Shown piece by piece: positions 1 through 64,000 of a stretch of DNA of 64,000 nucleotides. Position 1 is the stretch's first letter, and each line of letters starts with the position of its first letter. The DNA is from Fidelibacterota bacterium (GTDB lineage Bacteria; Fidelibacterota; Marinisomatia; Marinisomatales; Marinisomataceae): contig JABHGE010000023.1 of NCBI GenBank assembly GCA_018672235.1, positions 915 to 64,914 of the forward strand, written 5' to 3'. The translations under genes and the position numbers were made by a program. The notes below the pieces were generated by a model, which searched no databases, had not been told where the DNA came from, and saw nothing but the letters and a program-made list of their open reading frames with translations.

Positions 1-401
1 TTAATTATATCTCCAGAGTTGCACTCTATTTTTTCATTGTTAATAATATCTGTTGCTACCGTAGTAAGAGGGATATTTAGCTCTTCAAAGGTAGTGATAT
101 TAGTAAGTCTCTTAAATTTTTTTATTACTTCATTACCGTTCATTACTGCTAATTTTGGATAAATAGGATCGAGTTTAAATAAAACATCTCTTATAAAGCT
201 ATTTTTGCTTCTTATTTCTTCTTCAAATTGATTCAGTTTTCCAGACGCATATAAAGCGCCTATAAATGATCCAATACTAGTCCCAGATATAAAATCAATA
301 GGAATTTTTAATTCATCAATAGCTTTGAGTACGCCAATATGTGCATATCCTCGTGCAGCACCACCACCAAGAGCTATACCTATTTTATAATTTTCTTTCA
401 T
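1..401 (-). CDS. Patatin-like phospholipase (partial; runs off window start)
   Basis: Hand-translated from ATG at 401: MKENYKIGIALGGGAARGYAHIGVLKAIDELKIPIDFISGTSIGSFIGALYA... It has the patatin GGGxRG oxyanion loop and the GTSIG nucleophile motif. Not in the ORF track. Confidence 0.9.
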   Translation of the reverse strand, partial: MKENYKIGIALGGGAARGYAHIGVLKAIDELKIPIDFISGTSIGSFIGALYASGKLNQFEEEIRSKNSFIRDVLFKLDPIYPKLAVMNGNEVIKKFKRLTNITTFEELNIPLTTVATDIINNEKIECNSGDII

Positions 402-461
402 AGTTTTTTTCGTTATAATATGTGAATCTATATTTTAATTAACAAAGAAGGAATATTTACT

Positions 462-2336
462 ATGTATTTTAGACTAATTATTTTTTATCTTTTTATCCTT
501 ATGGCTTGTGCTGAAAACAATAACTCATCAAATTTAGAAATACCTTTAAGATCTGAAATTGATTCAAAATATAAATGGGATTTAACAGCGGTATATGAAA
601 CAGATGCTGCATGGGAGCTCGACCTAGAAGAGCTTAAAAAGCTTTATCCTAAAATGGCAGATTATAAAGGTAGACTACTTTCAAATCCTGAAACTCTATT
701 AAGTTCAATAGAGTTGAGTGAAAATATTAATCAATATTTTGGAAAATTATATCATTATGCATCAAATTCATTGAATGCAGATTTAACAAATGAAAAATAC
801 CAAGAAATGGTACAAAGGGTAAGAAATGTAGCTATAAAATCTGGAGAAGTAACAGCATATTATACTCCTGAAATGCTCATGTCTGATTACAGTGTATTGG
901 AAGGATATATGCAAAAAGAGCCGAAGTTGAGAGTCTATGAAAAAGATTTTAAAGATATGTATATTGCTAAGCCATATATATTGTCAGAGAAAGAAGAGAG
1001 AATCTTAACAATGGCTGGGAAACTATCAGGAGTCCCTAATGAAGCTTACGACATAATGAGGGCTACAGATTTCAAATGGGGAACATTCGAAGATGAGAAC
1101 GGGAATAATCTCACAATGTCTCCTGGAAGATATGGTAAATACACTAAGTCAACCGACAGAAGAGTTAGAGAAGATATGTATAAAGCTTTATATGTCCCTT
1201 TTAAGAATTCATTAAATACAACTTCAGTATTGATGAAAGGTAATATAGAGGGCCATATTTTCTATGCTAAAGCGCGAGGATATGAAAATACCTTAGAAGC
1301 AAAAATGAAAGGGTCTGGAATATCCACAGATATATACAAAAACTTAATTAAAAGCGTAAATAACAATCTTCAACCCTTGCATAGGTGGGCAGAACTTAAA
1401 GCCGAACTCCTTGGTGTAGATAAAATAAAACCATTTGATACATATGCTCCTCTTGCAGACTTTTCAAGAGAATATACATATGAGGAAGGTCAACAGATGG
1501 TGTTAGAAGCCTTACAACCATTGTTGCAGGCTAATGATGGAGAGTTACAAAAGTTTACAGAGAAGATGTATAACGAAAATTTAATTGATGTATTCGAGAA
1601 TAAAGGAAAAGAAAGTGGTGCATATATGTCATCTACTTGGGACTTACCTCCAAGAATTAAGCTAAATTTTTCTGGTACTTTAGACGATGTCTTTACATTA
1701 GCTCATGAATTAGGTCATGCCTATCATTCTTACTTGAGTCAAAAAAATCAGCCATATCCATATTATGGGTACGATACATTCAATGCAGAGGTTGCATCGG
1801 TAACTACCGAGTCTCTACTTATGGACTATTTGTTAGCTAATGTAGAAAATGATGCAGAAAAAGCTGTTTTACTTCAAAATTATATTCAAAATATTGGATC
1901 GACATACTATAGACAGACACGCTTTGCAGAATTTGAATTACTGATGCATGAGGCGGCAGAAGATGGTCAGATTTTAACTGAAGATTTTCTAACAACTAGT
2001 TTTGGTGAGATGTATAGTAGATATTGGGGCCCAAGTATGGAAATAACAGAAGAAGAAGCATATTCTTGGTCACGTATACCTCATTTTTACTATAACTATT
2101 ACATGTATGCATATGCGACATCATTTGCTGCGGGAGAGAAAATTTCTGAACGAGTACAGAATGAAGGTCAAGCTGGAATTGACGGCTTTATTACATTTCT
2201 ATCTAGTGGTAGTTCAGATTATCCTGTAGAGCTGCTTAATTTAGCAGGTGTTGATATGACGACATCTGAACCTTTTGAAGCTGTATCTAGAAAAATGAAC
2301 TTCTTGATGGATGAACTAGAAAGTATTTTAAAATAA
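462..2336 (+). CDS. pepF: Oligoendopeptidase F (M3B) with lipoprotein-type signal peptide
   Basis: HELGH zinc motif, FNAEVAS, WSRIPHFYYNYYMYAYATS C-terminal signature; N-terminal hydrophobic stretch ending LMAC. Confidence 0.92.
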   Translation: MYFRLIIFYLFILMACAENNNSSNLEIPLRSEIDSKYKWDLTAVYETDAAWELDLEELKKLYPKMADYKGRLLSNPETLLSSIELSENINQYFGKLYHYASNSLNADLTNEKYQEMVQRVRNVAIKSGEVTAYYTPEMLMSDYSVLEGYMQKEPKLRVYEKDFKDMYIAKPYILSEKEERILTMAGKLSGVPNEAYDIMRATDFKWGTFEDENGNNLTMSPGRYGKYTKSTDRRVREDMYKALYVPFKNSLNTTSVLMKGNIEGHIFYAKARGYENTLEAKMKGSGISTDIYKNLIKSVNNNLQPLHRWAELKAELLGVDKIKPFDTYAPLADFSREYTYEEGQQMVLEALQPLLQANDGELQKFTEKMYNENLIDVFENKGKESGAYMSSTWDLPPRIKLNFSGTLDDVFTLAHELGHAYHSYLSQKNQPYPYYGYDTFNAEVASVTTESLLMDYLLANVENDAEKAVLLQNYIQNIGSTYYRQTRFAEFELLMHEAAEDGQILTEDFLTTSFGEMYSRYWGPSMEITEEEAYSWSRIPHFYYNYYMYAYATSFAAGEKISERVQNEGQAGIDGFITFLSSGSSDYPVELLNLAGVDMTTSEPFEAVSRKMNFLMDELESILK

Positions 2337-2338
2337 TT

Positions 2339-2851
2339 TTGAAGTTGAATAAGAAAATAAGACAAATTCATTATTGGATTTCTCCATTTATTATTATTCC
2401 TGTTATGTTAATATTTACAACAGGAGTATTGTTGCAACTGAAGAAACAATCCAATTGGATTCAGCCCAGCATAGATAAGATAAGTAGTAATAAGCCTACT
2501 ATGCTTACAAGTTATTTAGATGCAGCAAAGAGTGTACCTGAGGCGGAGGTCAAGTCATGGGATGATATAGATCGTATCGATATTCGTCCAGATAAAGGAA
2601 TTGCAAAGATTAGATCAAATAATCATTGGGAAATACAAATAGATAGCAAGACAGCAGAAGTGTTCTCGGTTAAGTATAGAAGGTCAGATATTATTGAATC
2701 TGTGCATGATGGTTCTTTCTTTACAGATTATGTAAAATTTGGATGGTTTTTACCGACTGGAATACTTTTAATCGTTGTTAGCATATCGGGTATTTATATG
2801 TTTTTGTTACCATTGATGCTTAGAAATAAAAGGGGTAGATTAAAAAAATGA
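2339..2851 (+). CDS. PepSY-associated TM helix domain protein
   Basis: RQIHYW N-terminal helix, SVHDGSFF motif, TM helices at both ends flanking a small soluble domain. Confidence 0.7.
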   Translation: MKLNKKIRQIHYWISPFIIIPVMLIFTTGVLLQLKKQSNWIQPSIDKISSNKPTMLTSYLDAAKSVPEAEVKSWDDIDRIDIRPDKGIAKIRSNNHWEIQIDSKTAEVFSVKYRRSDIIESVHDGSFFTDYVKFGWFLPTGILLIVVSISGIYMFLLPLMLRNKRGRLKK

Positions 2852-3963
2852 AAAAAATCTTTATAATATTGCTATTCAGTGTTTTATTCGGACAGAATCA
2901 AGAGATAGTTAAAAACACACACAATGTTTCTCTTGTAGTTACATCAAATGTATTTGCAGAATATTATGACTGCGGATGTCCAAAAGCTCCACTGGGAGGT
3001 CTTGCGAGAAAGGCGTTCTTTTTTAAAAATATGATGTCAGAAAGAGACCCTCTTCTTGTAGATGCAGGAAATACATTTTTTTCACATGGAGCTATTAATC
3101 CTGACGGTTTAAGAGTAAATAATAAAAAATATAAAGCTAAAAACTTCGTCAGTGCTCTTGAGCTTATTGGCTATGAGGTTGTAAATATTGGATCAAATGA
3201 TTTTAAGCTAGGAGAAGTTTTCCTTAAAGAGATTACTTCAGGGTCATCAATAAATTTTCTATCAGCAAATTTGTATGATAAAAATACAAATAACTTATTA
3301 TTTGAGCCTTACCATATAACAGAAGAAGATGGGGTTAAAATTGGATTTATAGGTTTAAGCGAAGCTACTAGATATGAATCTATTATAAATAAAAACTTTA
3401 TATCAGAGGGTAGTAGGTATATCGATATAGTAAAGCCAGAGGTAGATATTGTCATTTTATTGGTAGATATTAGTTCAAGTAATGGAGTAGATCTTTCCAA
3501 TGCGTTTCCTGAGGCAGATTATATTTTTCTAAGTGGAGTGACCAAAAGAACTGAGCCTAGAAGTAAACAGGCTCAAGATGGACCACCAGTATATTCTACT
3601 GGTATCCAAGGAAAGCACTTAAGTATTGTTGATATAAGGATAAAAGACTTAAATAGCGCAGTAAAAGATGTCTCAGCGCCATTTAGTCGCCTTCAAGAGA
3701 TAGACTTCCGCCTAAAGCAAATGCAGGCCAAAGATCCATCGAAAACATTGGAAGAAATTTACGCTAACCAACCTAATGTAATTAGCTTGGTGACAAAGTA
3801 TCAAAAAGAAGCATTTGAATTAGGCCAATCTTTAGCAAAGTATGGAGATCGTAGTATATTTTTTAGCGTACCTTTATCACCAGGAATTCCAGACGATAAA
3901 GATGTTGCAGCATTGATTGAGAAGATAGCAAGCAATGCAGATTTTTCTTTTGAAAAACCATAA
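2848..3963 (+). CDS. Exported UshA-like/5'-nucleotidase-fold metallophosphoesterase with CxC motif
   Basis: Signal peptide; YDCGCP..PLGGLARK, LLVDAGNTF, VNIGSNDF, FLSANL, VKIGFIGL motifs typical of the UshA N-terminal fold. Confidence 0.7.
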   Translation: MKKIFIILLFSVLFGQNQEIVKNTHNVSLVVTSNVFAEYYDCGCPKAPLGGLARKAFFFKNMMSERDPLLVDAGNTFFSHGAINPDGLRVNNKKYKAKNFVSALELIGYEVVNIGSNDFKLGEVFLKEITSGSSINFLSANLYDKNTNNLLFEPYHITEEDGVKIGFIGLSEATRYESIINKNFISEGSRYIDIVKPEVDIVILLVDISSSNGVDLSNAFPEADYIFLSGVTKRTEPRSKQAQDGPPVYSTGIQGKHLSIVDIRIKDLNSAVKDVSAPFSRLQEIDFRLKQMQAKDPSKTLEEIYANQPNVISLVTKYQKEAFELGQSLAKYGDRSIFFSVPLSPGIPDDKDVAALIEKIASNADFSFEKP

Positions 3964-3988
3964 TTTTGTTTTATTATGCACCACACAT

Positions 3989-4061
3989 GCGAGTGTAGCT
4001 CAGCTGGTAGAGCACAACCTTGCCAAGGTTGGGGTCGCGCGTTCGAATCGCGTCACTCGCT
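3989..4061 (+). tRNA. tRNA-Gly (anticodon GCC)
   Basis: Cloverleaf: acceptor GCGAGTG/CACTCGC, D arm GCTC/GAGC, anticodon arm CAACC-TTGCCAA-GGTTG, T loop TTCGAAT; CCA not encoded. Confidence 0.97.
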
Positions 4062-4549
4062 CAATTCTTAATCCAATTTAAAAAACTATCTATTATTCTC
4101 TTGTGAACAATCATTGAGCTAGTCTTTAGACGCTGTTCTCTTGTTTCGAAATACCAATCTAATATGTTACTATCTATGTGTTTCATCATAATACCAGATC
4201 CATATCTTTTAACAATAATTTCTTGAAACTTGGATAAGTGGTAGTTTTGAAGCTTCATAGAGCTTGTTTTAGGAGGTTTTGTTGTAAAATGTATCATCTT
4301 ATGCTTTAAGTAGGTTTTAATAGCACTATTTAGCTGCATTTCTTGTTTACCACCTTTTTTAATAGCAAAAACACGATCAAGTTCTTTTTTTTGCTTTAAG
4401 CAGTCATCCCAGGTTAGGGTAGGGCCAATTTTGCCTAAAGTTATATTAAAATATCTTTTTTTATTTTTTAAGGGATCGTATGCATAAATCGAATACATTA
4501 CATATCCGTCATTTTTTCCATTTCTTTTTCGTTTATAAATACTACTCAT
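4061..4549 (-). mobile_element. Tyrosine-integrase N-terminal part only (arm-binding-like plus core-binding/SAM-like domains), no catalytic domain
   Basis: MSSIYKRKRNG start; helical region LNSAIKTYLKHK...HIDSNILDWYF...SMIVHKRIIDSFLNWI resembles the integrase core-binding domain. No R-H-R-H-Y catalytic residues. The stop codon touches the tRNA-Gly 3' end. Confidence 0.6.
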
Positions 4550-4693
4550 AATTATATTTTCTCTTTAAGTTTTGGTATAAATATGCTACAAAAAAACTTA
4601 ACACACAATTCTTATACACACAATGTTGAAAACTTTGTATATTTAACAATATTTAAATTTAACGAAATAATACTAAAATAATAGAACTTTTTT

Positions 4694-5149
4694 ATGAGCG
4701 AAAATATAGAAATTATCAGTAATAATAGAAAAGCTTTTCATAGCTATACGATTATCGATCGGTATGAAGCTGGGATGATTCTCCTCGGTAGCGAGGTTAA
4801 AAGTTTGAGGGAAAAAAAACTGAATCTAAAGGATAGTTTTGTTTCGATTAAAGATGGAAAAGTATGGTTAATTGGAGCACATATTAGCTCATATTCACAT
4901 ACTGGTTTTGCAGGTCATTCTCCGACGAGAAATCGTCAACTACTTCTTCATAAAAAAGAGATGATAAGGGTAAAGAATGTTGTAGCCCAGAAAGGATTGA
5001 CTATTGTCCCCTTAAAGGCTTATTTTAAGGGGGGCATAGCAAAAATTGAGTTTGCTACAGCCAAAGGTAAAAAAACATATCAGAAAAAAGACGCTTTAAA
5101 AATGAAAGATTTAGATAGAGAAGCCCGACGAGAAATGAGTAAAAAATAA
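4694..5149 (+). CDS. smpB: SsrA-binding protein SmpB
   Basis: NRKAFHSY, EAGMILLGSEVKSLR, RQLLLHKKE, KGKKTYQKK motifs. Confidence 0.97.
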   Translation: MSENIEIISNNRKAFHSYTIIDRYEAGMILLGSEVKSLREKKLNLKDSFVSIKDGKVWLIGAHISSYSHTGFAGHSPTRNRQLLLHKKEMIRVKNVVAQKGLTIVPLKAYFKGGIAKIEFATAKGKKTYQKKDALKMKDLDREARREMSKK

Positions 5150-6360
5150 TGCCATTTTTACCAGTAGATGATCAGTTAGAAATTATATCTAAAGGAACAG
5201 AAGAGGTGATTCCACTTCAAGATCTTAGGCATAAGCTAGAATTTTCTATTAAAAACAACAAACCTCTCGTCATAAAACTAGGATGCGATCCCAGTAGACC
5301 AGATCTACACATTGGACATAGTGTTGTTCTTCAAAAGTTAAGAGACTTTCAAGATCTAGGGCATCAAGCTATCCTTGTAATTGGTGATTTCACAGCAATG
5401 ATTGGCGATCCTTCTGAGCGTAACAAAACACGTCCGCAGCTCACGCTAGAAGAGGCAAAAAGTAACGCAGAATCATATATTGAACAATCTAAGGTTATAC
5501 TTGATGTAAAAACCCTTAAAGTCTTATTTAATAGTACTTGGCTAAATAAAATGAACTTTTCTGATGTAATAAAAATGAGTAGTAAGTATACGGTTGCTCG
5601 CATGATTGAGCGAGATGATTTTACAAAACGCTTTGAATCTAAAATTCCTATTTCAATGCATGAATTTTTATATCCCTTAGCACAAGCAATGGATTCTGTG
5701 GAAATTAGATCTGATGTAGAATTGGGTGGAACTGATCAAAAATTTAATTTATTAGTTGGTAGAGATCTACAACGCGAGTATGATCAAGAACCTCAATCTA
5801 TCATTACGCTACCCCTGTTAGAGGGTACCGATGGAGTAGAGAAGATGTCAAAGTCGTATGATAATTATATTGCGTTGGATGATTCTCCTGAGGATATGTA
5901 TGGTAAATTAATGTCTATTAAGGATTCCATGATCTGTAAGTATTACAAATTGGCTGTATTTGCCGACAAAGAAAAAGTTTTATCTGTAGAAAATCAACTT
6001 AAAGATATATCTATAAACCCAAGAGATATAAAAAGAGATTTAGCTAAAGATTTAGTTGCGCGTTACTACGACAAAGATATGGCACTCAAAGCTGAACAAG
6101 CATTTGATCAGATATTTGTCAAGAAGTCTATTCCAGATGATATTTCTGTATTTATACTGGAAGAAGACTCTACTATCCTTCAAGTCTTGATGTCAGAGAG
6201 CTTGATTAAAAGTAAGGCAGAAGGTAAGCGTCTAATAGGTCAAAATGCTATAAAGATAGACGGAGAGGTTTGCTCTGATCCAGGTCATATTTTTAGTAAA
6301 GGATCTGGAGACTTGATAGTAAAGGTTGGTAAGAGAAGATTTCTGAAAATTTCAGGATAA
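5149..6360 (+). CDS. tyrS: Tyrosine--tRNA ligase
   Basis: GCDPSRPDLHIGH (HIGH), KMSKS, C-terminal S4 domain ending KVGKRRF. Confidence 0.97.
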   Translation: MPFLPVDDQLEIISKGTEEVIPLQDLRHKLEFSIKNNKPLVIKLGCDPSRPDLHIGHSVVLQKLRDFQDLGHQAILVIGDFTAMIGDPSERNKTRPQLTLEEAKSNAESYIEQSKVILDVKTLKVLFNSTWLNKMNFSDVIKMSSKYTVARMIERDDFTKRFESKIPISMHEFLYPLAQAMDSVEIRSDVELGGTDQKFNLLVGRDLQREYDQEPQSIITLPLLEGTDGVEKMSKSYDNYIALDDSPEDMYGKLMSIKDSMICKYYKLAVFADKEKVLSVENQLKDISINPRDIKRDLAKDLVARYYDKDMALKAEQAFDQIFVKKSIPDDISVFILEEDSTILQVLMSESLIKSKAEGKRLIGQNAIKIDGEVCSDPGHIFSKGSGDLIVKVGKRRFLKISG

Positions 6361-6457
6361 TATCTCTCGGAAAAATGATTTAACTTATTTTTTTGTTACT
6401 CAAATTCAATTATTCTTATAAATTCCATGGTAATTATTAATATGATTTGGAAAACTT

Positions 6458-6793
6458 ATGTCTGAAAAAATTATCAAAATAACAGATCAAAACTTTGAAG
6501 AGCTTGTAATTAAAGCAGAAAAGCTTGTAATTGTAGACTTTTGGGCTGAATGGTGCGGTCCATGTAAAGCTATAGCACCCATTTTAGATAAAATTTCTGA
6601 TGAATTTAGCGATAACGTCCTTATAGGTAAGGTAAATGTCGATGAAGTCAAAGAAGTGCCGGTAAAATACGGTATTCGCAGCATTCCAACATTATTGTTT
6701 TTTAGCAATGGAGAAATTGTAAGACAAGAGGTTGGACTTCAGTCTGAGAAGGCATTAGTTGATAATATTAACCAAATCATAAAGAAAAGTTAA
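6458..6793 (+). CDS. trxA: Thioredoxin
   Basis: DFWAEWCGPCK, IRSIPTLL. Confidence 0.97.
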   Translation: MSEKIIKITDQNFEELVIKAEKLVIVDFWAEWCGPCKAIAPILDKISDEFSDNVLIGKVNVDEVKEVPVKYGIRSIPTLLFFSNGEIVRQEVGLQSEKALVDNINQIIKKS

Positions 6794-6812
6794 TATTAAA
6801 CAATTAATTTAA

Positions 6813-7748
6813 GTGACAGATAAAACTATTCATAAAACTATCATTATCGGTTCTGGTCCAGCTGGATTAACAGCTGCGATTTATGCTGCTCGTGCTAATT
6901 TGAATCCAATTGTATTTGAAGGGAATCAACCCGGAGGTCAATTGACAATTACTACAGATGTAGAAAATTATCCAGGATTTCCTGACGGTGTTTTAGGTCC
7001 AGACATGATGGATCTATTTCGAAAGCAAGCTCAGAGATTTGGAGCCGAGTGTTTTTATAAATATGTCTCAAAAGTTGATTTTTCCAGCTCCCCATTCAAA
7101 GTTTATGTTCAAGATGAAGAGTATCTTGCTGAGTCAGTAATTATTTCTACTGGCGCATCTGCAAGAATGCTAGGTCTTGAAGCAGAAAAAGAGTTAATGG
7201 GGTATGGAGTCAGTACTTGTGCGACATGTGATGGTTATTTTTTCAAAGATAAAGAAATTGTAGTGGTTGGTGGCGGTGACTCAGCGATGGAAGAAGCAAG
7301 TTTTTTAACAAAATTTGCTAGTAAGGTAACACTTATCCATCGACGAGATGAATTTCGTGCATCTAAAATTATGATTGATAGGGTATTAGATAATCCAAAA
7401 ATTGAGATCATTAAAAATGCAGTAGTAGCTGACATTTTTGGTTCTCAAAAAGATGGAGTTTCTGGTATTTTATTAAAAGATACTATTGACGGAAATGAAA
7501 GAAATTTTGATTGCGAAGGTGTATTCTATGGTATTGGCCATAAGCCAAATACTGATCAATTTAAAGGTATAATTGATTTAGACGACCAAGGATATATCAC
7601 TACCAATCCCGGATCAACCTTAACTAATGTAGCAGGAATTTTTGCTTGTGGTGATGTGCAAGATAGTCATTATAGGCAAGCAATTACAGCAGCTGGTTCT
7701 GGTTGTATGGCAGCAATAGATGCGGAGAAATATTTAGAAGATTTATAG
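6813..7748 (+). CDS. trxB: Thioredoxin-disulfide reductase
   Basis: GSGPAG, CATCDG, GGGDSA, GDVQD..YRQAITAAG; GTG start. Confidence 0.97.
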   Translation: MTDKTIHKTIIIGSGPAGLTAAIYAARANLNPIVFEGNQPGGQLTITTDVENYPGFPDGVLGPDMMDLFRKQAQRFGAECFYKYVSKVDFSSSPFKVYVQDEEYLAESVIISTGASARMLGLEAEKELMGYGVSTCATCDGYFFKDKEIVVVGGGDSAMEEASFLTKFASKVTLIHRRDEFRASKIMIDRVLDNPKIEIIKNAVVADIFGSQKDGVSGILLKDTIDGNERNFDCEGVFYGIGHKPNTDQFKGIIDLDDQGYITTNPGSTLTNVAGIFACGDVQDSHYRQAITAAGSGCMAAIDAEKYLEDL

Positions 7749-7782
7749 AATAGCTTCTCTGTCTTTTTAAGGAGAAAAAAAG

Positions 7783-8499
7783 ATGGAATTAAAACAGATT
7801 TATGATATTAGCGGTCTAAAGCTCAAATTTGGATCAAAAAAGGCTTTAGAGATAAACACCTTAAAGTTTCACAATGGATTAATTTATGGTGTATGCGGTA
7901 ATTTTGGATCAGGAAAATCATCTCTAATGAAAGTCCTTTCAGGACTACAAAAAGAATCAAAAGGAGATGTTCTTTATCAAGGAAGTCCTTTCAAAACTAG
8001 CTTCTTTGGAAATATCAAAAAGCATAAAGAAATTCAATACATTCACGTAGACATGTTCAATGACTTTTCCAGCTATTTAAAGAGAAATTCTACAGTTGAG
8101 CAATTTTTAAAAGGAATGTTTTCTGCTAAGATAAACCAAATTCGTACACGGCATTTTAAGCATTTTAGCCTAGAGCATCTTTGGAAAACACCTATAAATA
8201 AGTTATCCGACGGTGAAAAACATTGGTTAAAAATTGTTGTAGGGGTAGAAAAAGATCCTAGAGTGTTAATCGTAGATGACTATGGTCTTCATCTAGATCC
8301 TAAGAATGAGATGATTTTGCGCAAAAAAATAATGAAGATGAACAATATTTTAGGAACTACTATTATTTTATCTTCAACGAGTGATTATTTTGTGAAACAA
8401 TTTGCAAATGTGGTCATATATTTAGATAACGGACATGTATCGAAAGTCAGAAAAGGATATAAGCGTAATAGCTTCAACAAGCATAAAAGCAAAAAATAA
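7783..8499 (+). CDS. ABC-type ATP-binding domain protein, degenerate motifs
   Basis: Walker A GNFGSGKSS; signature LSDGE; Walker B LIVDD; no H-loop His. Confidence 0.7.
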   Translation: MELKQIYDISGLKLKFGSKKALEINTLKFHNGLIYGVCGNFGSGKSSLMKVLSGLQKESKGDVLYQGSPFKTSFFGNIKKHKEIQYIHVDMFNDFSSYLKRNSTVEQFLKGMFSAKINQIRTRHFKHFSLEHLWKTPINKLSDGEKHWLKIVVGVEKDPRVLIVDDYGLHLDPKNEMILRKKIMKMNNILGTTIILSSTSDYFVKQFANVVIYLDNGHVSKVRKGYKRNSFNKHKSKK

Positions 8500-10135
8500 T
8501 AACATTCTCAACCTGTTATTCTTCATGTTATTGATTGGGCCATTATTAGGCCAAGTTGATAATAGGTTTAATGTTTTTAGTTGGGAGCAATATAGTCAGG
8601 TAGGTGGAGTTAATTCCATATCAGAAGATTATTCATATTTTTACTTTGGCACAGAGAATGCAGGAATTTTAAGACTAAATAAATTCTCCCAACAATTTGT
8701 AAAGCCAATTACTCAAGCCCAAGGAATAAAGTCTCAATCAATCGAACATATTTATTTTGACGAATATACAGGGCTTTTATGGTCTGTAGGGGATAGCTTT
8801 ATTGAGTATAGTTTTTCTAGAGAGGGTAATTGGAATAAAATAGATTATAACTTGCTTTCACTGAAATCCGGTAACCAGATTATTGACATTGGAGCTAGTA
8901 AAAATTATATATGGCTACGATCAAATAGTAAATTTTTCAAATTAGACCATATTAATGGTGTTTTGGTTGGAGTGTATACTATGCCAGATGAGCAATCTAT
9001 TTCATGGGGAGATATCTCTTCTCAGGAATTAAAGTGGAATATTTTTGATTTCAATGATTATTTTGTTGAGGATGCGTGGCTATTAACATCGAATGGAGCT
9101 TCAGATAACAGAGGAAATTTTTCAAAATATTTGTCTTATTATAAGTCAGATAATGGCATTAATTGGATGTCACTTTCTAACGGATATATTTTAAAAATAG
9201 ATGAATTTAATAAATTGATAACACCCATATTCTATGGCCTTGCATGTGCAGTTCCAACATCCATGATTGATAATGAAATGTTATGGATCTCAGGTATTGG
9301 AAATAAATCATTCAATGGTATTACTAAATTTGACATAAATAATAATAATTTTGAAAATATACTATCTGACCATCATTTAAATTTTAGTAAAGATAATATT
9401 TATTCAAGTCTTATGGTTGGTGATGAGATCTGGTTTGGATTAGATAGTCAGGTTTTAGTTTACAATGTAAGAAAAAACTCATTTAGATCTATCGGTTTTG
9501 ACAAAGGTGTTCCCCGTGGTAAGATTCTTCACTTAGGGCATAAAAATGGATCAATATTTGCTGGATCTATTAATGGGGTTGTTGAAATAAATATAAGCTC
9601 CAAAGCAAGATTAGACAGCAAGATAGAGAAGTTTATTTTCTCTAGAAATTTGGCTTTGCAAGATGTAGAGAATTTTGAAGATAAAGTTTTTTTTGTTTTA
9701 AGTAATTCCATTTTCAGTTACGATTATGAAAAAGATAATATTTCTGCTTTGAATTGGAAAGATATCACCTTTGACAGTTCTATGAAAAGAAATCAAATTG
9801 ATATAGCCTCTAGATCAGTATCTAGGATTTTTTCTAGAAATGATAATTTGTATATAGTTACAGATTTAGGCGTTGTAGATTACATGAATCGTGCTTTAGT
9901 TATACCTTCAAGTCTTTATTTTAATTACAAAATAACAGATATTGCTGTAGTAGATAATTCTTTATTATTTCTCTCTACAGTAAGAGGTTTGGCTATTATT
10001 GATATAGAGACAAAAGAGCTTATTAATTATTATGATTTTCCATTTTTAAGAAATATTTATCAAATAAAACATATTGATGAATATTTAGTGTTACTAACGA
10101 GCAAAGGTTTAATTAAATTTAATTTCAACTTATGA
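8435..10135 (+). CDS. Exported beta-propeller-like hypothetical protein (true start may be near ATG 8525)
   Basis: Signal-like LLFFMLLIGPLLGQ; repeated short beta-strand units with W/F-G-T/S motifs (YFYFGTENAGI, IWFGLD, IFAGSING, LFLSTVRGL). Confidence 0.5.
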   Translation: MYRKSEKDISVIASTSIKAKNNNILNLLFFMLLIGPLLGQVDNRFNVFSWEQYSQVGGVNSISEDYSYFYFGTENAGILRLNKFSQQFVKPITQAQGIKSQSIEHIYFDEYTGLLWSVGDSFIEYSFSREGNWNKIDYNLLSLKSGNQIIDIGASKNYIWLRSNSKFFKLDHINGVLVGVYTMPDEQSISWGDISSQELKWNIFDFNDYFVEDAWLLTSNGASDNRGNFSKYLSYYKSDNGINWMSLSNGYILKIDEFNKLITPIFYGLACAVPTSMIDNEMLWISGIGNKSFNGITKFDINNNNFENILSDHHLNFSKDNIYSSLMVGDEIWFGLDSQVLVYNVRKNSFRSIGFDKGVPRGKILHLGHKNGSIFAGSINGVVEINISSKARLDSKIEKFIFSRNLALQDVENFEDKVFFVLSNSIFSYDYEKDNISALNWKDITFDSSMKRNQIDIASRSVSRIFSRNDNLYIVTDLGVVDYMNRALVIPSSLYFNYKITDIAVVDNSLLFLSTVRGLAIIDIETKELINYYDFPFLRNIYQIKHIDEYLVLLTSKGLIKFNFNL

Positions 10136-11355
10136 AAAATTTTATATCCATTTATGTAATATTGTTGAGCATAATATCTGCTCAAGGGTTAGATCGAAAT
10201 ATAGATCAGTTTAAAACTAATTCGTTCGTTCGTCCAGTTACAAGCGACTCTGTAGAGGTTTTATCTTTTATGGAAGTATCAAATAGCGCCTTACAATTTC
10301 TGAAGAAAGACAATCTTTTTGAGGCTAAATATGAAGTAAATATTGCTATACTAGATCAAGATAAGGAGAAGAGATTTTCTCAGCTATTTTCAGATACGAT
10401 TGTTGTTCAAAAATTTGGTGATACTACATCGAAGGTAAAGAAAAAGATAATAACAACAACAGCTGTTTTGCCATTTGCTAGTTATACGGTAACATCAACT
10501 TTAAAAGATCTAGATATAAAGCTCTCAGGAAAGAGGGATGAAGAAATCGATTTGAAAGATTTGTCAAAAAACACATATTTTAAAATATATGATCCAATAT
10601 TTGTAAGAAAAGCAGAAGGTCTGTGGGGGTTTGGTACAAATAAATTTCCTATTCCGGCTAGCAGAGTGATCCCCGATAGTAATAATATTTCTTTCTATCA
10701 ATATGTTGTTTTAAATCCAGGTTCATATAATATCACAATAAGTGTTGTTGGGGATAAAAAAATACAATGGGAAGATTCTATCGACGGTATTTCAGAAGGT
10801 GCTGTAGTAAGTTATCTAGCGAATATACCTATCAAAGATATTGATAAAAGAGATTTAAAAATTAAGGTAGTAGTGAGTCAAAGTGGCAACGTTTCATCGA
10901 AATCATTTCCATTCAAAATAAAGAATACTACATTTTTTGACGAAATTGACAATATCGATGTTGCGTTAGCTCAAATGAGTTATATTTTAACATCAGAAGA
11001 AAAGAAAGAGTTGAAAAATCTCAAACAATCAGAAAAAGAAATTTTCTTTAAAAAAGTTTGGGCAAAAAGAGATCCTGTCGTTCAAACAAAGGTTAATGAA
11101 CTTATGCAAGAGTACTATACTAGAGTTGCTTTTGCGGAAGAAAATTTTTCAAGAGGGACTTCCGGTGGATGGAAGTCAGATATGGGAATGGTTTATATTT
11201 TATTTGGAAAGCCCGATGACATGGCACGTTCAATGAATATGCAGGGTAGTTATAGTTATGAAACATGGTACTATTTCCAAATTGGAGAAGAATTTACTTT
11301 TATTGATGAATATGGATTCGGAGATTATAGGCTGAAAACGCCATTGCTATATTAA
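10132..11355 (+). CDS. GWxTD domain-containing exported protein
   Basis: Signal peptide; C-terminal FFKKVWAKRDP...NELMQEYYTRV..A...F...GWKSDMGMVYILFGKPD...ETWYY. Confidence 0.85.
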   Translation: MKNFISIYVILLSIISAQGLDRNIDQFKTNSFVRPVTSDSVEVLSFMEVSNSALQFLKKDNLFEAKYEVNIAILDQDKEKRFSQLFSDTIVVQKFGDTTSKVKKKIITTTAVLPFASYTVTSTLKDLDIKLSGKRDEEIDLKDLSKNTYFKIYDPIFVRKAEGLWGFGTNKFPIPASRVIPDSNNISFYQYVVLNPGSYNITISVVGDKKIQWEDSIDGISEGAVVSYLANIPIKDIDKRDLKIKVVVSQSGNVSSKSFPFKIKNTTFFDEIDNIDVALAQMSYILTSEEKKELKNLKQSEKEIFFKKVWAKRDPVVQTKVNELMQEYYTRVAFAEENFSRGTSGGWKSDMGMVYILFGKPDDMARSMNMQGSYSYETWYYFQIGEEFTFIDEYGFGDYRLKTPLLY

Positions 11356-11360
11356 ATATT

Positions 11361-11885
11361 ATGAAGAACGAAGAAAAATTAATTAAAATTTTAGAAAGAT
11401 TTAGAGATAAGTTATCTTCTAAGGAGATTGCTTTGATAGATAGGTTAGTTGAAGTGCCAAAAACTATAAAAGACTCATGGGATAGTAGCGATACATCTTA
11501 CAAGCTTTTTACAGATGGAGCATCACAGCTCGATAAGAACAATGCTGGTATTGGAGGTTTGTTAAAAAGTGGCCAAGATATAGTGTTTTCTTTTGCTGAA
11601 AATATAGGCGATTGTACTAATAATGAAGCGGAATATTTAGCGCTAATCAGAGGGATTGAACTCTGTATTGAAAACAAAATACTAGATGTAAATTTTTTTT
11701 GTGATAGTGAGTTGATTGTAAGGCAGGTCAATGGTGATTATAAAGTAAAAAATGAAAGAATGATTAAGCTTCATGCTAGAACCTTGGATTTGTGTTCAAT
11801 GCTAAACAACTGGTCAGTTTCACATGTTCTTAGAGATAAAAATACAGAAGCAGATCTTTTGAGTAAAGAAGGCCTTACTAAATAA
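11361..11885 (+). CDS. rnhA: Ribonuclease HI family protein
   Basis: FTDGAS, TNNEAEYLAL, DSELIVRQVNGDYKVK, HVLRDKNTEAD. Confidence 0.9.
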   Translation: MKNEEKLIKILERFRDKLSSKEIALIDRLVEVPKTIKDSWDSSDTSYKLFTDGASQLDKNNAGIGGLLKSGQDIVFSFAENIGDCTNNEAEYLALIRGIELCIENKILDVNFFCDSELIVRQVNGDYKVKNERMIKLHARTLDLCSMLNNWSVSHVLRDKNTEADLLSKEGLTK

Positions 11886-11928
11886 AAAAAACTAAGGAAT
11901 GAGAATAATATTTTATAAGTTATAGACT

Positions 11929-12969
11929 ATGAATTTCTTCAATAAAATTAAAGACACCTTTAGCGATAGTTTCAACTGGGTTAGCGGCGATATTGCTATT
12001 GACCTTGGAACAGCTAATACTTTGATATGGTTAGCTGGTAAGGGAATTATTGTCAATGAGCCATCTATCATTGCTAGATCTACAAAAACAGGAGCAGTTA
12101 TTGCTGTTGGTGAAGATGCTAAGCAGATGTTAGGTAAGACTCATGAAGGTATCGAAACTATTCGTCCATTGCGAGATGGAGTAATTGCTGACTATACGGC
12201 TGTAGATGAAATGTTACAGGGTTTTATCAGAAAAGTAAATTTAAATCGCCTGACTAGACCAAGAATGGTTATTTGCGTGCCATCCGGTGTTACTGAGGTA
12301 GAAAGAAGAGCTGTAAAAGATTCTGGAGAAAAGCAGGCAGCTAGAGAGGTATTTTTAGTAGACGAACCTGTTGCTGCAGCAATCGGAATAGGTTTAGATA
12401 TTAGTAAGCCTGTAGGTAATATTATTGTTGATATCGGTGGAGGAACTACTGAAGTAGCTGTGATATCGTTAAACGGCGTCGTCACTAAAAAAGCTATTAG
12501 AGTTGCTGGAGATGAAATGGATGACGCAATACAGCATTGGTTTAGAAATGAACATAAGTTAGAGATCGGAGCACAGACAGCAGAGCAGATAAAAATTACA
12601 GTCGGTTCCGCTATGAGGGCAAGATCTAAGAATATTTTAGTCAAAGGAAGAGATTTAGTATCGGGGATACCTAAAACAATAGATATTAGATCGGATGAAA
12701 TTAGACAAGCATTGAAAGATCCGGTAAAAAGAATTTTAGATGTAATTAAGGATGCGTTAGAAGCAACACCAGCCGAACTATCTTCAGATATTATAGATAG
12801 AGGAATTATTCTTGCTGGAGGAGGTTCTCAATTGAGAGGTCTTGACCAAGTCTTGCGTGAAAAAACAGGCGTACCTGTCAATGTTGCCGATGAACCACAT
12901 TTAGCAATTGTTAAAGGATGTGGGGCAGTAATAGAAGATTTAGAAAAATTTAAGCATGTCCTTCTTTAA
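11929..12969 (+). CDS. mreB: Rod shape-determining protein MreB
   Basis: IAIDLGTANT, VDIGGGTTEVAVISL, LAGGGSQL. Confidence 0.97.
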   Translation: MNFFNKIKDTFSDSFNWVSGDIAIDLGTANTLIWLAGKGIIVNEPSIIARSTKTGAVIAVGEDAKQMLGKTHEGIETIRPLRDGVIADYTAVDEMLQGFIRKVNLNRLTRPRMVICVPSGVTEVERRAVKDSGEKQAAREVFLVDEPVAAAIGIGLDISKPVGNIIVDIGGGTTEVAVISLNGVVTKKAIRVAGDEMDDAIQHWFRNEHKLEIGAQTAEQIKITVGSAMRARSKNILVKGRDLVSGIPKTIDIRSDEIRQALKDPVKRILDVIKDALEATPAELSSDIIDRGIILAGGGSQLRGLDQVLREKTGVPVNVADEPHLAIVKGCGAVIEDLEKFKHVLL

Positions 12970-12971
12970 GA

Positions 12972-13760
12972 ATGACTAAGACTGAATTAATCCTCAAAAA
13001 AAATTTAGATATCTATATTTTATTCGTTTGTGTCTTTTTTTCATTCATTCTCATTTTTAATAATAATAATCAAAAAATTCAAAAATTTAGATCTAGTGCA
13101 TTAGATACGTTTTCTTTTGTGTATCAACCTTTTAATTGGTTAGATAATCAAATTTTTTTAATTAAAAAACTTGAAGTCTTATCTTATGAAAATTTAAAAC
13201 TTAATCTAGAGAATCAGATTTTATCTTCAAATAAAGTTGAGAATGAGAGATTGAGGGATTTATTAAAATTTAAAAAACGCAATGAATTGAACTTAATTGG
13301 AGCAGACATTTTGTCTAAAGGCGTTAACGCTAACATGTCATCTGTTCTAGTAGATCGAGGCCTTGTAGATGGGATAGAGAGAAATAATGCAGTATTATCA
13401 TCTCGAGGAGTGGTAGGAAAGATTGTTTTTGTATCAAATAATCATTCGGGTGTACAGTTAGTAAGTGATGTAGACTTTAGAGTAAGTGTAAAAATAATGC
13501 CATCTGAAGCTGAAGGTATCATGCGTTGGATAAAAAACGATATATGTGAAATTGCAGAAGTTCAATCAACATCAGATATTGAAATTGGTGATATTGTTTT
13601 AACTTCAAATCTTAGTATACACTTCCCAGAAAGTTTGCCAGTAGGTGAAGTGGTCAGTATTCATAAGAAATCGAATAGTTCAAATAAGGTTGTGCGTATG
13701 AAGCTTTTTTCTGATCTAGCTACTTTGAATCAATTATTTATCGTTAGAAAGGGTGAGTAA
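12972..13760 (+). CDS. mreC: Rod shape-determining protein MreC
   Basis: N-terminal TM, coiled coil ENERLRDLL, GVVGKI, GDIVLTS...FPESLPVGEV; follows mreB. Confidence 0.93.
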   Translation: MTKTELILKKNLDIYILFVCVFFSFILIFNNNNQKIQKFRSSALDTFSFVYQPFNWLDNQIFLIKKLEVLSYENLKLNLENQILSSNKVENERLRDLLKFKKRNELNLIGADILSKGVNANMSSVLVDRGLVDGIERNNAVLSSRGVVGKIVFVSNNHSGVQLVSDVDFRVSVKIMPSEAEGIMRWIKNDICEIAEVQSTSDIEIGDIVLTSNLSIHFPESLPVGEVVSIHKKSNSSNKVVRMKLFSDLATLNQLFIVRKGE

Positions 13761-14244
13761 AATCATGAGAGTATATCTTATATATTTCTTGATTTCAATT
13801 GTACTTCAACTAGCTTTTGCAGAACTATTAACTGTAAATGGATTTCAACCTAATATTATATTATTATTTATCATTTTATCTTCCATATCCATGGATAATG
13901 CTTCTCGATCAACAATGGCAGGTTTTTTTGTCGGATTATTTTCTGACCTAGTTCTATTCAATGGTTTTTATTTAGGTTTATCTAGTCTTGTTTTTTCAGT
14001 ATGTGGTTATCTTTCTTCTCAAGTAAGCTTTAATTTTGCACACAGGAATTTTGATCTATATTGGCTAATCCTAGTGTTTGTAGGGAGTGGACTTTATTCA
14101 TTATTCAGGTATGATTTTTTCTTTTTTAATGATATGATATTTTTCTTAAAAAATTGGTTTTCTGTATCAATTTATACTTCATTTGTTGGGTTTCTTATCA
14201 CTAGAGCTTTTAGAGTAAAACAATTAGTTTTAGAAGATGCTTAA
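13753..14244 (+). CDS. mreD: Rod shape-determining protein MreD
   Basis: Polytopic, PNIILL and GFFVGLFSDL motifs; position between mreC and mrdA. Confidence 0.85.
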   Translation: MSKIMRVYLIYFLISIVLQLAFAELLTVNGFQPNIILLFIILSSISMDNASRSTMAGFFVGLFSDLVLFNGFYLGLSSLVFSVCGYLSSQVSFNFAHRNFDLYWLILVFVGSGLYSLFRYDFFFFNDMIFFLKNWFSVSIYTSFVGFLITRAFRVKQLVLEDA

Positions 14245-16009
14245 AATAGATAATAAGGCAGATATTTTTCACTATAGGACATTGTTGTTTATACTATGCT
14301 TTTCTCTTTCCTCTCTTATTGGTAGATACTTCTATTTACAGGTTATCGACCATGAAAGACATTTTTCTAAATCTGAAGTTAATAGCGTTAAAGCATTGAC
14401 AACGTATGCTCCAAGAGGATTGATTATGGATCGTCACGGAGAGATATTAGTCGATAATTATCCAACTTATATTTTGACAGCAACTCCATATGAATTAAAA
14501 GATAGAGACGAAGTATTTATAAAATTGTCATCTATTGTGAATGTTAGCGCAGAAGAATTAGATAGAAAGTATAAGAAATTTTATAGAGGACGTTTTCTTC
14601 CAACTACTATTGCTAAAAACTTAACATTTCAGGAAATTTCTCAAATAGAAGAAATGAGATTAGAGTTTCCAGGTATTCAGTACAGTCGATCTGATGAAAG
14701 AATATATTCTCCTATTTTAAATGACGCTCATTTCTTAGGATATTTAAGAGAGGTGGATAGGGATACTATTCCTAAGCTTGATAAAAAATTACTTTATAGA
14801 GCGGGAGAGTTGATTGGTTGGCAAGGAGTTGAAAAGGAATATGAAAGAGAATTGCGATTTTCAAAAGGAATTGATTATATAGAAGTTGATACTTATGGTC
14901 GTGAAATTTTGAGATTAAATGACAGTAATATACCTGCCTTTCCAGGAGAAAATCTTTCATTGACAATTGATGCTAGCTTACAAAGATACTGTAGAAATAT
15001 TTTAGAAGGAAAGAAGGGATCTGTATTAGTTTCTAATGTTGATACAGGTGAAATATTAAGTATGGTTAGTGCTCCATCATACGATTTGAGTATTTATAGA
15101 GGAAAGACATTAGATTCTGAATGGAATAATTTATTAAAAAATAAAGATAATCCACTATTAAACAGATCTATTGCAGGTCTTTATCCTGCGGGATCAAAAC
15201 TAAAACTGATAACTGTCATCAATTTGATTGAAAAGAACTTGGTGGATCCATCAGATAGCTTAATGTGTACAGGTGTTTATATTCCACCTGGAAGCACAAA
15301 TGAATTTCGTTGTTGGAATGAAAATGGACATGGTCTTGTTGATTTAAATAAAGCCATCGCACAATCTTGTAATATATATTTTTATGAGACAGTTCAGCTT
15401 ATAAGTTTGGAAGATTGGACGGGTACTGCAAAAAAATTTGGATTTAATGGATCAACAAAAATTGATTTACCAAATGAAAAAAATGGATTAATTCCAGATA
15501 AGGATTTTTATATTAGAAACTATGGAAGATGGGGTTGGTCAGAGAGAGGTGTTTTACTAAATCTGACATTAGGTCAAGGCGACATTCTAATTACTCCTGT
15601 TCAGGCATTAAGATTTATTAATCATATTGCATCCAGAGGGGAGACACCCCAATTAAGATTAAGTCTATCTAAGGAAACATCCTATTATGATAAGATTTTA
15701 TATACAGAAAAAGTATGGAATCATATTTGGGATGGAATGTTTGATGCTGTTAATGCAGATCAAGGAAGTGGTTGGAGAGCTCGATTAAAAGGTTCAGATA
15801 TTAAGCTTTTCGGTAAAACAAGTACTGCTGAGAATCCTCATGGAGAGCCTCATGCATGGTTTATTGGATTCTTTGAGGTTGAAGGCACAACATATTCAAT
15901 TGTTGTTATGATTGAAAATGGAGGAGGAGGAGGAGCTGTAGCCTCACCGATTGCAGGAGATATAGTTTCATATTATATCAATTCTTTTAAATCTTTAGCG
16001 AAGAAATGA
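14237..16009 (+). CDS. mrdA: Penicillin-binding protein 2
   Basis: APRGLIMDRHG, YPAGSKLK (SxxK), QSCNIYFY (SxN), GKTSTAEN, HAWFIGF. Confidence 0.93.
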   Translation: MLKIDNKADIFHYRTLLFILCFSLSSLIGRYFYLQVIDHERHFSKSEVNSVKALTTYAPRGLIMDRHGEILVDNYPTYILTATPYELKDRDEVFIKLSSIVNVSAEELDRKYKKFYRGRFLPTTIAKNLTFQEISQIEEMRLEFPGIQYSRSDERIYSPILNDAHFLGYLREVDRDTIPKLDKKLLYRAGELIGWQGVEKEYERELRFSKGIDYIEVDTYGREILRLNDSNIPAFPGENLSLTIDASLQRYCRNILEGKKGSVLVSNVDTGEILSMVSAPSYDLSIYRGKTLDSEWNNLLKNKDNPLLNRSIAGLYPAGSKLKLITVINLIEKNLVDPSDSLMCTGVYIPPGSTNEFRCWNENGHGLVDLNKAIAQSCNIYFYETVQLISLEDWTGTAKKFGFNGSTKIDLPNEKNGLIPDKDFYIRNYGRWGWSERGVLLNLTLGQGDILITPVQALRFINHIASRGETPQLRLSLSKETSYYDKILYTEKVWNHIWDGMFDAVNADQGSGWRARLKGSDIKLFGKTSTAENPHGEPHAWFIGFFEVEGTTYSIVVMIENGGGGGAVASPIAGDIVSYYINSFKSLAKK

Positions 16010-17232
16010 AAATGGTATTTATAAATAAATTTATATTAAGCGGTACAAAAGATTCTCTGTTCAGGCTATTTTTTATAATTATCGGATTAACCGCTTTCAG
16101 TCTAATTACCTTATATAGTATTTCTGATAATCCATTAAGTTTTAATAGCTCTTTCTATAGACAATCTATTTTCCTTATTTTTTCATCTATAGTTTTTATT
16201 ATTGTCCAAAACATAAAAATGAAGACAATTCATGATAATTCAACTTTCATATTCATAGGAACTGTTATTTTATGTATTGTTCCATTTTTTTTACCTGCAG
16301 TAGAGTATACTTATAGATGGATTGACCTTGGTTTCTTTTATATTCAGCCATCAGAATATCTCAAATGCGCTACGGTGATTGTGATTGCTAAGTACTTATC
16401 CAATCATCAATTAGAAGTAAAAGATAATTCTATCATCCTAATTCCTTCAGCGTTGACCTTACTATCTGCTTTCATAGTATTAAATCAGCCAGATTTAGGT
16501 ACAGCAGTTATTATTTGTGCGCCACTGCTCCCGATGTTGCTTTGGGCGGGAGTAAGTAACTTTATGATTTTTTTAATGATAGCACCAGTCATCACAGTTT
16601 TAGCAGCATCAAATATTATTTCTTTTACTATATGGGCTATTATAATGTTTATCTTTTTTCTTATATTTCAGGCAAGTATTCTTACAAAATCTATGTTATA
16701 TTTTGCCAATATTTTTACAGGACTCCTAACTCCATTTTTATGGAATAATCTAGCTGAATATCAAAAGCAAAGAATTTTAACATTTTTAAATCCAGACCTC
16801 GACCCTATGGGATCTGCTTATCATATTATTCAAAGCATTACTGCGATTGGATCTGGAGGATTGTTTGGAAAGGGATGGGGGTTAGGTTCTCAGACACAAT
16901 TAAAATTTTTACCAGTACAGGAGTCTGACTTTATTTTATCTGTTATAGCTGAGGAGTTAGGATTTTTTGGAATTTTTTGTGTGATGATTCTCTGTTTTTT
17001 GTTAATTAAAACACTTCTAGATATCGCATTTCGATCTCCTGACTACTTTGCCAGCTTAGTTATAGTAGGATTAGGATCAATACTATTATCTCATATATTC
17101 ATAAATTCTGCTATGACAATAGGTTTGATACCAGTGAAAGGTCTTCCAATACCGTTTATTTCTGCTGGAGGATCATTTTTATTGTCCTGTTTTATTATGA
17201 TTGGATTGGTAGTTAGTTTTTCAAAAAATTAA
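16006..17232 (+). CDS. rodA: Rod shape-determining protein RodA (SEDS)
   Basis: IQPSEYLK, QPDLGTA, YQKQRILTFLNP, SDFILSVIAEELG, LPIPFISAGGS. Confidence 0.95.
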   Translation: MKMVFINKFILSGTKDSLFRLFFIIIGLTAFSLITLYSISDNPLSFNSSFYRQSIFLIFSSIVFIIVQNIKMKTIHDNSTFIFIGTVILCIVPFFLPAVEYTYRWIDLGFFYIQPSEYLKCATVIVIAKYLSNHQLEVKDNSIILIPSALTLLSAFIVLNQPDLGTAVIICAPLLPMLLWAGVSNFMIFLMIAPVITVLAASNIISFTIWAIIMFIFFLIFQASILTKSMLYFANIFTGLLTPFLWNNLAEYQKQRILTFLNPDLDPMGSAYHIIQSITAIGSGGLFGKGWGLGSQTQLKFLPVQESDFILSVIAEELGFFGIFCVMILCFLLIKTLLDIAFRSPDYFASLVIVGLGSILLSHIFINSAMTIGLIPVKGLPIPFISAGGSFLLSCFIMIGLVVSFSKN

Positions 17233-17245
17233 TTATTATTCAGAG

Positions 17246-17274
17246 TTGAAGTTTTCAGTGTCTATCGTTAATTT
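17246..17274 (+). promoter_or_regulatory. Putative sigma70 promoter upstream of the glycogen-synthase-like gene
   Basis: TTGAAG, 17 bp spacer, TAATTT. Confidence 0.4.
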
Positions 17275-17291
17275 CTTTCTACTCATTTACC

Positions 17292-18098
17292 ATGATAAAA
17301 AAACTCTTCTATATAACTAGTGAAATGGATCCGTTTGCATCGGTCTCACCTTTATCTGATCTTTCCGTCAAGGTTCCTTTAGGTTTACAGGAAAAAGGGA
17401 ACGATGTTAGATGTCTAATGCCGAAATATGGATTTATTAGTGAGAGAAAATATATCCTTAGAGAAGTTATTCGTTTAAGGGAGATCTTATTTAATTTTGA
17501 TGGTGTTGATTATAAATGTTCAGCTAAAAGCGCTTTTTTACCAAAATCAAGATTGCAAGTTTACTTTCTAGAAAATGAAGATGTTTTTGGAGATTTAAAT
17601 AATCTTTTATATAAAGCAAAAAATGGCAGATTTTTAAATGATAACGATAAAAGATTTGCTACCTATTGTTTAGCAGCAATTAAAATGCTTCCTAATCTAT
17701 TCTGGTATCCTAACGTTATTATCTGTAGTGGATGGACATCGGCATTAATACCTATGCTAGTTAAAATTCTAGCAAAGGATGACAAAGATTTAGCCAAAAT
17801 AAAGACTGTATATATCGCAAGCTCTTTGAATGAAGATATTATTTTTAACCCTGAAAATCTTGGATTTAATGAAGGAACTTTTTCACCGTTGAAGTCATTA
17901 AACTTAAATCAAATCGGATGTTTGTATGCAGATAAAACTATCATTGTTAATGGAGCTGAAAAAGTATCTCCTAAATTGAAAAAATTGAAAGTTTTTAAAG
18001 ATGCTAAGAATTGCTCTGTTGTAGATCTTGATTATGGAGATAATACTGACTATGCTCCTTTGTTGGATGCTATCGAATTGGGAATAAAAAAAATATAA
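17292..18098 (+). CDS. Short glycogen/starch synthase-like protein (N-terminal GT5 domain only)
   Basis: ITSEMDPF, GNDVRCLMPKYG, QVYFLENE, DNDKRF, PNVIICSGW; 268 aa, no C-terminal GT1 domain. Confidence 0.75.
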   Translation: MIKKLFYITSEMDPFASVSPLSDLSVKVPLGLQEKGNDVRCLMPKYGFISERKYILREVIRLREILFNFDGVDYKCSAKSAFLPKSRLQVYFLENEDVFGDLNNLLYKAKNGRFLNDNDKRFATYCLAAIKMLPNLFWYPNVIICSGWTSALIPMLVKILAKDDKDLAKIKTVYIASSLNEDIIFNPENLGFNEGTFSPLKSLNLNQIGCLYADKTIIVNGAEKVSPKLKKLKVFKDAKNCSVVDLDYGDNTDYAPLLDAIELGIKKI

Positions 18099-18101
18099 AT
18101 A

Positions 18102-19352
18102 ATGAACAATTATTTTTCTCTAAAATGGATATCAATTGCAAGCATTGTATGCTTGTTTCTTAGTGCATGCTCAGAAGAAACTATCGTTTATAGCGAGATA
18201 GAAAATCCAAACTATACTATAAATACACTCACGCTTCCATTAGATCAAAATAAAATATTTCAAATCAGTCCAACACTAGGATCAAATACAAAATTTTTCT
18301 TTGGAGATGTTAAAGGTTCTGAAAATTTATTTTCCCTATTTAGTCTTACACTATTTTCAGGTTCACTGCCACCAACTGCTTTATTTGACTTATTAGCAGA
18401 TTCAATACAGGTTGACAGTGCGTTGGTTTATATGCAGACTCAGGATACTATAAATTCAACATCAAATCTATACTTATATTCAGTTTTAGCAACTGAAGAT
18501 AGTATTTTTTCTGAAGATTCTACTAGTTATTATTCACTAGATAATTATATGGATTTTGAAAATAATGCTACATTATTACATCAGATTCCATTAGCTAATA
18601 TTGAGCCTGACAGCGTAGGATATGATACGTTAAATTTTTTATTTAAAGATGACAATCTTGAATTATTAAAAGAGTTCTATTTTGATGCATTTACATATCC
18701 AGCAAGAACTTTTATGCTTAAGGTCGACGATGGTTTAGACGAGTTGTTTACAATTGAAAGTGACGAAAGTAATAATCAACCAAGAATGAGAGTGTGGTAT
18801 AAAGCGACAGTAAACGATACCACCACTATAGATACTTCAATTCTCTTCTTTGGAGATAAAGGTCTTAGTATTTTTTCTCCACCAATCATAGAAGAAGGAG
18901 ATTCTAACTATATTACGCTTAATTCTGGATCAGGAGTTCGATCAATCTTACGATACGATTTAGATATTATTAATGAGTTAGAGAGAAATTCTATAGTAAA
19001 AAATGCAAATCTCGTACTAAATATAGAATCGTCAAATCTTGAAGATGACGATGAGTTTTATGTTGTTGTTGCGGCGCTTTCAGATTCTGTAAAAAATTGG
19101 GATTTCACTACATTCCTATCTGACGATGAATCTCTAAGTGATTCAGCTTACGTTTCAGATCAAAATTTTATTATATCAAGAAAAATAGAAGATGGAAAGA
19201 TAGAAATTCCTATTCAATCTTTTCTTCAAGGGTATAAAAATGAGTTAATTGAGAATCATGGTTTAATACTGTACAGTCCTCCGGCAAATAGTCCTTTTGA
19301 TAAAGTCAGATTAACTACAGAGTCCGTAGAGGTTTTATATGTTAAGCCGTAG
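18102..19352 (+). CDS. Acidic lipoprotein, DUF4270-like
   Basis: Lipobox LSAC; beta-rich acidic sequence; follows the short glycogen-synthase-like gene as in Bacteroidota (recall). Confidence 0.5.
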   Translation: MNNYFSLKWISIASIVCLFLSACSEETIVYSEIENPNYTINTLTLPLDQNKIFQISPTLGSNTKFFFGDVKGSENLFSLFSLTLFSGSLPPTALFDLLADSIQVDSALVYMQTQDTINSTSNLYLYSVLATEDSIFSEDSTSYYSLDNYMDFENNATLLHQIPLANIEPDSVGYDTLNFLFKDDNLELLKEFYFDAFTYPARTFMLKVDDGLDELFTIESDESNNQPRMRVWYKATVNDTTTIDTSILFFGDKGLSIFSPPIIEEGDSNYITLNSGSGVRSILRYDLDIINELERNSIVKNANLVLNIESSNLEDDDEFYVVVAALSDSVKNWDFTTFLSDDESLSDSAYVSDQNFIISRKIEDGKIEIPIQSFLQGYKNELIENHGLILYSPPANSPFDKVRLTTESVEVLYVKP

Positions 19353-20589
19353 TTTCGCCCTATTACTATTTATGACTATGTTATTTAGTCAATCAACGAT
19401 GAACGGATATGGCTATGGAATGTTTGCTCAAAATAATGATGCATCTACATTAGGTTCTGGATCCATAGGACTGCTACCTAGCTTTAAGACGGATGTGTCT
19501 CTAGGAAATCCTTCAACATGGCACAACTTATCATTTACATACTTAAGTACTTCTTTCGAAAGTCAGATCAATGAATTTGGTTCAAGCTCTGTTACAAATT
19601 CAGGATTAGCATCAGCAAAATTAATTATTCCATCTAAGAAGAAAATTTCATTTGGATTGGCATTTAAGCCATTATTTTCAAGAGAAATAACTGTTGTAGA
19701 TAGTACCTTTAGTGAGTTTATATTTGTTGAGTCTGATACGTTGCAGTATTCTCGATCTAACAGAGCAGGCGGAGGTTCTTCTATGGCTCAGTTTGCTGTA
19801 GGCTATAAGCTTACAGAAACAGATAATGTTGGATTAGGTGTAGATGTTGTATTCGGATCATCTAGATCTTCTCAGAACTTAATTATTGATTCAGATAATC
19901 ATTTATTACAATCTAGAGATTATTTTTCAGGCTCATTGATAGAGCTTTACTATACTACAAAACGTTTTTCATTTAAGGGTAAACCGTTGTCTCTATCCTT
20001 CAATTATAATTTCTCATTAAATGATATTGATGTAGAAAATGAGTCCTACCAGGCATTTCTAGACTTAAACTCAAATAATTATCACGATTCACAAGATTAT
20101 CCAAATGTTGCTGCTGCATTAATGCCAACTAAGGCTGTATTTAAAGATGAAATAGCAATAAGCGATTTTAAAGCAGGCATTGATTATGAGTTTGCTGAAA
20201 GATATCACGCTCAAATAGAACTGCAATCATGGAATAATGATGGAAATAATGCTTTATCTAACTCGCTTTATCCTGGATATATTAAAGGAAAAAGCAAAGT
20301 TAATATTGGATTTTTAAAATTTGCAAAACCTTACTCAAAAGATAAATTTCATTTTAGAGCAGGATTATCTTTTAGCGATTATGATGTCAAGAATCTTGAC
20401 AATGTTAAAGAAGTTGGTTTAGGTTTGGGAGTAGGTATTGAATTTGGTTTAATGAGAAACCAAATTGATATTAGTTATAATTTAGTAGATAGAAATAATA
20501 TACATAACATAGGAAGTGAAACTGTACAATCGTTCAATGTTGGAGTAAGTATTGGAGATTTATGGTTTGTTAAAAGAAGAAAAATATAA
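19339..20589 (+). CDS. Outer-membrane beta-barrel protein (FadL/PorV-like superfamily)
   Basis: Signal peptide, GNPSTW motif, alternating amphipathic strands, aromatic C-terminus DLWFVKRRKI. Confidence 0.65.
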   Translation: MLSRSFALLLFMTMLFSQSTMNGYGYGMFAQNNDASTLGSGSIGLLPSFKTDVSLGNPSTWHNLSFTYLSTSFESQINEFGSSSVTNSGLASAKLIIPSKKKISFGLAFKPLFSREITVVDSTFSEFIFVESDTLQYSRSNRAGGGSSMAQFAVGYKLTETDNVGLGVDVVFGSSRSSQNLIIDSDNHLLQSRDYFSGSLIELYYTTKRFSFKGKPLSLSFNYNFSLNDIDVENESYQAFLDLNSNNYHDSQDYPNVAAALMPTKAVFKDEIAISDFKAGIDYEFAERYHAQIELQSWNNDGNNALSNSLYPGYIKGKSKVNIGFLKFAKPYSKDKFHFRAGLSFSDYDVKNLDNVKEVGLGLGVGIEFGLMRNQIDISYNLVDRNNIHNIGSETVQSFNVGVSIGDLWFVKRRKI

Positions 20590-20604
20590 TAATTAGGTGA
20601 CAAG

Positions 20605-21942
20605 ATGAGAAATTATTTATGGACTATAATTGGTTTAATTATTCTATTCTCCGCATCCCTCGATGCTCAATGTAAAAGAGGAGAAAAGTTAAGAATTACA
20701 AATGATGTCGAAATCAAAGTAGTAGATTGTAGAGAAGCTACCAGATTAATCTATAACGATGGTTGGTATCCATATTCTATCGAAGACGAGAGAGAAGATA
20801 GATGTCCTCAATTAGCAAGTAGTTCTGCTGAATATTACAGAAGTAGTAATTGGGAGTTAAGTGCAAATGCTTATTCTGAAATGATGAACTTAAGATGCGA
20901 TCAATGGGACTCAGATTGGGTCAATCCAAATGAAGTTTATAAGTATTGGGCGGTTGCATTAGAGTATTTAGGAAAATTTGATGAATCTGAAAAAGTTCTA
21001 ATACAGGGCTTAGAAGAATTACCAGACGACACAGATTTGATGATAAGATTAGCATTTTCTTTCAAAAAACAAGGCAAAATGGATGAAATGATAATTGAAT
21101 ATGAGAGAATATTAGATGCCGGCTTAGAAGATTCAGATACATTGCGAGATTTAGCTTCTGCATATGGAGAGCAAGGAAGAATAGATGAGCAGGTATCAAT
21201 TCTAAAGAAAATTTTATCTTTTGATCCAAATAATTCTTCTATCCAGTCTGAATTAGCCAGAGTATATGAGGACTCCGGAGAAGACCCACTTGAAATTTTT
21301 AAAGCAAGATTTGAAGACAATCCAGAAAATGCTGCTTACGCTATAGAATATGCAGACAAGTTAATGAGCAATGGAGATGTCGAGAGTGCAATAGAAGCAT
21401 TAGAGAATACTTTAAGCTATAATGACAGTAATAATATGGTCTACCTTACTTTGGGTAATGCTTATAACGAAAACTCAGATTTTAAGGAAGCTGTTAAAGT
21501 TTTAGAAGATTTATTTGAGTTAGATCGTAATAACTATAGAGTTGCAATGTTGATTTCCGATAATAATATGGAATTAGATGAATTCGATGAGGCTTATGAA
21601 TGGGCATCAAAAGCATTAAAAGTATCTAAAAATAACGCTGAAAGCCTTGCTCATATGGGTAATTTATATTACAAGGCTATGAATGCATGTAGAGGTGATA
21701 CTTTTTCACGCAATGATAAGGCTATAGCTTCACTAGCATATAATTATTTTGAACAAGCACAGAAGAAGGGTAATTCTAAGTACTTTAAACAAAAAAAATG
21801 GCTTGAAGAAAATGATGTTCTATTTGGGCGCGCAGACTGGTTTATGCTTGATAAAGATATTCAAACTGCGGGAAAGGTATCTCCAGCAGGCAGATGCTAT
21901 GATTGGGTGAGCGAATCTCTTACAAAGAAAAGCGATTGGTAA
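20605..21942 (+). CDS. Exported tetratricopeptide-repeat protein
   Basis: Signal peptide; multiple TPR-like helix pairs ([35 protein letters not shown]). Confidence 0.8.
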
Positions 21943-21946
21943 TCTT

Positions 21947-23233
21947 ATGTCTCATTTAAAGAATGAAGACAATCAAATTTTTACAATAATTAATTCTGAA
22001 TTCAATCGTCAAACTGATTTTCTTGAATTAATTGCTTCAGAAAATTTTACAAGTAAAGCAGTTCTAGAGGCTGCAGGCTCTGTTTTAACCAATAAATATG
22101 CAGAAGGATATCCTGGAAAAAGATACTATGGTGGATGTATTCATGTTGATGAAGCAGAAAATTTAGCAATTGATCGAGCTAAAACGTTGTTTAAAGCTGA
22201 ATATGCCAATGTACAGCCACATTCAGGCTCTTCGGCTAATATGGGTGTATTTTTAGCAATGCTTAACCCAGGAGACTGTATTATGGGCCTTGACTTAAGT
22301 CATGGCGGACATTTAACCCATGGGTCTAAAGTTAGTTTTTCTGGAAAATTATATAATGCAATAACATTTCATGTTAAAAAAGAAGATGGTTTAATTGATT
22401 TTGATGACTTACTTATAAAAGCAAGAGAGCATAAACCTAAAATAATAATTTGTGGAGCTAGCGCTTATCCAAGAACAGTAGAATTTCAAAAATTTAGAGA
22501 AATTGCAGATGAAGTTGGAGCTTTCTTACATGGAGATATTTGTCATAATTCAGGATTAATTGCCGCTGAAATGCATCCTTCGCCATTCCCATATTGCCAT
22601 GTTGTATCTACTAGTACTCATAAAACTTTAAGAGGACCAAGAGGTGGTATTATATTAATGGGTAAAGACTTTGAAAACCCATATGGTATTGTAGCGCCAA
22701 AATCAGGAAGAACAAAAATGATGTCTGAATTGTTGGATAGTGCAGTAATGCCCGGAATACAGGGAGGTCCATTAATGCATATTATTGCTGGAAAAGCAGT
22801 AGCCTTTAAAGAGGCTTTATCTCCTAAGTTTAAGGAATATATACAACAAGTACTCAGTAATGCTCAGTGTTTTTCAGAAGAATTTACAAGAAGGGGATAT
22901 GATTTAATATCAGGCGGTACAGATACACATTTAGTGCTATTAGATTTACAAAACAAATCTGTTTCAGGAAAACAAGCAGAAAATGCTTTAGATGAAGCCG
23001 GTATTACAGTTAATAAAAATATGATTCCTTTTGATCCTAAAAGCCCATTTGTTACTAGCGGTATTAGAGTAGGGTCACCAGCAATAACTACTAGAGGTAT
23101 GGGTAAAGATGAAGTGAAGATAGTAGTAGATTTGATGGATAGAGTTATTACAAATAGCGAAGATAAAAATGTTATTAGTTCTGTTAAGTCAGAAGTAAAA
23201 AAATTATGTAAATCATTTCCAATCTATGATTAA
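21947..23233 (+). CDS. glyA: Serine hydroxymethyltransferase
   Basis: [48 protein letters not shown]. Confidence 0.98.
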
Positions 23234-24083
23234 CCTCAAAATAAGAAATATATATATAGCTATTTTTATAGGCTTATTTTTTAATTCCTGTTCATCTAAT
23301 AAAGATCTAATGTTCGGAGCTAGTATAGCGGAATATGCTATACCAATTTCGTTTAAATCTCATCAAAAGAAGATTAAGAATGACTCATTCAATCCAGCTG
23401 TCTACTTAAGTGCCTCTAAGAGCTTAACTCAGTATTCCTATGGTATTCTTATGGAGAAGGCCGATAGGTTGATGTATGCAGATTATTATGCAGCAAGAGT
23501 GTATTATAGTAAATCATTAGACTTCTTTGTTACTGCAAGAGAATATACAATTAAAGCTTTGTCATTAAAGCATGCTGATTTTGAGTCAAAAATGATGAAA
23601 AAAAGGGATATAGATTTTAATATAGATGATGTTCCGTATTTATATTGGCTTAGCGGTTCGATGGCAGGATCGATACAGGCTAGTCAAGGAGATCCAGAAT
23701 ATTTAATTGATTTAAGTAATATCAGATGGTTGCTTGAAAACGCTATCATACTTGATCCAAGCTGGGAAAAAGGGTCATTATATGCTGCAATGATGAGCGT
23801 ATATCTCAATGATTTAAGTGGAGATAAAGACTCTGAAAGAAAAGCTCTAGAATATTTTGAGTTAGCTGATCGCGCAGCAAATGGATATAATATCGGTATA
23901 TATGTTACATTGGCTGAGAGTTTTGCTGTTTCGAAGCAAGATAAAGCATATTTTTTAGAGCTGATTAATAAAGCTTTGACAATCGATATTAGTAAAGATA
24001 AGGATATGAAGCAGGTAAATACGTTATCTAAATTAAGAGCAAAATGGCTGTTAACTAGGGTTGATGAACTTTTTTATATGTAA
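23226..24083 (+). CDS. TRAP transporter TatT component (TPR-like lipoprotein)
   Basis: Lipobox FNSC; [25 protein letters not shown]...[15 protein letters not shown]; directly upstream of dctP. Confidence 0.8.
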
Positions 24084-24092
24084 GTTTATGTA

Positions 24093-25073
24093 ATGAACTT
24101 TCTAAAAAATATTATTGTAGTAGTTTTTTTATCTGGACTTCTAATTTCAAAGCCAATCATTATTAAGCTTGCAACAGTGGCACCTGAAGGAACAGAGTAT
24201 TACAATCTGCTATTAGAGATGGGTCAAAGATGGCAAGAAGAGACTAATGGTGAGATACAACTACGTATTTATCCCAATGGCGTTGTGGGTGGAGAAATAG
24301 ATACAATTCGTAAGATGCGTATTGGTCAAATTCAAGCATCTGCGATGTCTTCAATTGGATTAGCTCGCCTAACAGATAGTATTCAAGCTTTTACATTACC
24401 TATGGGCTTTAAAGATTATAATGAAGTAGATCGAGTTAAAGATGCCATGTTTGATGATATTCATAGTGAATTATCTGATAGCGGATTTGAATTGTTGTTT
24501 TTAGTGGATATTGGTTGGGTATATTGGTTTTCTTCAGATGAGATTACCGTACCACAAGACTTAAAAGATTCAAAAATTTTTACATCAGCAGGTGACTATA
24601 TTACAGTAGAATTATTTAAAAAATTTGGGTTTAATGCTATACCTATGGCAGAAACTGATATTCTTACAGGATTACAAACTGGCATGATTAATTCAATGCA
24701 AACAGTACCTATTTTATCTGCTAGCTCTGGCTGGTCAGTATTGATGCCAAATATGCTAGACTTGAAGTGGGGTGCTTTTATTGGAGCTGTAATAATTGAT
24801 AATAAAGTTTGGTCAAAAATAAAACCTGAACATCAAAAAGCAATGATGGTTGTAGCGGACGATATTGGAAGAAAGTATCAAAAGAGTGGCAGAGAAATGG
24901 AAATTAAAGCTATCGATGCAATGGAAGAATATGGTATGAAGGTTAAGACCCCCAATAATGAAGAGTTGGAAGTTTGGGAATCGTTTAAAAATGAAATTAC
25001 TCCTGATGTAATTGATACATTCTTATCTGAGGAAATTTACAATAAAGTCACTTCAGCTATTGATGAACAGTAG
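24093..25073 (+). CDS. dctP: TRAP transporter substrate-binding protein DctP/TatP
   Basis: IKLATVAPEGT, IYPNGVVGGE, RKMRIGQ, PQDLKDSKI, LTGLQTGMI. Confidence 0.92.
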   Translation: MNFLKNIIVVVFLSGLLISKPIIIKLATVAPEGTEYYNLLLEMGQRWQEETNGEIQLRIYPNGVVGGEIDTIRKMRIGQIQASAMSSIGLARLTDSIQAFTLPMGFKDYNEVDRVKDAMFDDIHSELSDSGFELLFLVDIGWVYWFSSDEITVPQDLKDSKIFTSAGDYITVELFKKFGFNAIPMAETDILTGLQTGMINSMQTVPILSASSGWSVLMPNMLDLKWGAFIGAVIIDNKVWSKIKPEHQKAMMVVADDIGRKYQKSGREMEIKAIDAMEEYGMKVKTPNNEELEVWESFKNEITPDVIDTFLSEEIYNKVTSAIDEQ

Positions 25074-26862
25074 TCTTCTTAGTAAAGCAGAAAATTTTCT
25101 TTGTTATGTATGTTTTGCTATTATCGTTTCTTTTCCAGTTTTCCAAATTTTATCTAGGTTTATAGGATTTTTTTCAATCCCTGCTTCTCAAGAAATTGTA
25201 CAACACATGACTCTGTGGATTGCTTTTATTGGAGCAGTATTAGCTGCAAGATCTAATAGGCTTTTAGCTATTGTTAGAGAGCCAATATTCAATAAGTCTT
25301 CAGAATTTAGAATTAGTCATTTTTTAGTACATATGTGTTCGGCTGGAGTCGTCTTTGTTCTTGCTATTTCTTATTTAAAAATGATACAAATCGGGATAGA
25401 GTATCCAGAATTTATTGCTCCATTTATAACAGTATGGTTTGCTCAGAGTATTATTCCAGTTGGATTGCTATTAATCTGGTATCACATGATAATGACAAGT
25501 AGCAGTAGATTAAACTATCGCCTCTTATTGGTATTAGGGTCTTTTTTTATTGCTATAATTCTTTATTACTGGCAATTCCCATTTTCCAATGAAATGCTAT
25601 TAATAATGAAGGTTTTAGGGGTTATTGGGCTGGTAGCTTTTGGATTACCTATTTTTATTGTTTTAGCTGCTCTGTCAATACTTTTCTTTTTATCGGAACC
25701 TACAGAGTGGGCTACAAATTTTGATTTAATGTCGACCATCAGTGACAGCGCATACCGTATTGTAGTTTCCCCCACCTTAGCCGCTATACCTATCTTCACA
25801 TTGGCTGGATATATACTTGCTGAGAGTAATATTTCTAAGCGATTGCTCAATTTTTTTAAAGCATCACTAGGTTGGCTTCCGGGCTCAACAGTGCTCATTG
25901 TTGTTTTATTATGCGCTTTCTTTACAGCGCTTACAGGTGGATCTGGCGTAACAATCTTAGCATTAGGAGCCATTCTATATCCCATACTAATTGAAGATGG
26001 ATATTCTGAAATCTTTTCTTTGGGTCTGATTACGACCGCTGGATCACTTGGATTGTTATTTCCACCAAGTTTGCCAGCAATTATTTATTCTGTTACAGCT
26101 GGTATCAATCCGATTGAATTATTTAAAAGTGGACTTATTCCGGGCTTATTTTTGTTATTTATTATTGTTTGTTATGGGATATATCACAAGCCAAAGAGAC
26201 AAAAGAAGGTACAGTTCAATATAGAGGATTTAAGAAAATCTTTTCTTGATGCAAAATGGGAAGTAGTTATACCAATACTGATTATTTATGGTTTATTTAG
26301 CGGACTAGCAACATTAGTGGAGTGTGCTGCTTTGCTCGTTTGGTATGTTTTATTTGTTGAAGTTTATATTTATAGAGATATCCAATTTAAAGATATTCCT
26401 AAAATTATTATTGATTGTGCGACGTTAGTGGGAGGAGTATTAATTATTCTCGGATTTGCTATGGGATTTACAGGATATCTTGTAGATGCTCAAATTCCTC
26501 TAAAAATCTTACAGTTTGCAAAGACGTCTATTGATTCTCCTATAATGTTCTTGCTTGCTTTGAATATTTTATTGCTAATTGCTGGATGTATTATGGATAT
26601 TTTTTCAGCTATTATTGTGATAGTTCCTTTGATTGCTCCTCTAGCCATATATTTTGGGATTGATCCAATACATTTGGGTATTATTTTTATAGCTAATCTA
26701 GAGTTGGGTTATATTACACCTCCGGTAGGTATGAATCTTTTCTTGTCTTCATATCGTTTTAAAAAAGATATGCCCACTATTTATGCGGCTACAATGCCTT
26801 ACTTTTTCATAAGACTAATAGGAGTTTTAATTATAACATATATTCCTTTGTTCTTTTACTAA
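25063..26862 (+). CDS. dctM: Fused TRAP small and large permease (DctQ-DctM)
   Basis: N-terminal DctQ-like LWIAFIGAVLA; DctM motifs AIPIFTLAG, FTALTGGSG, GSLGLLFPPS, GYITPPVGMNLF; start taken at in-frame ATG 25063. Confidence 0.9.
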   Translation: MNSSLLSKAENFLCYVCFAIIVSFPVFQILSRFIGFFSIPASQEIVQHMTLWIAFIGAVLAARSNRLLAIVREPIFNKSSEFRISHFLVHMCSAGVVFVLAISYLKMIQIGIEYPEFIAPFITVWFAQSIIPVGLLLIWYHMIMTSSSRLNYRLLLVLGSFFIAIILYYWQFPFSNEMLLIMKVLGVIGLVAFGLPIFIVLAALSILFFLSEPTEWATNFDLMSTISDSAYRIVVSPTLAAIPIFTLAGYILAESNISKRLLNFFKASLGWLPGSTVLIVVLLCAFFTALTGGSGVTILALGAILYPILIEDGYSEIFSLGLITTAGSLGLLFPPSLPAIIYSVTAGINPIELFKSGLIPGLFLLFIIVCYGIYHKPKRQKKVQFNIEDLRKSFLDAKWEVVIPILIIYGLFSGLATLVECAALLVWYVLFVEVYIYRDIQFKDIPKIIIDCATLVGGVLIILGFAMGFTGYLVDAQIPLKILQFAKTSIDSPIMFLLALNILLLIAGCIMDIFSAIIVIVPLIAPLAIYFGIDPIHLGIIFIANLELGYITPPVGMNLFLSSYRFKKDMPTIYAATMPYFFIRLIGVLIITYIPLFFY

Positions 26863-26885
26863 TTTTTATTTATCTTTATCTCATT

Positions 26886-27821
26886 ATGAAAAATAAAAAT
26901 CTAATCATCGCAATTATTTTATTATCACAACTTGTTATGGCTCAAGGTCAAGCAGGTTCATTATTTTTATCCATAAATCCAGGTGCGAGAGCTAATGGTA
27001 TGGGAGAGGCTCAAATTGGAGTGGCAGATGATGCTTATGCTACATATTATAATCCAGCCGGCCTGATGAATCTTTCCAATACTCAAGCTTCTTTTATGCA
27101 CACTAGCTATCTGCCAAATCTAGTAGATGACATGGCATATGATTTTATTACATTTGCTACGCCATTTAAAGAAGATGCAGCAATTGGTGGTCATTTTACT
27201 TATTTAAATTTAGGAGACCAGGTTAGTACTGATGCAAATGGCGCTGAATTAGGTTCATTTTCTAGTTATATGTATGCGCTAAATGTATCATACGCTAAAA
27301 AAATTGACGAAGATTCATCTTGGGGTGTAAATGGAAAATATTTTTATCAAGAACTTGCGGTTATAAGCAGTCTTGATGCTTCTAGCAGTAGTGTTGCTGT
27401 TGATGTTGGTTATTTCAAACATAATGCAATGGATAATCCCAACTTAACAATGGGTGCTGTATTAACAAATCTAGGTCCAGGTGTTAGTTTTGGAGATGGA
27501 GAAGAAGATCCGCTGCCTACTAAGCTTGGTTTAGGCTTAGGTTATTTAGCTCTTGAAGGTAAAGCAAATATAGCGTTTGATTTAAACTATGAGATCAATG
27601 ACCAATCAATGGTTACTAATCTTGGTTTTGAATACTATCTTGTAGAAGATTTTGCATTAAGAGCAGGTTTTATCAATGATCCATCCGGCGAATTAAGCTA
27701 CACAACTTTAGGTCTAGGTGCTCGTATAGATGCTCTTGGATTTGATGTCAGTTATGTCATGGGTGGAGAGCTTGATCCACACTCAAATATGGTGAGATTC
27801 TCTTTAAGCGGCTCTTTCTAA
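26886..27821 (+). CDS. PorV/PorQ-family outer-membrane beta-barrel
   Basis: FLSINPGARANGMGEA, ATYYNPAGL, AVDVGY, LRAGF motifs. Confidence 0.8.
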   Translation: MKNKNLIIAIILLSQLVMAQGQAGSLFLSINPGARANGMGEAQIGVADDAYATYYNPAGLMNLSNTQASFMHTSYLPNLVDDMAYDFITFATPFKEDAAIGGHFTYLNLGDQVSTDANGAELGSFSSYMYALNVSYAKKIDEDSSWGVNGKYFYQELAVISSLDASSSSVAVDVGYFKHNAMDNPNLTMGAVLTNLGPGVSFGDGEEDPLPTKLGLGLGYLALEGKANIAFDLNYEINDQSMVTNLGFEYYLVEDFALRAGFINDPSGELSYTTLGLGARIDALGFDVSYVMGGELDPHSNMVRFSLSGSF

Positions 27822-27853
27822 TTCTGCGTTGAGATATCAAAATAATACCTAAT

Positions 27854-28597
27854 ATGAAATTTATATTCCTTTCAATGCTTTTCTTTATGGTCGGTTGTGG
27901 CTGGTCAAATCCCTTTGATGATAATATTCCCTATAAAACTAGATTTGAAGATGGATTAGAATTTTTTGAAGAGGAAAAATATCCAAAAGCAGCTCAACAG
28001 TTTAATATTATTGTTGAAAGAGCTTCCCATACTGACTTGGGAGATGACGCATTATTCTTTTTAGCTGAATCTTATTTTTTAGATGAAGACTACCCCTTTG
28101 CATTAATCGAATATGAAAAACTAGTATCTCGAATGGGATTTAGTCCTTACATCGAAAAAACTCGATGGAGAATATGCGAAACTCTAATGGCCTTATCTCC
28201 AAACTATTATCACGATCAAGAGTCTAGTAAAAAAGCTATAACAGAGATACAGCAATTCTTAGACGATTATCCTTCTTCCGACTATTCTTTTGGTGCCGAC
28301 AACCTGATTAAAGACCTTAGATTAAGGTTAGCTGAAAAGAGTATGGAAACAGGCGAGTTATACTTCAAGTTAAAGGCTTATGATTCAGCAATCGTTTCTT
28401 ATAAAATTGTAATTAATGAATACTATGATACACAATATTATAGGAATGCAAATCTAGAGGTAATACGATGTTTAGTTCTTCTAGATAAAGAAGAAGAGGC
28501 TAAAGAATTTTTAGACGGTCTAGATGCAAGCGATGAGTCGCTAGCTAACGACAGCTTTAAAGAAGCAGCTTCCCAGATCTTAAATAACAATTCTTAA
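27854..28597 (+). CDS. bamD: Outer membrane protein assembly factor BamD
   Basis: Lipobox VGC; TPRs; DQESSKKAITEIQQFLDDYPSS; RLAEKSMETGELY. Confidence 0.85.
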   Translation: MKFIFLSMLFFMVGCGWSNPFDDNIPYKTRFEDGLEFFEEEKYPKAAQQFNIIVERASHTDLGDDALFFLAESYFLDEDYPFALIEYEKLVSRMGFSPYIEKTRWRICETLMALSPNYYHDQESSKKAITEIQQFLDDYPSSDYSFGADNLIKDLRLRLAEKSMETGELYFKLKAYDSAIVSYKIVINEYYDTQYYRNANLEVIRCLVLLDKEEEAKEFLDGLDASDESLANDSFKEAASQILNNNS

Positions 28598-28609
28598 GGT
28601 AGATAGACT

Positions 28610-29191
28610 ATGAAAACCTGTATATTTGGTGGAACTTTTGACCCTCCTCACATTGGGCATCTTCTAATTGCTCAAACTATTATTGAATCTGAAAACTTCG
28701 AAAGATTAATATTCGTCCCTGCTAATATATCTCCCGCAAAAAAAGGGAAGGTTATATCCTCAACAAAAAAAAGATTAGATATGTTAAATATGGCGCTTAT
28801 TGGTAATGATAATTTTGAAATATCTGATTTTGAAATTAATAAGGGAGATATTAGTTATACTATCGATACAGTTACTGAATTTGCTGAAAACCGCAAGTTA
28901 GAAAAAAAAGATTTATACTTTCTTATGGGTAGTGATACTCTACGAGAGTTTCATAAATGGAAAGATCCTAAGAAAATAATGAGTTTATGCAATATTATCG
29001 TTGCAATTAGGCCGGGATTTACCCCTAGCGATATACCGCAATGGATATTAGATAGAGTACATTTTGCTAATATTCCTCAATTTGAAATTTCTTCGACCAA
29101 TATAAGAGCACGTTGGAGAGATGGAAAAACAATTAGATATATGGTTCCAAAAGATGTTTGGAAGTATATCAATAAGAATGGATTGTACTAA
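28610..29191 (+). CDS. nadD: Nicotinate-nucleotide adenylyltransferase
   Basis: FGGTFDPPHIGH, SYTIDT, FLMGSD, ISSTNIR. Confidence 0.96.
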   Translation: MKTCIFGGTFDPPHIGHLLIAQTIIESENFERLIFVPANISPAKKGKVISSTKKRLDMLNMALIGNDNFEISDFEINKGDISYTIDTVTEFAENRKLEKKDLYFLMGSDTLREFHKWKDPKKIMSLCNIIVAIRPGFTPSDIPQWILDRVHFANIPQFEISSTNIRARWRDGKTIRYMVPKDVWKYINKNGLY

Positions 29192-30120
29192 TGCTATCTA
29201 GCATATTTTTTCTTATAATAGGTTCCATAGGTCTATTTTATGGTTCAGAGTGGTTAGTTGACGGCGCAAAGGACATTGCAAAGAAGTTCAAAATTTCTGA
29301 TCTTGTAATTGGGTTAACAATTGTTTCTATAGGAACATCTTTTCCTGAGTTAGTGGTTGGTATTATCTCTTCTTTAGAAGGGCATGCTGATTTTGTTATT
29401 GGGAATGTACTTGGGTCAAATATTGCTAATATTGGCTTAGCCTTAGGATTGCCTGCGTTGTTTTATAAGATGGATTTTGAATACAAGAATGTAATATCAG
29501 CTTTTATGTATAATCTATTGGCATGCGGAGCCCTTTATTATATCATACTAGATAATCAGATTAGTTCCAGCGACTCTCAAATATTTTTATTTTTATTTGT
29601 TATTTATATCATTGCTAGTTTTTTAAGACCTAATATCACATCTTGCGGTAATGAGCTTGCAAACGAAGAAGATGTTTGTTTAAGGAAGGCCTTTGGCAGA
29701 TTAATTTCCGGATCCTTAATCTTATATGCTGGTTCTGAGTTATTTGTTTCAAATGGTGCAGCGCCTTTAGTGCGCGAGTTTGGATTTTCTGAAAAAGCAG
29801 TTGGCATGACTGTTGTTGCTATGGGAACGTCATTACCTGAGCTATTTGTCACCATGACAGCGCTTTCGAGGAAAGAGGTGGGTATATCGCTAGGAAATAT
29901 CATTGGATCGAATATTTTCAATATATTATTTGTTTTAGGTATAATAGGTTTAATAGGGCCTTTAGAGGTTAGCGATGTTTCTTTTGAATTATTCTTTGGA
30001 GTTGGATTGCTATTTTTATTAGCTTTTTTAAGTTTTTTTTATAAGGGTCTTAACAAATTATCTGGCTTTTTATTAGTGCTAATATATATCTTATTTCTTT
30101 ACCTTCAGTTCTATGGTTGA
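29191..30120 (+). CDS. Calcium/sodium antiporter (CaCA, YrbG-like)
   Basis: Duplicated alpha repeats GTSFPEL...GNVLGSNIAN and GTSLPEL...GNIIGSNIFN. Confidence 0.93.
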   Translation: MLSSIFFLIIGSIGLFYGSEWLVDGAKDIAKKFKISDLVIGLTIVSIGTSFPELVVGIISSLEGHADFVIGNVLGSNIANIGLALGLPALFYKMDFEYKNVISAFMYNLLACGALYYIILDNQISSSDSQIFLFLFVIYIIASFLRPNITSCGNELANEEDVCLRKAFGRLISGSLILYAGSELFVSNGAAPLVREFGFSEKAVGMTVVAMGTSLPELFVTMTALSRKEVGISLGNIIGSNIFNILFVLGIIGLIGPLEVSDVSFELFFGVGLLFLLAFLSFFYKGLNKLSGFLLVLIYILFLYLQFYG

Positions 30121-30766
30121 GTTTAAAAATATTACATACAACTACTCTTCAAAATCTGGAATTTATAATATTGATTTAAATATTCAAGATGATGAATTTT
30201 GTTTTTTAGTAGGTCCTACAGGGTCTGGAAAAAGCACCTTATTAAAACTCTTATACTTTGATCTTTTACCAGACAAAGGAAGTGTGAACGTATTAGGATA
30301 TTCATCTAAAAAGATAAAAAAGAAAGACATTTATAGAACAAGAAAAAAAATTGGAGTTATTTTTCAGGATTATAAACTCTTAAAACAAAGAACGGTTTAT
30401 GAGAATATAGCTTTGCCTTTACATATCAATGGGTTTGGAAGAAAAAAAATAGCTAATCTCGTAAGCGAGGCATTAGAATTAACTGAATTATCTCGCTATG
30501 CTAAGAAATTTCCTCATCAATTGTCTGGAGGAGAACAACAGAGAGTGTGTATTGCGCGTGCAATTGTGAAGAATCCAGATATAATACTAGCAGACGAACC
30601 TACTGGAAACCTTGATCCAACGGCAGGTCACAGAATTTTAAGAATATTAGAGCAAATCAATAAAGAGGGCACATGCGTAATAATGGCTACTCATAATTAT
30701 AAGTTAATAGCAGAAAAGCCATATAGGGTTATAGAGTTAGATCAAGGAAGGGTGGTAAGCGAATGA
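30113..30766 (+). CDS. ftsE: Cell division ATP-binding protein FtsE
   Basis: [42 protein letters not shown]; upstream of ftsX. Confidence 0.92.
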
Positions 30767-31620
30767 TTGATAAGATTGCTTTCCTTTTTTCTGAAGGATT
30801 AAAGAATTTTTTAAGAAATAAATTGACCAATTTCTTATGCATAATAACCATTTTGATTAATTTTACTGTCCTTGGAACTTTCTTTGTGGTTGGATTTAAT
30901 ACAGATAGTCTTGTTAATTTTTTTCGTTCAAAGTATACCTTTGAAATTTTTCTAAATGATGACGTGAGCTTGGAGCAGTCAACCATCATAACTCGGGATC
31001 TACAGTCAAATGCAGCTATATACTCTGTTATATTAATTGATAAAGAAAAATCTGCAGATATTTTTTTAGAAGAATTTGGAGAAAATGTTGTAGACATGTT
31101 GGGATATAATCCTCTCCCAATGTCACTAAAGGTTTCACTAGAAAAGAATAATTTTGATTTGAATAGGATAGAGGGATTAATTAATGATATAGAAAATTAT
31201 AATTTTGTAGATAGCGTAGAATATAGAGGAGCTTATATCGATAATATTGAGGATAAAATTAATTTATTTATATTCTTTTTTCTAATACTAGTTATTGGAA
31301 TCGTCTTTATTTCAATTCAGATGATTTCAAATACAGTCAAATTATCAATGTCAAATCGAAGTGATTTTATTGAGATACTACAATATAATGGAGCTTCGGA
31401 TATATTTATTAAAATCCCATTTTTTATTGAATCTATACTACAATCTATTATTGGATCATTTATTGCATTTTTATTAGTGAATTATAGTTTCATTGTAATA
31501 AATTCCTACTTCAATTTAAATATAGGAATTGATAATTTTTTATGGGCCTGGATGATTGGGTTGTCCTTAATAATAGGTCTTTATGCATCGAATAAAGCGA
31601 TGAAGAAAATATTGATATGA
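30763..31620 (+). CDS. ftsX: Cell division permease FtsX
   Basis: FSEGLKNFLRN, NPLPMSLKV, ISNTVKLSM..R..FIEILQYNGAS..FIKIPF. Confidence 0.88.
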   Translation: MIDKIAFLFSEGLKNFLRNKLTNFLCIITILINFTVLGTFFVVGFNTDSLVNFFRSKYTFEIFLNDDVSLEQSTIITRDLQSNAAIYSVILIDKEKSADIFLEEFGENVVDMLGYNPLPMSLKVSLEKNNFDLNRIEGLINDIENYNFVDSVEYRGAYIDNIEDKINLFIFFFLILVIGIVFISIQMISNTVKLSMSNRSDFIEILQYNGASDIFIKIPFFIESILQSIIGSFIAFLLVNYSFIVINSYFNLNIGIDNFLWAWMIGLSLIIGLYASNKAMKKILI

Positions 31621-32123
31621 ATAAAAAAATAAAAAATGGATCAGATAGTTCTGCTAGTAGTGTAAAAGCTGTCTCAAAGAAAAGAACAGCAAAAAAAGAC
31701 TTAGAAGATATTATTAAGTCTCTTGAGGACAAACAGTTAAGACTAAAAGCAGAATTTGATAATTTCAGAAAAAGAAAAGAGTCTGAAATTTCTGCATTGT
31801 TTAAGTATGAAGGAAAAAATTTTATTATAGATTTTTTATCAGTATTAGACAATATAAATAGAGGTATCGATTCTTATAAAAATGAAGATACTAAGAAAGC
31901 GTTGTTGTTAATAAAGCAAGATTTCTTAAAAAAGATGAACGGTAAAGAAATCAAAGAATTCGGAAAAGCTGGAGAGATATTTGATCCAGAATTCCATGAA
32001 GCGCTTACTACATCAAGCTTAGAAGATAAAAAAGACGATGAGATAGTAGAGGTTTATGAGTTGGGTTTTAAATATAAAGATTTAATTATTAGACATGCAA
32101 AAGTAGTGGTCAATAAAAAATGA
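31617..32123 (+). CDS. grpE: Nucleotide exchange factor GrpE
   Basis: RLKAEFDNFRKR, FDPEFHEAL, GFKYKDLIIRHAKVVV. Confidence 0.95.
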   Translation: MNKKIKNGSDSSASSVKAVSKKRTAKKDLEDIIKSLEDKQLRLKAEFDNFRKRKESEISALFKYEGKNFIIDFLSVLDNINRGIDSYKNEDTKKALLLIKQDFLKKMNGKEIKEFGKAGEIFDPEFHEALTTSSLEDKKDDEIVEVYELGFKYKDLIIRHAKVVVNKK

Positions 32124-33202
32124 AAGATTTCTATGATATATTGGGCGTATCAAAGAGCGCTCCTGACAATGATATAAAACGTGCATATCGTAAGATTGCC
32201 ATGAAATATCACCCAGATAGAAATCCTGACAATGAAGCTGCTGAAAAAAAATTCAAGGAAGCTGCTGAAGCATATTCGATATTAGGTGACGCTTCAAAAA
32301 GACAGAAATATGATCAATTTGGCCATTCTGCGTTCAATGGAATGGGTGGAGGACAATCAGGATTCAATTCAATGAATATGGATGATATCTTCAATCAATT
32401 CGGAGATATTTTTGGAGGAAATAATCCATTTGAATCATTTTTTTCAGGGGGAAGATCTTCCTCTAAACCAAAAAGTGGCGGTGATGTCAAAATTCAGATC
32501 GAGGTTTCATATGCTGAAATTGTCAATGGAGGCGAAAAGAAAATTAAATTAAGAAGACTTAAGTTGGCAGATGGAGCAACTTTTTCTAGCTGTACAATGT
32601 GTAATGGCGCAGGCCAAGTAACACGAGTTACCCAATCATTTTTAGGTCAAATGAGATCTACATCTGTTTGTCCTGAATGTAAAGGGTATGGAAAGACTGT
32701 TGATAAAATTCCATCAGGTGCAGACAAAAATGGTATGATTAAAAAAGAAGAGACAATAAAAATTAAAATTCCAGTAGGTGTAGAGAATGGTAATTATATG
32801 ACTCTTGATTCTCAAGGACATGAAGATGTTAATGGTAATGCAGGTGATTTATATGTATTCTTTGAAGAAGAAGAGCATGAGCATTTTTCAAGATATGGAA
32901 ATGATGTTTTATTGCAAGCTAAAGTTGGATATTCTCATGTTGTTTTTGGAGATAAGATTGATATTCCGACAATCAATGGCCATGCTAGTTTAAAAATCCC
33001 TTCAGGTCTTCAACCTGGACAAATTTTAAGAATTAAAGGAAAAGGCTTCCCTAAGCTTGGAAAGACAAGTCGCGGAGATCAGCTTGTTAAAATTCAAGTG
33101 AATGTGCCAAAGAGCCTATCTAGGGATGAAAAAAGAATTATTAAAGAGTATTATGAAATAGAAAAAGATAAAGACATTAAATTTGAGAAATTTGAGGATT
33201 AA
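32120..33202 (+). CDS. dnaJ: Chaperone DnaJ
   Basis: J domain with HPD, G/F-rich region, two CxxCxGxG motifs, C-terminal domain. Confidence 0.96.
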   Translation: MKDFYDILGVSKSAPDNDIKRAYRKIAMKYHPDRNPDNEAAEKKFKEAAEAYSILGDASKRQKYDQFGHSAFNGMGGGQSGFNSMNMDDIFNQFGDIFGGNNPFESFFSGGRSSSKPKSGGDVKIQIEVSYAEIVNGGEKKIKLRRLKLADGATFSSCTMCNGAGQVTRVTQSFLGQMRSTSVCPECKGYGKTVDKIPSGADKNGMIKKEETIKIKIPVGVENGNYMTLDSQGHEDVNGNAGDLYVFFEEEEHEHFSRYGNDVLLQAKVGYSHVVFGDKIDIPTINGHASLKIPSGLQPGQILRIKGKGFPKLGKTSRGDQLVKIQVNVPKSLSRDEKRIIKEYYEIEKDKDIKFEKFED

Positions 33203-33236
33203 TATCTTGCTATGTTCTTGATTTATTGTAAATTCT

Positions 33237-34034
33237 GTGGAGAATAAAATGAATAAAGCCAAACAAAAATTTTTTAACGATTACTTAGAAATTATTATTT
33301 TCTTTGTATTTCTACTAACTCTTCTTGTCCTCTACATTCCTAGCACTATTTGGGAAGAAGAAGATATGTATAAAAACGAAAGTAGATCTCGCATACAGAC
33401 ATTATATAATGTTGAAAATTTTCATAATATTTTAGTTGGAAAATACGAACAAGATGGTCTTAAAGCGGTTAATCTTGTCAATGCTGTGAGAGATTCAGTG
33501 ATGGCAGACTCTACATTCTTAGGAGATCAGTTAGTAAAATTAAATGGGGAAGAATTTCTTGTAAATGTTCCTAGAGGCTTTGATGTGGAATATGATACCA
33601 CATTCGGACAAAGAAGAGTTGCGAAAGAAACGATTGTAGATACAACCGTGACCGTAGTAATGCTTTCTGAAGATACTGGATTAGAAGATACATTATATGT
33701 TCAAAAGAAAAATCTTTTTGACATACGTCAAGACCCACTATTTTTGAGTGTTGTTAGCGAAGCATCATTTGAACGCATAGAAACTGTAGCATATTTTGAT
33801 AGCAGATTTAGAAAAGAAACAACTCCTTATAATTTTGTATTTCTTCCAGATGCATCTCAACTTGTATGTCCTTTAACGGGAGATCCTTATATTATTGATA
33901 TAAATGAAGAAGCAAACTCTGTTAGAGTATCAAGTCCAATTCGTTCTTATAAAGACAACAGATATGGATTCTTTTCCTTGAAAACTAGGAGTCATGGTTA
34001 TATCATAGACGGAACTAGAAGTTGGGATAATTAA
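33237..34034 (+). CDS. Hypothetical single-pass membrane protein, possibly pilin-like (likely start ATG 33249)
   Basis: N-terminal hydrophobic helix continuing into an amphipathic helix; C-terminal CPLTGDPY and SHGYIIDG..SW; GGAG precedes ATG 33249. Confidence 0.4.
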   Translation: MENKMNKAKQKFFNDYLEIIIFFVFLLTLLVLYIPSTIWEEEDMYKNESRSRIQTLYNVENFHNILVGKYEQDGLKAVNLVNAVRDSVMADSTFLGDQLVKLNGEEFLVNVPRGFDVEYDTTFGQRRVAKETIVDTTVTVVMLSEDTGLEDTLYVQKKNLFDIRQDPLFLSVVSEASFERIETVAYFDSRFRKETTPYNFVFLPDASQLVCPLTGDPYIIDINEEANSVRVSSPIRSYKDNRYGFFSLKTRSHGYIIDGTRSWDN

Positions 34035-34038
34035 TTGA

Positions 34039-35490
34039 TTGCTATACTTTATAGTACATAGCGATACTCTTTCTGTATTTAAAAAAAGCTCTGATAATGA
34101 TTCAGTGCACCTAGAGCTCAAAATAAAATTTCATCACAATCTTATATCTATTGATAATAATTCTAAATTATTAAGCAGTGTAATTGCACAAGCACTTGAC
34201 GAGTTGAGTGAAAAAATAGATTTAGAAAATAAGCATGCAGCTATTGCTATAGATGACTCAATATTATCTCATTCTTTAAATACGGTATCTAAAAAAGATC
34301 AATCAAATTTAGCCCATCATATTAAGCGTGATTTGCAAGATAAATGGAAAGAGTTATTTAGAAATTATTTTTCAATATCAGAAAGTAAAAAATCTTCAAA
34401 GAATATATTTCATACAGTAGAGATGAATCATTATCTGAGAGAGAAAATAAAGCTAAATTTTAATAATTCCGGTATAGATATCAAGTTTCTTGTTCCTGTG
34501 TCTAGCATTGTCCTTTCAGGCGCTAAGGCTAACCAATATGTTGTTACTAAGTCGTCTCGCATATACTCACTGTTTAATTACTCGAAGAGAGGGTTTTCTT
34601 TTTATAGAGGTAGTTTTACGGGGAAGGATAAAAAATTTAGAAGAATTATAGGGCTAGCTGATATAATTAAGTTTAAAGAGAAAGATTTCAAAGATCCGAA
34701 CCTAAAGTATATTCTGTTCAATGATATTAAGATTGTAGAGTTCTTTGCAAAAATTATAAAAAATTCTACTCCAATATTAAATTTTATTAAACCTTTTGGT
34801 ATGCAAATTTTAGACGACCAAAAATACAGAAGAACTATAATCACTTCAGGTAAAAAGAATAGACCTAATTTCTTCCAATATTCACAGAATGCTGTTGCAG
34901 GCTTGTTAACCTTGGGATTAGTAGGATTGACCTTGATGACAGTAAGTGATTTTAATTTTTTATATAACGAGGCTTCATCGAGGAATCAAGATGATAATTT
35001 CATAGAAGTCGTACCTGCGATTAAGAAAGTGGAGATTAAGCCCACTATTAATCAGATAGAAAAATATCTTACTAGTTCACATGCAAATATCGATGAATTT
35101 CAAATTATTGTTAATTCTGATAATATAAGTAAAATTAAGAGTATTATTGTTCTTGATAGTTATGTCACTATCAATACTGGCTCTAATGATGGTATAAGTG
35201 GCGCATATGCCATTAAATCATCTAAACCTCCACTATTGCAAGGCTCTATTCCAATATATGATTTACTAGCCTTGGTTGTCCAAAAAGAGAGTAATAATCA
35301 ATTTCAACGTACTGATGGATTATTTTTTGAGAAACAATCTGATAATATTGTTATTAGATGTGAGGGTTTAGATAAATCAATAGAAATTCTTGAATACATA
35401 AAGCAGTATAATAATTTGATTGCAAGAAAGATTGTGTATAATAAAGTTGATAATTCAGTTCATTTGTATGTTACAGTTTTAAAAGCATGA
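34039..35490 (+). CDS. Hypothetical bitopic membrane protein (cytoplasmic N-domain, one TM, periplasmic C-domain)
   Basis: 483-aa ORF with TTG start and a single TM (AVAGLLTLGLVGLTLMTV). Confidence 0.55.
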   Translation: MLYFIVHSDTLSVFKKSSDNDSVHLELKIKFHHNLISIDNNSKLLSSVIAQALDELSEKIDLENKHAAIAIDDSILSHSLNTVSKKDQSNLAHHIKRDLQDKWKELFRNYFSISESKKSSKNIFHTVEMNHYLREKIKLNFNNSGIDIKFLVPVSSIVLSGAKANQYVVTKSSRIYSLFNYSKRGFSFYRGSFTGKDKKFRRIIGLADIIKFKEKDFKDPNLKYILFNDIKIVEFFAKIIKNSTPILNFIKPFGMQILDDQKYRRTIITSGKKNRPNFFQYSQNAVAGLLTLGLVGLTLMTVSDFNFLYNEASSRNQDDNFIEVVPAIKKVEIKPTINQIEKYLTSSHANIDEFQIIVNSDNISKIKSIIVLDSYVTINTGSNDGISGAYAIKSSKPPLLQGSIPIYDLLALVVQKESNNQFQRTDGLFFEKQSDNIVIRCEGLDKSIEILEYIKQYNNLIARKIVYNKVDNSVHLYVTVLKA

Positions 35491-35993
35491 AGATATTATC
35501 TGGTATATTTAAAAATGAATCTATCACTATAAACTCTCGCTTTCTATATAGGCCAACTACATCTATTGCCAGAAAAAGTCTTTTTGATACTCTAGGATCT
35601 CTTGAAAATAAAAATTTCTTAGACTTGTATGCAGGGTCAGGTATTATTGGTTTCGAAGCAAGTAGTAGGGGGGCAGATATGGTCACTTTCATAGAAATGA
35701 ATAAACAGCATATGGGTCATATTAGGAGTAATGCAGAATCAATCAATTATAATCACTTCAATTTTCTAGTTAGAGATTCCTTGCGATTTTTAAAAAAATG
35801 CGATAAATATGATGTTATATTTGCTGATCCGCCATACAGACTAGCTAATCTCCCATTACTCATTGATTTGGCATGTAAAAAACTAAATCCTGGAGGAGTT
35901 TTTGTTCTTGAGTGTAGCAAAAATGAATCACTTGCAGGATATGATAAAATTGCTAAATTTGGAGACACACAACTACTATATTGGCAAATATGA
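35487..35993 (+). CDS. rsmD: 16S rRNA (G966-N2) methyltransferase RsmD
   Basis: RPTT..ARKSLF, LDLYAGSGIIGFEASSRGA, FADPPY. Confidence 0.92.
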   Translation: MKILSGIFKNESITINSRFLYRPTTSIARKSLFDTLGSLENKNFLDLYAGSGIIGFEASSRGADMVTFIEMNKQHMGHIRSNAESINYNHFNFLVRDSLRFLKKCDKYDVIFADPPYRLANLPLLIDLACKKLNPGGVFVLECSKNESLAGYDKIAKFGDTQLLYWQI

Positions 35994-36481
35994 AGAAAAT
36001 AATATATCCAGGTACTTTTGATCCACTGCATTATGGTCATATCGATATTACCAAAAGAGCAGCAAAACTGTTTGATGAAGTTCATATCTGTATTTCAGAT
36101 AATTTGCATAAAAATCCATTATTTTCACATCAAGAAAGAATGGATATGATAGAAGAATGTACTCATCAAATTGATAATGTTTATGTGCATTCTAATCCAA
36201 AAAATTTAGTTATAAGATTTGCAAAAGAGCATGATGCCGTAGCTATTATTAGAGGGCTTAGACATGTAAGTGATTTTGAATTAGAGTTCCAAATGGCGAT
36301 GGTAAATCATGGTATTAATTCTGAAATTTCTACTATTTTGATGGTATCAAATGAGAAATTTCTTCATCTGAATTCTACTATTATTAAAGAATTAGCTAAA
36401 TATGATACCGATTTATCCAAGTTTGTACCAAAGAGTATTGAAAATATATTGATTAAAAAAATGAAAGAGAATAATGGCTGA
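35981..36481 (+). CDS. coaD: Pantetheine-phosphate adenylyltransferase
   Basis: [24 protein letters not shown]. Confidence 0.96.
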
Positions 36482-37736
36482 TAAAATAAAATATGAAAAT
36501 AATAAATTAATTGTAAGTGATAATCCTATTATTCCTTTTATAGAAGGTGATGGTATCGGACCAGATATTTGGCATGCAGCGAAGAAAGTGATTGATGCCG
36601 CTGTTGAGCATAGTTATAAAGGATCAAAAAAAATTGAATGGTTGGAAGTTTTATGCGGAGAAAAAGCATTTGATCAAACAGGGGAATGGCTTCCATTAGA
36701 AACATTAGAGACTCTTAGATCGCATCATGTAGGAATCAAAGGCCCGCTTACTACCCCTATTGGCGGTGGAATACGCTCCTTAAATGTGGCTTTAAGAAAA
36801 GAATTAGATCTATATGCATGTGTGCGTCCTGTAAGATGGTTTAAAGGTGCTCCTGCAGCAATTTTAGATCCTAATAGGGTTGATTTTGTTCTATTTAGAG
36901 AGAATACAGAAGATGTGTATAGTGGAATAGAATTTCCAAAAGATTCTGATGGAGCAAAGAAGGTAATTAGTTTATTAAATGAATTGGGAGAAGGTCATAA
37001 GATTAGATTTCCAGATTCAAGTTCTATTGGTATTAAACCCATATCAAAAGAAGGTTCAATAAGATTATTTGATGCTGCTTTAAAATATGCTATCAAGAAC
37101 AATAGAAGATCAGTTACAATAGTTCATAAAGGTAATATCATGAAGTTTACAGAGGGATACTTCAAAAAATGGACTTATGAACACGCTGAAACACATTATG
37201 GCGATAAAGTATTTACATGGATGCAGTACGATAGAATTAAAGAAGAGCAAGATGTGCATGCCGCTAACGCTGCTCAATCTAAAGCTGAATTAGAAGGAAA
37301 GATTATTATCAAAGATGTTATTGCGGATGCATTCCTTCAGCAAATACTATTAAGACCGGACGAGTATGATGTCATCGCTACAATGAATTTAAATGGTGAT
37401 TATTTATCAGATTCTGCAGCAGCAGCTGTTGGTGGAATTGGCATTGCTCCTGGAGCAAATATTAATTATAGCTCTGGGCATGCTATTTTTGAAGCAACGC
37501 ATGGTACGGCTCCAAAATATGCTGGATTAGACAAGGTTAATCCATCTTCAGTAATTTTGTCTGGTGTGATGATGTTGCAACACATGGGATGGGAAGAAGC
37601 AGCTATCCTTATCGAGAGAGCATTAGAAACAGCCATATACAATAAAAGAGTTACTTATGATTTTGAGCGTTTAATGAATGGAGCTACATTGTTAAAATGT
37701 TCAGAATTTGGTGACGAGATTATTAGCAATTTTTAA
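36474..37736 (+). CDS. icd: Isocitrate dehydrogenase (dimeric, NADP-type)
   Basis: [59 protein letters not shown]. Confidence 0.97.
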
Positions 37737-37745
37737 GGCATTATT

Positions 37746-38723
37746 ATGTTTATCGATTATGCAAAAATAAAATTGCAAGCTGGAAACGGCGGGCCAGGCA
37801 TTGTTGCTTTTCATCGAGAAAAATATATAGATAAAGGCGGTCCTAGTGGCGGCAATGGCGGAAAAGGTGGTAATATTATTTTTCTAACCAATCCGAACTT
37901 ACACACACTTCAAGATATTCGATATCGTCGTCTATATAAAGCTCAAAATGGTAAGTCTGGAGGCGCAAATAAGCGTACAGGTAAATCAGGAGAAGATCTT
38001 ATTATTCAAGTGCCTTGTGGTACAATTATTAAAGATTTAAATACTAATGACGTTGTTGTTGATATGGTTAAAGAAAACGAGCATCGCATAGTTTGTTTGG
38101 GCGGTATTGGAGGTAGAGGAAATTATAATTTTAAGTCTTCCAGGCAACAAACTCCTCGATTTTCACAACAAGGAATTTCTGGAGAATCATTACAAGTTGA
38201 GCTAGAGCTAAAAATTTTAGCAGATGTAGGTTTGGTTGGTTTGCCTAATGCTGGAAAATCGACTTTATTATCTGTAATGACTACAGCAACACCGAAAATT
38301 GCGGACTACCCATTTACAACCTTACAGCCTCATTTGGGAATTGTGAAATATGGAGAGTATCAATCATTTGTAATGGCTGATATTCCAGGTCTTATTGAGG
38401 GTGCTAGCCAAGGTAAAGGATTGGGTCATCAATTCTTGAGACATATAGAACGTAATAGAATTTTATTATTCTTAATTGATATTTTAGAGCCTAATCCACA
38501 AGATGTTTTCGATAAGTTGTCTAATGAGCTATCTAGCTTTAATGATACGTTAATGGATAAGCCAAAATTGGTAGTACGTACAAAGCGCGATACGATGGGT
38601 CAGGTAGAAGATTTAGAGAGTTGGAAGAGTTTTTCAGAAGAATATATAGACATTTCATCTGTAAGTAATGTCGGATTAGATAAGCTAAAAGATAGGCTTG
38701 TATCTTTTTTATCGAGTTCATAG
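37746..38723 (+). CDS. obgE: GTPase ObgE/CgtA
   Basis: Gly-rich Obg fold, GLPNAGKST, YPFTTL, DIPGLIEGA, TKRD. Confidence 0.97.
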   Translation: MFIDYAKIKLQAGNGGPGIVAFHREKYIDKGGPSGGNGGKGGNIIFLTNPNLHTLQDIRYRRLYKAQNGKSGGANKRTGKSGEDLIIQVPCGTIIKDLNTNDVVVDMVKENEHRIVCLGGIGGRGNYNFKSSRQQTPRFSQQGISGESLQVELELKILADVGLVGLPNAGKSTLLSVMTTATPKIADYPFTTLQPHLGIVKYGEYQSFVMADIPGLIEGASQGKGLGHQFLRHIERNRILLFLIDILEPNPQDVFDKLSNELSSFNDTLMDKPKLVVRTKRDTMGQVEDLESWKSFSEEYIDISSVSNVGLDKLKDRLVSFLSSS

Positions 38724-38750
38724 TATTCTTAGTGTAAATTCCCCATGTTT

Positions 38751-38837
38751 GGAGAGGTGGCTGAGTGGTTGAAAGCGGCACCCTGCTAAGGTGTTATACG
38801 GGAAACTGTATCGAGGGTTCGAATCCCTCTCTCTCCG
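38751..38837 (+). tRNA. tRNA-Ser (anticodon GCT)
   Basis: Acceptor GGAGAGG/TCTCTCC, anticodon loop CTGCTAA, long variable arm TATACGGGAAACTGTATC, T arm GAGGG-TTCGAAT-CCCTC. Confidence 0.96.
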
Positions 38838-38873
38838 CTATTATTCATTGGTTAAAGCGTTAAAAGAAAGAGA

Positions 38874-40232
38874 TTAATATTTTTCATCTAAACCAAAAAT
38901 AGGTGAATTTGTTTTCCACTTTCCTCGTGTAAAATCAGGAATTTTTACTGAACCACTATTTAGTCTAATGGATTTTTCTGATAAAGGAACTATTACACTC
39001 ATGCTTACAGCATCATAGACATCAATTGCCGGTGATTGGTTATCTTTTAATGCTTCTATAAATGCGTGGACAATAAAAAAATCCATACCTCCATGTCCTG
39101 AGCCAGCGGCTTGATCTTCAAATTTTTTCCAAAGAGGGTGGTCATATTTTTTTAAATATTCTTCATCTGACTCCCATCGATGTTCGCTTGGACTTACGCC
39201 TTCTATATAAATAGAATCATTATCTTTCATCCACAGCCCTTCAGTACCTTGAACACGAAAATTTAAAGAATATGGTCTAGGCGAGTTTGTATCATGACTT
39301 AGTACAACTGTTTGTCCTTTGGCGCACTTAATTACTGTTGTAACTATGTCACCTAACTTAAAATCTATTTTTGCATTGGGATGTTTTTCTCCTCCAAGAT
39401 CTACAATATACTTATGAAGTCCACGGGACTGGGTTGCTGTGGAGGTGAGAGAGAGCATTCTGTTGCCACGATTGATATCTAACATAGTACTTACAGGTCC
39501 TAATCCATGAGTAGGATAAAGATCAGCATTACGATCTACCGAATGTTGTGTTCTCCATCGTGCTTCTGAAAAACCCTTATCACCAAATTCTACACCACGA
39601 CCGTAAGCACCAACACCATCATTAAGCTTAACATGTCGTAAATCATGTTGATATCCTCCTTGACAGTGAAGTAATTCACCAAACAATCCTTGACGAACCA
39701 TATTGAGAACTGCCATAACATCTCTTCGGTAGTTTACGTTTTCCATAATCATACATAATTTGCCAGTTTTTTCAGATATATTGACTAAATCCCAACACTC
39801 TTTAACGGTAAGAGCTGCTGGAACCTCTGTGCCTACATGAATATTGTTTTTCATGGCGGCAATAGCCATAGAATGGTGCCATTCCCATGGGGTAGCAATA
39901 TATACTCCATCTAAATCTTCATTTGCAACCATGTTTCGAAAATCTTCTGGACCATTTTTGTATATTTTTGGCAAAGGACGGTTAGCCTTTTTAAAGATTT
40001 TTAAAACCCTTTCAATCATAATATCATCAATATCACAAATTACAGGAATGTCGACATCGGGACGGTTCAATAAAAGCTGTGAAACCCATTGACCGCGAAA
40101 TCCTGTGCCAATTATTCCTATTTGCAATCTTTGAGAAGGGCTACCAAGTAGAATAGTTGGCGCTATAGATGCGGCAACTCCAGCCATTGTAGTTGTTTTA
40201 ACAAAATCTCGGCGGCTGATTAGTGGTTTCAT
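38874..40232 (-). CDS. Tat-exported GH109-type NAD-dependent glycosidase (alpha-N-acetylgalactosaminidase-like; Gfo/Idh/MocA fold)
   Basis: SRRDFVK twin-arginine signal, IGTGFRG, ATPWEWH, TEVPAA, YPTHGLGP, GHGGMDF. Confidence 0.85.
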   Translation of the reverse strand: MKPLISRRDFVKTTTMAGVAASIAPTILLGSPSQRLQIGIIGTGFRGQWVSQLLLNRPDVDIPVICDIDDIMIERVLKIFKKANRPLPKIYKNGPEDFRNMVANEDLDGVYIATPWEWHHSMAIAAMKNNIHVGTEVPAALTVKECWDLVNISEKTGKLCMIMENVNYRRDVMAVLNMVRQGLFGELLHCQGGYQHDLRHVKLNDGVGAYGRGVEFGDKGFSEARWRTQHSVDRNADLYPTHGLGPVSTMLDINRGNRMLSLTSTATQSRGLHKYIVDLGGEKHPNAKIDFKLGDIVTTVIKCAKGQTVVLSHDTNSPRPYSLNFRVQGTEGLWMKDNDSIYIEGVSPSEHRWESDEEYLKKYDHPLWKKFEDQAAGSGHGGMDFFIVHAFIEALKDNQSPAIDVYDAVSMSVIVPLSEKSIRLNSGSVKIPDFTRGKWKTNSPIFGLDEKY

Positions 40233-40235
40233 TGC

Positions 40236-40358
40236 TTAAAGTAATTTCTTAATTTTTTTGAACAGAGCTTTAATCAAATCTCTTAGAATAATAAATACTA
40301 GCATAAATAGCATAAAGCCAATCATAGCAATCAAGATTTTTTCTAATAAAATGCTCAT
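40236..40358 (-). CDS. 40-aa single-TM small protein (not in ORF track)
   Basis: MSILLEKILIAMIGFMLFMLVFIILRDLIKALFKKIKKLL*; starts 2 nt after the amidase stop and ends 3 nt before the GH109 start. Confidence 0.7.
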   Translation of the reverse strand: MSILLEKILIAMIGFMLFMLVFIILRDLIKALFKKIKKLL

Positions 40359-40360
40359 TA

Positions 40361-41761
40361 TTAAAGTGTTGGTGTTGGGTTAAAATTATTTAACTGCTCA
40401 AAAGAATGTGCATACTCTATTAGCTGTTTATCAGACCATGCTGTTCCAATGAACGACATTCCAATAGGTAGACCATCAATATAATCTAGAGGAACGGTAA
40501 CATGCGGATATCCTGCCATAGCAGCATAACTACCATTGACCCAAAATCTATACGCTTCAATTGCTTCATCGTCGCCACCATCATGGTTGATTGCCCAAGC
40601 AGGACTCCATGATAAGCCAACAAGCGCATCAACATCATTCTCTTCGAGTAGATTGTCAATACCATTCCTGGTATCTATTATTTGCTCTAGGGCAATAAGA
40701 TATTCTTTTTTTAAAGAGCTAGTTTTGTCGCTATCAATAAAAATACTTTGATCAAAGTGTTTTAAAACTTCTTCTTTATTAGCATCATTGAAGTTGATGA
40801 GCTCTGAAAGTGTTTTATAGGGTGAATTGGAAGTAGCTAAATACTTTTCAAGGTTTTCTTTGAATTCATACATTAAAACTAATAGCTCTGCTTCTCCTGG
40901 ATATTCTCTCTTATCTTCAATATCCATGACGATTGCACCGGCATTTTCAAGTAATTCTCTTATTTTTTGTAGTGCTTTTTCACCATCATTATCATTTGAT
41001 CCTGTCGGCAGAAGTCCAAATCTTTTTCCTTTTAATGATTCTTTATTTAAGTCAGACGTAAAATCAAAATTAAAATCTTCAGGAATATTTAGTGTGGCAG
41101 GATCATGCATATCTTTTCCTGCAATAATTTCTAATATTTCAGCTGCCTTTTCAACAGAACTCGCCATCGGTCCTGCAGTATCTTGTGTGTGTGAAATGGG
41201 AATAATTCCAGATCGACTAACAAGACCTACAGTAGGTTTAATTCCTACAATACCGTTAACGGAGGCAGGACAGCTTACAGACCCATTTGTTTCTGTTCCA
41301 ATTGCTACATCAATTAATCCAGTTGCAACAACCACTCCTGACCCAGAACTTGAACCACAAGGCGTGCGCATTGATCCATAAGGATTAATCGTTTGACCAC
41401 CCATGCTTGACCAACCACTTGTTGAGGAAGAAGAACGAAAGTTTGCCCATTCAGATAAGTTAGTTTTTCCAATAACAAAATATCCTTTATCAACAAGCTG
41501 TTGAATAAGAAATGCATTATTAGACGGAAGATTATCTTTCAATGCTAGCGAACCAGCAGTATTTGCAAATCCTTTAACATCAATATTGTCTTTGATAGCA
41601 ATAGGCTTTAGTCCTCTATTTAAATTCTCTTGAATTTGTTCATTGGAAAGTTTGCTGATGTAAATATTATATTTTTCTTCAATATCTTGTGATGACAATT
41701 CTAAAGAATGATTACATCCATAAATAATTAATAAAATTAAAATAATTAAAGTTTTTTTCAT
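40361..41761 (-). CDS. Amidase-signature family lipoprotein
   Basis: Lipobox IYGC; IAIKDNI, GKTNLSEWAN, CGSSSGS, GTETNGS, GIKPTVG. Confidence 0.92.
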   Translation of the reverse strand: MKKTLIILILLIIYGCNHSLELSSQDIEEKYNIYISKLSNEQIQENLNRGLKPIAIKDNIDVKGFANTAGSLALKDNLPSNNAFLIQQLVDKGYFVIGKTNLSEWANFRSSSSTSGWSSMGGQTINPYGSMRTPCGSSSGSGVVVATGLIDVAIGTETNGSVSCPASVNGIVGIKPTVGLVSRSGIIPISHTQDTAGPMASSVEKAAEILEIIAGKDMHDPATLNIPEDFNFDFTSDLNKESLKGKRFGLLPTGSNDNDGEKALQKIRELLENAGAIVMDIEDKREYPGEAELLVLMYEFKENLEKYLATSNSPYKTLSELINFNDANKEEVLKHFDQSIFIDSDKTSSLKKEYLIALEQIIDTRNGIDNLLEENDVDALVGLSWSPAWAINHDGGDDEAIEAYRFWVNGSYAAMAGYPHVTVPLDYIDGLPIGMSFIGTAWSDKQLIEYAHSFEQLNNFNPTPTL

Positions 41762-41786
41762 TTTTTACCTCATAAGTTAAGCTAGC

Positions 41787-41815
41787 TTGACATTTTCATA
41801 CGTAAAGCTTACTTT
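41787..41815 (+). promoter_or_regulatory. Sigma70 promoter for the membrane protein/XRE operon
   Basis: TTGACA (41787-41792), 17 bp spacer, TACTTT (41810-41815). Confidence 0.65.
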
Positions 41816-41817
41816 AC
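41802..41817. promoter_or_regulatory. Palindromic operator overlapping the -10 box
   Basis: GTAAAG-CTTA-CTTTAC perfect 6-4-6 inverted repeat, upstream of an XRE HTH gene. Confidence 0.65.
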
Positions 41818-41853
41818 ATTAAATACTAAGCTAAAGTAAATTAAGGACAAATA

Positions 41854-42297
41854 ATGACTAAAATAACACATAAAGGATTATGGTTTAAATATTCTTCGCT
41901 AAGCAAAAAAGATAAAAATATTACCAAAAAAGTTTTGTTATCAGCTATCCTTTGTGGCTTTTTTATAGGCCTTTCTATGGATAAACAATCCCTTTTAATG
42001 TGGTCAGAAATATTTCATCCTTATCTTTTATATATTTTACCAGCTTGTACATTGATTGCTGCAATATTTACAATAAAATACTCTTTTGAATTATATCAAA
42101 ATCAAGATGAGTTATATAAAAAATATCATGATTTTTCATTAATGTCAGGTTTTATGGGCTTTGTTATTTTTGGTCTATTTTTAAGTTATTTATCTATTTT
42201 CGTTGATTACCAACCACAATTTATGGATTATTTTTTCTGCTCGGTTATTGGAACGGCAATTGGTCAAATGTATTTTTATAAAAAATTCTATCAGTAA
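41854..42297 (+). CDS. Hypothetical membrane protein (about 4 TM)
   Basis: Four hydrophobic segments; coupled to the HTH gene (TAATG overlap). Confidence 0.7.
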   Translation: MTKITHKGLWFKYSSLSKKDKNITKKVLLSAILCGFFIGLSMDKQSLLMWSEIFHPYLLYILPACTLIAAIFTIKYSFELYQNQDELYKKYHDFSLMSGFMGFVIFGLFLSYLSIFVDYQPQFMDYFFCSVIGTAIGQMYFYKKFYQ

Positions 42298-42488
42298 TGA
42301 AAAATAATATTAAAAAGTTAAGAACTGAAAAAGGAATTAGTCAGCAAAAACTTGCTGAAAACTTAGGTGTTAGTCGACAAACTATAAATTCTATTGAAAA
42401 GGGTAGATTTGACCCTTCACTGAAGCTAACAATAAAAATAGTTCGCTTTTTTGACAAAGACTTAGAATCAATTTTTAAAATCGATTAA
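42297..42488 (+). CDS. XRE-family helix-turn-helix transcriptional regulator
   Basis: NIKKLRTEKGISQQKLAENLGVSRQTINSIEKGRFDPSL. Confidence 0.95.
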   Translation: MKNNIKKLRTEKGISQQKLAENLGVSRQTINSIEKGRFDPSLKLTIKIVRFFDKDLESIFKID

Positions 42489-42523
42489 GTAATTTTTATT
42501 AGTTAACAAAAAAGGAGTTAAAA

Positions 42524-43423
42524 ATGGAACCAAGAATTAAAAACGGATGGCTTAGAGCAATATTATTCATGCCAATATGGTTTTTTGCTCAGGCAATCGT
42601 ACAAGGCTTTGGATTTGTTGCAATAATGATTTCTAGTGGAGTTAGTATGGAAGATCCAGCTGCTATTGAAGCATTTGCAGAAGGTATGGCAGGAATGAGC
42701 TTTGGATCACCAATGATGCTATTGATGACAGTCCTTGGAATTATATCAAGTTTTGGTGCAATTTGGTTTATGATGGCAGTTGTAAACAGAGAGCCATTAA
42801 TGGATATCGGATTATCCGTTGAAAATCGCGGTAAAGAGATGTTAGCTGGACTGGGAGGCGCTTTACTATTTATTGGAGGAATATTCCTTATTTTATGGGT
42901 TTTAGGCGCTATTACGGTAACAGGATCAGTTGGATTTAAAGCTGAAGTCTTTATGGTAAGTCTTATGTTATTTATTGCTGCATTTAATGAAGAGATTGTT
43001 TTTAGGGGATATCTTTTAAAAAACATGATGGATGAAACAGATAATAGATGGATTGCATTAGCTGGTTCTTCGGTGTTCTTTGCATTAGTGCATTCTTCAA
43101 ACCCAAGCGTTTGGAGTACATGGGTTCCAATGACTGAGCTATTTGCTGCAGGATTTATTCTTGGAATTAGTTATACGTTCACTAAAAATTTATGGCTACC
43201 AACATTTTTCCACTTTGGATGGAATTTTTTCCAAGGATTATTTGGTTTTGAAATCAGTGGAATGGGTGTTGATTCATGGAAAGTGATTGCTCATGAAAAT
43301 ACTGGCAATATACCAGATATTATTTCAGGAGGAGACTTCGGTATCGAAGGATCGATTATTTCACTATCTTTGACTATATTAGGTACTTACTTGATATTCA
43401 AGTACTATAATGACAAGCAATAA
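42524..43423 (+). CDS. CPBP (Abi/CAAX protease-like) intramembrane metalloprotease
   Basis: NEEIVFRGY, FALVH, FHFGWN motifs; SD AAGGAG. Confidence 0.9.
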   Translation: MEPRIKNGWLRAILFMPIWFFAQAIVQGFGFVAIMISSGVSMEDPAAIEAFAEGMAGMSFGSPMMLLMTVLGIISSFGAIWFMMAVVNREPLMDIGLSVENRGKEMLAGLGGALLFIGGIFLILWVLGAITVTGSVGFKAEVFMVSLMLFIAAFNEEIVFRGYLLKNMMDETDNRWIALAGSSVFFALVHSSNPSVWSTWVPMTELFAAGFILGISYTFTKNLWLPTFFHFGWNFFQGLFGFEISGMGVDSWKVIAHENTGNIPDIISGGDFGIEGSIISLSLTILGTYLIFKYYNDKQ

Positions 43424-43988
43424 TAAAATATTACAAACATTAGGTATGGCTGCAGCGTTATCGGTAGTCTACATGTCTTTATTTTCTTCAAACATCCCAG
43501 AAGGGATGTTTGAAGATTCTAACACAGGAAACCCAATGCTCTTAGGTCCAATTGCGATAGAAGAGCTTCAACAAGAGCCTTTCAATGGGTGGTATCAAAT
43601 GGAATCTCAGAGTTATGACGTAGATATTGAATTAACAAATGCTATTGATAATCCTAGCCAATATTCTTATGAAGTCTTCCTTGGAACATGGTGCGGTGAT
43701 AGTAGAAGAGAAGTGCCAAGAATGGAGAAGATATTAAGTGAGATGGGCGTAGATATAGCTATGGTGTCAATCATCGCCGTAGATCGCGATAAAATTAGTC
43801 CAAATGGAGAGCATGAAGGTAAAGATATTCGCTATGTTCCAACTTTAATTGTTAGTAAAGATAATCAAGAAATAGGGCGTATTGTAGAATCACCTTCATC
43901 TGAAACAGCGACTCTTGAAAGTGACTTGTTTGAAATTACGCTAGGAATTGCTCCTACACCGAATTATAGTGCCGGAGAATATAAGTAA
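43410..43988 (+). CDS. Exported thioredoxin-fold protein (CxxS)
   Basis: N-terminal anchor; FLGTWCGDSRREVPR, IRYVPTLIV, EIGRIVE. Confidence 0.8.
   Translation: MTSNNKILQTLGMAAALSVVYMSLFSSNIPEGMFEDSNTGNPMLLGPIAIEELQQEPFNGWYQMESQSYDVDIELTNAIDNPSQYSYEVFLGTWCGDSRREVPRMEKILSEMGVDIAMVSIIAVDRDKISPNGEHEGKDIRYVPTLIVSKDNQEIGRIVESPSSETATLESDLFEITLGIAPTPNYSAGEYK
43935..43967 (+). repeat. Degenerate direct repeat, copy 1 (3' end of the thioredoxin-like gene)
   Basis: attacgctaggaattgctcctacaccgaattat; 27/33 identical to 44202-44234. Confidence 0.7.
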
Positions 43989-44194
43989 TGTTTGAAAATA
44001 TTGAATTAATTGGCTGGATAGGTTCCACTCTTGTCATTCTTTCTTTTTTCTGGGATGGCTGGAAAATGAGAGCTATAAATGGGCTGGGTTGTTTGGCCTG
44101 GGCGTTTTACGCAATCGTACAAGGAAGTATGAGCTTATTATTTGTAAATGTAGCTATTATTTGTGTTCATATTTACAAGACACTATCAAAATAA
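43988..44194 (+). CDS. Small membrane protein (YgjV-like)
   Basis: ELIGWIGSTLVILSF..MRAINGLGCLAW..YA; three short hydrophobic segments. Confidence 0.6.
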   Translation: MFENIELIGWIGSTLVILSFFWDGWKMRAINGLGCLAWAFYAIVQGSMSLLFVNVAIICVHIYKTLSK

Positions 44195-44201
44195 ATTTAT
44201 T

Positions 44202-44234
44202 ATTACTTTAGAAATTCCTCCTATACCGAATTAC
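44202..44234 (+). repeat. Degenerate direct repeat, copy 2
   Basis: attactttagaaattcctcctataccgaattac; reads ITLEIPPIPNY versus ITLGIAPTPNY in copy 1. Confidence 0.7.
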
Positions 44235-45108
44235 GCTGAGCAAAGATTTTTTGTGCTTTGAGCGCACTTAATTCTTTATCCTTAATCTCAAGCATAATAT
44301 CTAAATCAAATTTATCTTTAATTGTGTTAATATAATCAGAGAAATGATTCTCGTTAATTGTATCGCAATGTTTTCCAACTATAGCGTTTTCTTGTTGTGT
44401 AGAATAATCTACCATAGGAATACCGTCTTTAGCTTTCCATGTTTTGCTAGAAAGATTCAACGCATCTAGTAAAGCTTCATCATTATTTTTTATGTCGTGA
44501 TGTAGGTTGTCGAAAATGATAGGAACGTCAGTTCCTTTATGAATTTTTAAACAATCTTGCAAATCAAATGATTTCTCATCATTTTCTATAACTAGATGTC
44601 TTTTGATATCGCTACTTAGTCTATGATATCGATCAATAAATCGACTAATTGCAGTTTCTTTATCTCCATATACGCCGCCTACATGAATTTGGATTTTTGT
44701 ATCAGAATGAAGCCCAAAAAGTTTAATCATATCAACATGATAGGTGAGTTCTTCAGCGCTTTTTATAAATAATTCTTCTTTTGGAGAATTGATTAAAACA
44801 AATTGTCCGGGATGAAATGCTATTCTAAATCCATTTGATTTGATAATCTTTCCCAATTGACTGAATCGATCCTTGAAATAATCTTGCCAATTAAATGTCA
44901 TAATAGGATGAGAACCAAAAGGAACTAGGTCGGAAGAAATTCTTAAAAATCCCAAACCATGCTCTTTATTAAAATGCAGAATTTTTTCTAGATTATTTAG
45001 ATTAGTTTGTACCGTATCAATGACACGTTCCTCTGAATACGATGCAAGTTTAAATGTCTTTACTTTACACTCGATGGTGTAATTCATACATGGATAACCG
45101 ATTTTCAC
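44221..45108 (-). CDS. uvsE: UV DNA damage endonuclease
   Basis: MKIGYPC, FLRISSDLVPFGSHP, FHPGQFVLINS, IHVGGVYGDK, LVIENDEK, FDNLHH, MLEIKDKE; GTG start. Confidence 0.95.
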   Translation of the reverse strand: MKIGYPCMNYTIECKVKTFKLASYSEERVIDTVQTNLNNLEKILHFNKEHGLGFLRISSDLVPFGSHPIMTFNWQDYFKDRFSQLGKIIKSNGFRIAFHPGQFVLINSPKEELFIKSAEELTYHVDMIKLFGLHSDTKIQIHVGGVYGDKETAISRFIDRYHRLSSDIKRHLVIENDEKSFDLQDCLKIHKGTDVPIIFDNLHHDIKNNDEALLDALNLSSKTWKAKDGIPMVDYSTQQENAIVGKHCDTINENHFSDYINTIKDKFDLDIMLEIKDKELSALKAQKIFAQRNSV

Positions 45109-45401
45109 TAAGAATTATCTAGCGTCTTTTTGTGTTCTTCGGGAGTATGTGTTTTCATCGTAAGTGCATGAATTTCGCCATGCATGTAATCATCAACAGC
45201 TTTATAGACTAATTGATGTCTTTCAATTAAGCTCATTCCTTCAAAATCTGGACTAACCAATGTCATGCTTAGATGAAAATTTCCATCAAAAGTAGCATGA
45301 TTCTCGTGCTGAGCCGTATAATCATAGATATGAATTGACTCAACGCTGATCACGTCAGATATTTTTTTAGAAATTATGTTCTGTAATTCTTCAAGCTTCA
45401 T
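45108..45401 (-). CDS. bolA: BolA family protein
   Basis: HENH, FHLSMTLVSPDFEGMSLIERHQLVY, IHALTMKT. Confidence 0.92.
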   Translation of the reverse strand: MKLEELQNIISKKISDVISVESIHIYDYTAQHENHATFDGNFHLSMTLVSPDFEGMSLIERHQLVYKAVDDYMHGEIHALTMKTHTPEEHKKTLDNS

Positions 45402-45415
45402 TGTAAATTTGTGTT

Positions 45416-47041
45416 ATGATATCTGAATTTAATTCAAAAATCATAAAATACTTATGTCTTTTAGTATTTTTACAATCTTGCGCATATTTTAATACTTTTT
45501 ATAACGCAGAAGAGCATTATAATATCGCTGAAAAAATAAGAATACAGAGCCTTGGAGAGTCTTTACCAGCAAGAGCAATCCAAGAATATGGCAAGGCTAT
45601 TGAAAAATCGGACAAGGTATTAGCTGATTATAGTGATAGCGATTATGTGGAGGAGGCTATGCTTCTCAAGGGAAAATCCCATTTCTTTCGAAGGGAGTAT
45701 GACAGTGCAAAAGAAGTATTTATCACGTTACAAAATTCTGAAAGTTCACTATTTATTAATGAGACAAAATATTGGTTAGCATTATGCAAGTGGAAGGATT
45801 TAAAACCTCAGCCAGCGATTAATGATTTAAAGAATTTACTTTCCGATACTGACTCTATCGATTTAAAGTCCCGTATTTATTTAGTATTAGGAGAAATCTA
45901 TCTTGATAACGAAGATTCTGACAATGCATTTCATTTTCTAAATTTAGGAGCAGAAAGCAGTAATGACCGCTTAACTAGGGAGCAAATTTATTTTCAAATT
46001 GCAGAACTTTCTTATAATAAGAAAATGTATGAACAGGCATTAGATGGCTATCAAAAAGTTCTTAATAATAGCGTATCAATAAATAGAATTCGTGAATCTA
46101 ATTTGAAGATTATTCAGACATATCGCTTATTGGGACAGATCGAACAGTCTAAAAATAGAATTGAAAGACTTTTGTTGGATGATGATTTTTCATCAATAAA
46201 AGCTGACTTAAGATTAGAATTGATGAAAATTGAGTTAAATGAAGGGCGTATAGATTTTTCTATCGAAGGATTGGATAGAATTGCGCAAGATTATGTTAAT
46301 ACAAAAATTGCAATTGAGGCATATTACATTCTTTCAACCCTATACTTGGAGAGTCCAAATTTAGATTTTGAAAAATCTAGCTTCTTTATGAATGAAGCAA
46401 TGAAGCAAAATGCAAATTCTAGTCATAAAGTATTAATTTCAAACAAGCGTAATGCTGTCGCTAAATTGATTGATCTAGACAAATTATTAAAAGATGATAT
46501 CGGTACAGACAAACCAAGTGTTTTATATGGACTAGGAGAAACATTAGCGTTTGATTTAGGAAATGTTAATGACTCCATTAAATACTTTGAAGAAATCGTA
46601 AATAACTTTGAAGATTCCTCGTTGTTTCCATCAGCGACATTCGCACTTTACTCTATATATAATATGAAAGATGATAGTCGTGCAAATAAGTATAAAGATT
46701 CAATTTTAAATGCATATCCCGACTCAGACTTTACAAAATTTATTATCAAAGATCAGGATTTAGGTGTATCACATAAGCCATCTGATATGTTGTTGGAAGC
46801 AGAAAGTCTATGGTCTGAAAATTCCGAAAAATCTCTTGAAGTATATAGAAATATTTTAAATATAGATTCTTCTACTGAATCGTCTAATATAGCAGCATAT
46901 TTTTTAGGGTATTATTATGATTATGAGCTATCTAACTCAGACAGTGCAACTGTTTACTATCAATGGTTAGTCAGTAAGCATCCAGATTCGAAGCAAGGCC
47001 AATTGGCCCAAAAAAGATTAGAGAGTTTGAATGTTGAATAA
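45416..47041 (+). CDS. Long TPR lipoprotein (SprE/PorW-like or BamD-like scaffold)
   Basis: Lipobox LQSC followed by AYFNTFYNA; many TPR units across 541 aa. Confidence 0.7.
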   Translation: MISEFNSKIIKYLCLLVFLQSCAYFNTFYNAEEHYNIAEKIRIQSLGESLPARAIQEYGKAIEKSDKVLADYSDSDYVEEAMLLKGKSHFFRREYDSAKEVFITLQNSESSLFINETKYWLALCKWKDLKPQPAINDLKNLLSDTDSIDLKSRIYLVLGEIYLDNEDSDNAFHFLNLGAESSNDRLTREQIYFQIAELSYNKKMYEQALDGYQKVLNNSVSINRIRESNLKIIQTYRLLGQIEQSKNRIERLLLDDDFSSIKADLRLELMKIELNEGRIDFSIEGLDRIAQDYVNTKIAIEAYYILSTLYLESPNLDFEKSSFFMNEAMKQNANSSHKVLISNKRNAVAKLIDLDKLLKDDIGTDKPSVLYGLGETLAFDLGNVNDSIKYFEEIVNNFEDSSLFPSATFALYSIYNMKDDSRANKYKDSILNAYPDSDFTKFIIKDQDLGVSHKPSDMLLEAESLWSENSEKSLEVYRNILNIDSSTESSNIAAYFLGYYYDYELSNSDSATVYYQWLVSKHPDSKQGQLAQKRLESLNVE

Positions 47042-48095
47042 TTTAAGAGCAAAGCTATTATCGCTAAGCTTTAAATCCATTCGCAGGATAGTAATTAGCG
47101 TGTTTGCAAGCTGGCCAAGAGACTTAGAAAGAGCGATTGTGATAGGGGATACCGTAAATCATCTATTGATGATTTCTCCATTGCGGTATTTTTTTAAGTT
47201 TAAAATTCCGAGCAATATAGGTGCGAAGCTGTACGATTTATCTTTTCCTTCACCATTAATTGCTGCATCTTTCAAGGATGATGTCAGTTCGTTGGTTCAG
47301 TGGCAATTGGTAGGTTTAGGTGGAATGACATATAAAACAGTGCTGAAAAGGCCGTCAGATGGCAATAAAAGACCTAGAATACAAGAAATTAAGTATGATG
47401 GCAGGTATGGTTTGATTAATTCGCTTGGACTTCCAACAAAAGGAGCTAACTACTTTATTGATAATTTCGAAAATGAAAAACTTCTATCATTTAATAGACC
47501 TATAGGTATTAGCCTTGGGGGAAATAGCGTAGAAGAGTATTTAGAGATATTTAATATGGTTAATTCTAAGGTCAAAGAGTCTTCCTTTAATCAGTTTTTT
47601 TATGAGTTAAATATCAGTTGTCCAAATACAGATAATGGAAAATGTTTAAGTGATGATATCCAAGGGCTTAAAATGTTATTAAGTAAGATGAGAGAGTCTT
47701 GTCCAAATGTTATCGTTGTAAAAATCTCTCCAACCAGTACAAAAGAAAACATGTTTAAAATTTGTGAAACTTTAATTTCTGTTGATAAGTGTGCTATAAA
47801 TCTAGGTAATACGAAATATGTCACAGCAGAATCTGTAGGATTAAATAAGAAAACTTTCTCTAGAGATGGCGGTGGATTAAGTGGAGTAGGGCTGTTCGAT
47901 ATGACACTAAGAAACATTGAGCTGATAGAATCTAATTTTGATATTCCTATTATTGCAACAGGAGGTATTTCAACCTATGAGCATGTAATGTCAGTATTAG
48001 GTAAAGGCGCTACATTAGTAGGAATGGCCAGTCAATTAGTGATAGATCCATTTCAAATCCCTCAAATTAATAGTAAGTTGTCTAATGAGAATTAA
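47031..48095 (+). CDS. pyrD: Dihydroorotate dehydrogenase family FMN enzyme
   Basis: SPLIAAS, KTV, GNKRPRI, GLINSLG, ELNISCPNT, VVKISP, GGLSG, IIATGGI, GATLV. Confidence 0.85.
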   Translation: MLNNLRAKLLSLSFKSIRRIVISVFASWPRDLERAIVIGDTVNHLLMISPLRYFFKFKIPSNIGAKLYDLSFPSPLIAASFKDDVSSLVQWQLVGLGGMTYKTVLKRPSDGNKRPRIQEIKYDGRYGLINSLGLPTKGANYFIDNFENEKLLSFNRPIGISLGGNSVEEYLEIFNMVNSKVKESSFNQFFYELNISCPNTDNGKCLSDDIQGLKMLLSKMRESCPNVIVVKISPTSTKENMFKICETLISVDKCAINLGNTKYVTAESVGLNKKTFSRDGGGLSGVGLFDMTLRNIELIESNFDIPIIATGGISTYEHVMSVLGKGATLVGMASQLVIDPFQIPQINSKLSNEN

Positions 48096-48531
48096 TACAA
48101 TATTTCTGATAATTATGTGTTTTTTTGTCAGTTGCGGTCCAAGTATCGCCTACGGAGACTATGTGAATTCTAATGGTATGAGTCGCAAGCAAATTGAGGC
48201 TATAAAAAATCATCCTAGAGTGCAGGTAGGTATTGCGTCCTATTATGGAAGTAAATTTCATAAAAAACGTACGGCCAATGGCGAAATTTTTAATATGTAT
48301 AAAATAAGCGCTGCTCATAAAACATTGCCTCTAGGAACTAAGGTTCGAGTAATCAATCTAAAAAATGGAAAATCCCTAACTATGAAGATTAATGATAGGG
48401 GACCTTTTGCGAAAGGTAGAATTATCGACCTTTCATATAAGGCAGCACAGAAATTAGGTTTTGTAAATCAAGGAACTACAAAAGTTAGAATTGAAGTTAT
48501 AAGACTTGGTGATAATAAATATTATAAATGA
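48085..48531 (+). CDS. rlpA: Septal ring lytic transglycosylase RlpA family lipoprotein
   Basis: GIASYYG, TANGE, AAHKTLPLGT, INDRGPF, IIDLS. Confidence 0.93.
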   Translation: MRINTIFLIIMCFFVSCGPSIAYGDYVNSNGMSRKQIEAIKNHPRVQVGIASYYGSKFHKKRTANGEIFNMYKISAAHKTLPLGTKVRVINLKNGKSLTMKINDRGPFAKGRIIDLSYKAAQKLGFVNQGTTKVRIEVIRLGDNKYYK

Positions 48532-49418
48532 AAAATGTACTATGTATCGTTAACCCTGTAAGCGGTTTAAAGAAATCACTTAAAGTATTTACTGAAGTAA
48601 AAAATCTTATTGAAAGTCGTGGATTTACTCCTCAATTATTGAAGACTGAATATGCAGGTCATGCAAAAAAAGCTATATCAGAGTTGCAACCAAATGACTT
48701 CAATCGCATCTTAATATTTGGTGGAGATGGAACAGTTAATGAGGTAATAAATGGATTGTATCAATCAGACCTATGTTCATTATTTCCTATCGGTATTATT
48801 CCTACTGGATCAGGCAATTCTGTCGTGCATGATATGGGTTATTTAGATTATCATATTGCTATAGAAAGGGCTTTATCTGACAATATTCGACTAATGGATG
48901 TAAATAAAGCAGTATTTGACAATGAAGTAAGGTTGAGTGTTAGCGTTATAGGTTGGGGAATGTTTTCTTTTGGTAATGTATTAGCAGAAAAATTAAGATT
49001 TCTGGGTACGATTAGATATGATATAGCATCTATTATAAAATTATTAGAAAAGGCAATTTATAAGGCAAAAATTTCTATCGACGACAAATCGTCTGATATT
49101 TCATGCGCTTTTATGGTTGGATGCAACAGTATGTATACGGGAAAAGGGATGAAGATAGCACCTCTGGGAGGTTTTTATGACGACATGATTGATATGGTTG
49201 TTGTCAAAGACGATGTCAGTCGATTGCAGTTAACCACAATATTTAAAAAAGTATATACAGGCGACCATATTAACTTGCCATATGTCCAAACAAGTCAAGT
49301 AAGGTCATTTTCCATTGACGCATTGAAAGATTCATATTTTAATGTGGATGGAGAAACGATAAAGAGTAGAAAAGTTTCTGTCGAAATACTCCCAAAAACA
49401 ATTAAGCTTTTGGTATAA
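48528..49418 (+). CDS. Diacylglycerol/lipid kinase family protein (YegS/DAGK-like)
   Basis: IVNPVSG, GGDGTVNEVING, IPTGSGN, NVDGE. Confidence 0.92.
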   Translation: MKNVLCIVNPVSGLKKSLKVFTEVKNLIESRGFTPQLLKTEYAGHAKKAISELQPNDFNRILIFGGDGTVNEVINGLYQSDLCSLFPIGIIPTGSGNSVVHDMGYLDYHIAIERALSDNIRLMDVNKAVFDNEVRLSVSVIGWGMFSFGNVLAEKLRFLGTIRYDIASIIKLLEKAIYKAKISIDDKSSDISCAFMVGCNSMYTGKGMKIAPLGGFYDDMIDMVVVKDDVSRLQLTTIFKKVYTGDHINLPYVQTSQVRSFSIDALKDSYFNVDGETIKSRKVSVEILPKTIKLLV

Positions 49419-49444
49419 TTATAAACTTTTACTAGTTTGATATA

Positions 49445-50092
49445 ATGAGCGCTTTAAAGTCAAGATTAGCTATAGGATTAACAGGATTTCCTCTTATTAT
49501 TCTAGCGGTATTGAATGGAGGATGGATCTTCAATTCTATCATAGTTTTAGCTGCATTAATTGCATTCAAAGAGTTTCTATCACTTCAATCAAAGAATGAC
49601 AAAAAAATACTATGGATATTATTTGGCATAATTTATGTTTTGGGGAGTATTTTTTGTCTCTTAGTCTTAAGAGATATTGATTTATTATTGGGTTCGTATT
49701 TCACATTGATGCTATTTGCGGGAGTATCAGTAAATGATTCTTTTTCTTATATTTTTGGTAAATGGATTGGTGGTAAAAAAATTGCACCATCAATTAGTCC
49801 AAATAAAACATATGCGGGTCTAATTGGAGGACTTGTAAGTACCATATTATTTGTACTCTTATTTGATGAGTTTATATTCAATCTAACATTTTTAGATAAA
49901 TGGGTATTTATCATCATTATAAATATTGTTGGATTTTTTGGCGATATCTTTGAATCATCTTTGAAGCGTAGGGTAAAAATTAAAGATTCTTCTCGTCTAT
50001 TAATGGGTCATGGAGGGATGTTAGATAGGTTAGACTCTTTAATATTGACAACTCCAGTAACATTGTTTTATGTTATTGCGTATTATTTATGA
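49445..50092 (+). CDS. cdsA: Phosphatidate cytidylyltransferase
   Basis: DSFSYIFG, ISPNKTYAG, GDIFESSLKR..KIKDS..L.GHGGMLDRLDS. Confidence 0.95.
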   Translation: MSALKSRLAIGLTGFPLIILAVLNGGWIFNSIIVLAALIAFKEFLSLQSKNDKKILWILFGIIYVLGSIFCLLVLRDIDLLLGSYFTLMLFAGVSVNDSFSYIFGKWIGGKKIAPSISPNKTYAGLIGGLVSTILFVLLFDEFIFNLTFLDKWVFIIIINIVGFFGDIFESSLKRRVKIKDSSRLLMGHGGMLDRLDSLILTTPVTLFYVIAYYL

Positions 50093-51915
50093 GTAAAAAA
50101 ATTAAATCCATATTGGCAACAGATTGTGGAAGTACAACCACCAAAGCTATTCTAATTGAATGGAAAGAAGACCGTTATAGGTTGACTTTTAGAGGTGAAG
50201 CCCCAACAACAGTTGAAGCTCCTTTTGAAGATGTTACTAAAGGAGTATTGAATGCTGTAATGGAAGTAGAAGAACTATCTGGAAGAACTATTCTAGATGG
50301 AGATCAAATTATAACACCAGAGAATGGAAAGTCGGGAGTAGATATTTATGTTTCTACAAGCTCTGCTGGCGGTGGATTACAAATGATGGTAGCTGGTGTA
50401 GTAAAATCTATGTCGGGAGAAAGCGCAGAAAGAGCTGCTTTGGGGGCAGGATCGATTGTAATGGACGTTTTAGCGTCAAATGACGGTAGGTTACCGCATG
50501 AAAAAATTACACGCATAAGACAGCTAAGACCTGATATGATATTGTTATCGGGTGGAACTGACGGTGGAACTACTACGCACGTAATGGAATTAGCTGAAAT
50601 TCTAGCAGCTGCAAATCCACGACCTCGTTTAGGTCAAAATTATAAATTGCCAGTGATTTATGCTGGAAATAACAAAGCTCAAGAATCTATTAAATCCACG
50701 CTTGGTGAAATTTCAGATCTAGATATTGTTGATAATATTAGACCGGTGCTTGAGAGAGAAAATTTAGAACCTTCACGTGATAAAATTCATGATCTATTTA
50801 TGGAGCACGTTATGGCGCAGGCGCCTGGATATAAGAAGCTGATGTCTTGGACTGATGCTCCTATTATGCCGACACCTGGAGCAGTAGGTTCATTGATTGA
50901 AATGATTGCGAAAAAAGAAGGTATCTCTGTTGTAGGAGTAGATATCGGCGGCGCAACAACAGATATTTTTTCTGTATTTGAAGAAAAATTTAATCGTACA
51001 GTAAGTGCTAATCTTGGAATGAGCTATTCTATTTGTAACGTATTAGCTGAGGCAGGACTAGATAACGTATTAAGATGGGTTCCTTTTGATATTGATCGTA
51101 GTGAGCTAACAAACCGTATTGGTAATAAGATGATACGTCCAACGACAGTACCGCAATCATTAGAAGAATTAGTCATTGAGCAAGCAATTGCTAGAGAAGC
51201 TTTGAGATTATCTTTTATTCAACATAAAGCATTTGCTACTAGCCTTAAAGGGGTTCAGTCAGAACGTACTATATCTGATGCATTTGAGCAATCTTCTAGC
51301 GGTCAATCTCTAGTAAATATGATGGATTTAGATTTATTGGTAGGCTCAGGTGGTGTATTGTCACATGCTCCACGTCGCCAACAATCTGCCAGAATGCTGA
51401 TCGATGCTTTCATGCCTGAAGGTATTACACAGCTAGCAGTAGATTCTATTTTTATGATGCCTCAATTGGGTGTGCTTGCAAATATTGATAAAGAGGAATT
51501 AAAAGATGATGCAAGTCAGGCAGCATTAGAGGTGTTTGATAATGATTGCCTAATTAGACTTGGAACATGTGTTAGTCCGGTTGGAAAAGCAAAGCCAAAG
51601 TCTAAAATGGCTGATGTAACAATGTCATTTAAGGATGGATCAACAAAGACAATAGAAATCAAAGAAGGTTCTCTTGAGATGCTTGAATTTCCTTACGAAG
51701 AAGTGAAGGTTCATATAGAACCATCAAGAGGGATAGATGTTGGTGCCGGAAAAGGAGAGCCGCTTGATTCTGTTATATATGGAGGCGTAGTTGGGTTAAT
51801 CTTTGATGGGCGTAACAGACCAATCACATTATCGACTGATCCATCCCAAAGAATTGATAGTTTATTAAATTGGTCTAGCGCAGTAGATGAATATCCTAAA
51901 GGAGATTTATTTTAA
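50089..51915 (+). CDS. GlmL/MutL (glutamate mutase L)-like actin-fold (ASKHA) ATPase
   Basis: Phosphate-1 ATDCGSTTTK, STSSAGGGL, phosphate-2 GVDIGGATTD, RTVSANLGMSYS, adenosine-loop GSGGVLSHAP. Confidence 0.8.
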   Translation: MSKKIKSILATDCGSTTTKAILIEWKEDRYRLTFRGEAPTTVEAPFEDVTKGVLNAVMEVEELSGRTILDGDQIITPENGKSGVDIYVSTSSAGGGLQMMVAGVVKSMSGESAERAALGAGSIVMDVLASNDGRLPHEKITRIRQLRPDMILLSGGTDGGTTTHVMELAEILAAANPRPRLGQNYKLPVIYAGNNKAQESIKSTLGEISDLDIVDNIRPVLERENLEPSRDKIHDLFMEHVMAQAPGYKKLMSWTDAPIMPTPGAVGSLIEMIAKKEGISVVGVDIGGATTDIFSVFEEKFNRTVSANLGMSYSICNVLAEAGLDNVLRWVPFDIDRSELTNRIGNKMIRPTTVPQSLEELVIEQAIAREALRLSFIQHKAFATSLKGVQSERTISDAFEQSSSGQSLVNMMDLDLLVGSGGVLSHAPRRQQSARMLIDAFMPEGITQLAVDSIFMMPQLGVLANIDKEELKDDASQAALEVFDNDCLIRLGTCVSPVGKAKPKSKMADVTMSFKDGSTKTIEIKEGSLEMLEFPYEEVKVHIEPSRGIDVGAGKGEPLDSVIYGGVVGLIFDGRNRPITLSTDPSQRIDSLLNWSSAVDEYPKGDLF

Positions 51916-53040
51916 ATGGCACATTCTTATACTCCGGGATTAAAAGTATTAAAAAAGACACTTTTTAGAAAAGAACGTATTCTACCTCTAAAAGGTAAAG
52001 TTCTTGTAAAAAAAGGCGATAAGTTGTCTCCGGATACTGTCGTTGCTTCTACCAATCTTCCTGGCAATGTGCAGATGTTAAAAGTAAATAACATCTTAAA
52101 TATTGAACCTAGAGACGTAGTTGATTGTTTAGTAGTTAAAGAAGGCGATATCGTAAAAAAAGGTGATATGATCGCTGAAACAGCAGGAATTTTTGGTATG
52201 TTTAAATCTTCTGTGGACTGTCCTGTAGATGGAACAATTGAGTCTATATCTGAAAGCACAGGACGTGTTATAGTGAGAGAAGTTCCTATACCAGTAGAAG
52301 TAGATGCTTATGTAAGCGGTACGGTAGACGAAGTAATTGAAAAAGAAGGAATTATTTTAAAGTGTGATGCAGCATTTATCCAAGGCATTTTCGGAATTGC
52401 AGGCGAAAAAAGAGGAGAGTTAGTATTGGTATCTAGTAATTCTTCTGACGAGTTAACATCTGATCAAATTACAGAAGAGATGGCAGGAAAAATTTTAATA
52501 GGCGGATCATTTTTAAATCTTGATGCTTATAAAAAAGCAATGAGTTGTAATGTTGCTGCGGTGGTAGTAGGTGGGTTTAATTACTATGACCTAAAAGCAG
52601 TATTGGGATATGATTTAGGGGTAGCTATTACAGGTACAGAACAACTACCTACAGCATTGATTGTGACAGAAGGATATGGATCTATTCCAATGAGTGATGC
52701 TACGTTTGATTTATTAAAAAGTAATCATGGAAATGAAGCATCTGTCAATGGTGCAACGCAAATAAGAGCAGGTGTAATTCGTCCTGAGATCGTAATCCCT
52801 ATGTTGACTGAGTCTGAGTCAGAAGACTCTTTATCTAAAGAGCCAGAAGGTATTCAAGAAGGTAGTACAGTTAGAGTGATTCGTTCACCAAATTTTGGAA
52901 AGATTGGAACAGTAAGTTCTTTGCCATCAGAATTAAAGAAGATGGAGTCAGAGACTATGGTTAGAGTAGCTGAAGTTTCTATCGATGGAGTAGATACTCT
53001 TATACCGAGAGCAAATCTTGAAATGGTCGAATTGCAGTGA
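51916..53040 (+). CDS. Conserved hypothetical soluble protein with barrel-sandwich-hybrid motifs and C-terminal KOW/SH3-like region
   Basis: VLVKKGD, VVKEGDIVKKGDMIA...CPVDGTI, AYVSGTV; NGATQIRAGVIRPE; EGSTVRVIRSPNFGKIGTV. Confidence 0.6.
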   Translation: MAHSYTPGLKVLKKTLFRKERILPLKGKVLVKKGDKLSPDTVVASTNLPGNVQMLKVNNILNIEPRDVVDCLVVKEGDIVKKGDMIAETAGIFGMFKSSVDCPVDGTIESISESTGRVIVREVPIPVEVDAYVSGTVDEVIEKEGIILKCDAAFIQGIFGIAGEKRGELVLVSSNSSDELTSDQITEEMAGKILIGGSFLNLDAYKKAMSCNVAAVVVGGFNYYDLKAVLGYDLGVAITGTEQLPTALIVTEGYGSIPMSDATFDLLKSNHGNEASVNGATQIRAGVIRPEIVIPMLTESESEDSLSKEPEGIQEGSTVRVIRSPNFGKIGTVSSLPSELKKMESETMVRVAEVSIDGVDTLIPRANLEMVELQ

Positions 53041-53309
53041 GTTACATACTAACTAGCGAGGATAAAACATTTTTATCAAAGCTTGCTAATAAGATAGTAG
53101 AGCTAAAATTAATTACTCCTTCGATTTTTTTCTTAGAAATGGTAAAGCCATTAAATTTTATCGGAAGTCAGACAATGGTATTTTTTGGGCCAATAATTAG
53201 TGCATTTGTCAAAACAGATGGTTATTATAGGGCTGCTGAATTATTTGAACAGCACTCTAGTGTAGAATTTTTAATTTGTGAATTAGAACGATTAGGCAAA
53301 AATGGATAA
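53037..53309 (+). CDS. Small hypothetical protein of the GlmL-like operon
   Basis: 90 aa, overlaps both neighbours; TPSIFFLEMVKPLNFIGSQ. Confidence 0.7.
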   Translation: MSYILTSEDKTFLSKLANKIVELKLITPSIFFLEMVKPLNFIGSQTMVFFGPIISAFVKTDGYYRAAELFEQHSSVEFLICELERLGKNG

Positions 53310-54180
53310 CAAGCAAATACAAACATACTCTTTAGGATTTATAGGTATAACCCTATTTACCTTTGCTTTGACACAACTTCCAGAGTCTATTCACATCTTC
53401 CAATCAGATAGAGCAGTAATGTTTGCTCTTTTACTTACTATTATAATGGTAATGTTAAATGAAGTAAAACAAGCTAGAATTTCTTCTGATTCAATCTTTT
53501 TACGTACTATTCCAGGACTAAAAGCAGTAGAAGAAGCTGTCGGTCGTTCTACTGAGATGGGTCGACCTATTCTTTATGTTCCAGGTATTATGGATATGAA
53601 TGAGGTTGAAACTGTTGCTGGTGTAATTATTTTAGGTCACGTAGCTCAGATGACTGCACAATACGAAACAAGTTTAGATGTTCCTGTTGCAAGATCTATT
53701 GTTATGCAAGCTGCTAGAGAGTCTTGCAAGGAAGCCTATTTAACACAAGGACGCCCAGAAATGTTTAATGAGGATATGGTTCATTATATTACGGATGATC
53801 AATTTGCTTATGCCGCAGGAGTAAATGGGATAATGCAAAGAGATAAGCCAGCTGCATGTATGTATATGGGTAAATTTTATGCAGAATCATTACTTTTCGC
53901 AGAGACTGGTAATAGTATTGGTGCAATTCAGATTGCAGGTACTGCATCTCAAGCGCAAATTCCTTTCTTTGTAACTGCTTGCGACTATACATTAATGGGT
54001 GAAGAGTATTTTGCAGCAAGTGCATATCTTTCAAGAAAACCTGAATTAATTGCGGGTGTAAAAACACAAGATATGGTCAAACTTATGCTGATTAGTTTTA
54101 TTGGGGTTGCTTTATTGTCACGCGCCTTATCTGATTTAGGATTAACGAGTTTTAACCTTTTAACATTGTTGGGTCTATAA
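53302..54180 (+). CDS. DUF6754-like membrane-anchored protein
   Basis: Two N-terminal TMs, LRTIPGLKAVEEAVGRSTEMGRP, AESLLFAE, QIPFFVTACDYTLMGEEYFAASAYLS, C-terminal TM (family name from recall). Confidence 0.65.
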   Translation: MDNKQIQTYSLGFIGITLFTFALTQLPESIHIFQSDRAVMFALLLTIIMVMLNEVKQARISSDSIFLRTIPGLKAVEEAVGRSTEMGRPILYVPGIMDMNEVETVAGVIILGHVAQMTAQYETSLDVPVARSIVMQAARESCKEAYLTQGRPEMFNEDMVHYITDDQFAYAAGVNGIMQRDKPAACMYMGKFYAESLLFAETGNSIGAIQIAGTASQAQIPFFVTACDYTLMGEEYFAASAYLSRKPELIAGVKTQDMVKLMLISFIGVALLSRALSDLGLTSFNLLTLLGL

Positions 54181-54181
54181 A

Positions 54182-55084
54182 ATGTTTTTAAAAAGATATA
54201 TACCAATTGGAATTGTTGCATTTTTTGGATCTTTAACTCTATTTGGATGGTTTATTGATAATGAATCAATTGAGGCGTTTGTAAATGACGATGCGACTCA
54301 ATGGTATGATATTATTGCAAGTTTTGCGATTTTTCTCGGAGCATTAAATTTATTAAAATTACAATTTTTAAAAGTAATAAAGAAACAGCAGGGATGGCAG
54401 TATAGTGTTGTTGCGATTGTATCGTTCTTTTTTGCTTTTACAATCGGCTTCTTTATGAAGGGAGCTTTCTTTGTAGGTGAAGATGTATACTTTACACAAA
54501 AGGCAGCCGAACAAGCTATTGCAGTGTCAGGGTCCTCAGAGGTTATGATACCAGTTGAATGGGGAGCTCATATTTCTGCAGAGGGCGGTTTATTTAAATG
54601 GATGTTTGATAGTATTTTTACCCCTTTATCTGCAACCATGTTTGCATTGCTCGCGTTTTACGTTGCTTCAGCTTCATATCGCGCATTTAGAGTAAGAAAT
54701 TTTGAAGCTACATTATTATTATTAGCTGGTATTATTATCATGTTAGGTAGAGTACCTGTAGGAAGTTTAATTACGCCTTGGATGGTAATGTATCTACTAG
54801 TATTTGTTGGAGCAATATTTATGAGTACTTATTTTAGAGATCGTAAGATTATTTTCGGTTCATTTGTCCTAGGTTTGTTAGGTGTCACATTGCTAGGTAT
54901 AAACATGGATTGGAATCCAACCCAACCTGCAATATTTTTCTTACCATCACTACAGGAATGGATTTATACAGTTCCAAATTTAGCTGGAGCAAGAGCGATT
55001 ATGATTGGGATTGGTTTGGGAATTATTGTAACTAGTCTACGTTATATATTTGGATTAGAAAAATCATACATAGGTGACCAATAA
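54182..55084 (+). CDS. Polytopic membrane protein of unknown function
   Basis: About 8 hydrophobic helices; PLSATMFALLAFYVASASYRAFR; AGARAIMIGIGLG. Confidence 0.75.
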   Translation: MFLKRYIPIGIVAFFGSLTLFGWFIDNESIEAFVNDDATQWYDIIASFAIFLGALNLLKLQFLKVIKKQQGWQYSVVAIVSFFFAFTIGFFMKGAFFVGEDVYFTQKAAEQAIAVSGSSEVMIPVEWGAHISAEGGLFKWMFDSIFTPLSATMFALLAFYVASASYRAFRVRNFEATLLLLAGIIIMLGRVPVGSLITPWMVMYLLVFVGAIFMSTYFRDRKIIFGSFVLGLLGVTLLGINMDWNPTQPAIFFLPSLQEWIYTVPNLAGARAIMIGIGLGIIVTSLRYIFGLEKSYIGDQ

Positions 55085-55926
55085 TGAAATTTTTAGAAGA
55101 CATGATATTGAAGTTTGGTTCTGTTGATAGAAGATTTATCTTTCTATTAATTGGTCTAGCAGTATTTATACCGCTTTTACGCCCAATAGATTTACCGATT
55201 AGAACGACCCCAACTACTGAAAAAGTTTATAATGCAATCGATGCAATTCCTGCAAATTCAAAGGTATTGATGTCGTTTGATTACGGTCCAAGTACTAAGC
55301 CTGAGATTCATCCAATGACATTGGGAGTTATGAGACAGCTTTTACGCAAAGATCATCAAATTTATATTACTTGTTTATGGCCTGATGGGCTATATATGGC
55401 CCTTGATGCATTAGACGAAATCAATAAGGAATTTGATCTAGTAGAGTATGAAGATTATGTACTATTAGGCTTTAGACCAGGAAATGAAGCAATTGTTAAA
55501 GGTCTTGCTAGTGATTTACGTAAAGTTTATACCGTAGACGCTAAAGGTGTAATGCTTGCAGATATACCTATGATGGATGGCGTAAATAATTTAAAAGATT
55601 TTCAATTTATTTTTACTGGTTCTGCTGGATATCCAGGTACTTTTGAATGGGTTCAATATGGCGGAGATCCAACCGGTGTACCATTATCTTCTGGAACAAC
55701 ATCGATTCAAGTAAATGAAGTGATGCCTTATGTTCAGAGTGGACAAGTAAGAGGAATTCTTGCTGGAATGCCAGGAGCAGCAGAGTATGAAAAATTGATT
55801 GGTACGCCAGGTATTGCAATTCAAGGAATGGCTGCACAATCATTTGCACATTTGGTTATTGTATTGTTTATTGTTTTAGGTAATCTAGCATATTTTATAA
55901 CAGAGAGAAGAGAGAGGAAATATTAA
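55084..55926 (+). CDS. Membrane-anchored protein of unknown function, probable DUF6754 paralog
   Basis: N-terminal TM, alpha/beta soluble domain (FDYGPS..PE, LAGMPGAAEYE), C-terminal TM. Confidence 0.7.
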   Translation: MKFLEDMILKFGSVDRRFIFLLIGLAVFIPLLRPIDLPIRTTPTTEKVYNAIDAIPANSKVLMSFDYGPSTKPEIHPMTLGVMRQLLRKDHQIYITCLWPDGLYMALDALDEINKEFDLVEYEDYVLLGFRPGNEAIVKGLASDLRKVYTVDAKGVMLADIPMMDGVNNLKDFQFIFTGSAGYPGTFEWVQYGGDPTGVPLSSGTTSIQVNEVMPYVQSGQVRGILAGMPGAAEYEKLIGTPGIAIQGMAAQSFAHLVIVLFIVLGNLAYFITERRERKY

Positions 55927-55927
55927 T

Positions 55928-56701
55928 ATGGCATTTTCTACTATTCTCGGTGCATGGATTGCAGCATTTTTAACATTAGGTATCTTATCTTATCTCTATA
56001 GAGATAATCCTTTCTATAAGATTGCAGAACATGTTTTTGTTGGTGTTTCAGCAGCTTATTGGGCAGCTACCTTTTATTGGACACAAATTTATCCAAATCT
56101 TTTTGGAAGATTATTCCCGAAAGACGGCCCTTTGGCATTTATCGCTGAAGTTGATTTTAATCACGAATTTAATGTGTTTTACTTATTTCCTTTATTGCTA
56201 GGTATTATGATGTTGCTTAGTATTTTTAAGCAGTTTAATTGGATGGCAAGATGGGGTATTGCTTACACAGTAGGTATTGCAGCTGGATTGAAAGCATATG
56301 GTTATTTAAGCTCTAATGTATTGAGTCAAATTAGTGCAAGTGCTGTAGATATATTTAGCGGTTCTTTGCCAATCTTTAGTATGTCAGGAGATAGCGTATT
56401 TAACAATATTGTTATCTTGATCGGTACAATTAGTGCATTGATGTATTTTTATTTCTCAAAAGAACAGACTGGTTCTTATGGAAAATTTACTCGATTAGGA
56501 ATTTATTTCTTAATGATCAGTTTTGGAGCATCATTTGGTTTTGCGGTTATGGGACGTATTTCACTATTAATTGGTCGTTTTAACGATCTAATTTTATTTT
56601 CTTCCTCCGATTATAACTATGGAACGTTTTGGATGATGTTATTTGTTGTAGTCGTACTAGGTTTTTGGTCATTCCAAAATCCTGAAAAAAAGGAAGGTTA
56701 A
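55928..56701 (+). CDS. Polytopic membrane protein of unknown function
   Basis: About 7 hydrophobic helices; SYLYRDNPFYKIAEH..VGVSA; MISFGASFG...MGR. Confidence 0.75.
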   Translation: MAFSTILGAWIAAFLTLGILSYLYRDNPFYKIAEHVFVGVSAAYWAATFYWTQIYPNLFGRLFPKDGPLAFIAEVDFNHEFNVFYLFPLLLGIMMLLSIFKQFNWMARWGIAYTVGIAAGLKAYGYLSSNVLSQISASAVDIFSGSLPIFSMSGDSVFNNIVILIGTISALMYFYFSKEQTGSYGKFTRLGIYFLMISFGASFGFAVMGRISLLIGRFNDLILFSSSDYNYGTFWMMLFVVVVLGFWSFQNPEKKEG

Positions 56702-56704
56702 TAA

Positions 56705-58054
56705 ATGAATAAAGCGGATATTAGGAAAGTAATTTCTCAAAGTATTCTTGCAGATGGAATGTCTCCAATTATCGACTTAGAAAAATCTCATGGATCTTGG
56801 TTAGTTGATAAGGTTAGTGGTAAAGAATATTTAGATTTATTCTCTATGTTTGCATCTCTTTCTGTCGGATATAACCATCCTTATGTCTTAGAGCAATCAG
56901 AACGATTACGTATTGCAGCAATCAATAAACCAACAAATTCAGATGTTTATTCTCAAGAGATGGCAGAATTTATGCAAACCTTCAAACGTGTAGCTCAGCC
57001 AGATTATTTACCTCATACTTTTTTTATAGAGGGTGGCGGTCTAGCAGTTGAAAATGCTTTAAAAGTTGCATTTGACTGGAAGCGTAGAAAAAATTTAGCT
57101 AAAGGAAGTAGCGCTAAAGGAGAAAAGGTTATTCATTTTAAGCAATGTTTTCATGGACGAACAGGGTACACTATGTCCCTAACTGATTCTCCAGACAAAA
57201 GAAAAACAATGTATTTTCCAAAATTTGACTGGCCTAGAGTTAGTAATCCTAAAATTACATTCCCTTTAAAAGATAATTTAGAGCATGTTCAAGCATTGGA
57301 GAAGCAGTCATTGCATGAAATCAAAGAAGCAATTGCTGCAAATCCAGATAATATTTCTTCTATTATCTTAGAGCCTATACAGGGCGAAGGTGGAGACAAT
57401 CACTTCAGATGCGAGTTTATGCAAGCATTAAGAGAAATTGCTAATGAGAACGATATTATGCTTATCTACGATGAAGTACAAACTGGAATTGGTGTGACAG
57501 GAAAAATGTGGGCACACCAACATTTCTCATCAGGTGCTTGTGAGTCTGATTGTCATTGTCCAGATGGATTATCAGCTAAGCCTGATATTATTGCATTTGG
57601 TAAGAAAACGCAGGTTTGTGGTATTGCTGTTAGCACTCGCGTAGATGAAGTAGAAGGTAACGTGTTTCAAGAATCAAGTCGTATTAACTCTACGTGGGGT
57701 GGAAGTTTAGTTGATATGGTGCGACTAACTATCTATTTAGAACTAATTGAAAGAGATAATTTAGTAGATCAGGCAGCTAAAAATGGACAATACCTTTTAA
57801 ATAGCATTGAAGGACTTCAAAATAAATACCCTGGCCTTGTATCGAATGCAAGAGGAAAAGGGCTGTATTGTGCCTTTGATTTGCCTTCAAGCAATCAAAG
57901 AGATAAGTTGTCAGAGCTTCTCATGGATGAAGGTTCAATTTTGCTAGGCTCTGGAAATTATTCAATACGCTTTAGACCGCATTTAAATGTGACAACCGAA
58001 GATATTGATTTTGGAATAGATTGCTTTACGCGCGCATTAAATAAGTTGGCATAA
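56705..58054 (+). CDS. lat: L-lysine 6-transaminase (class III aminotransferase)
   Basis: YLDLFSMFAS, KPTNSDVY, GGLAVENALKVAFDWK, FHGRTGYTMSLT, EPIQGEGGD, DEVQTG, FGKKTQVCG, SRINSTWGG. Confidence 0.9.
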   Translation: MNKADIRKVISQSILADGMSPIIDLEKSHGSWLVDKVSGKEYLDLFSMFASLSVGYNHPYVLEQSERLRIAAINKPTNSDVYSQEMAEFMQTFKRVAQPDYLPHTFFIEGGGLAVENALKVAFDWKRRKNLAKGSSAKGEKVIHFKQCFHGRTGYTMSLTDSPDKRKTMYFPKFDWPRVSNPKITFPLKDNLEHVQALEKQSLHEIKEAIAANPDNISSIILEPIQGEGGDNHFRCEFMQALREIANENDIMLIYDEVQTGIGVTGKMWAHQHFSSGACESDCHCPDGLSAKPDIIAFGKKTQVCGIAVSTRVDEVEGNVFQESSRINSTWGGSLVDMVRLTIYLELIERDNLVDQAAKNGQYLLNSIEGLQNKYPGLVSNARGKGLYCAFDLPSSNQRDKLSELLMDEGSILLGSGNYSIRFRPHLNVTTEDIDFGIDCFTRALNKLA

Positions 58055-58746
58055 TGTCCGATAAGGGCAAATTGTTTGTCGTTGCTACACCAATTGGCAA
58101 TTTACAAGATTTTACATTTCGAGCAGTAGAAACCCTAACGAATGTTCATTGCGTATTTGCAGAAGATACACGAACCTCAAAAAAATTAATCAATCATTAC
58201 GATATTGATACAAAATTGTATAGCTATCATGACCATAGTAGTGATAAGGAAATTGCTCGCGTATTAGGGATTCTAAATGACAATAAAGATGTTGCATTGA
58301 TTTCTGATGCTGGGACACCAACTATTAGCGACCCTGGATATAGTTTAATTAGGGAATGTATTAGAGAAGGTATTGATATTGTTCCAATTCCAGGAGCATC
58401 TGCTTTAACTACCGCTGTCAGTGCATCAGGGTTGCCATCAGACGCTTTTACGTTTATGGGATTTTTACCAACAAAAAAAGGAAGACAAAAGAAAATTTCT
58501 TCACTAGAAACTATCGATACTACTATAGTATTATTTGAAAGTCCTCACCGACTGATAAAGACGTTAGTTCAGCTGAAAGAAGCTTTAGGTGAAAGACCCG
58601 TTGTTGTTGCCAGAGAATTAACAAAGTTGTATGAAGAAATTATTAGAGGTAATTTTAGCAGTGCAATAGAGTTTTTTGAATCAAAAAAAGTTAAAGGTGA
58701 ATTAGTAATTATTATTGGAAAAAATCATGACAAAATCTATTTCTAG
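58054..58746 (+). CDS. rsmI: 16S rRNA (C1402-2'-O) methyltransferase RsmI
   Basis: VVATPIGNLQD, AEDTRTS, SDAGTPTISDPG, FESPHRL, VARELTKLYEE. Confidence 0.96.
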   Translation: MSDKGKLFVVATPIGNLQDFTFRAVETLTNVHCVFAEDTRTSKKLINHYDIDTKLYSYHDHSSDKEIARVLGILNDNKDVALISDAGTPTISDPGYSLIRECIREGIDIVPIPGASALTTAVSASGLPSDAFTFMGFLPTKKGRQKKISSLETIDTTIVLFESPHRLIKTLVQLKEALGERPVVVARELTKLYEEIIRGNFSSAIEFFESKKVKGELVIIIGKNHDKIYF

Positions 58747-59356
58747 CGGAAAATTTATTACATTTGAAGGTGTTGATGGGTGCGGAAAATCTACACAAGC
58801 TGAAAAATTAGTTGAAAAACTTTTTGAAGCTAAAATATCAGCCGTAACGGTTAGAGAGCCGGGAGGCGATCCTATATCCGAATCTATTCGAAAATTATTA
58901 TTGCACGCTGAAGAATCTATGTCAGATCGCGCTGAAGCATTATTGATGATTGCTAGTCGAGCACAACTTACCGACAAGGTAATCTTGCCTCATATTATTA
59001 ATGGAAAATGGGTAGTTGCTGATCGGTATGCTGATTCTACGTTAGCCTATCAAGGCGGTGGTAGAGGTTTAAGTGTAAAAGCATTAGAAGAGATTAATGC
59101 TTTTGGAACATATACGCTTAAGCCGGACATTACATTTTTTATTGATATTCCTATAGAAAAAGCAGATGAAAGAATGTCTGTTTCAAGAGATAGAATTGAA
59201 AAAGAAGGATCAAGTTTTCAGGAAAGAGTCAGAAATCAGTACTTAGCTATCAATGCCAAGGACTCAGAAAGAGTAATTTTAATTAATGGGGAACAATCTA
59301 TCGATAAAGTTTTTGAAGATATATGGATCGTAATGCAGGAAAAATTTAATTTATGA
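58727..59356 (+). CDS. tmk: Thymidylate kinase
   Basis: FITFEGVDGCGKSTQ, REPGG, DRYADSTLAYQG; start taken at in-frame ATG 58727. Confidence 0.96.
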   Translation: MTKSISSGKFITFEGVDGCGKSTQAEKLVEKLFEAKISAVTVREPGGDPISESIRKLLLHAEESMSDRAEALLMIASRAQLTDKVILPHIINGKWVVADRYADSTLAYQGGGRGLSVKALEEINAFGTYTLKPDITFFIDIPIEKADERMSVSRDRIEKEGSSFQERVRNQYLAINAKDSERVILINGEQSIDKVFEDIWIVMQEKFNL

Positions 59357-61029
59357 AATATTTAAAAAAAGCATCAATTGTTTTTGTGCTTATTGCGGTA
59401 TGTTTTTTTGGCGTACTACGTAGTCAGCAGCTTGATGTTTATCGCGATATAGCAAGATCTCAACAACAAATTATGACAGTATACAAATACTTGTTAACAG
59501 AATATGTTCATGAACTTGATGTAGAAAAATTAACTTCTAGAATTATTAAATCCATGTTAGAGAATTTTGATCCATATACAGAGTATTATGAAGCAAAAGA
59601 TTTAGAAGATTTAGCTATTAAGACCGATGGTGAGTTTAGTGGAGTAGGTCTTCAGATATATATGTATGAAGATCAATTGACAGTTGTAAGTCCTATTGAA
59701 GGATCTCCAGCATCACGCGCTGGTATTTTTACCGGCGATGAAATTATGAATATCGACGGAGAGACTACGAAGGGCTTAGAGTTAAAAGAAGCTACGAATA
59801 AAATTAGAGGTGACAGAGGAACTGACGTTGTTCTAACCGTTAAAAAGCCAATTACAGGTGAAACAGAAGATTATGTTATAACTCGTGATACTATTACTAT
59901 AAAAGATATTCCATATTATGGTATGGTAAATCCCGAAGTTGGCTATCTCAGAATTACAAATTTCTCAAATAATACTCCAGGTGAAACTAGAGAAGCTCTA
60001 ACCTCTTTAATGGATAAAGGCGCTGACAATATTATTATTGACTTGAGAGACAATCCGGGTGGACTTCTATCGTCATCATTAGATATCTTGGATTTAATTT
60101 TACCGAGAGATTTAGAGATGGTTTCAACAAAGGGTAGAAAAGGTAGAAGTTTAAAGAGTTACAAATCATTAAATGATTCATTTTTACCAAGTTCAGTAGA
60201 TCTAGCAGTATTGATTAGTGGTGGTAGCGCCTCAGCAAGCGAGATTGTTGCTGGAGTATTACAAGATCATGATAGAGCTGTTGTATTAGGAACTCAATCT
60301 TTTGGAAAAGGATTGGTCCAAACTGTAATAGGGATTAATCAAGATACTGCTTTAAAAATTACTAATTCTAAATATTATATCCCGAGTGGGCGTTCCATTC
60401 AAAAGAGAAAATTTATAGATGAAGAATTGATGGCAAATACTGATTCAGCTGCAGATTCATTGTATCAGACAAAGGCTGGAAGAACGGTACTAGGCGGTGG
60501 AGGTATCTCACCAGATATGGTTGTAAAAGATGAAGAAAAATCTTATCCTTTGGCAGCTTCTATTGCAAGAAATGGAGGTTACTTTAGATTCGTACAGCAA
60601 TCTAGCGATCAGTATACATCAATTGATGAGGTGATTGCTGATGATAACTTGATGAAGAATTTTGAAACTTTTATTAAAGATAGTGATATTGAAGGTTATG
60701 TTGACGGTCAAGAAGAGTTAGATCAGGCAAAAGAGAAATTATCAAAAGAAAATAAAGAAAATATTTTCTTAAAAAATGCTTTTAGCGTTATAGAAAGGCA
60801 GATTGATAAAAATCAATCAGAGATGTTTGAGAAGGAAGATGATTTAATTAGAAGGATGATTTTAGGTGAATTTGCTTTCTATTATGATGGAAATAATGGA
60901 AAATATGAATTATATCTCAGCGAAGATACGGTGGTCATTAAAGCTATAGAAATTTTAATGGATGACTCTATTTATTCATCACTCTTAACAGTACCTGAAC
61001 CTAATCAGGTCGCAGTACTCAAAAAATAA
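59353..61029 (+). CDS. ctpA: Carboxyl-terminal processing protease (S41A)
   Basis: DPYTEY, PDZ GVGL, IIDLRDNPGGLL, SASASEIVAG, SFGKGLVQ, YYIPSGRSIQ. Confidence 0.93.
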   Translation: MKYLKKASIVFVLIAVCFFGVLRSQQLDVYRDIARSQQQIMTVYKYLLTEYVHELDVEKLTSRIIKSMLENFDPYTEYYEAKDLEDLAIKTDGEFSGVGLQIYMYEDQLTVVSPIEGSPASRAGIFTGDEIMNIDGETTKGLELKEATNKIRGDRGTDVVLTVKKPITGETEDYVITRDTITIKDIPYYGMVNPEVGYLRITNFSNNTPGETREALTSLMDKGADNIIIDLRDNPGGLLSSSLDILDLILPRDLEMVSTKGRKGRSLKSYKSLNDSFLPSSVDLAVLISGGSASASEIVAGVLQDHDRAVVLGTQSFGKGLVQTVIGINQDTALKITNSKYYIPSGRSIQKRKFIDEELMANTDSAADSLYQTKAGRTVLGGGGISPDMVVKDEEKSYPLAASIARNGGYFRFVQQSSDQYTSIDEVIADDNLMKNFETFIKDSDIEGYVDGQEELDQAKEKLSKENKENIFLKNAFSVIERQIDKNQSEMFEKEDDLIRRMILGEFAFYYDGNNGKYELYLSEDTVVIKAIEILMDDSIYSSLLTVPEPNQVAVLKK

Positions 61030-61035
61030 CTATCT

Positions 61036-62763
61036 ATGACATCTAAGATGCATGCAGGTTTTAGTGTAAGTTCTTTTTTTAAAAACAACAATATCGATAC
61101 AGTCTTTACTTTATGTGGAGGACATATTTCTCCAATTCTCGTTGGATGCGAGTCAGAAGGAATTGATATCGTAGAAGTTCGTGATGAAGTTTCAACAGTC
61201 TTTGCAGCTGATGCTGTATCAAGGTTAACAGACAGTATAGGGGTTGCTATAGTTACCGCTGGACCTGGAGTAACCAACACGATTACTGCTATTAAAAATG
61301 CTCAATTAGCGCAGTCACCATTAATACTCATTGGTGGAGCGGCAGCAACACTTTTACGTGGAAAAGGATCTTTACAAGATATTGATCAAATAGCATTGAT
61401 AAAGCCGCATGTTAAATCAGCTGTAACTGTCGGTAAAGTACGCGATATCATACCATCACTTACCAATGCTTTAAATATAGCAGTATCAGGGGTTCCTGGA
61501 CCAGTATTTGTAGAATTACCCATTGATTTGTTATACCCAGAAGATAGTATTCGCGAACAACATGCAAGCCAGCTTCCATCCACTGGATTTTTAGCTAAGG
61601 CAATGGCATGGTATGTTAATCGACATTTAAGCGATATGTTTTCTAATAAAAAATCATCGATAAAAATTAGAAAAAAAACAAAATTGCTTGGAAGGCAAAA
61701 AGATATAGATAATGCGGCGTTAGCAATCGTGAATGCTAAGAAGCCTGTTGTATTACTTGGAAACCAAGTCACACAGAATAAAGAAGCTTTACCGCAATTT
61801 ATTAAGAGTTTAAACAAGCTTTCTATTCCTACGTATACATCGGGTATGTCACGAGGCTGTTTTAGCGACAAAGATACATTCTTTATGCGTCATAATCGTA
61901 AGCACGCTTTGAAGAATGCTGATGTTGTAGTAACTGTAGGAGTGCCACTGGATTTTCGTTTGGGCTATGGATTTTCTATCAATGCAAAAGCAAAAATTAT
62001 TGCAATCAATAAAAGCAAGATAGATATGAAGAAGAATAGGAAACCTTTTATTGGTATTCAAGGAGATCCAACGCGAGCAATATGTGAAATTGCCAAAGTG
62101 GTTAATCCTCCAAAATGTGAAGAGTGGACAAAAGAGTTAAATATGCTTGAACAGAGTCGTGATAATGAAATTATACAGCAATCTAATATACCAACAGATT
62201 TTGTTAATCCAATCAAATTATGTACTACCATTAATAATTTTCTAGACGATGACAGTATCCTAATAGCGGATGGCGGAGATTTTGTAGGTACAGCATCATA
62301 TGTTGTACGACCTAGAGGACCTTTAAGTTGGTTAGATCCAGGGCCGTTTGGAACATTAGGTGTTGGAGGCGGATTTGCTTTGGGAGCAAAAAGCGCATAT
62401 AAGAATAAAGAAGTTTGGATTATTTATGGAGATGGAGCTTGTGCATTTAGCTTGGCTGAATTTGATACATTTGTTCGTCATAAATTACCTATTATTGCTA
62501 TCGTAGGAAACGATGCTTCATGGCAACAAATTGCCCGAGAACAGGTTGATATGCTCGGAAGTTCAATAGGGACAAATCTTGCCAATACAGCCTATCATCA
62601 AGTAGCAATCGGATACGGTGGAAAGGGTTATGTTGTGGATGATCCTGATAAATTAGAAAGCGTATTATTGCAAGCAAAAGAAGATGTAAAAAATGGACAT
62701 CCAGTATTAGTGAATGTTCGTATTGGAAAAACAAATTTTCGAAAAGGATCTATATCAGTATGA
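61036..62763 (+). CDS. Thiamine-pyrophosphate enzyme, ILVBL/2-hydroxyacyl-CoA lyase-like
   Basis: LCGGHISPIL, VTAGPGVTN, GSLQDIDQ, DGGDFV, LDPGPFGTLGVG, GDG...GN TPP motif. Confidence 0.88.
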   Translation: MTSKMHAGFSVSSFFKNNNIDTVFTLCGGHISPILVGCESEGIDIVEVRDEVSTVFAADAVSRLTDSIGVAIVTAGPGVTNTITAIKNAQLAQSPLILIGGAAATLLRGKGSLQDIDQIALIKPHVKSAVTVGKVRDIIPSLTNALNIAVSGVPGPVFVELPIDLLYPEDSIREQHASQLPSTGFLAKAMAWYVNRHLSDMFSNKKSSIKIRKKTKLLGRQKDIDNAALAIVNAKKPVVLLGNQVTQNKEALPQFIKSLNKLSIPTYTSGMSRGCFSDKDTFFMRHNRKHALKNADVVVTVGVPLDFRLGYGFSINAKAKIIAINKSKIDMKKNRKPFIGIQGDPTRAICEIAKVVNPPKCEEWTKELNMLEQSRDNEIIQQSNIPTDFVNPIKLCTTINNFLDDDSILIADGGDFVGTASYVVRPRGPLSWLDPGPFGTLGVGGGFALGAKSAYKNKEVWIIYGDGACAFSLAEFDTFVRHKLPIIAIVGNDASWQQIAREQVDMLGSSIGTNLANTAYHQVAIGYGGKGYVVDDPDKLESVLLQAKEDVKNGHPVLVNVRIGKTNFRKGSISV

Positions 62764-63152
62764 TTAATAAAATATTCTATCCCGACCCTATATTTAAATT
62801 TATAACCATTCTATTAATGTCATGTTTTTATATGAATGTTGGATTGAAACATTTTATTGAACCGGAATGGTTTATACAAATTATGCCACCTAATTTTCCG
62901 TTTCATTTAGCTTCAGTGTATATTAGCGGGTTTTTCGAAGTTTCATTGGGTTTCTTGCTATTGATACCTAAAACACGATATTATGCTGCCTGGGGGCTTA
63001 TTTTGCTCTTAATTGCAGTATTCCCAGCTAATATCTACCTTGCTTTAACCGATGGAGATGCAATAGGTACTACAGCAGCAATTGCATGGGGAAGACTTCC
63101 ATTTCAATTTCTATTTATTGGATTGGCCTATTGGCATTCAAAAGATGTTTGA
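62760..63152 (+). CDS. DoxX-like membrane protein
   Basis: GLKHF, MPPNFP, SGFFE, AVFPANIY, RLPFQ. Confidence 0.8.
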   Translation: MINKIFYPDPIFKFITILLMSCFYMNVGLKHFIEPEWFIQIMPPNFPFHLASVYISGFFEVSLGFLLLIPKTRYYAAWGLILLLIAVFPANIYLALTDGDAIGTTAAIAWGRLPFQFLFIGLAYWHSKDV

Positions 63153-63227
63153 AAAAGTATTAAATAAGGTCATGCATTTTTTTGCTTGGCTTATTATTAA
63201 TTCAAAAGATAAATAAAGGAGTTTAAA

Positions 63228-64000
63228 ATGTTAAAAAAGATTTTACTATTATTACTCACGGTTGGATTTGTATCAGCAAATACACCGAAGGTTATATTAA
63301 TTACTGGAACTGCATATGGAATTGGTAGATCTACCGCTGAGTATTTATTAGATAAAGGTCATATTGTGTATGGTGGAGATATTTTAGTCGATGAAAATCT
63401 CTATTTAAATGATATTGGCGGCATAGCAATTGAAATGGATGTTACAAATCAGGAGCATGTCGATAATGCTATTTCAAAAATAATTGCCGAACAAGGTAGG
63501 ATAGACGTATTAGTGAACAATGCTGGAATTGCTGTTGGTAGTGCTATTGAGGATATATCAATGGAGGATGCGATGTATCAGTTTGAAGTAAATTTATTTG
63601 GTATTGGTAGAACTGTTAAAGCAGTATTGCCACACATGCGAGATCAAGGAGATGGGACTATTATCAATATTTCTTCAGTATTAGGTAAAGCATATAACCC
63701 TCTTTATGGATGGTACGTTTCATCGAAACATGCTCTTGAAGGTTGGTCTGATGTACTTAGATTGGAAGTGAAACAGTTTGGGGTAGATGTAGTAATCATT
63801 GAGCCGGGCATGATCAAAACAAACATCGGTAATTATTCAGCAAAATATTTTGAAAAATATAGTAAAAACTCAGAATATAAAAATTTCTATGGCTCTCCAG
63901 ATGATTCAGGAGAAAGCAGTTTTGACGATTATTCTGATCCGATAGTAATAGCGAAAGTCATTGAAAAAGCAATAAGTGCTAAAAATCCTAAAACAAGGTA
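63228..64000 (+). CDS. Short-chain dehydrogenase/reductase with N-terminal signal-like peptide (partial; runs off window end)
   Basis: Hand-translated from ATG 63228 (SD AAGGAG): MLKKILLLLLTVGFVSANTPKVILITGTAYGIG...DVLVNNAG...NISS...YVSSK...IEPG. Not in the ORF track. Confidence 0.92.
   Translation, partial: MLKKILLLLLTVGFVSANTPKVILITGTAYGIGRSTAEYLLDKGHIVYGGDILVDENLYLNDIGGIAIEMDVTNQEHVDNAISKIIAEQGRIDVLVNNAGIAVGSAIEDISMEDAMYQFEVNLFGIGRTVKAVLPHMRDQGDGTIINISSVLGKAYNPLYGWYVSSKHALEGWSDVLRLEVKQFGVDVVIIEPGMIKTNIGNYSAKYFEKYSKNSEYKNFYGSPDDSGESSFDDYSDPIVIAKVIEKAISAKNPKTR

Follow-up and report, generated by a model that had tools for sequence, protein, structure and literature searches.

The seven consecutive genes at positions 50089–56701 of the window (the whole 64,000-nt stretch of a marine Marinimicrobia genome that was analysed) form two evolutionary modules, ORF1–3 (module E) and ORF4–7 (module M), and not one indivisible unit. 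The set is conserved in at least a dozen bacterial phyla. No function is known for it, and none of the characterised machines in the databases searched matches it. The data show its gene content, topology and fold class, its conservation and synteny, and duplication en bloc with co-variation. As a tentative reading, for which the evidence falls a little short of making it probable, we propose an undescribed inner-membrane machine, in which four subunits make up an exchangeable membrane module with parts in the periplasm, and an ATPase module in the cytoplasm drives or services it.

Locus organisation

The seven genes (Table 1) are separated by gaps of 0, −4, −8, +1, −1 and +1 nt from ORF1 to ORF7. 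By hydropathy, ORF1–3 have no TM segment, ORF4 and ORF6 have TM segments at their ends, and ORF5 and ORF7 are polytopic. ORF number, sizes, topologies and gaps given in a first-pass annotation, which was made from the sequence alone, held exactly. Its statement that CxxCH, ferredoxin-type Cys clusters and ABC Walker or signature motifs are lacking was confirmed by a motif scan of ORF1–7, in which CxxCH, CxxC, Walker A and LSGGQ were absent. All seven are real genes, since each has orthologues in other phyla, and ORF3, ORF5, ORF6 and ORF7 belong to no Pfam family.

Table 1 Genes of the cluster in the window
Gene	Position	Strand	Features
ORF1	50089..51915	+	608 aa, cytoplasmic GlmL/MutL-type ASKHA (actin-fold) ATPase
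ORF2	51916..53040	+	374 aa, soluble, mostly beta, multidomain, partner of ORF1
ORF3	53037..53309	+	90 aa, GTG start, conserved hydrophobic hairpin
ORF4	53302..54180	+	292 aa, DUF6754, TM segments at the ends
ORF5	54182..55084	+	300 aa, polytopic membrane subunit
ORF6	55084..55926	+	280 aa, bitopic subunit
ORF7	55928..56701	+	257 aa, polytopic membrane subunit

The translational coupling claimed from the tight gaps held only in part: the gaps are real, but coupling is not distinctive in this genome. The CdsA gene overlaps ORF1 by 4 nt, an aminotransferase gene begins 3 nt past ORF7, and the entire 45–61 kb stretch lies on one strand with overlapping gene ends, packed as tightly as the seven genes themselves. 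Because the flanking genes are equally packed, spacing alone does not delimit an operon; no conspicuous promoter or terminator signal was found around the seven genes. The packing of this stretch is the point in favour of a reading without any system, in which unrelated genes were merely packed together in a streamlined genome. This reading is all but excluded, as it is refuted by synteny: the genes remain linked from phylum to phylum, whereas every other neighbour is replaced. It is comparative genomics, and not tight spacing, that defines the system. The cluster's other neighbours in the window are housekeeping genes conserved only within Marinimicrobia, where the cluster comes after CdsA and a DAGK-like lipid kinase.

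Conservation and synteny across phyla

In a comparison set of approximately 80 loci from GTDB genomes, co-occurrence was observed in Zixibacteria, Planctomycetes/Phycisphaerae, Fermentibacteria, Riflebacteria, Lentisphaeria, Ignavibacteriales and others. The order ORF4-5-6-7 on one strand is kept in 71–78 of 81 loci from many phyla. ORF5 (76 of 81 loci) is always found immediately downstream of ORF4, ORF6 (73 of 81) always follows ORF5 and ORF7 (71 of 81) always follows ORF6. The block often occurs in two to three tandem copies, and in genomes with three copies all four subunits of a copy belong to one type (A, B or C). The block was therefore duplicated as a unit and its subunits co-evolve, the signature of a physical complex.

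Cross-phylum identities are 59–77% for ORF1, 46–61% for ORF2 and 33–61% for the subunits of module M. Between paralogous modules, the cytoplasmic part of the DUF6754 protein is conserved best (55–65%), and the periplasmic ORF6 (36–42%) and the N-terminus of ORF4 (34–46%) least. This gradient is consistent with a shared cytoplasmic partner and a diversified periplasmic specificity.

ORF1-ORF2(-ORF3) form the second block, located beside ORF4–7 in about half of the loci (approximately 41). At least four arrangements of the two blocks were found (upstream, downstream, divergent and with unrelated genes inserted), and the association has therefore been maintained through rearrangement and not passively inherited. 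A single ORF1/ORF2 pair accompanies two to three membrane modules. Of the 35 loci flanked on each side by 5 kb or more, 17 have a module M without ORF1/ORF2 nearby (5–10 kb). Most of these 17 are B-type copies, which may be extra modules, and the rest of the genomes was not covered. In WOR-3 loci, the operon that contains module M instead encodes a DUF4388 protein and ExbB-ExbD-TonB. The claim of one seven-gene operon thus held in part, as two modules. The description of the system as 'ATP-coupled' remains an inference only, because about half of the well-flanked loci have a module M without the ATPase within 5–10 kb.

Module E (ORF1–3)

Residues 8–470 of ORF1 match PF13941 MutL (E = 1.9e-124). 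The scores against the NCBIfam equivalogs are 220 bits for GlmL (NF040745; cut-off 475 bits) and 209 bits for Or-4 (cut-off 600). A C-terminal domain of about 140 aa (approximately residues 470–608) is specific to the subfamily and carries an invariant Cys pair, C487 and C494. The nucleotide-binding motifs DCGSTTTKA, SSAGGGLQM, SGGTDGG, DIGGATTDIFS and GSGGVLSHAP are all invariant in 33 ORF1 orthologues. With every ASKHA nucleotide-binding motif kept, ORF1 is inferred, from sequence alone, to be a catalytically intact GlmL-type ASKHA ATPase. No sequence relative was found in the PDB.

The actin fold of ORF1 and the presence of the system in Planctomycetes and Phycisphaerae speak for a cytoskeletal or positioning role. 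ORF1 would then polymerise like MreB, FtsA, PilM or MamK, be anchored by the membrane proteins and organise the envelope or cell division, which would be relevant to the FtsZ-less Planctomycetes. Bitopic and polytopic partners also recall MreC/MreD or PilN/PilO. However, ORF1 belongs to the GlmL/MutL branch and matched no MreB, FtsA or PilM model in profile searches, two to three tandem paralogous membrane modules are unlike an essential single scaffold, and FtsZ and MreB are expected in many of the phyla other than Planctomycetes in which the system also occurs. We regard this explanation as very unlikely.

ORF2 is cytoplasmic (without signal peptide or TM segment) and adjoins ORF1 or sits very near it whenever one contig holds both. 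About 75 of its residues are invariant. Weak matches to RnfC_N, NqrA_N and Biotin_lipoyl, all of the barrel-sandwich hybrid type, were found at residues 71–120 (E = 1e-4 to 6e-3 for RnfC_N/NqrA_N), and a KOW match at residues 316–334. Its architecture comprises a barrel-sandwich hybrid, a beta-barrel, a small alpha/beta domain and a KOW/SH3-like domain. Foldseek searches with the AF2 model (pLDDT 83.4) yielded no full-length PDB counterpart, only domain-level matches to KOW domains (NusG/Spt5), biotinyl carrier domains and the adaptor BesA, with TM-scores of at most 0.18. A candidate modification lysine is not conserved.

The RnfC_N and NqrA_N matches are the sole support for a redox or ion pump akin to Na+-NQR or Rnf, with ORF2 as an NqrA/RnfC-like peripheral subunit. 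Against this, the matches span only the hybrid motif of approximately 45 residues, no NqrA or RnfC structure is among the Foldseek matches shown, and ORF3–7 contain no NqrB–F, RnfA/D/E/G, FMN_bind or Fe-S family and no Cys clusters. The pump hypothesis is largely refuted and very unlikely.

Orthologues of ORF3 were detected in 36–41 of the approximately 80 loci, either with ORF1-2 or immediately upstream of ORF4. The core VPAIxFLExxKPLSFxGxQxLVFFGP is conserved, and E34 and P52 are invariant. ORF3, with its hydrophobic hairpin, is likely membrane-associated.

The membrane module ORF4–7

ORF4 matches DUF6754 (PF20539) over its full length (E = 5.4e-108). Its AF2 model (pLDDT 72.7) shows helices at residues 4–24, 35–60 and 247–278 and a six-strand alpha/beta domain at 71–244; the most conserved loop was modelled with low confidence. 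The model predicts a Rossmann-like alpha/beta domain on the cytoplasmic side, preceded by two TM helices and followed by a third at the C-terminus. Motifs AVGRATEMG, IQIAGT and PFFxxxCDYTLxGEE are invariant, as are the polar residues T84, E85, D98, E140, E195, E201, Q210, T214, C227, D228, E234, E235, D257 and K260. No PDB match was obtained by sequence or fold (best Foldseek E-value 0.03). ORF4 homologues of other phyla have fn3 or beta-propeller (PQQ/BamB-like) extensions at the N-terminus, which therefore place that end in the periplasm; the window's ORF4 is the minimal form without either extension.

ORF5 has several hydrophobic segments and the conserved motif TMFALLAFFVASASYRAFR. ORF6 has TM segments at approximately residues 19–37 and 254–272, with a conserved domain of about 215 aa between them. 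Basic residues precede the first segment (DRR) and follow the last (RRERK), and both termini are therefore cytoplasmic; the conserved domain is predicted to be periplasmic. ORF7 has about five to six hydrophobic segments and the conserved motifs FLYKDNPFYKFAEH, YFFFSKEHKG and FGASFGYTVMGRISLLIGR. None of these three has a Pfam or PDB match.

The invariant polar residues on the alpha/beta fold of ORF4, and its weak local likeness to eIF-2B/MtnA-type folds, favour a membrane-bound biosynthetic or modifying enzyme. The Rossmann-like domain would be catalytic or bind a nucleotide or sugar, ORF1 would be a kinase or activating enzyme acting on a lipid or glycan intermediate, ORF5 and ORF7 would flip or hold a lipid-linked substrate, and ORF6 would complete the reaction in the periplasm. 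The lipid genes preceding the cluster in Marinimicrobia point the same way, and many ASKHA proteins are kinases. However, this adjacency is confined to Marinimicrobia, ORF4 has no significant enzyme fold match, and glycosyltransferase, flippase and polymerase families were not detected in profile searches. The explanation is considered unlikely.

The first-pass annotation had proposed an undescribed membrane machine, to be refuted if the genes did not co-occur in other genomes, if homologues sat beside glutamate/methylaspartate mutase subunits, or if the membrane proteins matched a characterised complex. None of the three applies and the proposal is supported. Co-occurrence, including that of GlmL/DUF6754 clusters in other phyla, was confirmed in the GTDB loci. 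The GlmL-like ATPase (PF13941) has no mutase subunit nearby among the housekeeping genes that flank the cluster in the window, nor was one present in three Pfam-annotated contexts, and no such family recurs in 80 loci. ORF4–7 matched no characterised complex in Pfam, NCBIfam, PADLOC, PDB sequences or PDB folds. The literature searched is silent on these families, among them DUF6754, which has no assigned function.

Proposed mechanism

In the favoured reading, module M would be a four-subunit complex of the cytoplasmic membrane. The Rossmann-like domain of ORF4, flanked by TM helices and highly conserved, would face the cytoplasm, the conserved domain of ORF6 would face the periplasm, and ORF5 and ORF7 would form the polytopic transmembrane core. 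Module E would sit on the cytoplasmic face, with ORF1 as ATPase, ORF2 as beta-rich adaptor and ORF3 as small membrane-hairpin tether. By analogy to ASKHA chaperones of the Hsp70 and reactivase types, ORF1 would close and open its two lobes with ATP binding and hydrolysis. With ORF2 and ORF3 as relays, this movement may reach the cytoplasmic ORF4 domain and then drive a conformational cycle of the ORF5/ORF7 bundle, by which a substrate, handled by ORF6 on the periplasmic side, would be moved or remodelled. Where ORF4 has an fn3 or beta-propeller extension, as in other phyla, this extension may also take part, and one module E would serve all modules M in genomes with two to three of them.

Physical contact between the modules, ATP coupling, transport direction and substrate are inferred without direct evidence. 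Against the favoured reading stand the lack of direct evidence of contact, the absence of fusion proteins among 508 homologues, the 17 loci without a nearby module E, the WOR-3 modules with ExbB-ExbD-TonB and the low confidence of the model at the most conserved loop of ORF4. To our knowledge, no ASKHA ATPase energises a bacterial transporter, and GlmL/MutL, the sole characterised relative, is described as a chaperone reactivating a soluble enzyme, glutamate mutase (PMC4682846).

This only described role of the family also supports a possible alternative, chaperoning or maintenance. ORF4–7 would be a self-sufficient complex, driven by an ion gradient or enzymatic, and ORF1-ORF2 an ATP-dependent assembly, repair or reactivation factor, as GlmL/MutL, DdrAB and EutA are for their enzymes. 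The frequent absence of E within 5–10 kb of M and the single E pair beside several M modules favour it. On the other hand, ORF1 and ORF2 exceed every M subunit in conservation, which is unusual for an accessory factor, and module M contains no recognisable cofactor-dependent enzyme.

Comparison with known systems

ORF1 shares the Pfam family, the ASKHA fold and intact ATP-binding motifs with GlmL/MutL and the GlmL-related ornithine-degradation protein Or-4. Compared to GlmL/MutL, it scores far under the equivalog cut-offs, and has the additional C-terminal domain with the Cys pair. ORF2 is its constant partner and the membrane module its usual one, and it is never found beside mutase subunits. 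Reactivase- or chaperone-type ASKHA ATPases (the diol dehydratase reactivase DdrA/PduG, EutA) remodel a partner via an ATP cycle, and the Hsp70 motors mtHsp70-Tim44-TIM23 and BiP-Sec63 act on a membrane-channel partner. Both serve only as working analogies for ORF1, which has no sequence or profile match to these families and whose partners are unrelated.

The N-terminal part of ORF2 has the same hybrid fold as NqrA/RnfC N-termini, biotinyl/lipoyl carriers (matched in BCCP) and periplasmic adaptors such as BesA. It differs from these in being cytoplasmic, in lacking a conserved modification lysine and in its added alpha/beta and KOW-like domains. Although ORF1–7 show no ABC, EcfT, MotA/ExbB or ExbD homology, and the ExbBD-TonB genes are separate neighbours in some loci, the system shares its logic with group II ECF transporters and TonB-ExbB-ExbD: one energising module alongside several alternative membrane modules.

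Gene organisation in the window

The first-pass annotation described seven consecutive plus-strand ORFs with the sizes and gaps listed in the table, which the ORF coordinates confirmed. Its assignment of soluble, membrane-anchored and polytopic products also held, as hydropathy agrees, and a motif scan confirmed the absence of CxxCH, Cys clusters and ABC motifs from ORF1–ORF7. The claim that tight spacing marks a translationally coupled operon is a weak argument, since in the whole 45–61 kb stretch the genes share one strand and are equally compact, which makes spacing uninformative in this genome. The CdsA gene and ORF1 share 4 nt, and a gene for a class III aminotransferase starts 3 nt past ORF7. 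Promoter and terminator scans were uninformative and yielded no cluster boundary.

The cluster is flanked by genes for DHODH, an RlpA-like protein, a DAGK-like kinase, CdsA, the aminotransferase, RsmI and Tmk. GC skew is positive over nearly the entire 64 kb, and every gene between about 45 and 61 kb lies on the plus strand. Within 50001–58000 the cluster has a G + C content of 0.35–0.38, slightly higher than most of the window (0.28–0.34). Two tRNA genes are the sole RNA genes detected in the window with Rfam and ARAGORN.

Coordinates of features in the window and in homologous loci (L-numbers, loci from GTDB genomes)
Feature	Location	Strand	Size or remark
ORF1	window 50089-51915	+	608 aa
ORF2	window 51916-53040	+	374 aa; gap after ORF1 0 nt
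ORF3	window 53037-53309	+	90 aa; gap after ORF2 -4 nt
ORF4	window 53302-54180	+	292 aa; gap after ORF3 -8 nt
ORF5	window 54182-55084	+	300 aa; gap after ORF4 +1 nt
ORF6	window 55084-55926	+	280 aa; gap after ORF5 -1 nt
ORF7	window 55928-56701	+	257 aa; gap after ORF6 +1 nt
Cys pair of ORF1	window 51547-51570		C487 and C494, DCLxxLGTC
Marinimicrobia insertion in ORF5	window 54750-54920		~residues 190-245
tRNA-Gly(GCC)	window 3989-4062
tRNA-Ser(GCT)	window 38751-38838
Three tandem ORF4-7 blocks	L039, L054, L057, L058, L060, L061 (whole loci); L083:6458-17809		types A-B-C
MNT/HepT toxin-antitoxin pair	L083:4259-4878		between ORF1 and ORF2 homologues
M4 peptidase	L082:11357-13873		between ORF2 and first ORF4 homologue
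Split gene calls	L001 (GCA_038281605.1) 6790-12640		Marinimicrobia MAG
Extended DUF6754 form	L048:7703-10774
ORF5 homologues with insertions	L007:10793-11821, L020:10795-11823, L025:10871-11908		soluble loop of ~100 aa in some relatives
Protein upstream of ORF3 homologue	L062:5082-5537, L068:5774-6193, L055:5682-6155, L081:3106-3543, L024:8613-9116, L029:8722-9168, L031:8728-9168, L051:5477-6202, L065:158-742		~150 aa
ExbB-ExbD(-ExbD)-TonB genes	L050:12868-17996, L059:12859-17980, L078:12303-13459, L066:10114-11258, L068:13313-18317, L055:13150-18072, L054:858-1574, L075:2428-3144

Conservation across phyla

A search of the GTDB species set with the DUF6754 profile (A1) yielded at least 595 matching stretches; 80 loci were fetched, and their six-frame ORFs were searched with the window proteins. 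The DUF6754 family comprises 2001 representative clusters at 50% identity. Judging by the names of its homologues, the window belongs to Marinimicrobia/SAR406. Loci were found in Marinimicrobia, Zixibacteria, WOR-3, Eisenbacteria, Fermentibacteria, Aegiribacteria, Stahlbacteria, Ignavibacteriales, Planctomycetaceae, Phycisphaerae, Lentisphaeria, Riflebacteria and 'Deltaproteobacteria', to which later matches add Latescibacteria, Calditrichaeota and Acidobacteriota.

ORF4-5-6-7 form an invariant collinear block on one strand in 71–78 of 81 loci. About 41 loci also have ORF1-ORF2, usually together with ORF3, next to this block, and the layout varies. Marinimicrobia show the gene order 1-2-3-4, Planctomycetes and Fermentibacteria 3-1-2-4; in Riflebacteria ORF1-ORF2(-ORF3) are found downstream of ORF7, and in some Zixibacteria they are divergent. 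The flanking genes of the window are conserved within Marinimicrobia only. All-against-all clustering of locus neighbours brought out neither a mutase nor any further gene that recurs broadly. This synteny across phyla, with changing neighbours, shows that the seven genes are a real and widespread unit of two modules, E (ORF1–ORF3) and M (ORF4–ORF7), and corrects the single seven-gene operon of the first-pass annotation. The alternative that the genes are adjacent merely by chance can be practically dismissed.

Among 35 loci with at least 5 kb of sequence on both sides, E was adjacent to M in 16 and M lacked a nearby E in 17, mostly clean copies of the B type. The latter could be extra modules of genomes that carry E elsewhere; the presence of E in the whole genomes remains unchecked. 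No fusion proteins joining components were found among 508 homologues.

A consistent metabolic partner in other phyla was rejected, as the neighbours vary (acyl-CoA dehydrogenases, HNH, a toxin-antitoxin pair, an M4 peptidase). Two unrelated inserts were observed within loci, an MNT/HepT pair and an M4 peptidase with a weak match to Por_Secre_tail, a type IX secretion signal. In one Marinimicrobia MAG (L001), gene calling broke each of the homologues of ORF1, ORF2, ORF6 and the aminotransferase in two, and ORF5 is shorter than usual; assembly frameshifts, not pseudogenes, are the most likely cause.

In nine loci outside Marinimicrobia, a small protein in which two TM helices precede a compact soluble domain is encoded directly upstream of the ORF3 homologue. 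It has no Pfam family and no homologue in the window (no match at E ≤ 10), and might be an eighth component. ExbB-ExbD(-ExbD)-TonB genes were observed 0.5–5 kb from the M module in eight loci of about four lineages, with a TonB-dependent receptor in between in L068 and L055. In the WOR-3 loci, instead of E, a gene for a DUF4388 protein comes directly after ORF7, and genes for four small proteins of unknown identity separate it from ExbB-ExbD-ExbD-TonB. This proximity may reflect an outer-membrane link or chance.

ORF1 and the GlmL/MutL family

ORF1 matches PF13941 (MutL) with 416 bits (cut-off 27, E = 1.9e-124). Its scores fall below the NCBIfam equivalog cut-offs for GlmL (NF040745, 220 vs 475 bits) and Or-4 (NF040744, 209 vs 600 bits), and below the subfamily cut-off of TIGR01319 (156 vs 204 bits). 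No B12-dependent mutase subunit (GlmS/GlmE, OraS/OraE) was found near the cluster, where the window flanks encode CdsA, the DAGK-like kinase and the aminotransferase (the rest of the 64 kb was not scanned with HMMs). The mutase family was likewise absent from the annotated contexts, and no mutase gene recurred in the 80 loci. Since ORF1 satisfies neither the GlmL equivalog score nor the genomic context that defines such proteins, it is not a glutamate-mutase accessory protein. A related explanation regards E as a GlmL-like chaperone or maintenance factor; it is supported by a legend in which MutL/GlmL is termed a reactivating chaperone (PMC4682846), but we consider it unlikely.

Identity of ORF1 between phyla ranges from 59 to 77%, and every ASKHA nucleotide-binding motif is kept in 33 orthologues. 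Beyond the region that the models for Pfam MutL and NCBIfam GlmL cover, ORF1 has a conserved C-terminal domain of about 140 aa. The Cys pair in this domain, seven residues apart, is invariant in 16 of 16 aligned orthologues; it may serve as a metal site or as a bridging Fe-S site like that of dimeric ASKHA activators, or may be a structural feature. A cytoskeletal scaffold is very unlikely, as no Pfam or NCBIfam match of ORF1 to bacterial actins (MreB, FtsA, PilM, ParM, MamK) was obtained at E ≤ 0.1.

ORF2 and ORF3

ORF2 shows weak barrel-sandwich-hybrid matches (RnfC_N, NqrA_N, Biotin_lipoyl) and a KOW-like stretch. Identity between phyla is 46–61%, with about 75 invariant residues. Its AF2 model is mostly beta (pLDDT 83.4) and gave domain-level Foldseek matches only against the PDB, namely KOW/NusG-Spt5, biotinyl carriers and the adaptor BesA (TM-score ≤ 0.18). 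Biotin or lipoyl attachment was rejected, since the candidate lysine is not conserved. A role as tripartite efflux adaptor (membrane fusion protein) was also rejected: the RND_mfp score is 15 bits where the cut-off is 95, the N-terminus of ORF2 is not hydrophobic and the BesA fold match is partial (TM-score 0.10).

An Nqr/Rnf-like redox pump would be a further explanation. ORF2 matches the hybrid motif only, and weakly, NqrA and RnfC are not among the Foldseek matches of its model, and neither NqrB–F or RnfA/D/E/G membrane-subunit families nor Cys clusters were found in the cluster proteins. Membership in Na+-NQR or Rnf thus fails and such a pump is very improbable. ORF3 features a conserved hydrophobic hairpin.

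Membrane proteins of the M module

ORF4 is a full-length match to DUF6754 (PF20539, E = 5.4e-108, profile positions 4–244 of 257). In its AF2 model (pLDDT 72.7), a Rossmann-like domain of six strands follows two TM helices at the N-terminus and precedes a third at the C-terminus; the best-conserved motifs sit in a low-confidence loop. Invariant surfaces lie at ORF4 residues 177–235, at the C-terminal domain of ORF1 and at the YTPGL motif near the N-terminus of ORF2. Foldseek gave no PDB match beyond non-significant or domain-level ones. Long DUF6754 homologues bear N-terminal fn3 repeats or PQQ/BamB-like propellers, which puts their N-terminus on the periplasmic side and the DUF6754 domain on the cytoplasmic side. 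Many DUF6754 proteins are 400–1000 aa in length with large N-terminal extensions (fn3 repeats in P0127 and P0129, PQQ/BamB-like beta-propellers in P0212, P0194 and P0141; a form in L048 is also extended), while in the homologue P0123 the N-terminal extension is replaced by about 250 aa of unknown type at the C-terminus. That the system is a membrane-bound biosynthetic enzyme built on this domain, to which no function has been assigned, appears unlikely.

For ORF6, the placement of basic residues predicts cytoplasmic termini on both sides of a conserved periplasmic domain of about 215 aa. Marinimicrobia ORF5 carries a lineage-specific insertion that adds about two hydrophobic helices, and some relatives have a second insertion, which adds a soluble loop of roughly 100 aa; both are missing from the ORF5 proteins of 207–230 aa in other phyla.

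ORF3, ORF5, ORF6 and ORF7 match no family; when members of the ORF5, ORF6 and ORF7 families were scanned one by one against Pfam, nothing above noise emerged. Against all PDB sequences, ORF1, ORF2 and ORF4–ORF7 yielded only chance-level matches, both by sequence and by profile. A pseudo-symmetric complex with ORF4/ORF6 and ORF5/ORF7 as paralogous pairs was rejected (hhalign probability < 1%), as was ABC transporter membership, given that the cluster proteins lack Walker A, LSGGQ and ABC families. PADLOC defence-system models had no match to any of the seven proteins.

In many Zixibacteria-like genomes, a single ORF1/ORF2 pair is followed by three tandem M modules, each with its cognate four subunits. 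An A-C-B-like order was observed in some Zixibacteria (L043, L045, L062). The A, B and C copies are ancient types, mutually as divergent as each is from the Marinimicrobia copy. Identity between paralogues is 55–65% for the cytoplasmic DUF6754 part of ORF4, 36–42% for the predicted periplasmic ORF6 and 34–46% for the ORF4 N-terminus. The four subunits sort by the same type in at least seven loci, indicating en bloc duplication followed by co-evolution. We take this sorting as evidence that M is one physical complex, an inference from sequence without contact data.

Proposed function

In the best supported reading, the products form an inner-membrane machine whose E module, located in the cytoplasm, would act on M via the cytoplasmic domain of ORF4. 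ORF6 and the ORF4 extensions would supply substrate or partner specificity from the periplasm, and one E module may serve several M modules. We hold this reading with slightly more doubt than confidence. Cluster composition, topology, fold classes, extreme conservation, synteny and co-variation are established, whereas E–M contact, ATP coupling, direction and substrate are inferred. The main evidence against it is the number of M modules without E nearby.

The first-pass annotation had proposed an undescribed, ATP-coupled membrane machine, to be refuted if the genes did not co-occur elsewhere, if homologues sat with mutase subunits or if the membrane proteins matched a characterised complex. 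The genes do co-occur in other genomes, mutase neighbours were not found and no characterised complex was matched, so the undescribed membrane system held; its function and ATP coupling are still inferred. The system is undescribed in the literature searched, where the MutL/GlmL legend was the only relevant result for DUF6754, PF20539, PF13941 and GlmL-like proteins.

The system ranges from Marinimicrobia to Planctomycetes over a dozen or more diderm phyla, without a described function, and its carriers include globally abundant ocean Marinimicrobia, Zixibacteria and Planctomycetes. Four of the seven proteins are outside Pfam, and the AlphaFold models of two proteins are without a counterpart in the PDB. 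Should the ATPase drive M, this would be a new way to energise a bacterial membrane machine, and probably an unknown step of envelope biogenesis, transport or secretion in mostly uncultured lineages. The question can be tested directly thanks to the clean modular layout of the genes, in which a single ATPase pair accompanies one to three membrane sets that co-evolve.

Compared to GlmL/MutL, ORF1 belongs to the same Pfam family but differs in equivalog score and in having no mutase neighbours. A bolder reading, possible though less likely than not and resting on the inferred coupling, is an unrecognised class of envelope machine, in which a GlmL-type ATPase would power interchangeable four-subunit inner-membrane modules acting on periplasmic or outer-envelope substrates. 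If true, the orphan GlmL/MutL family would gain a second function, linked to the membrane, and DUF6754 its first. The power source of such a machine would be an actin-fold ATPase, in contrast to a P-loop ATPase or an ion-driven stator.
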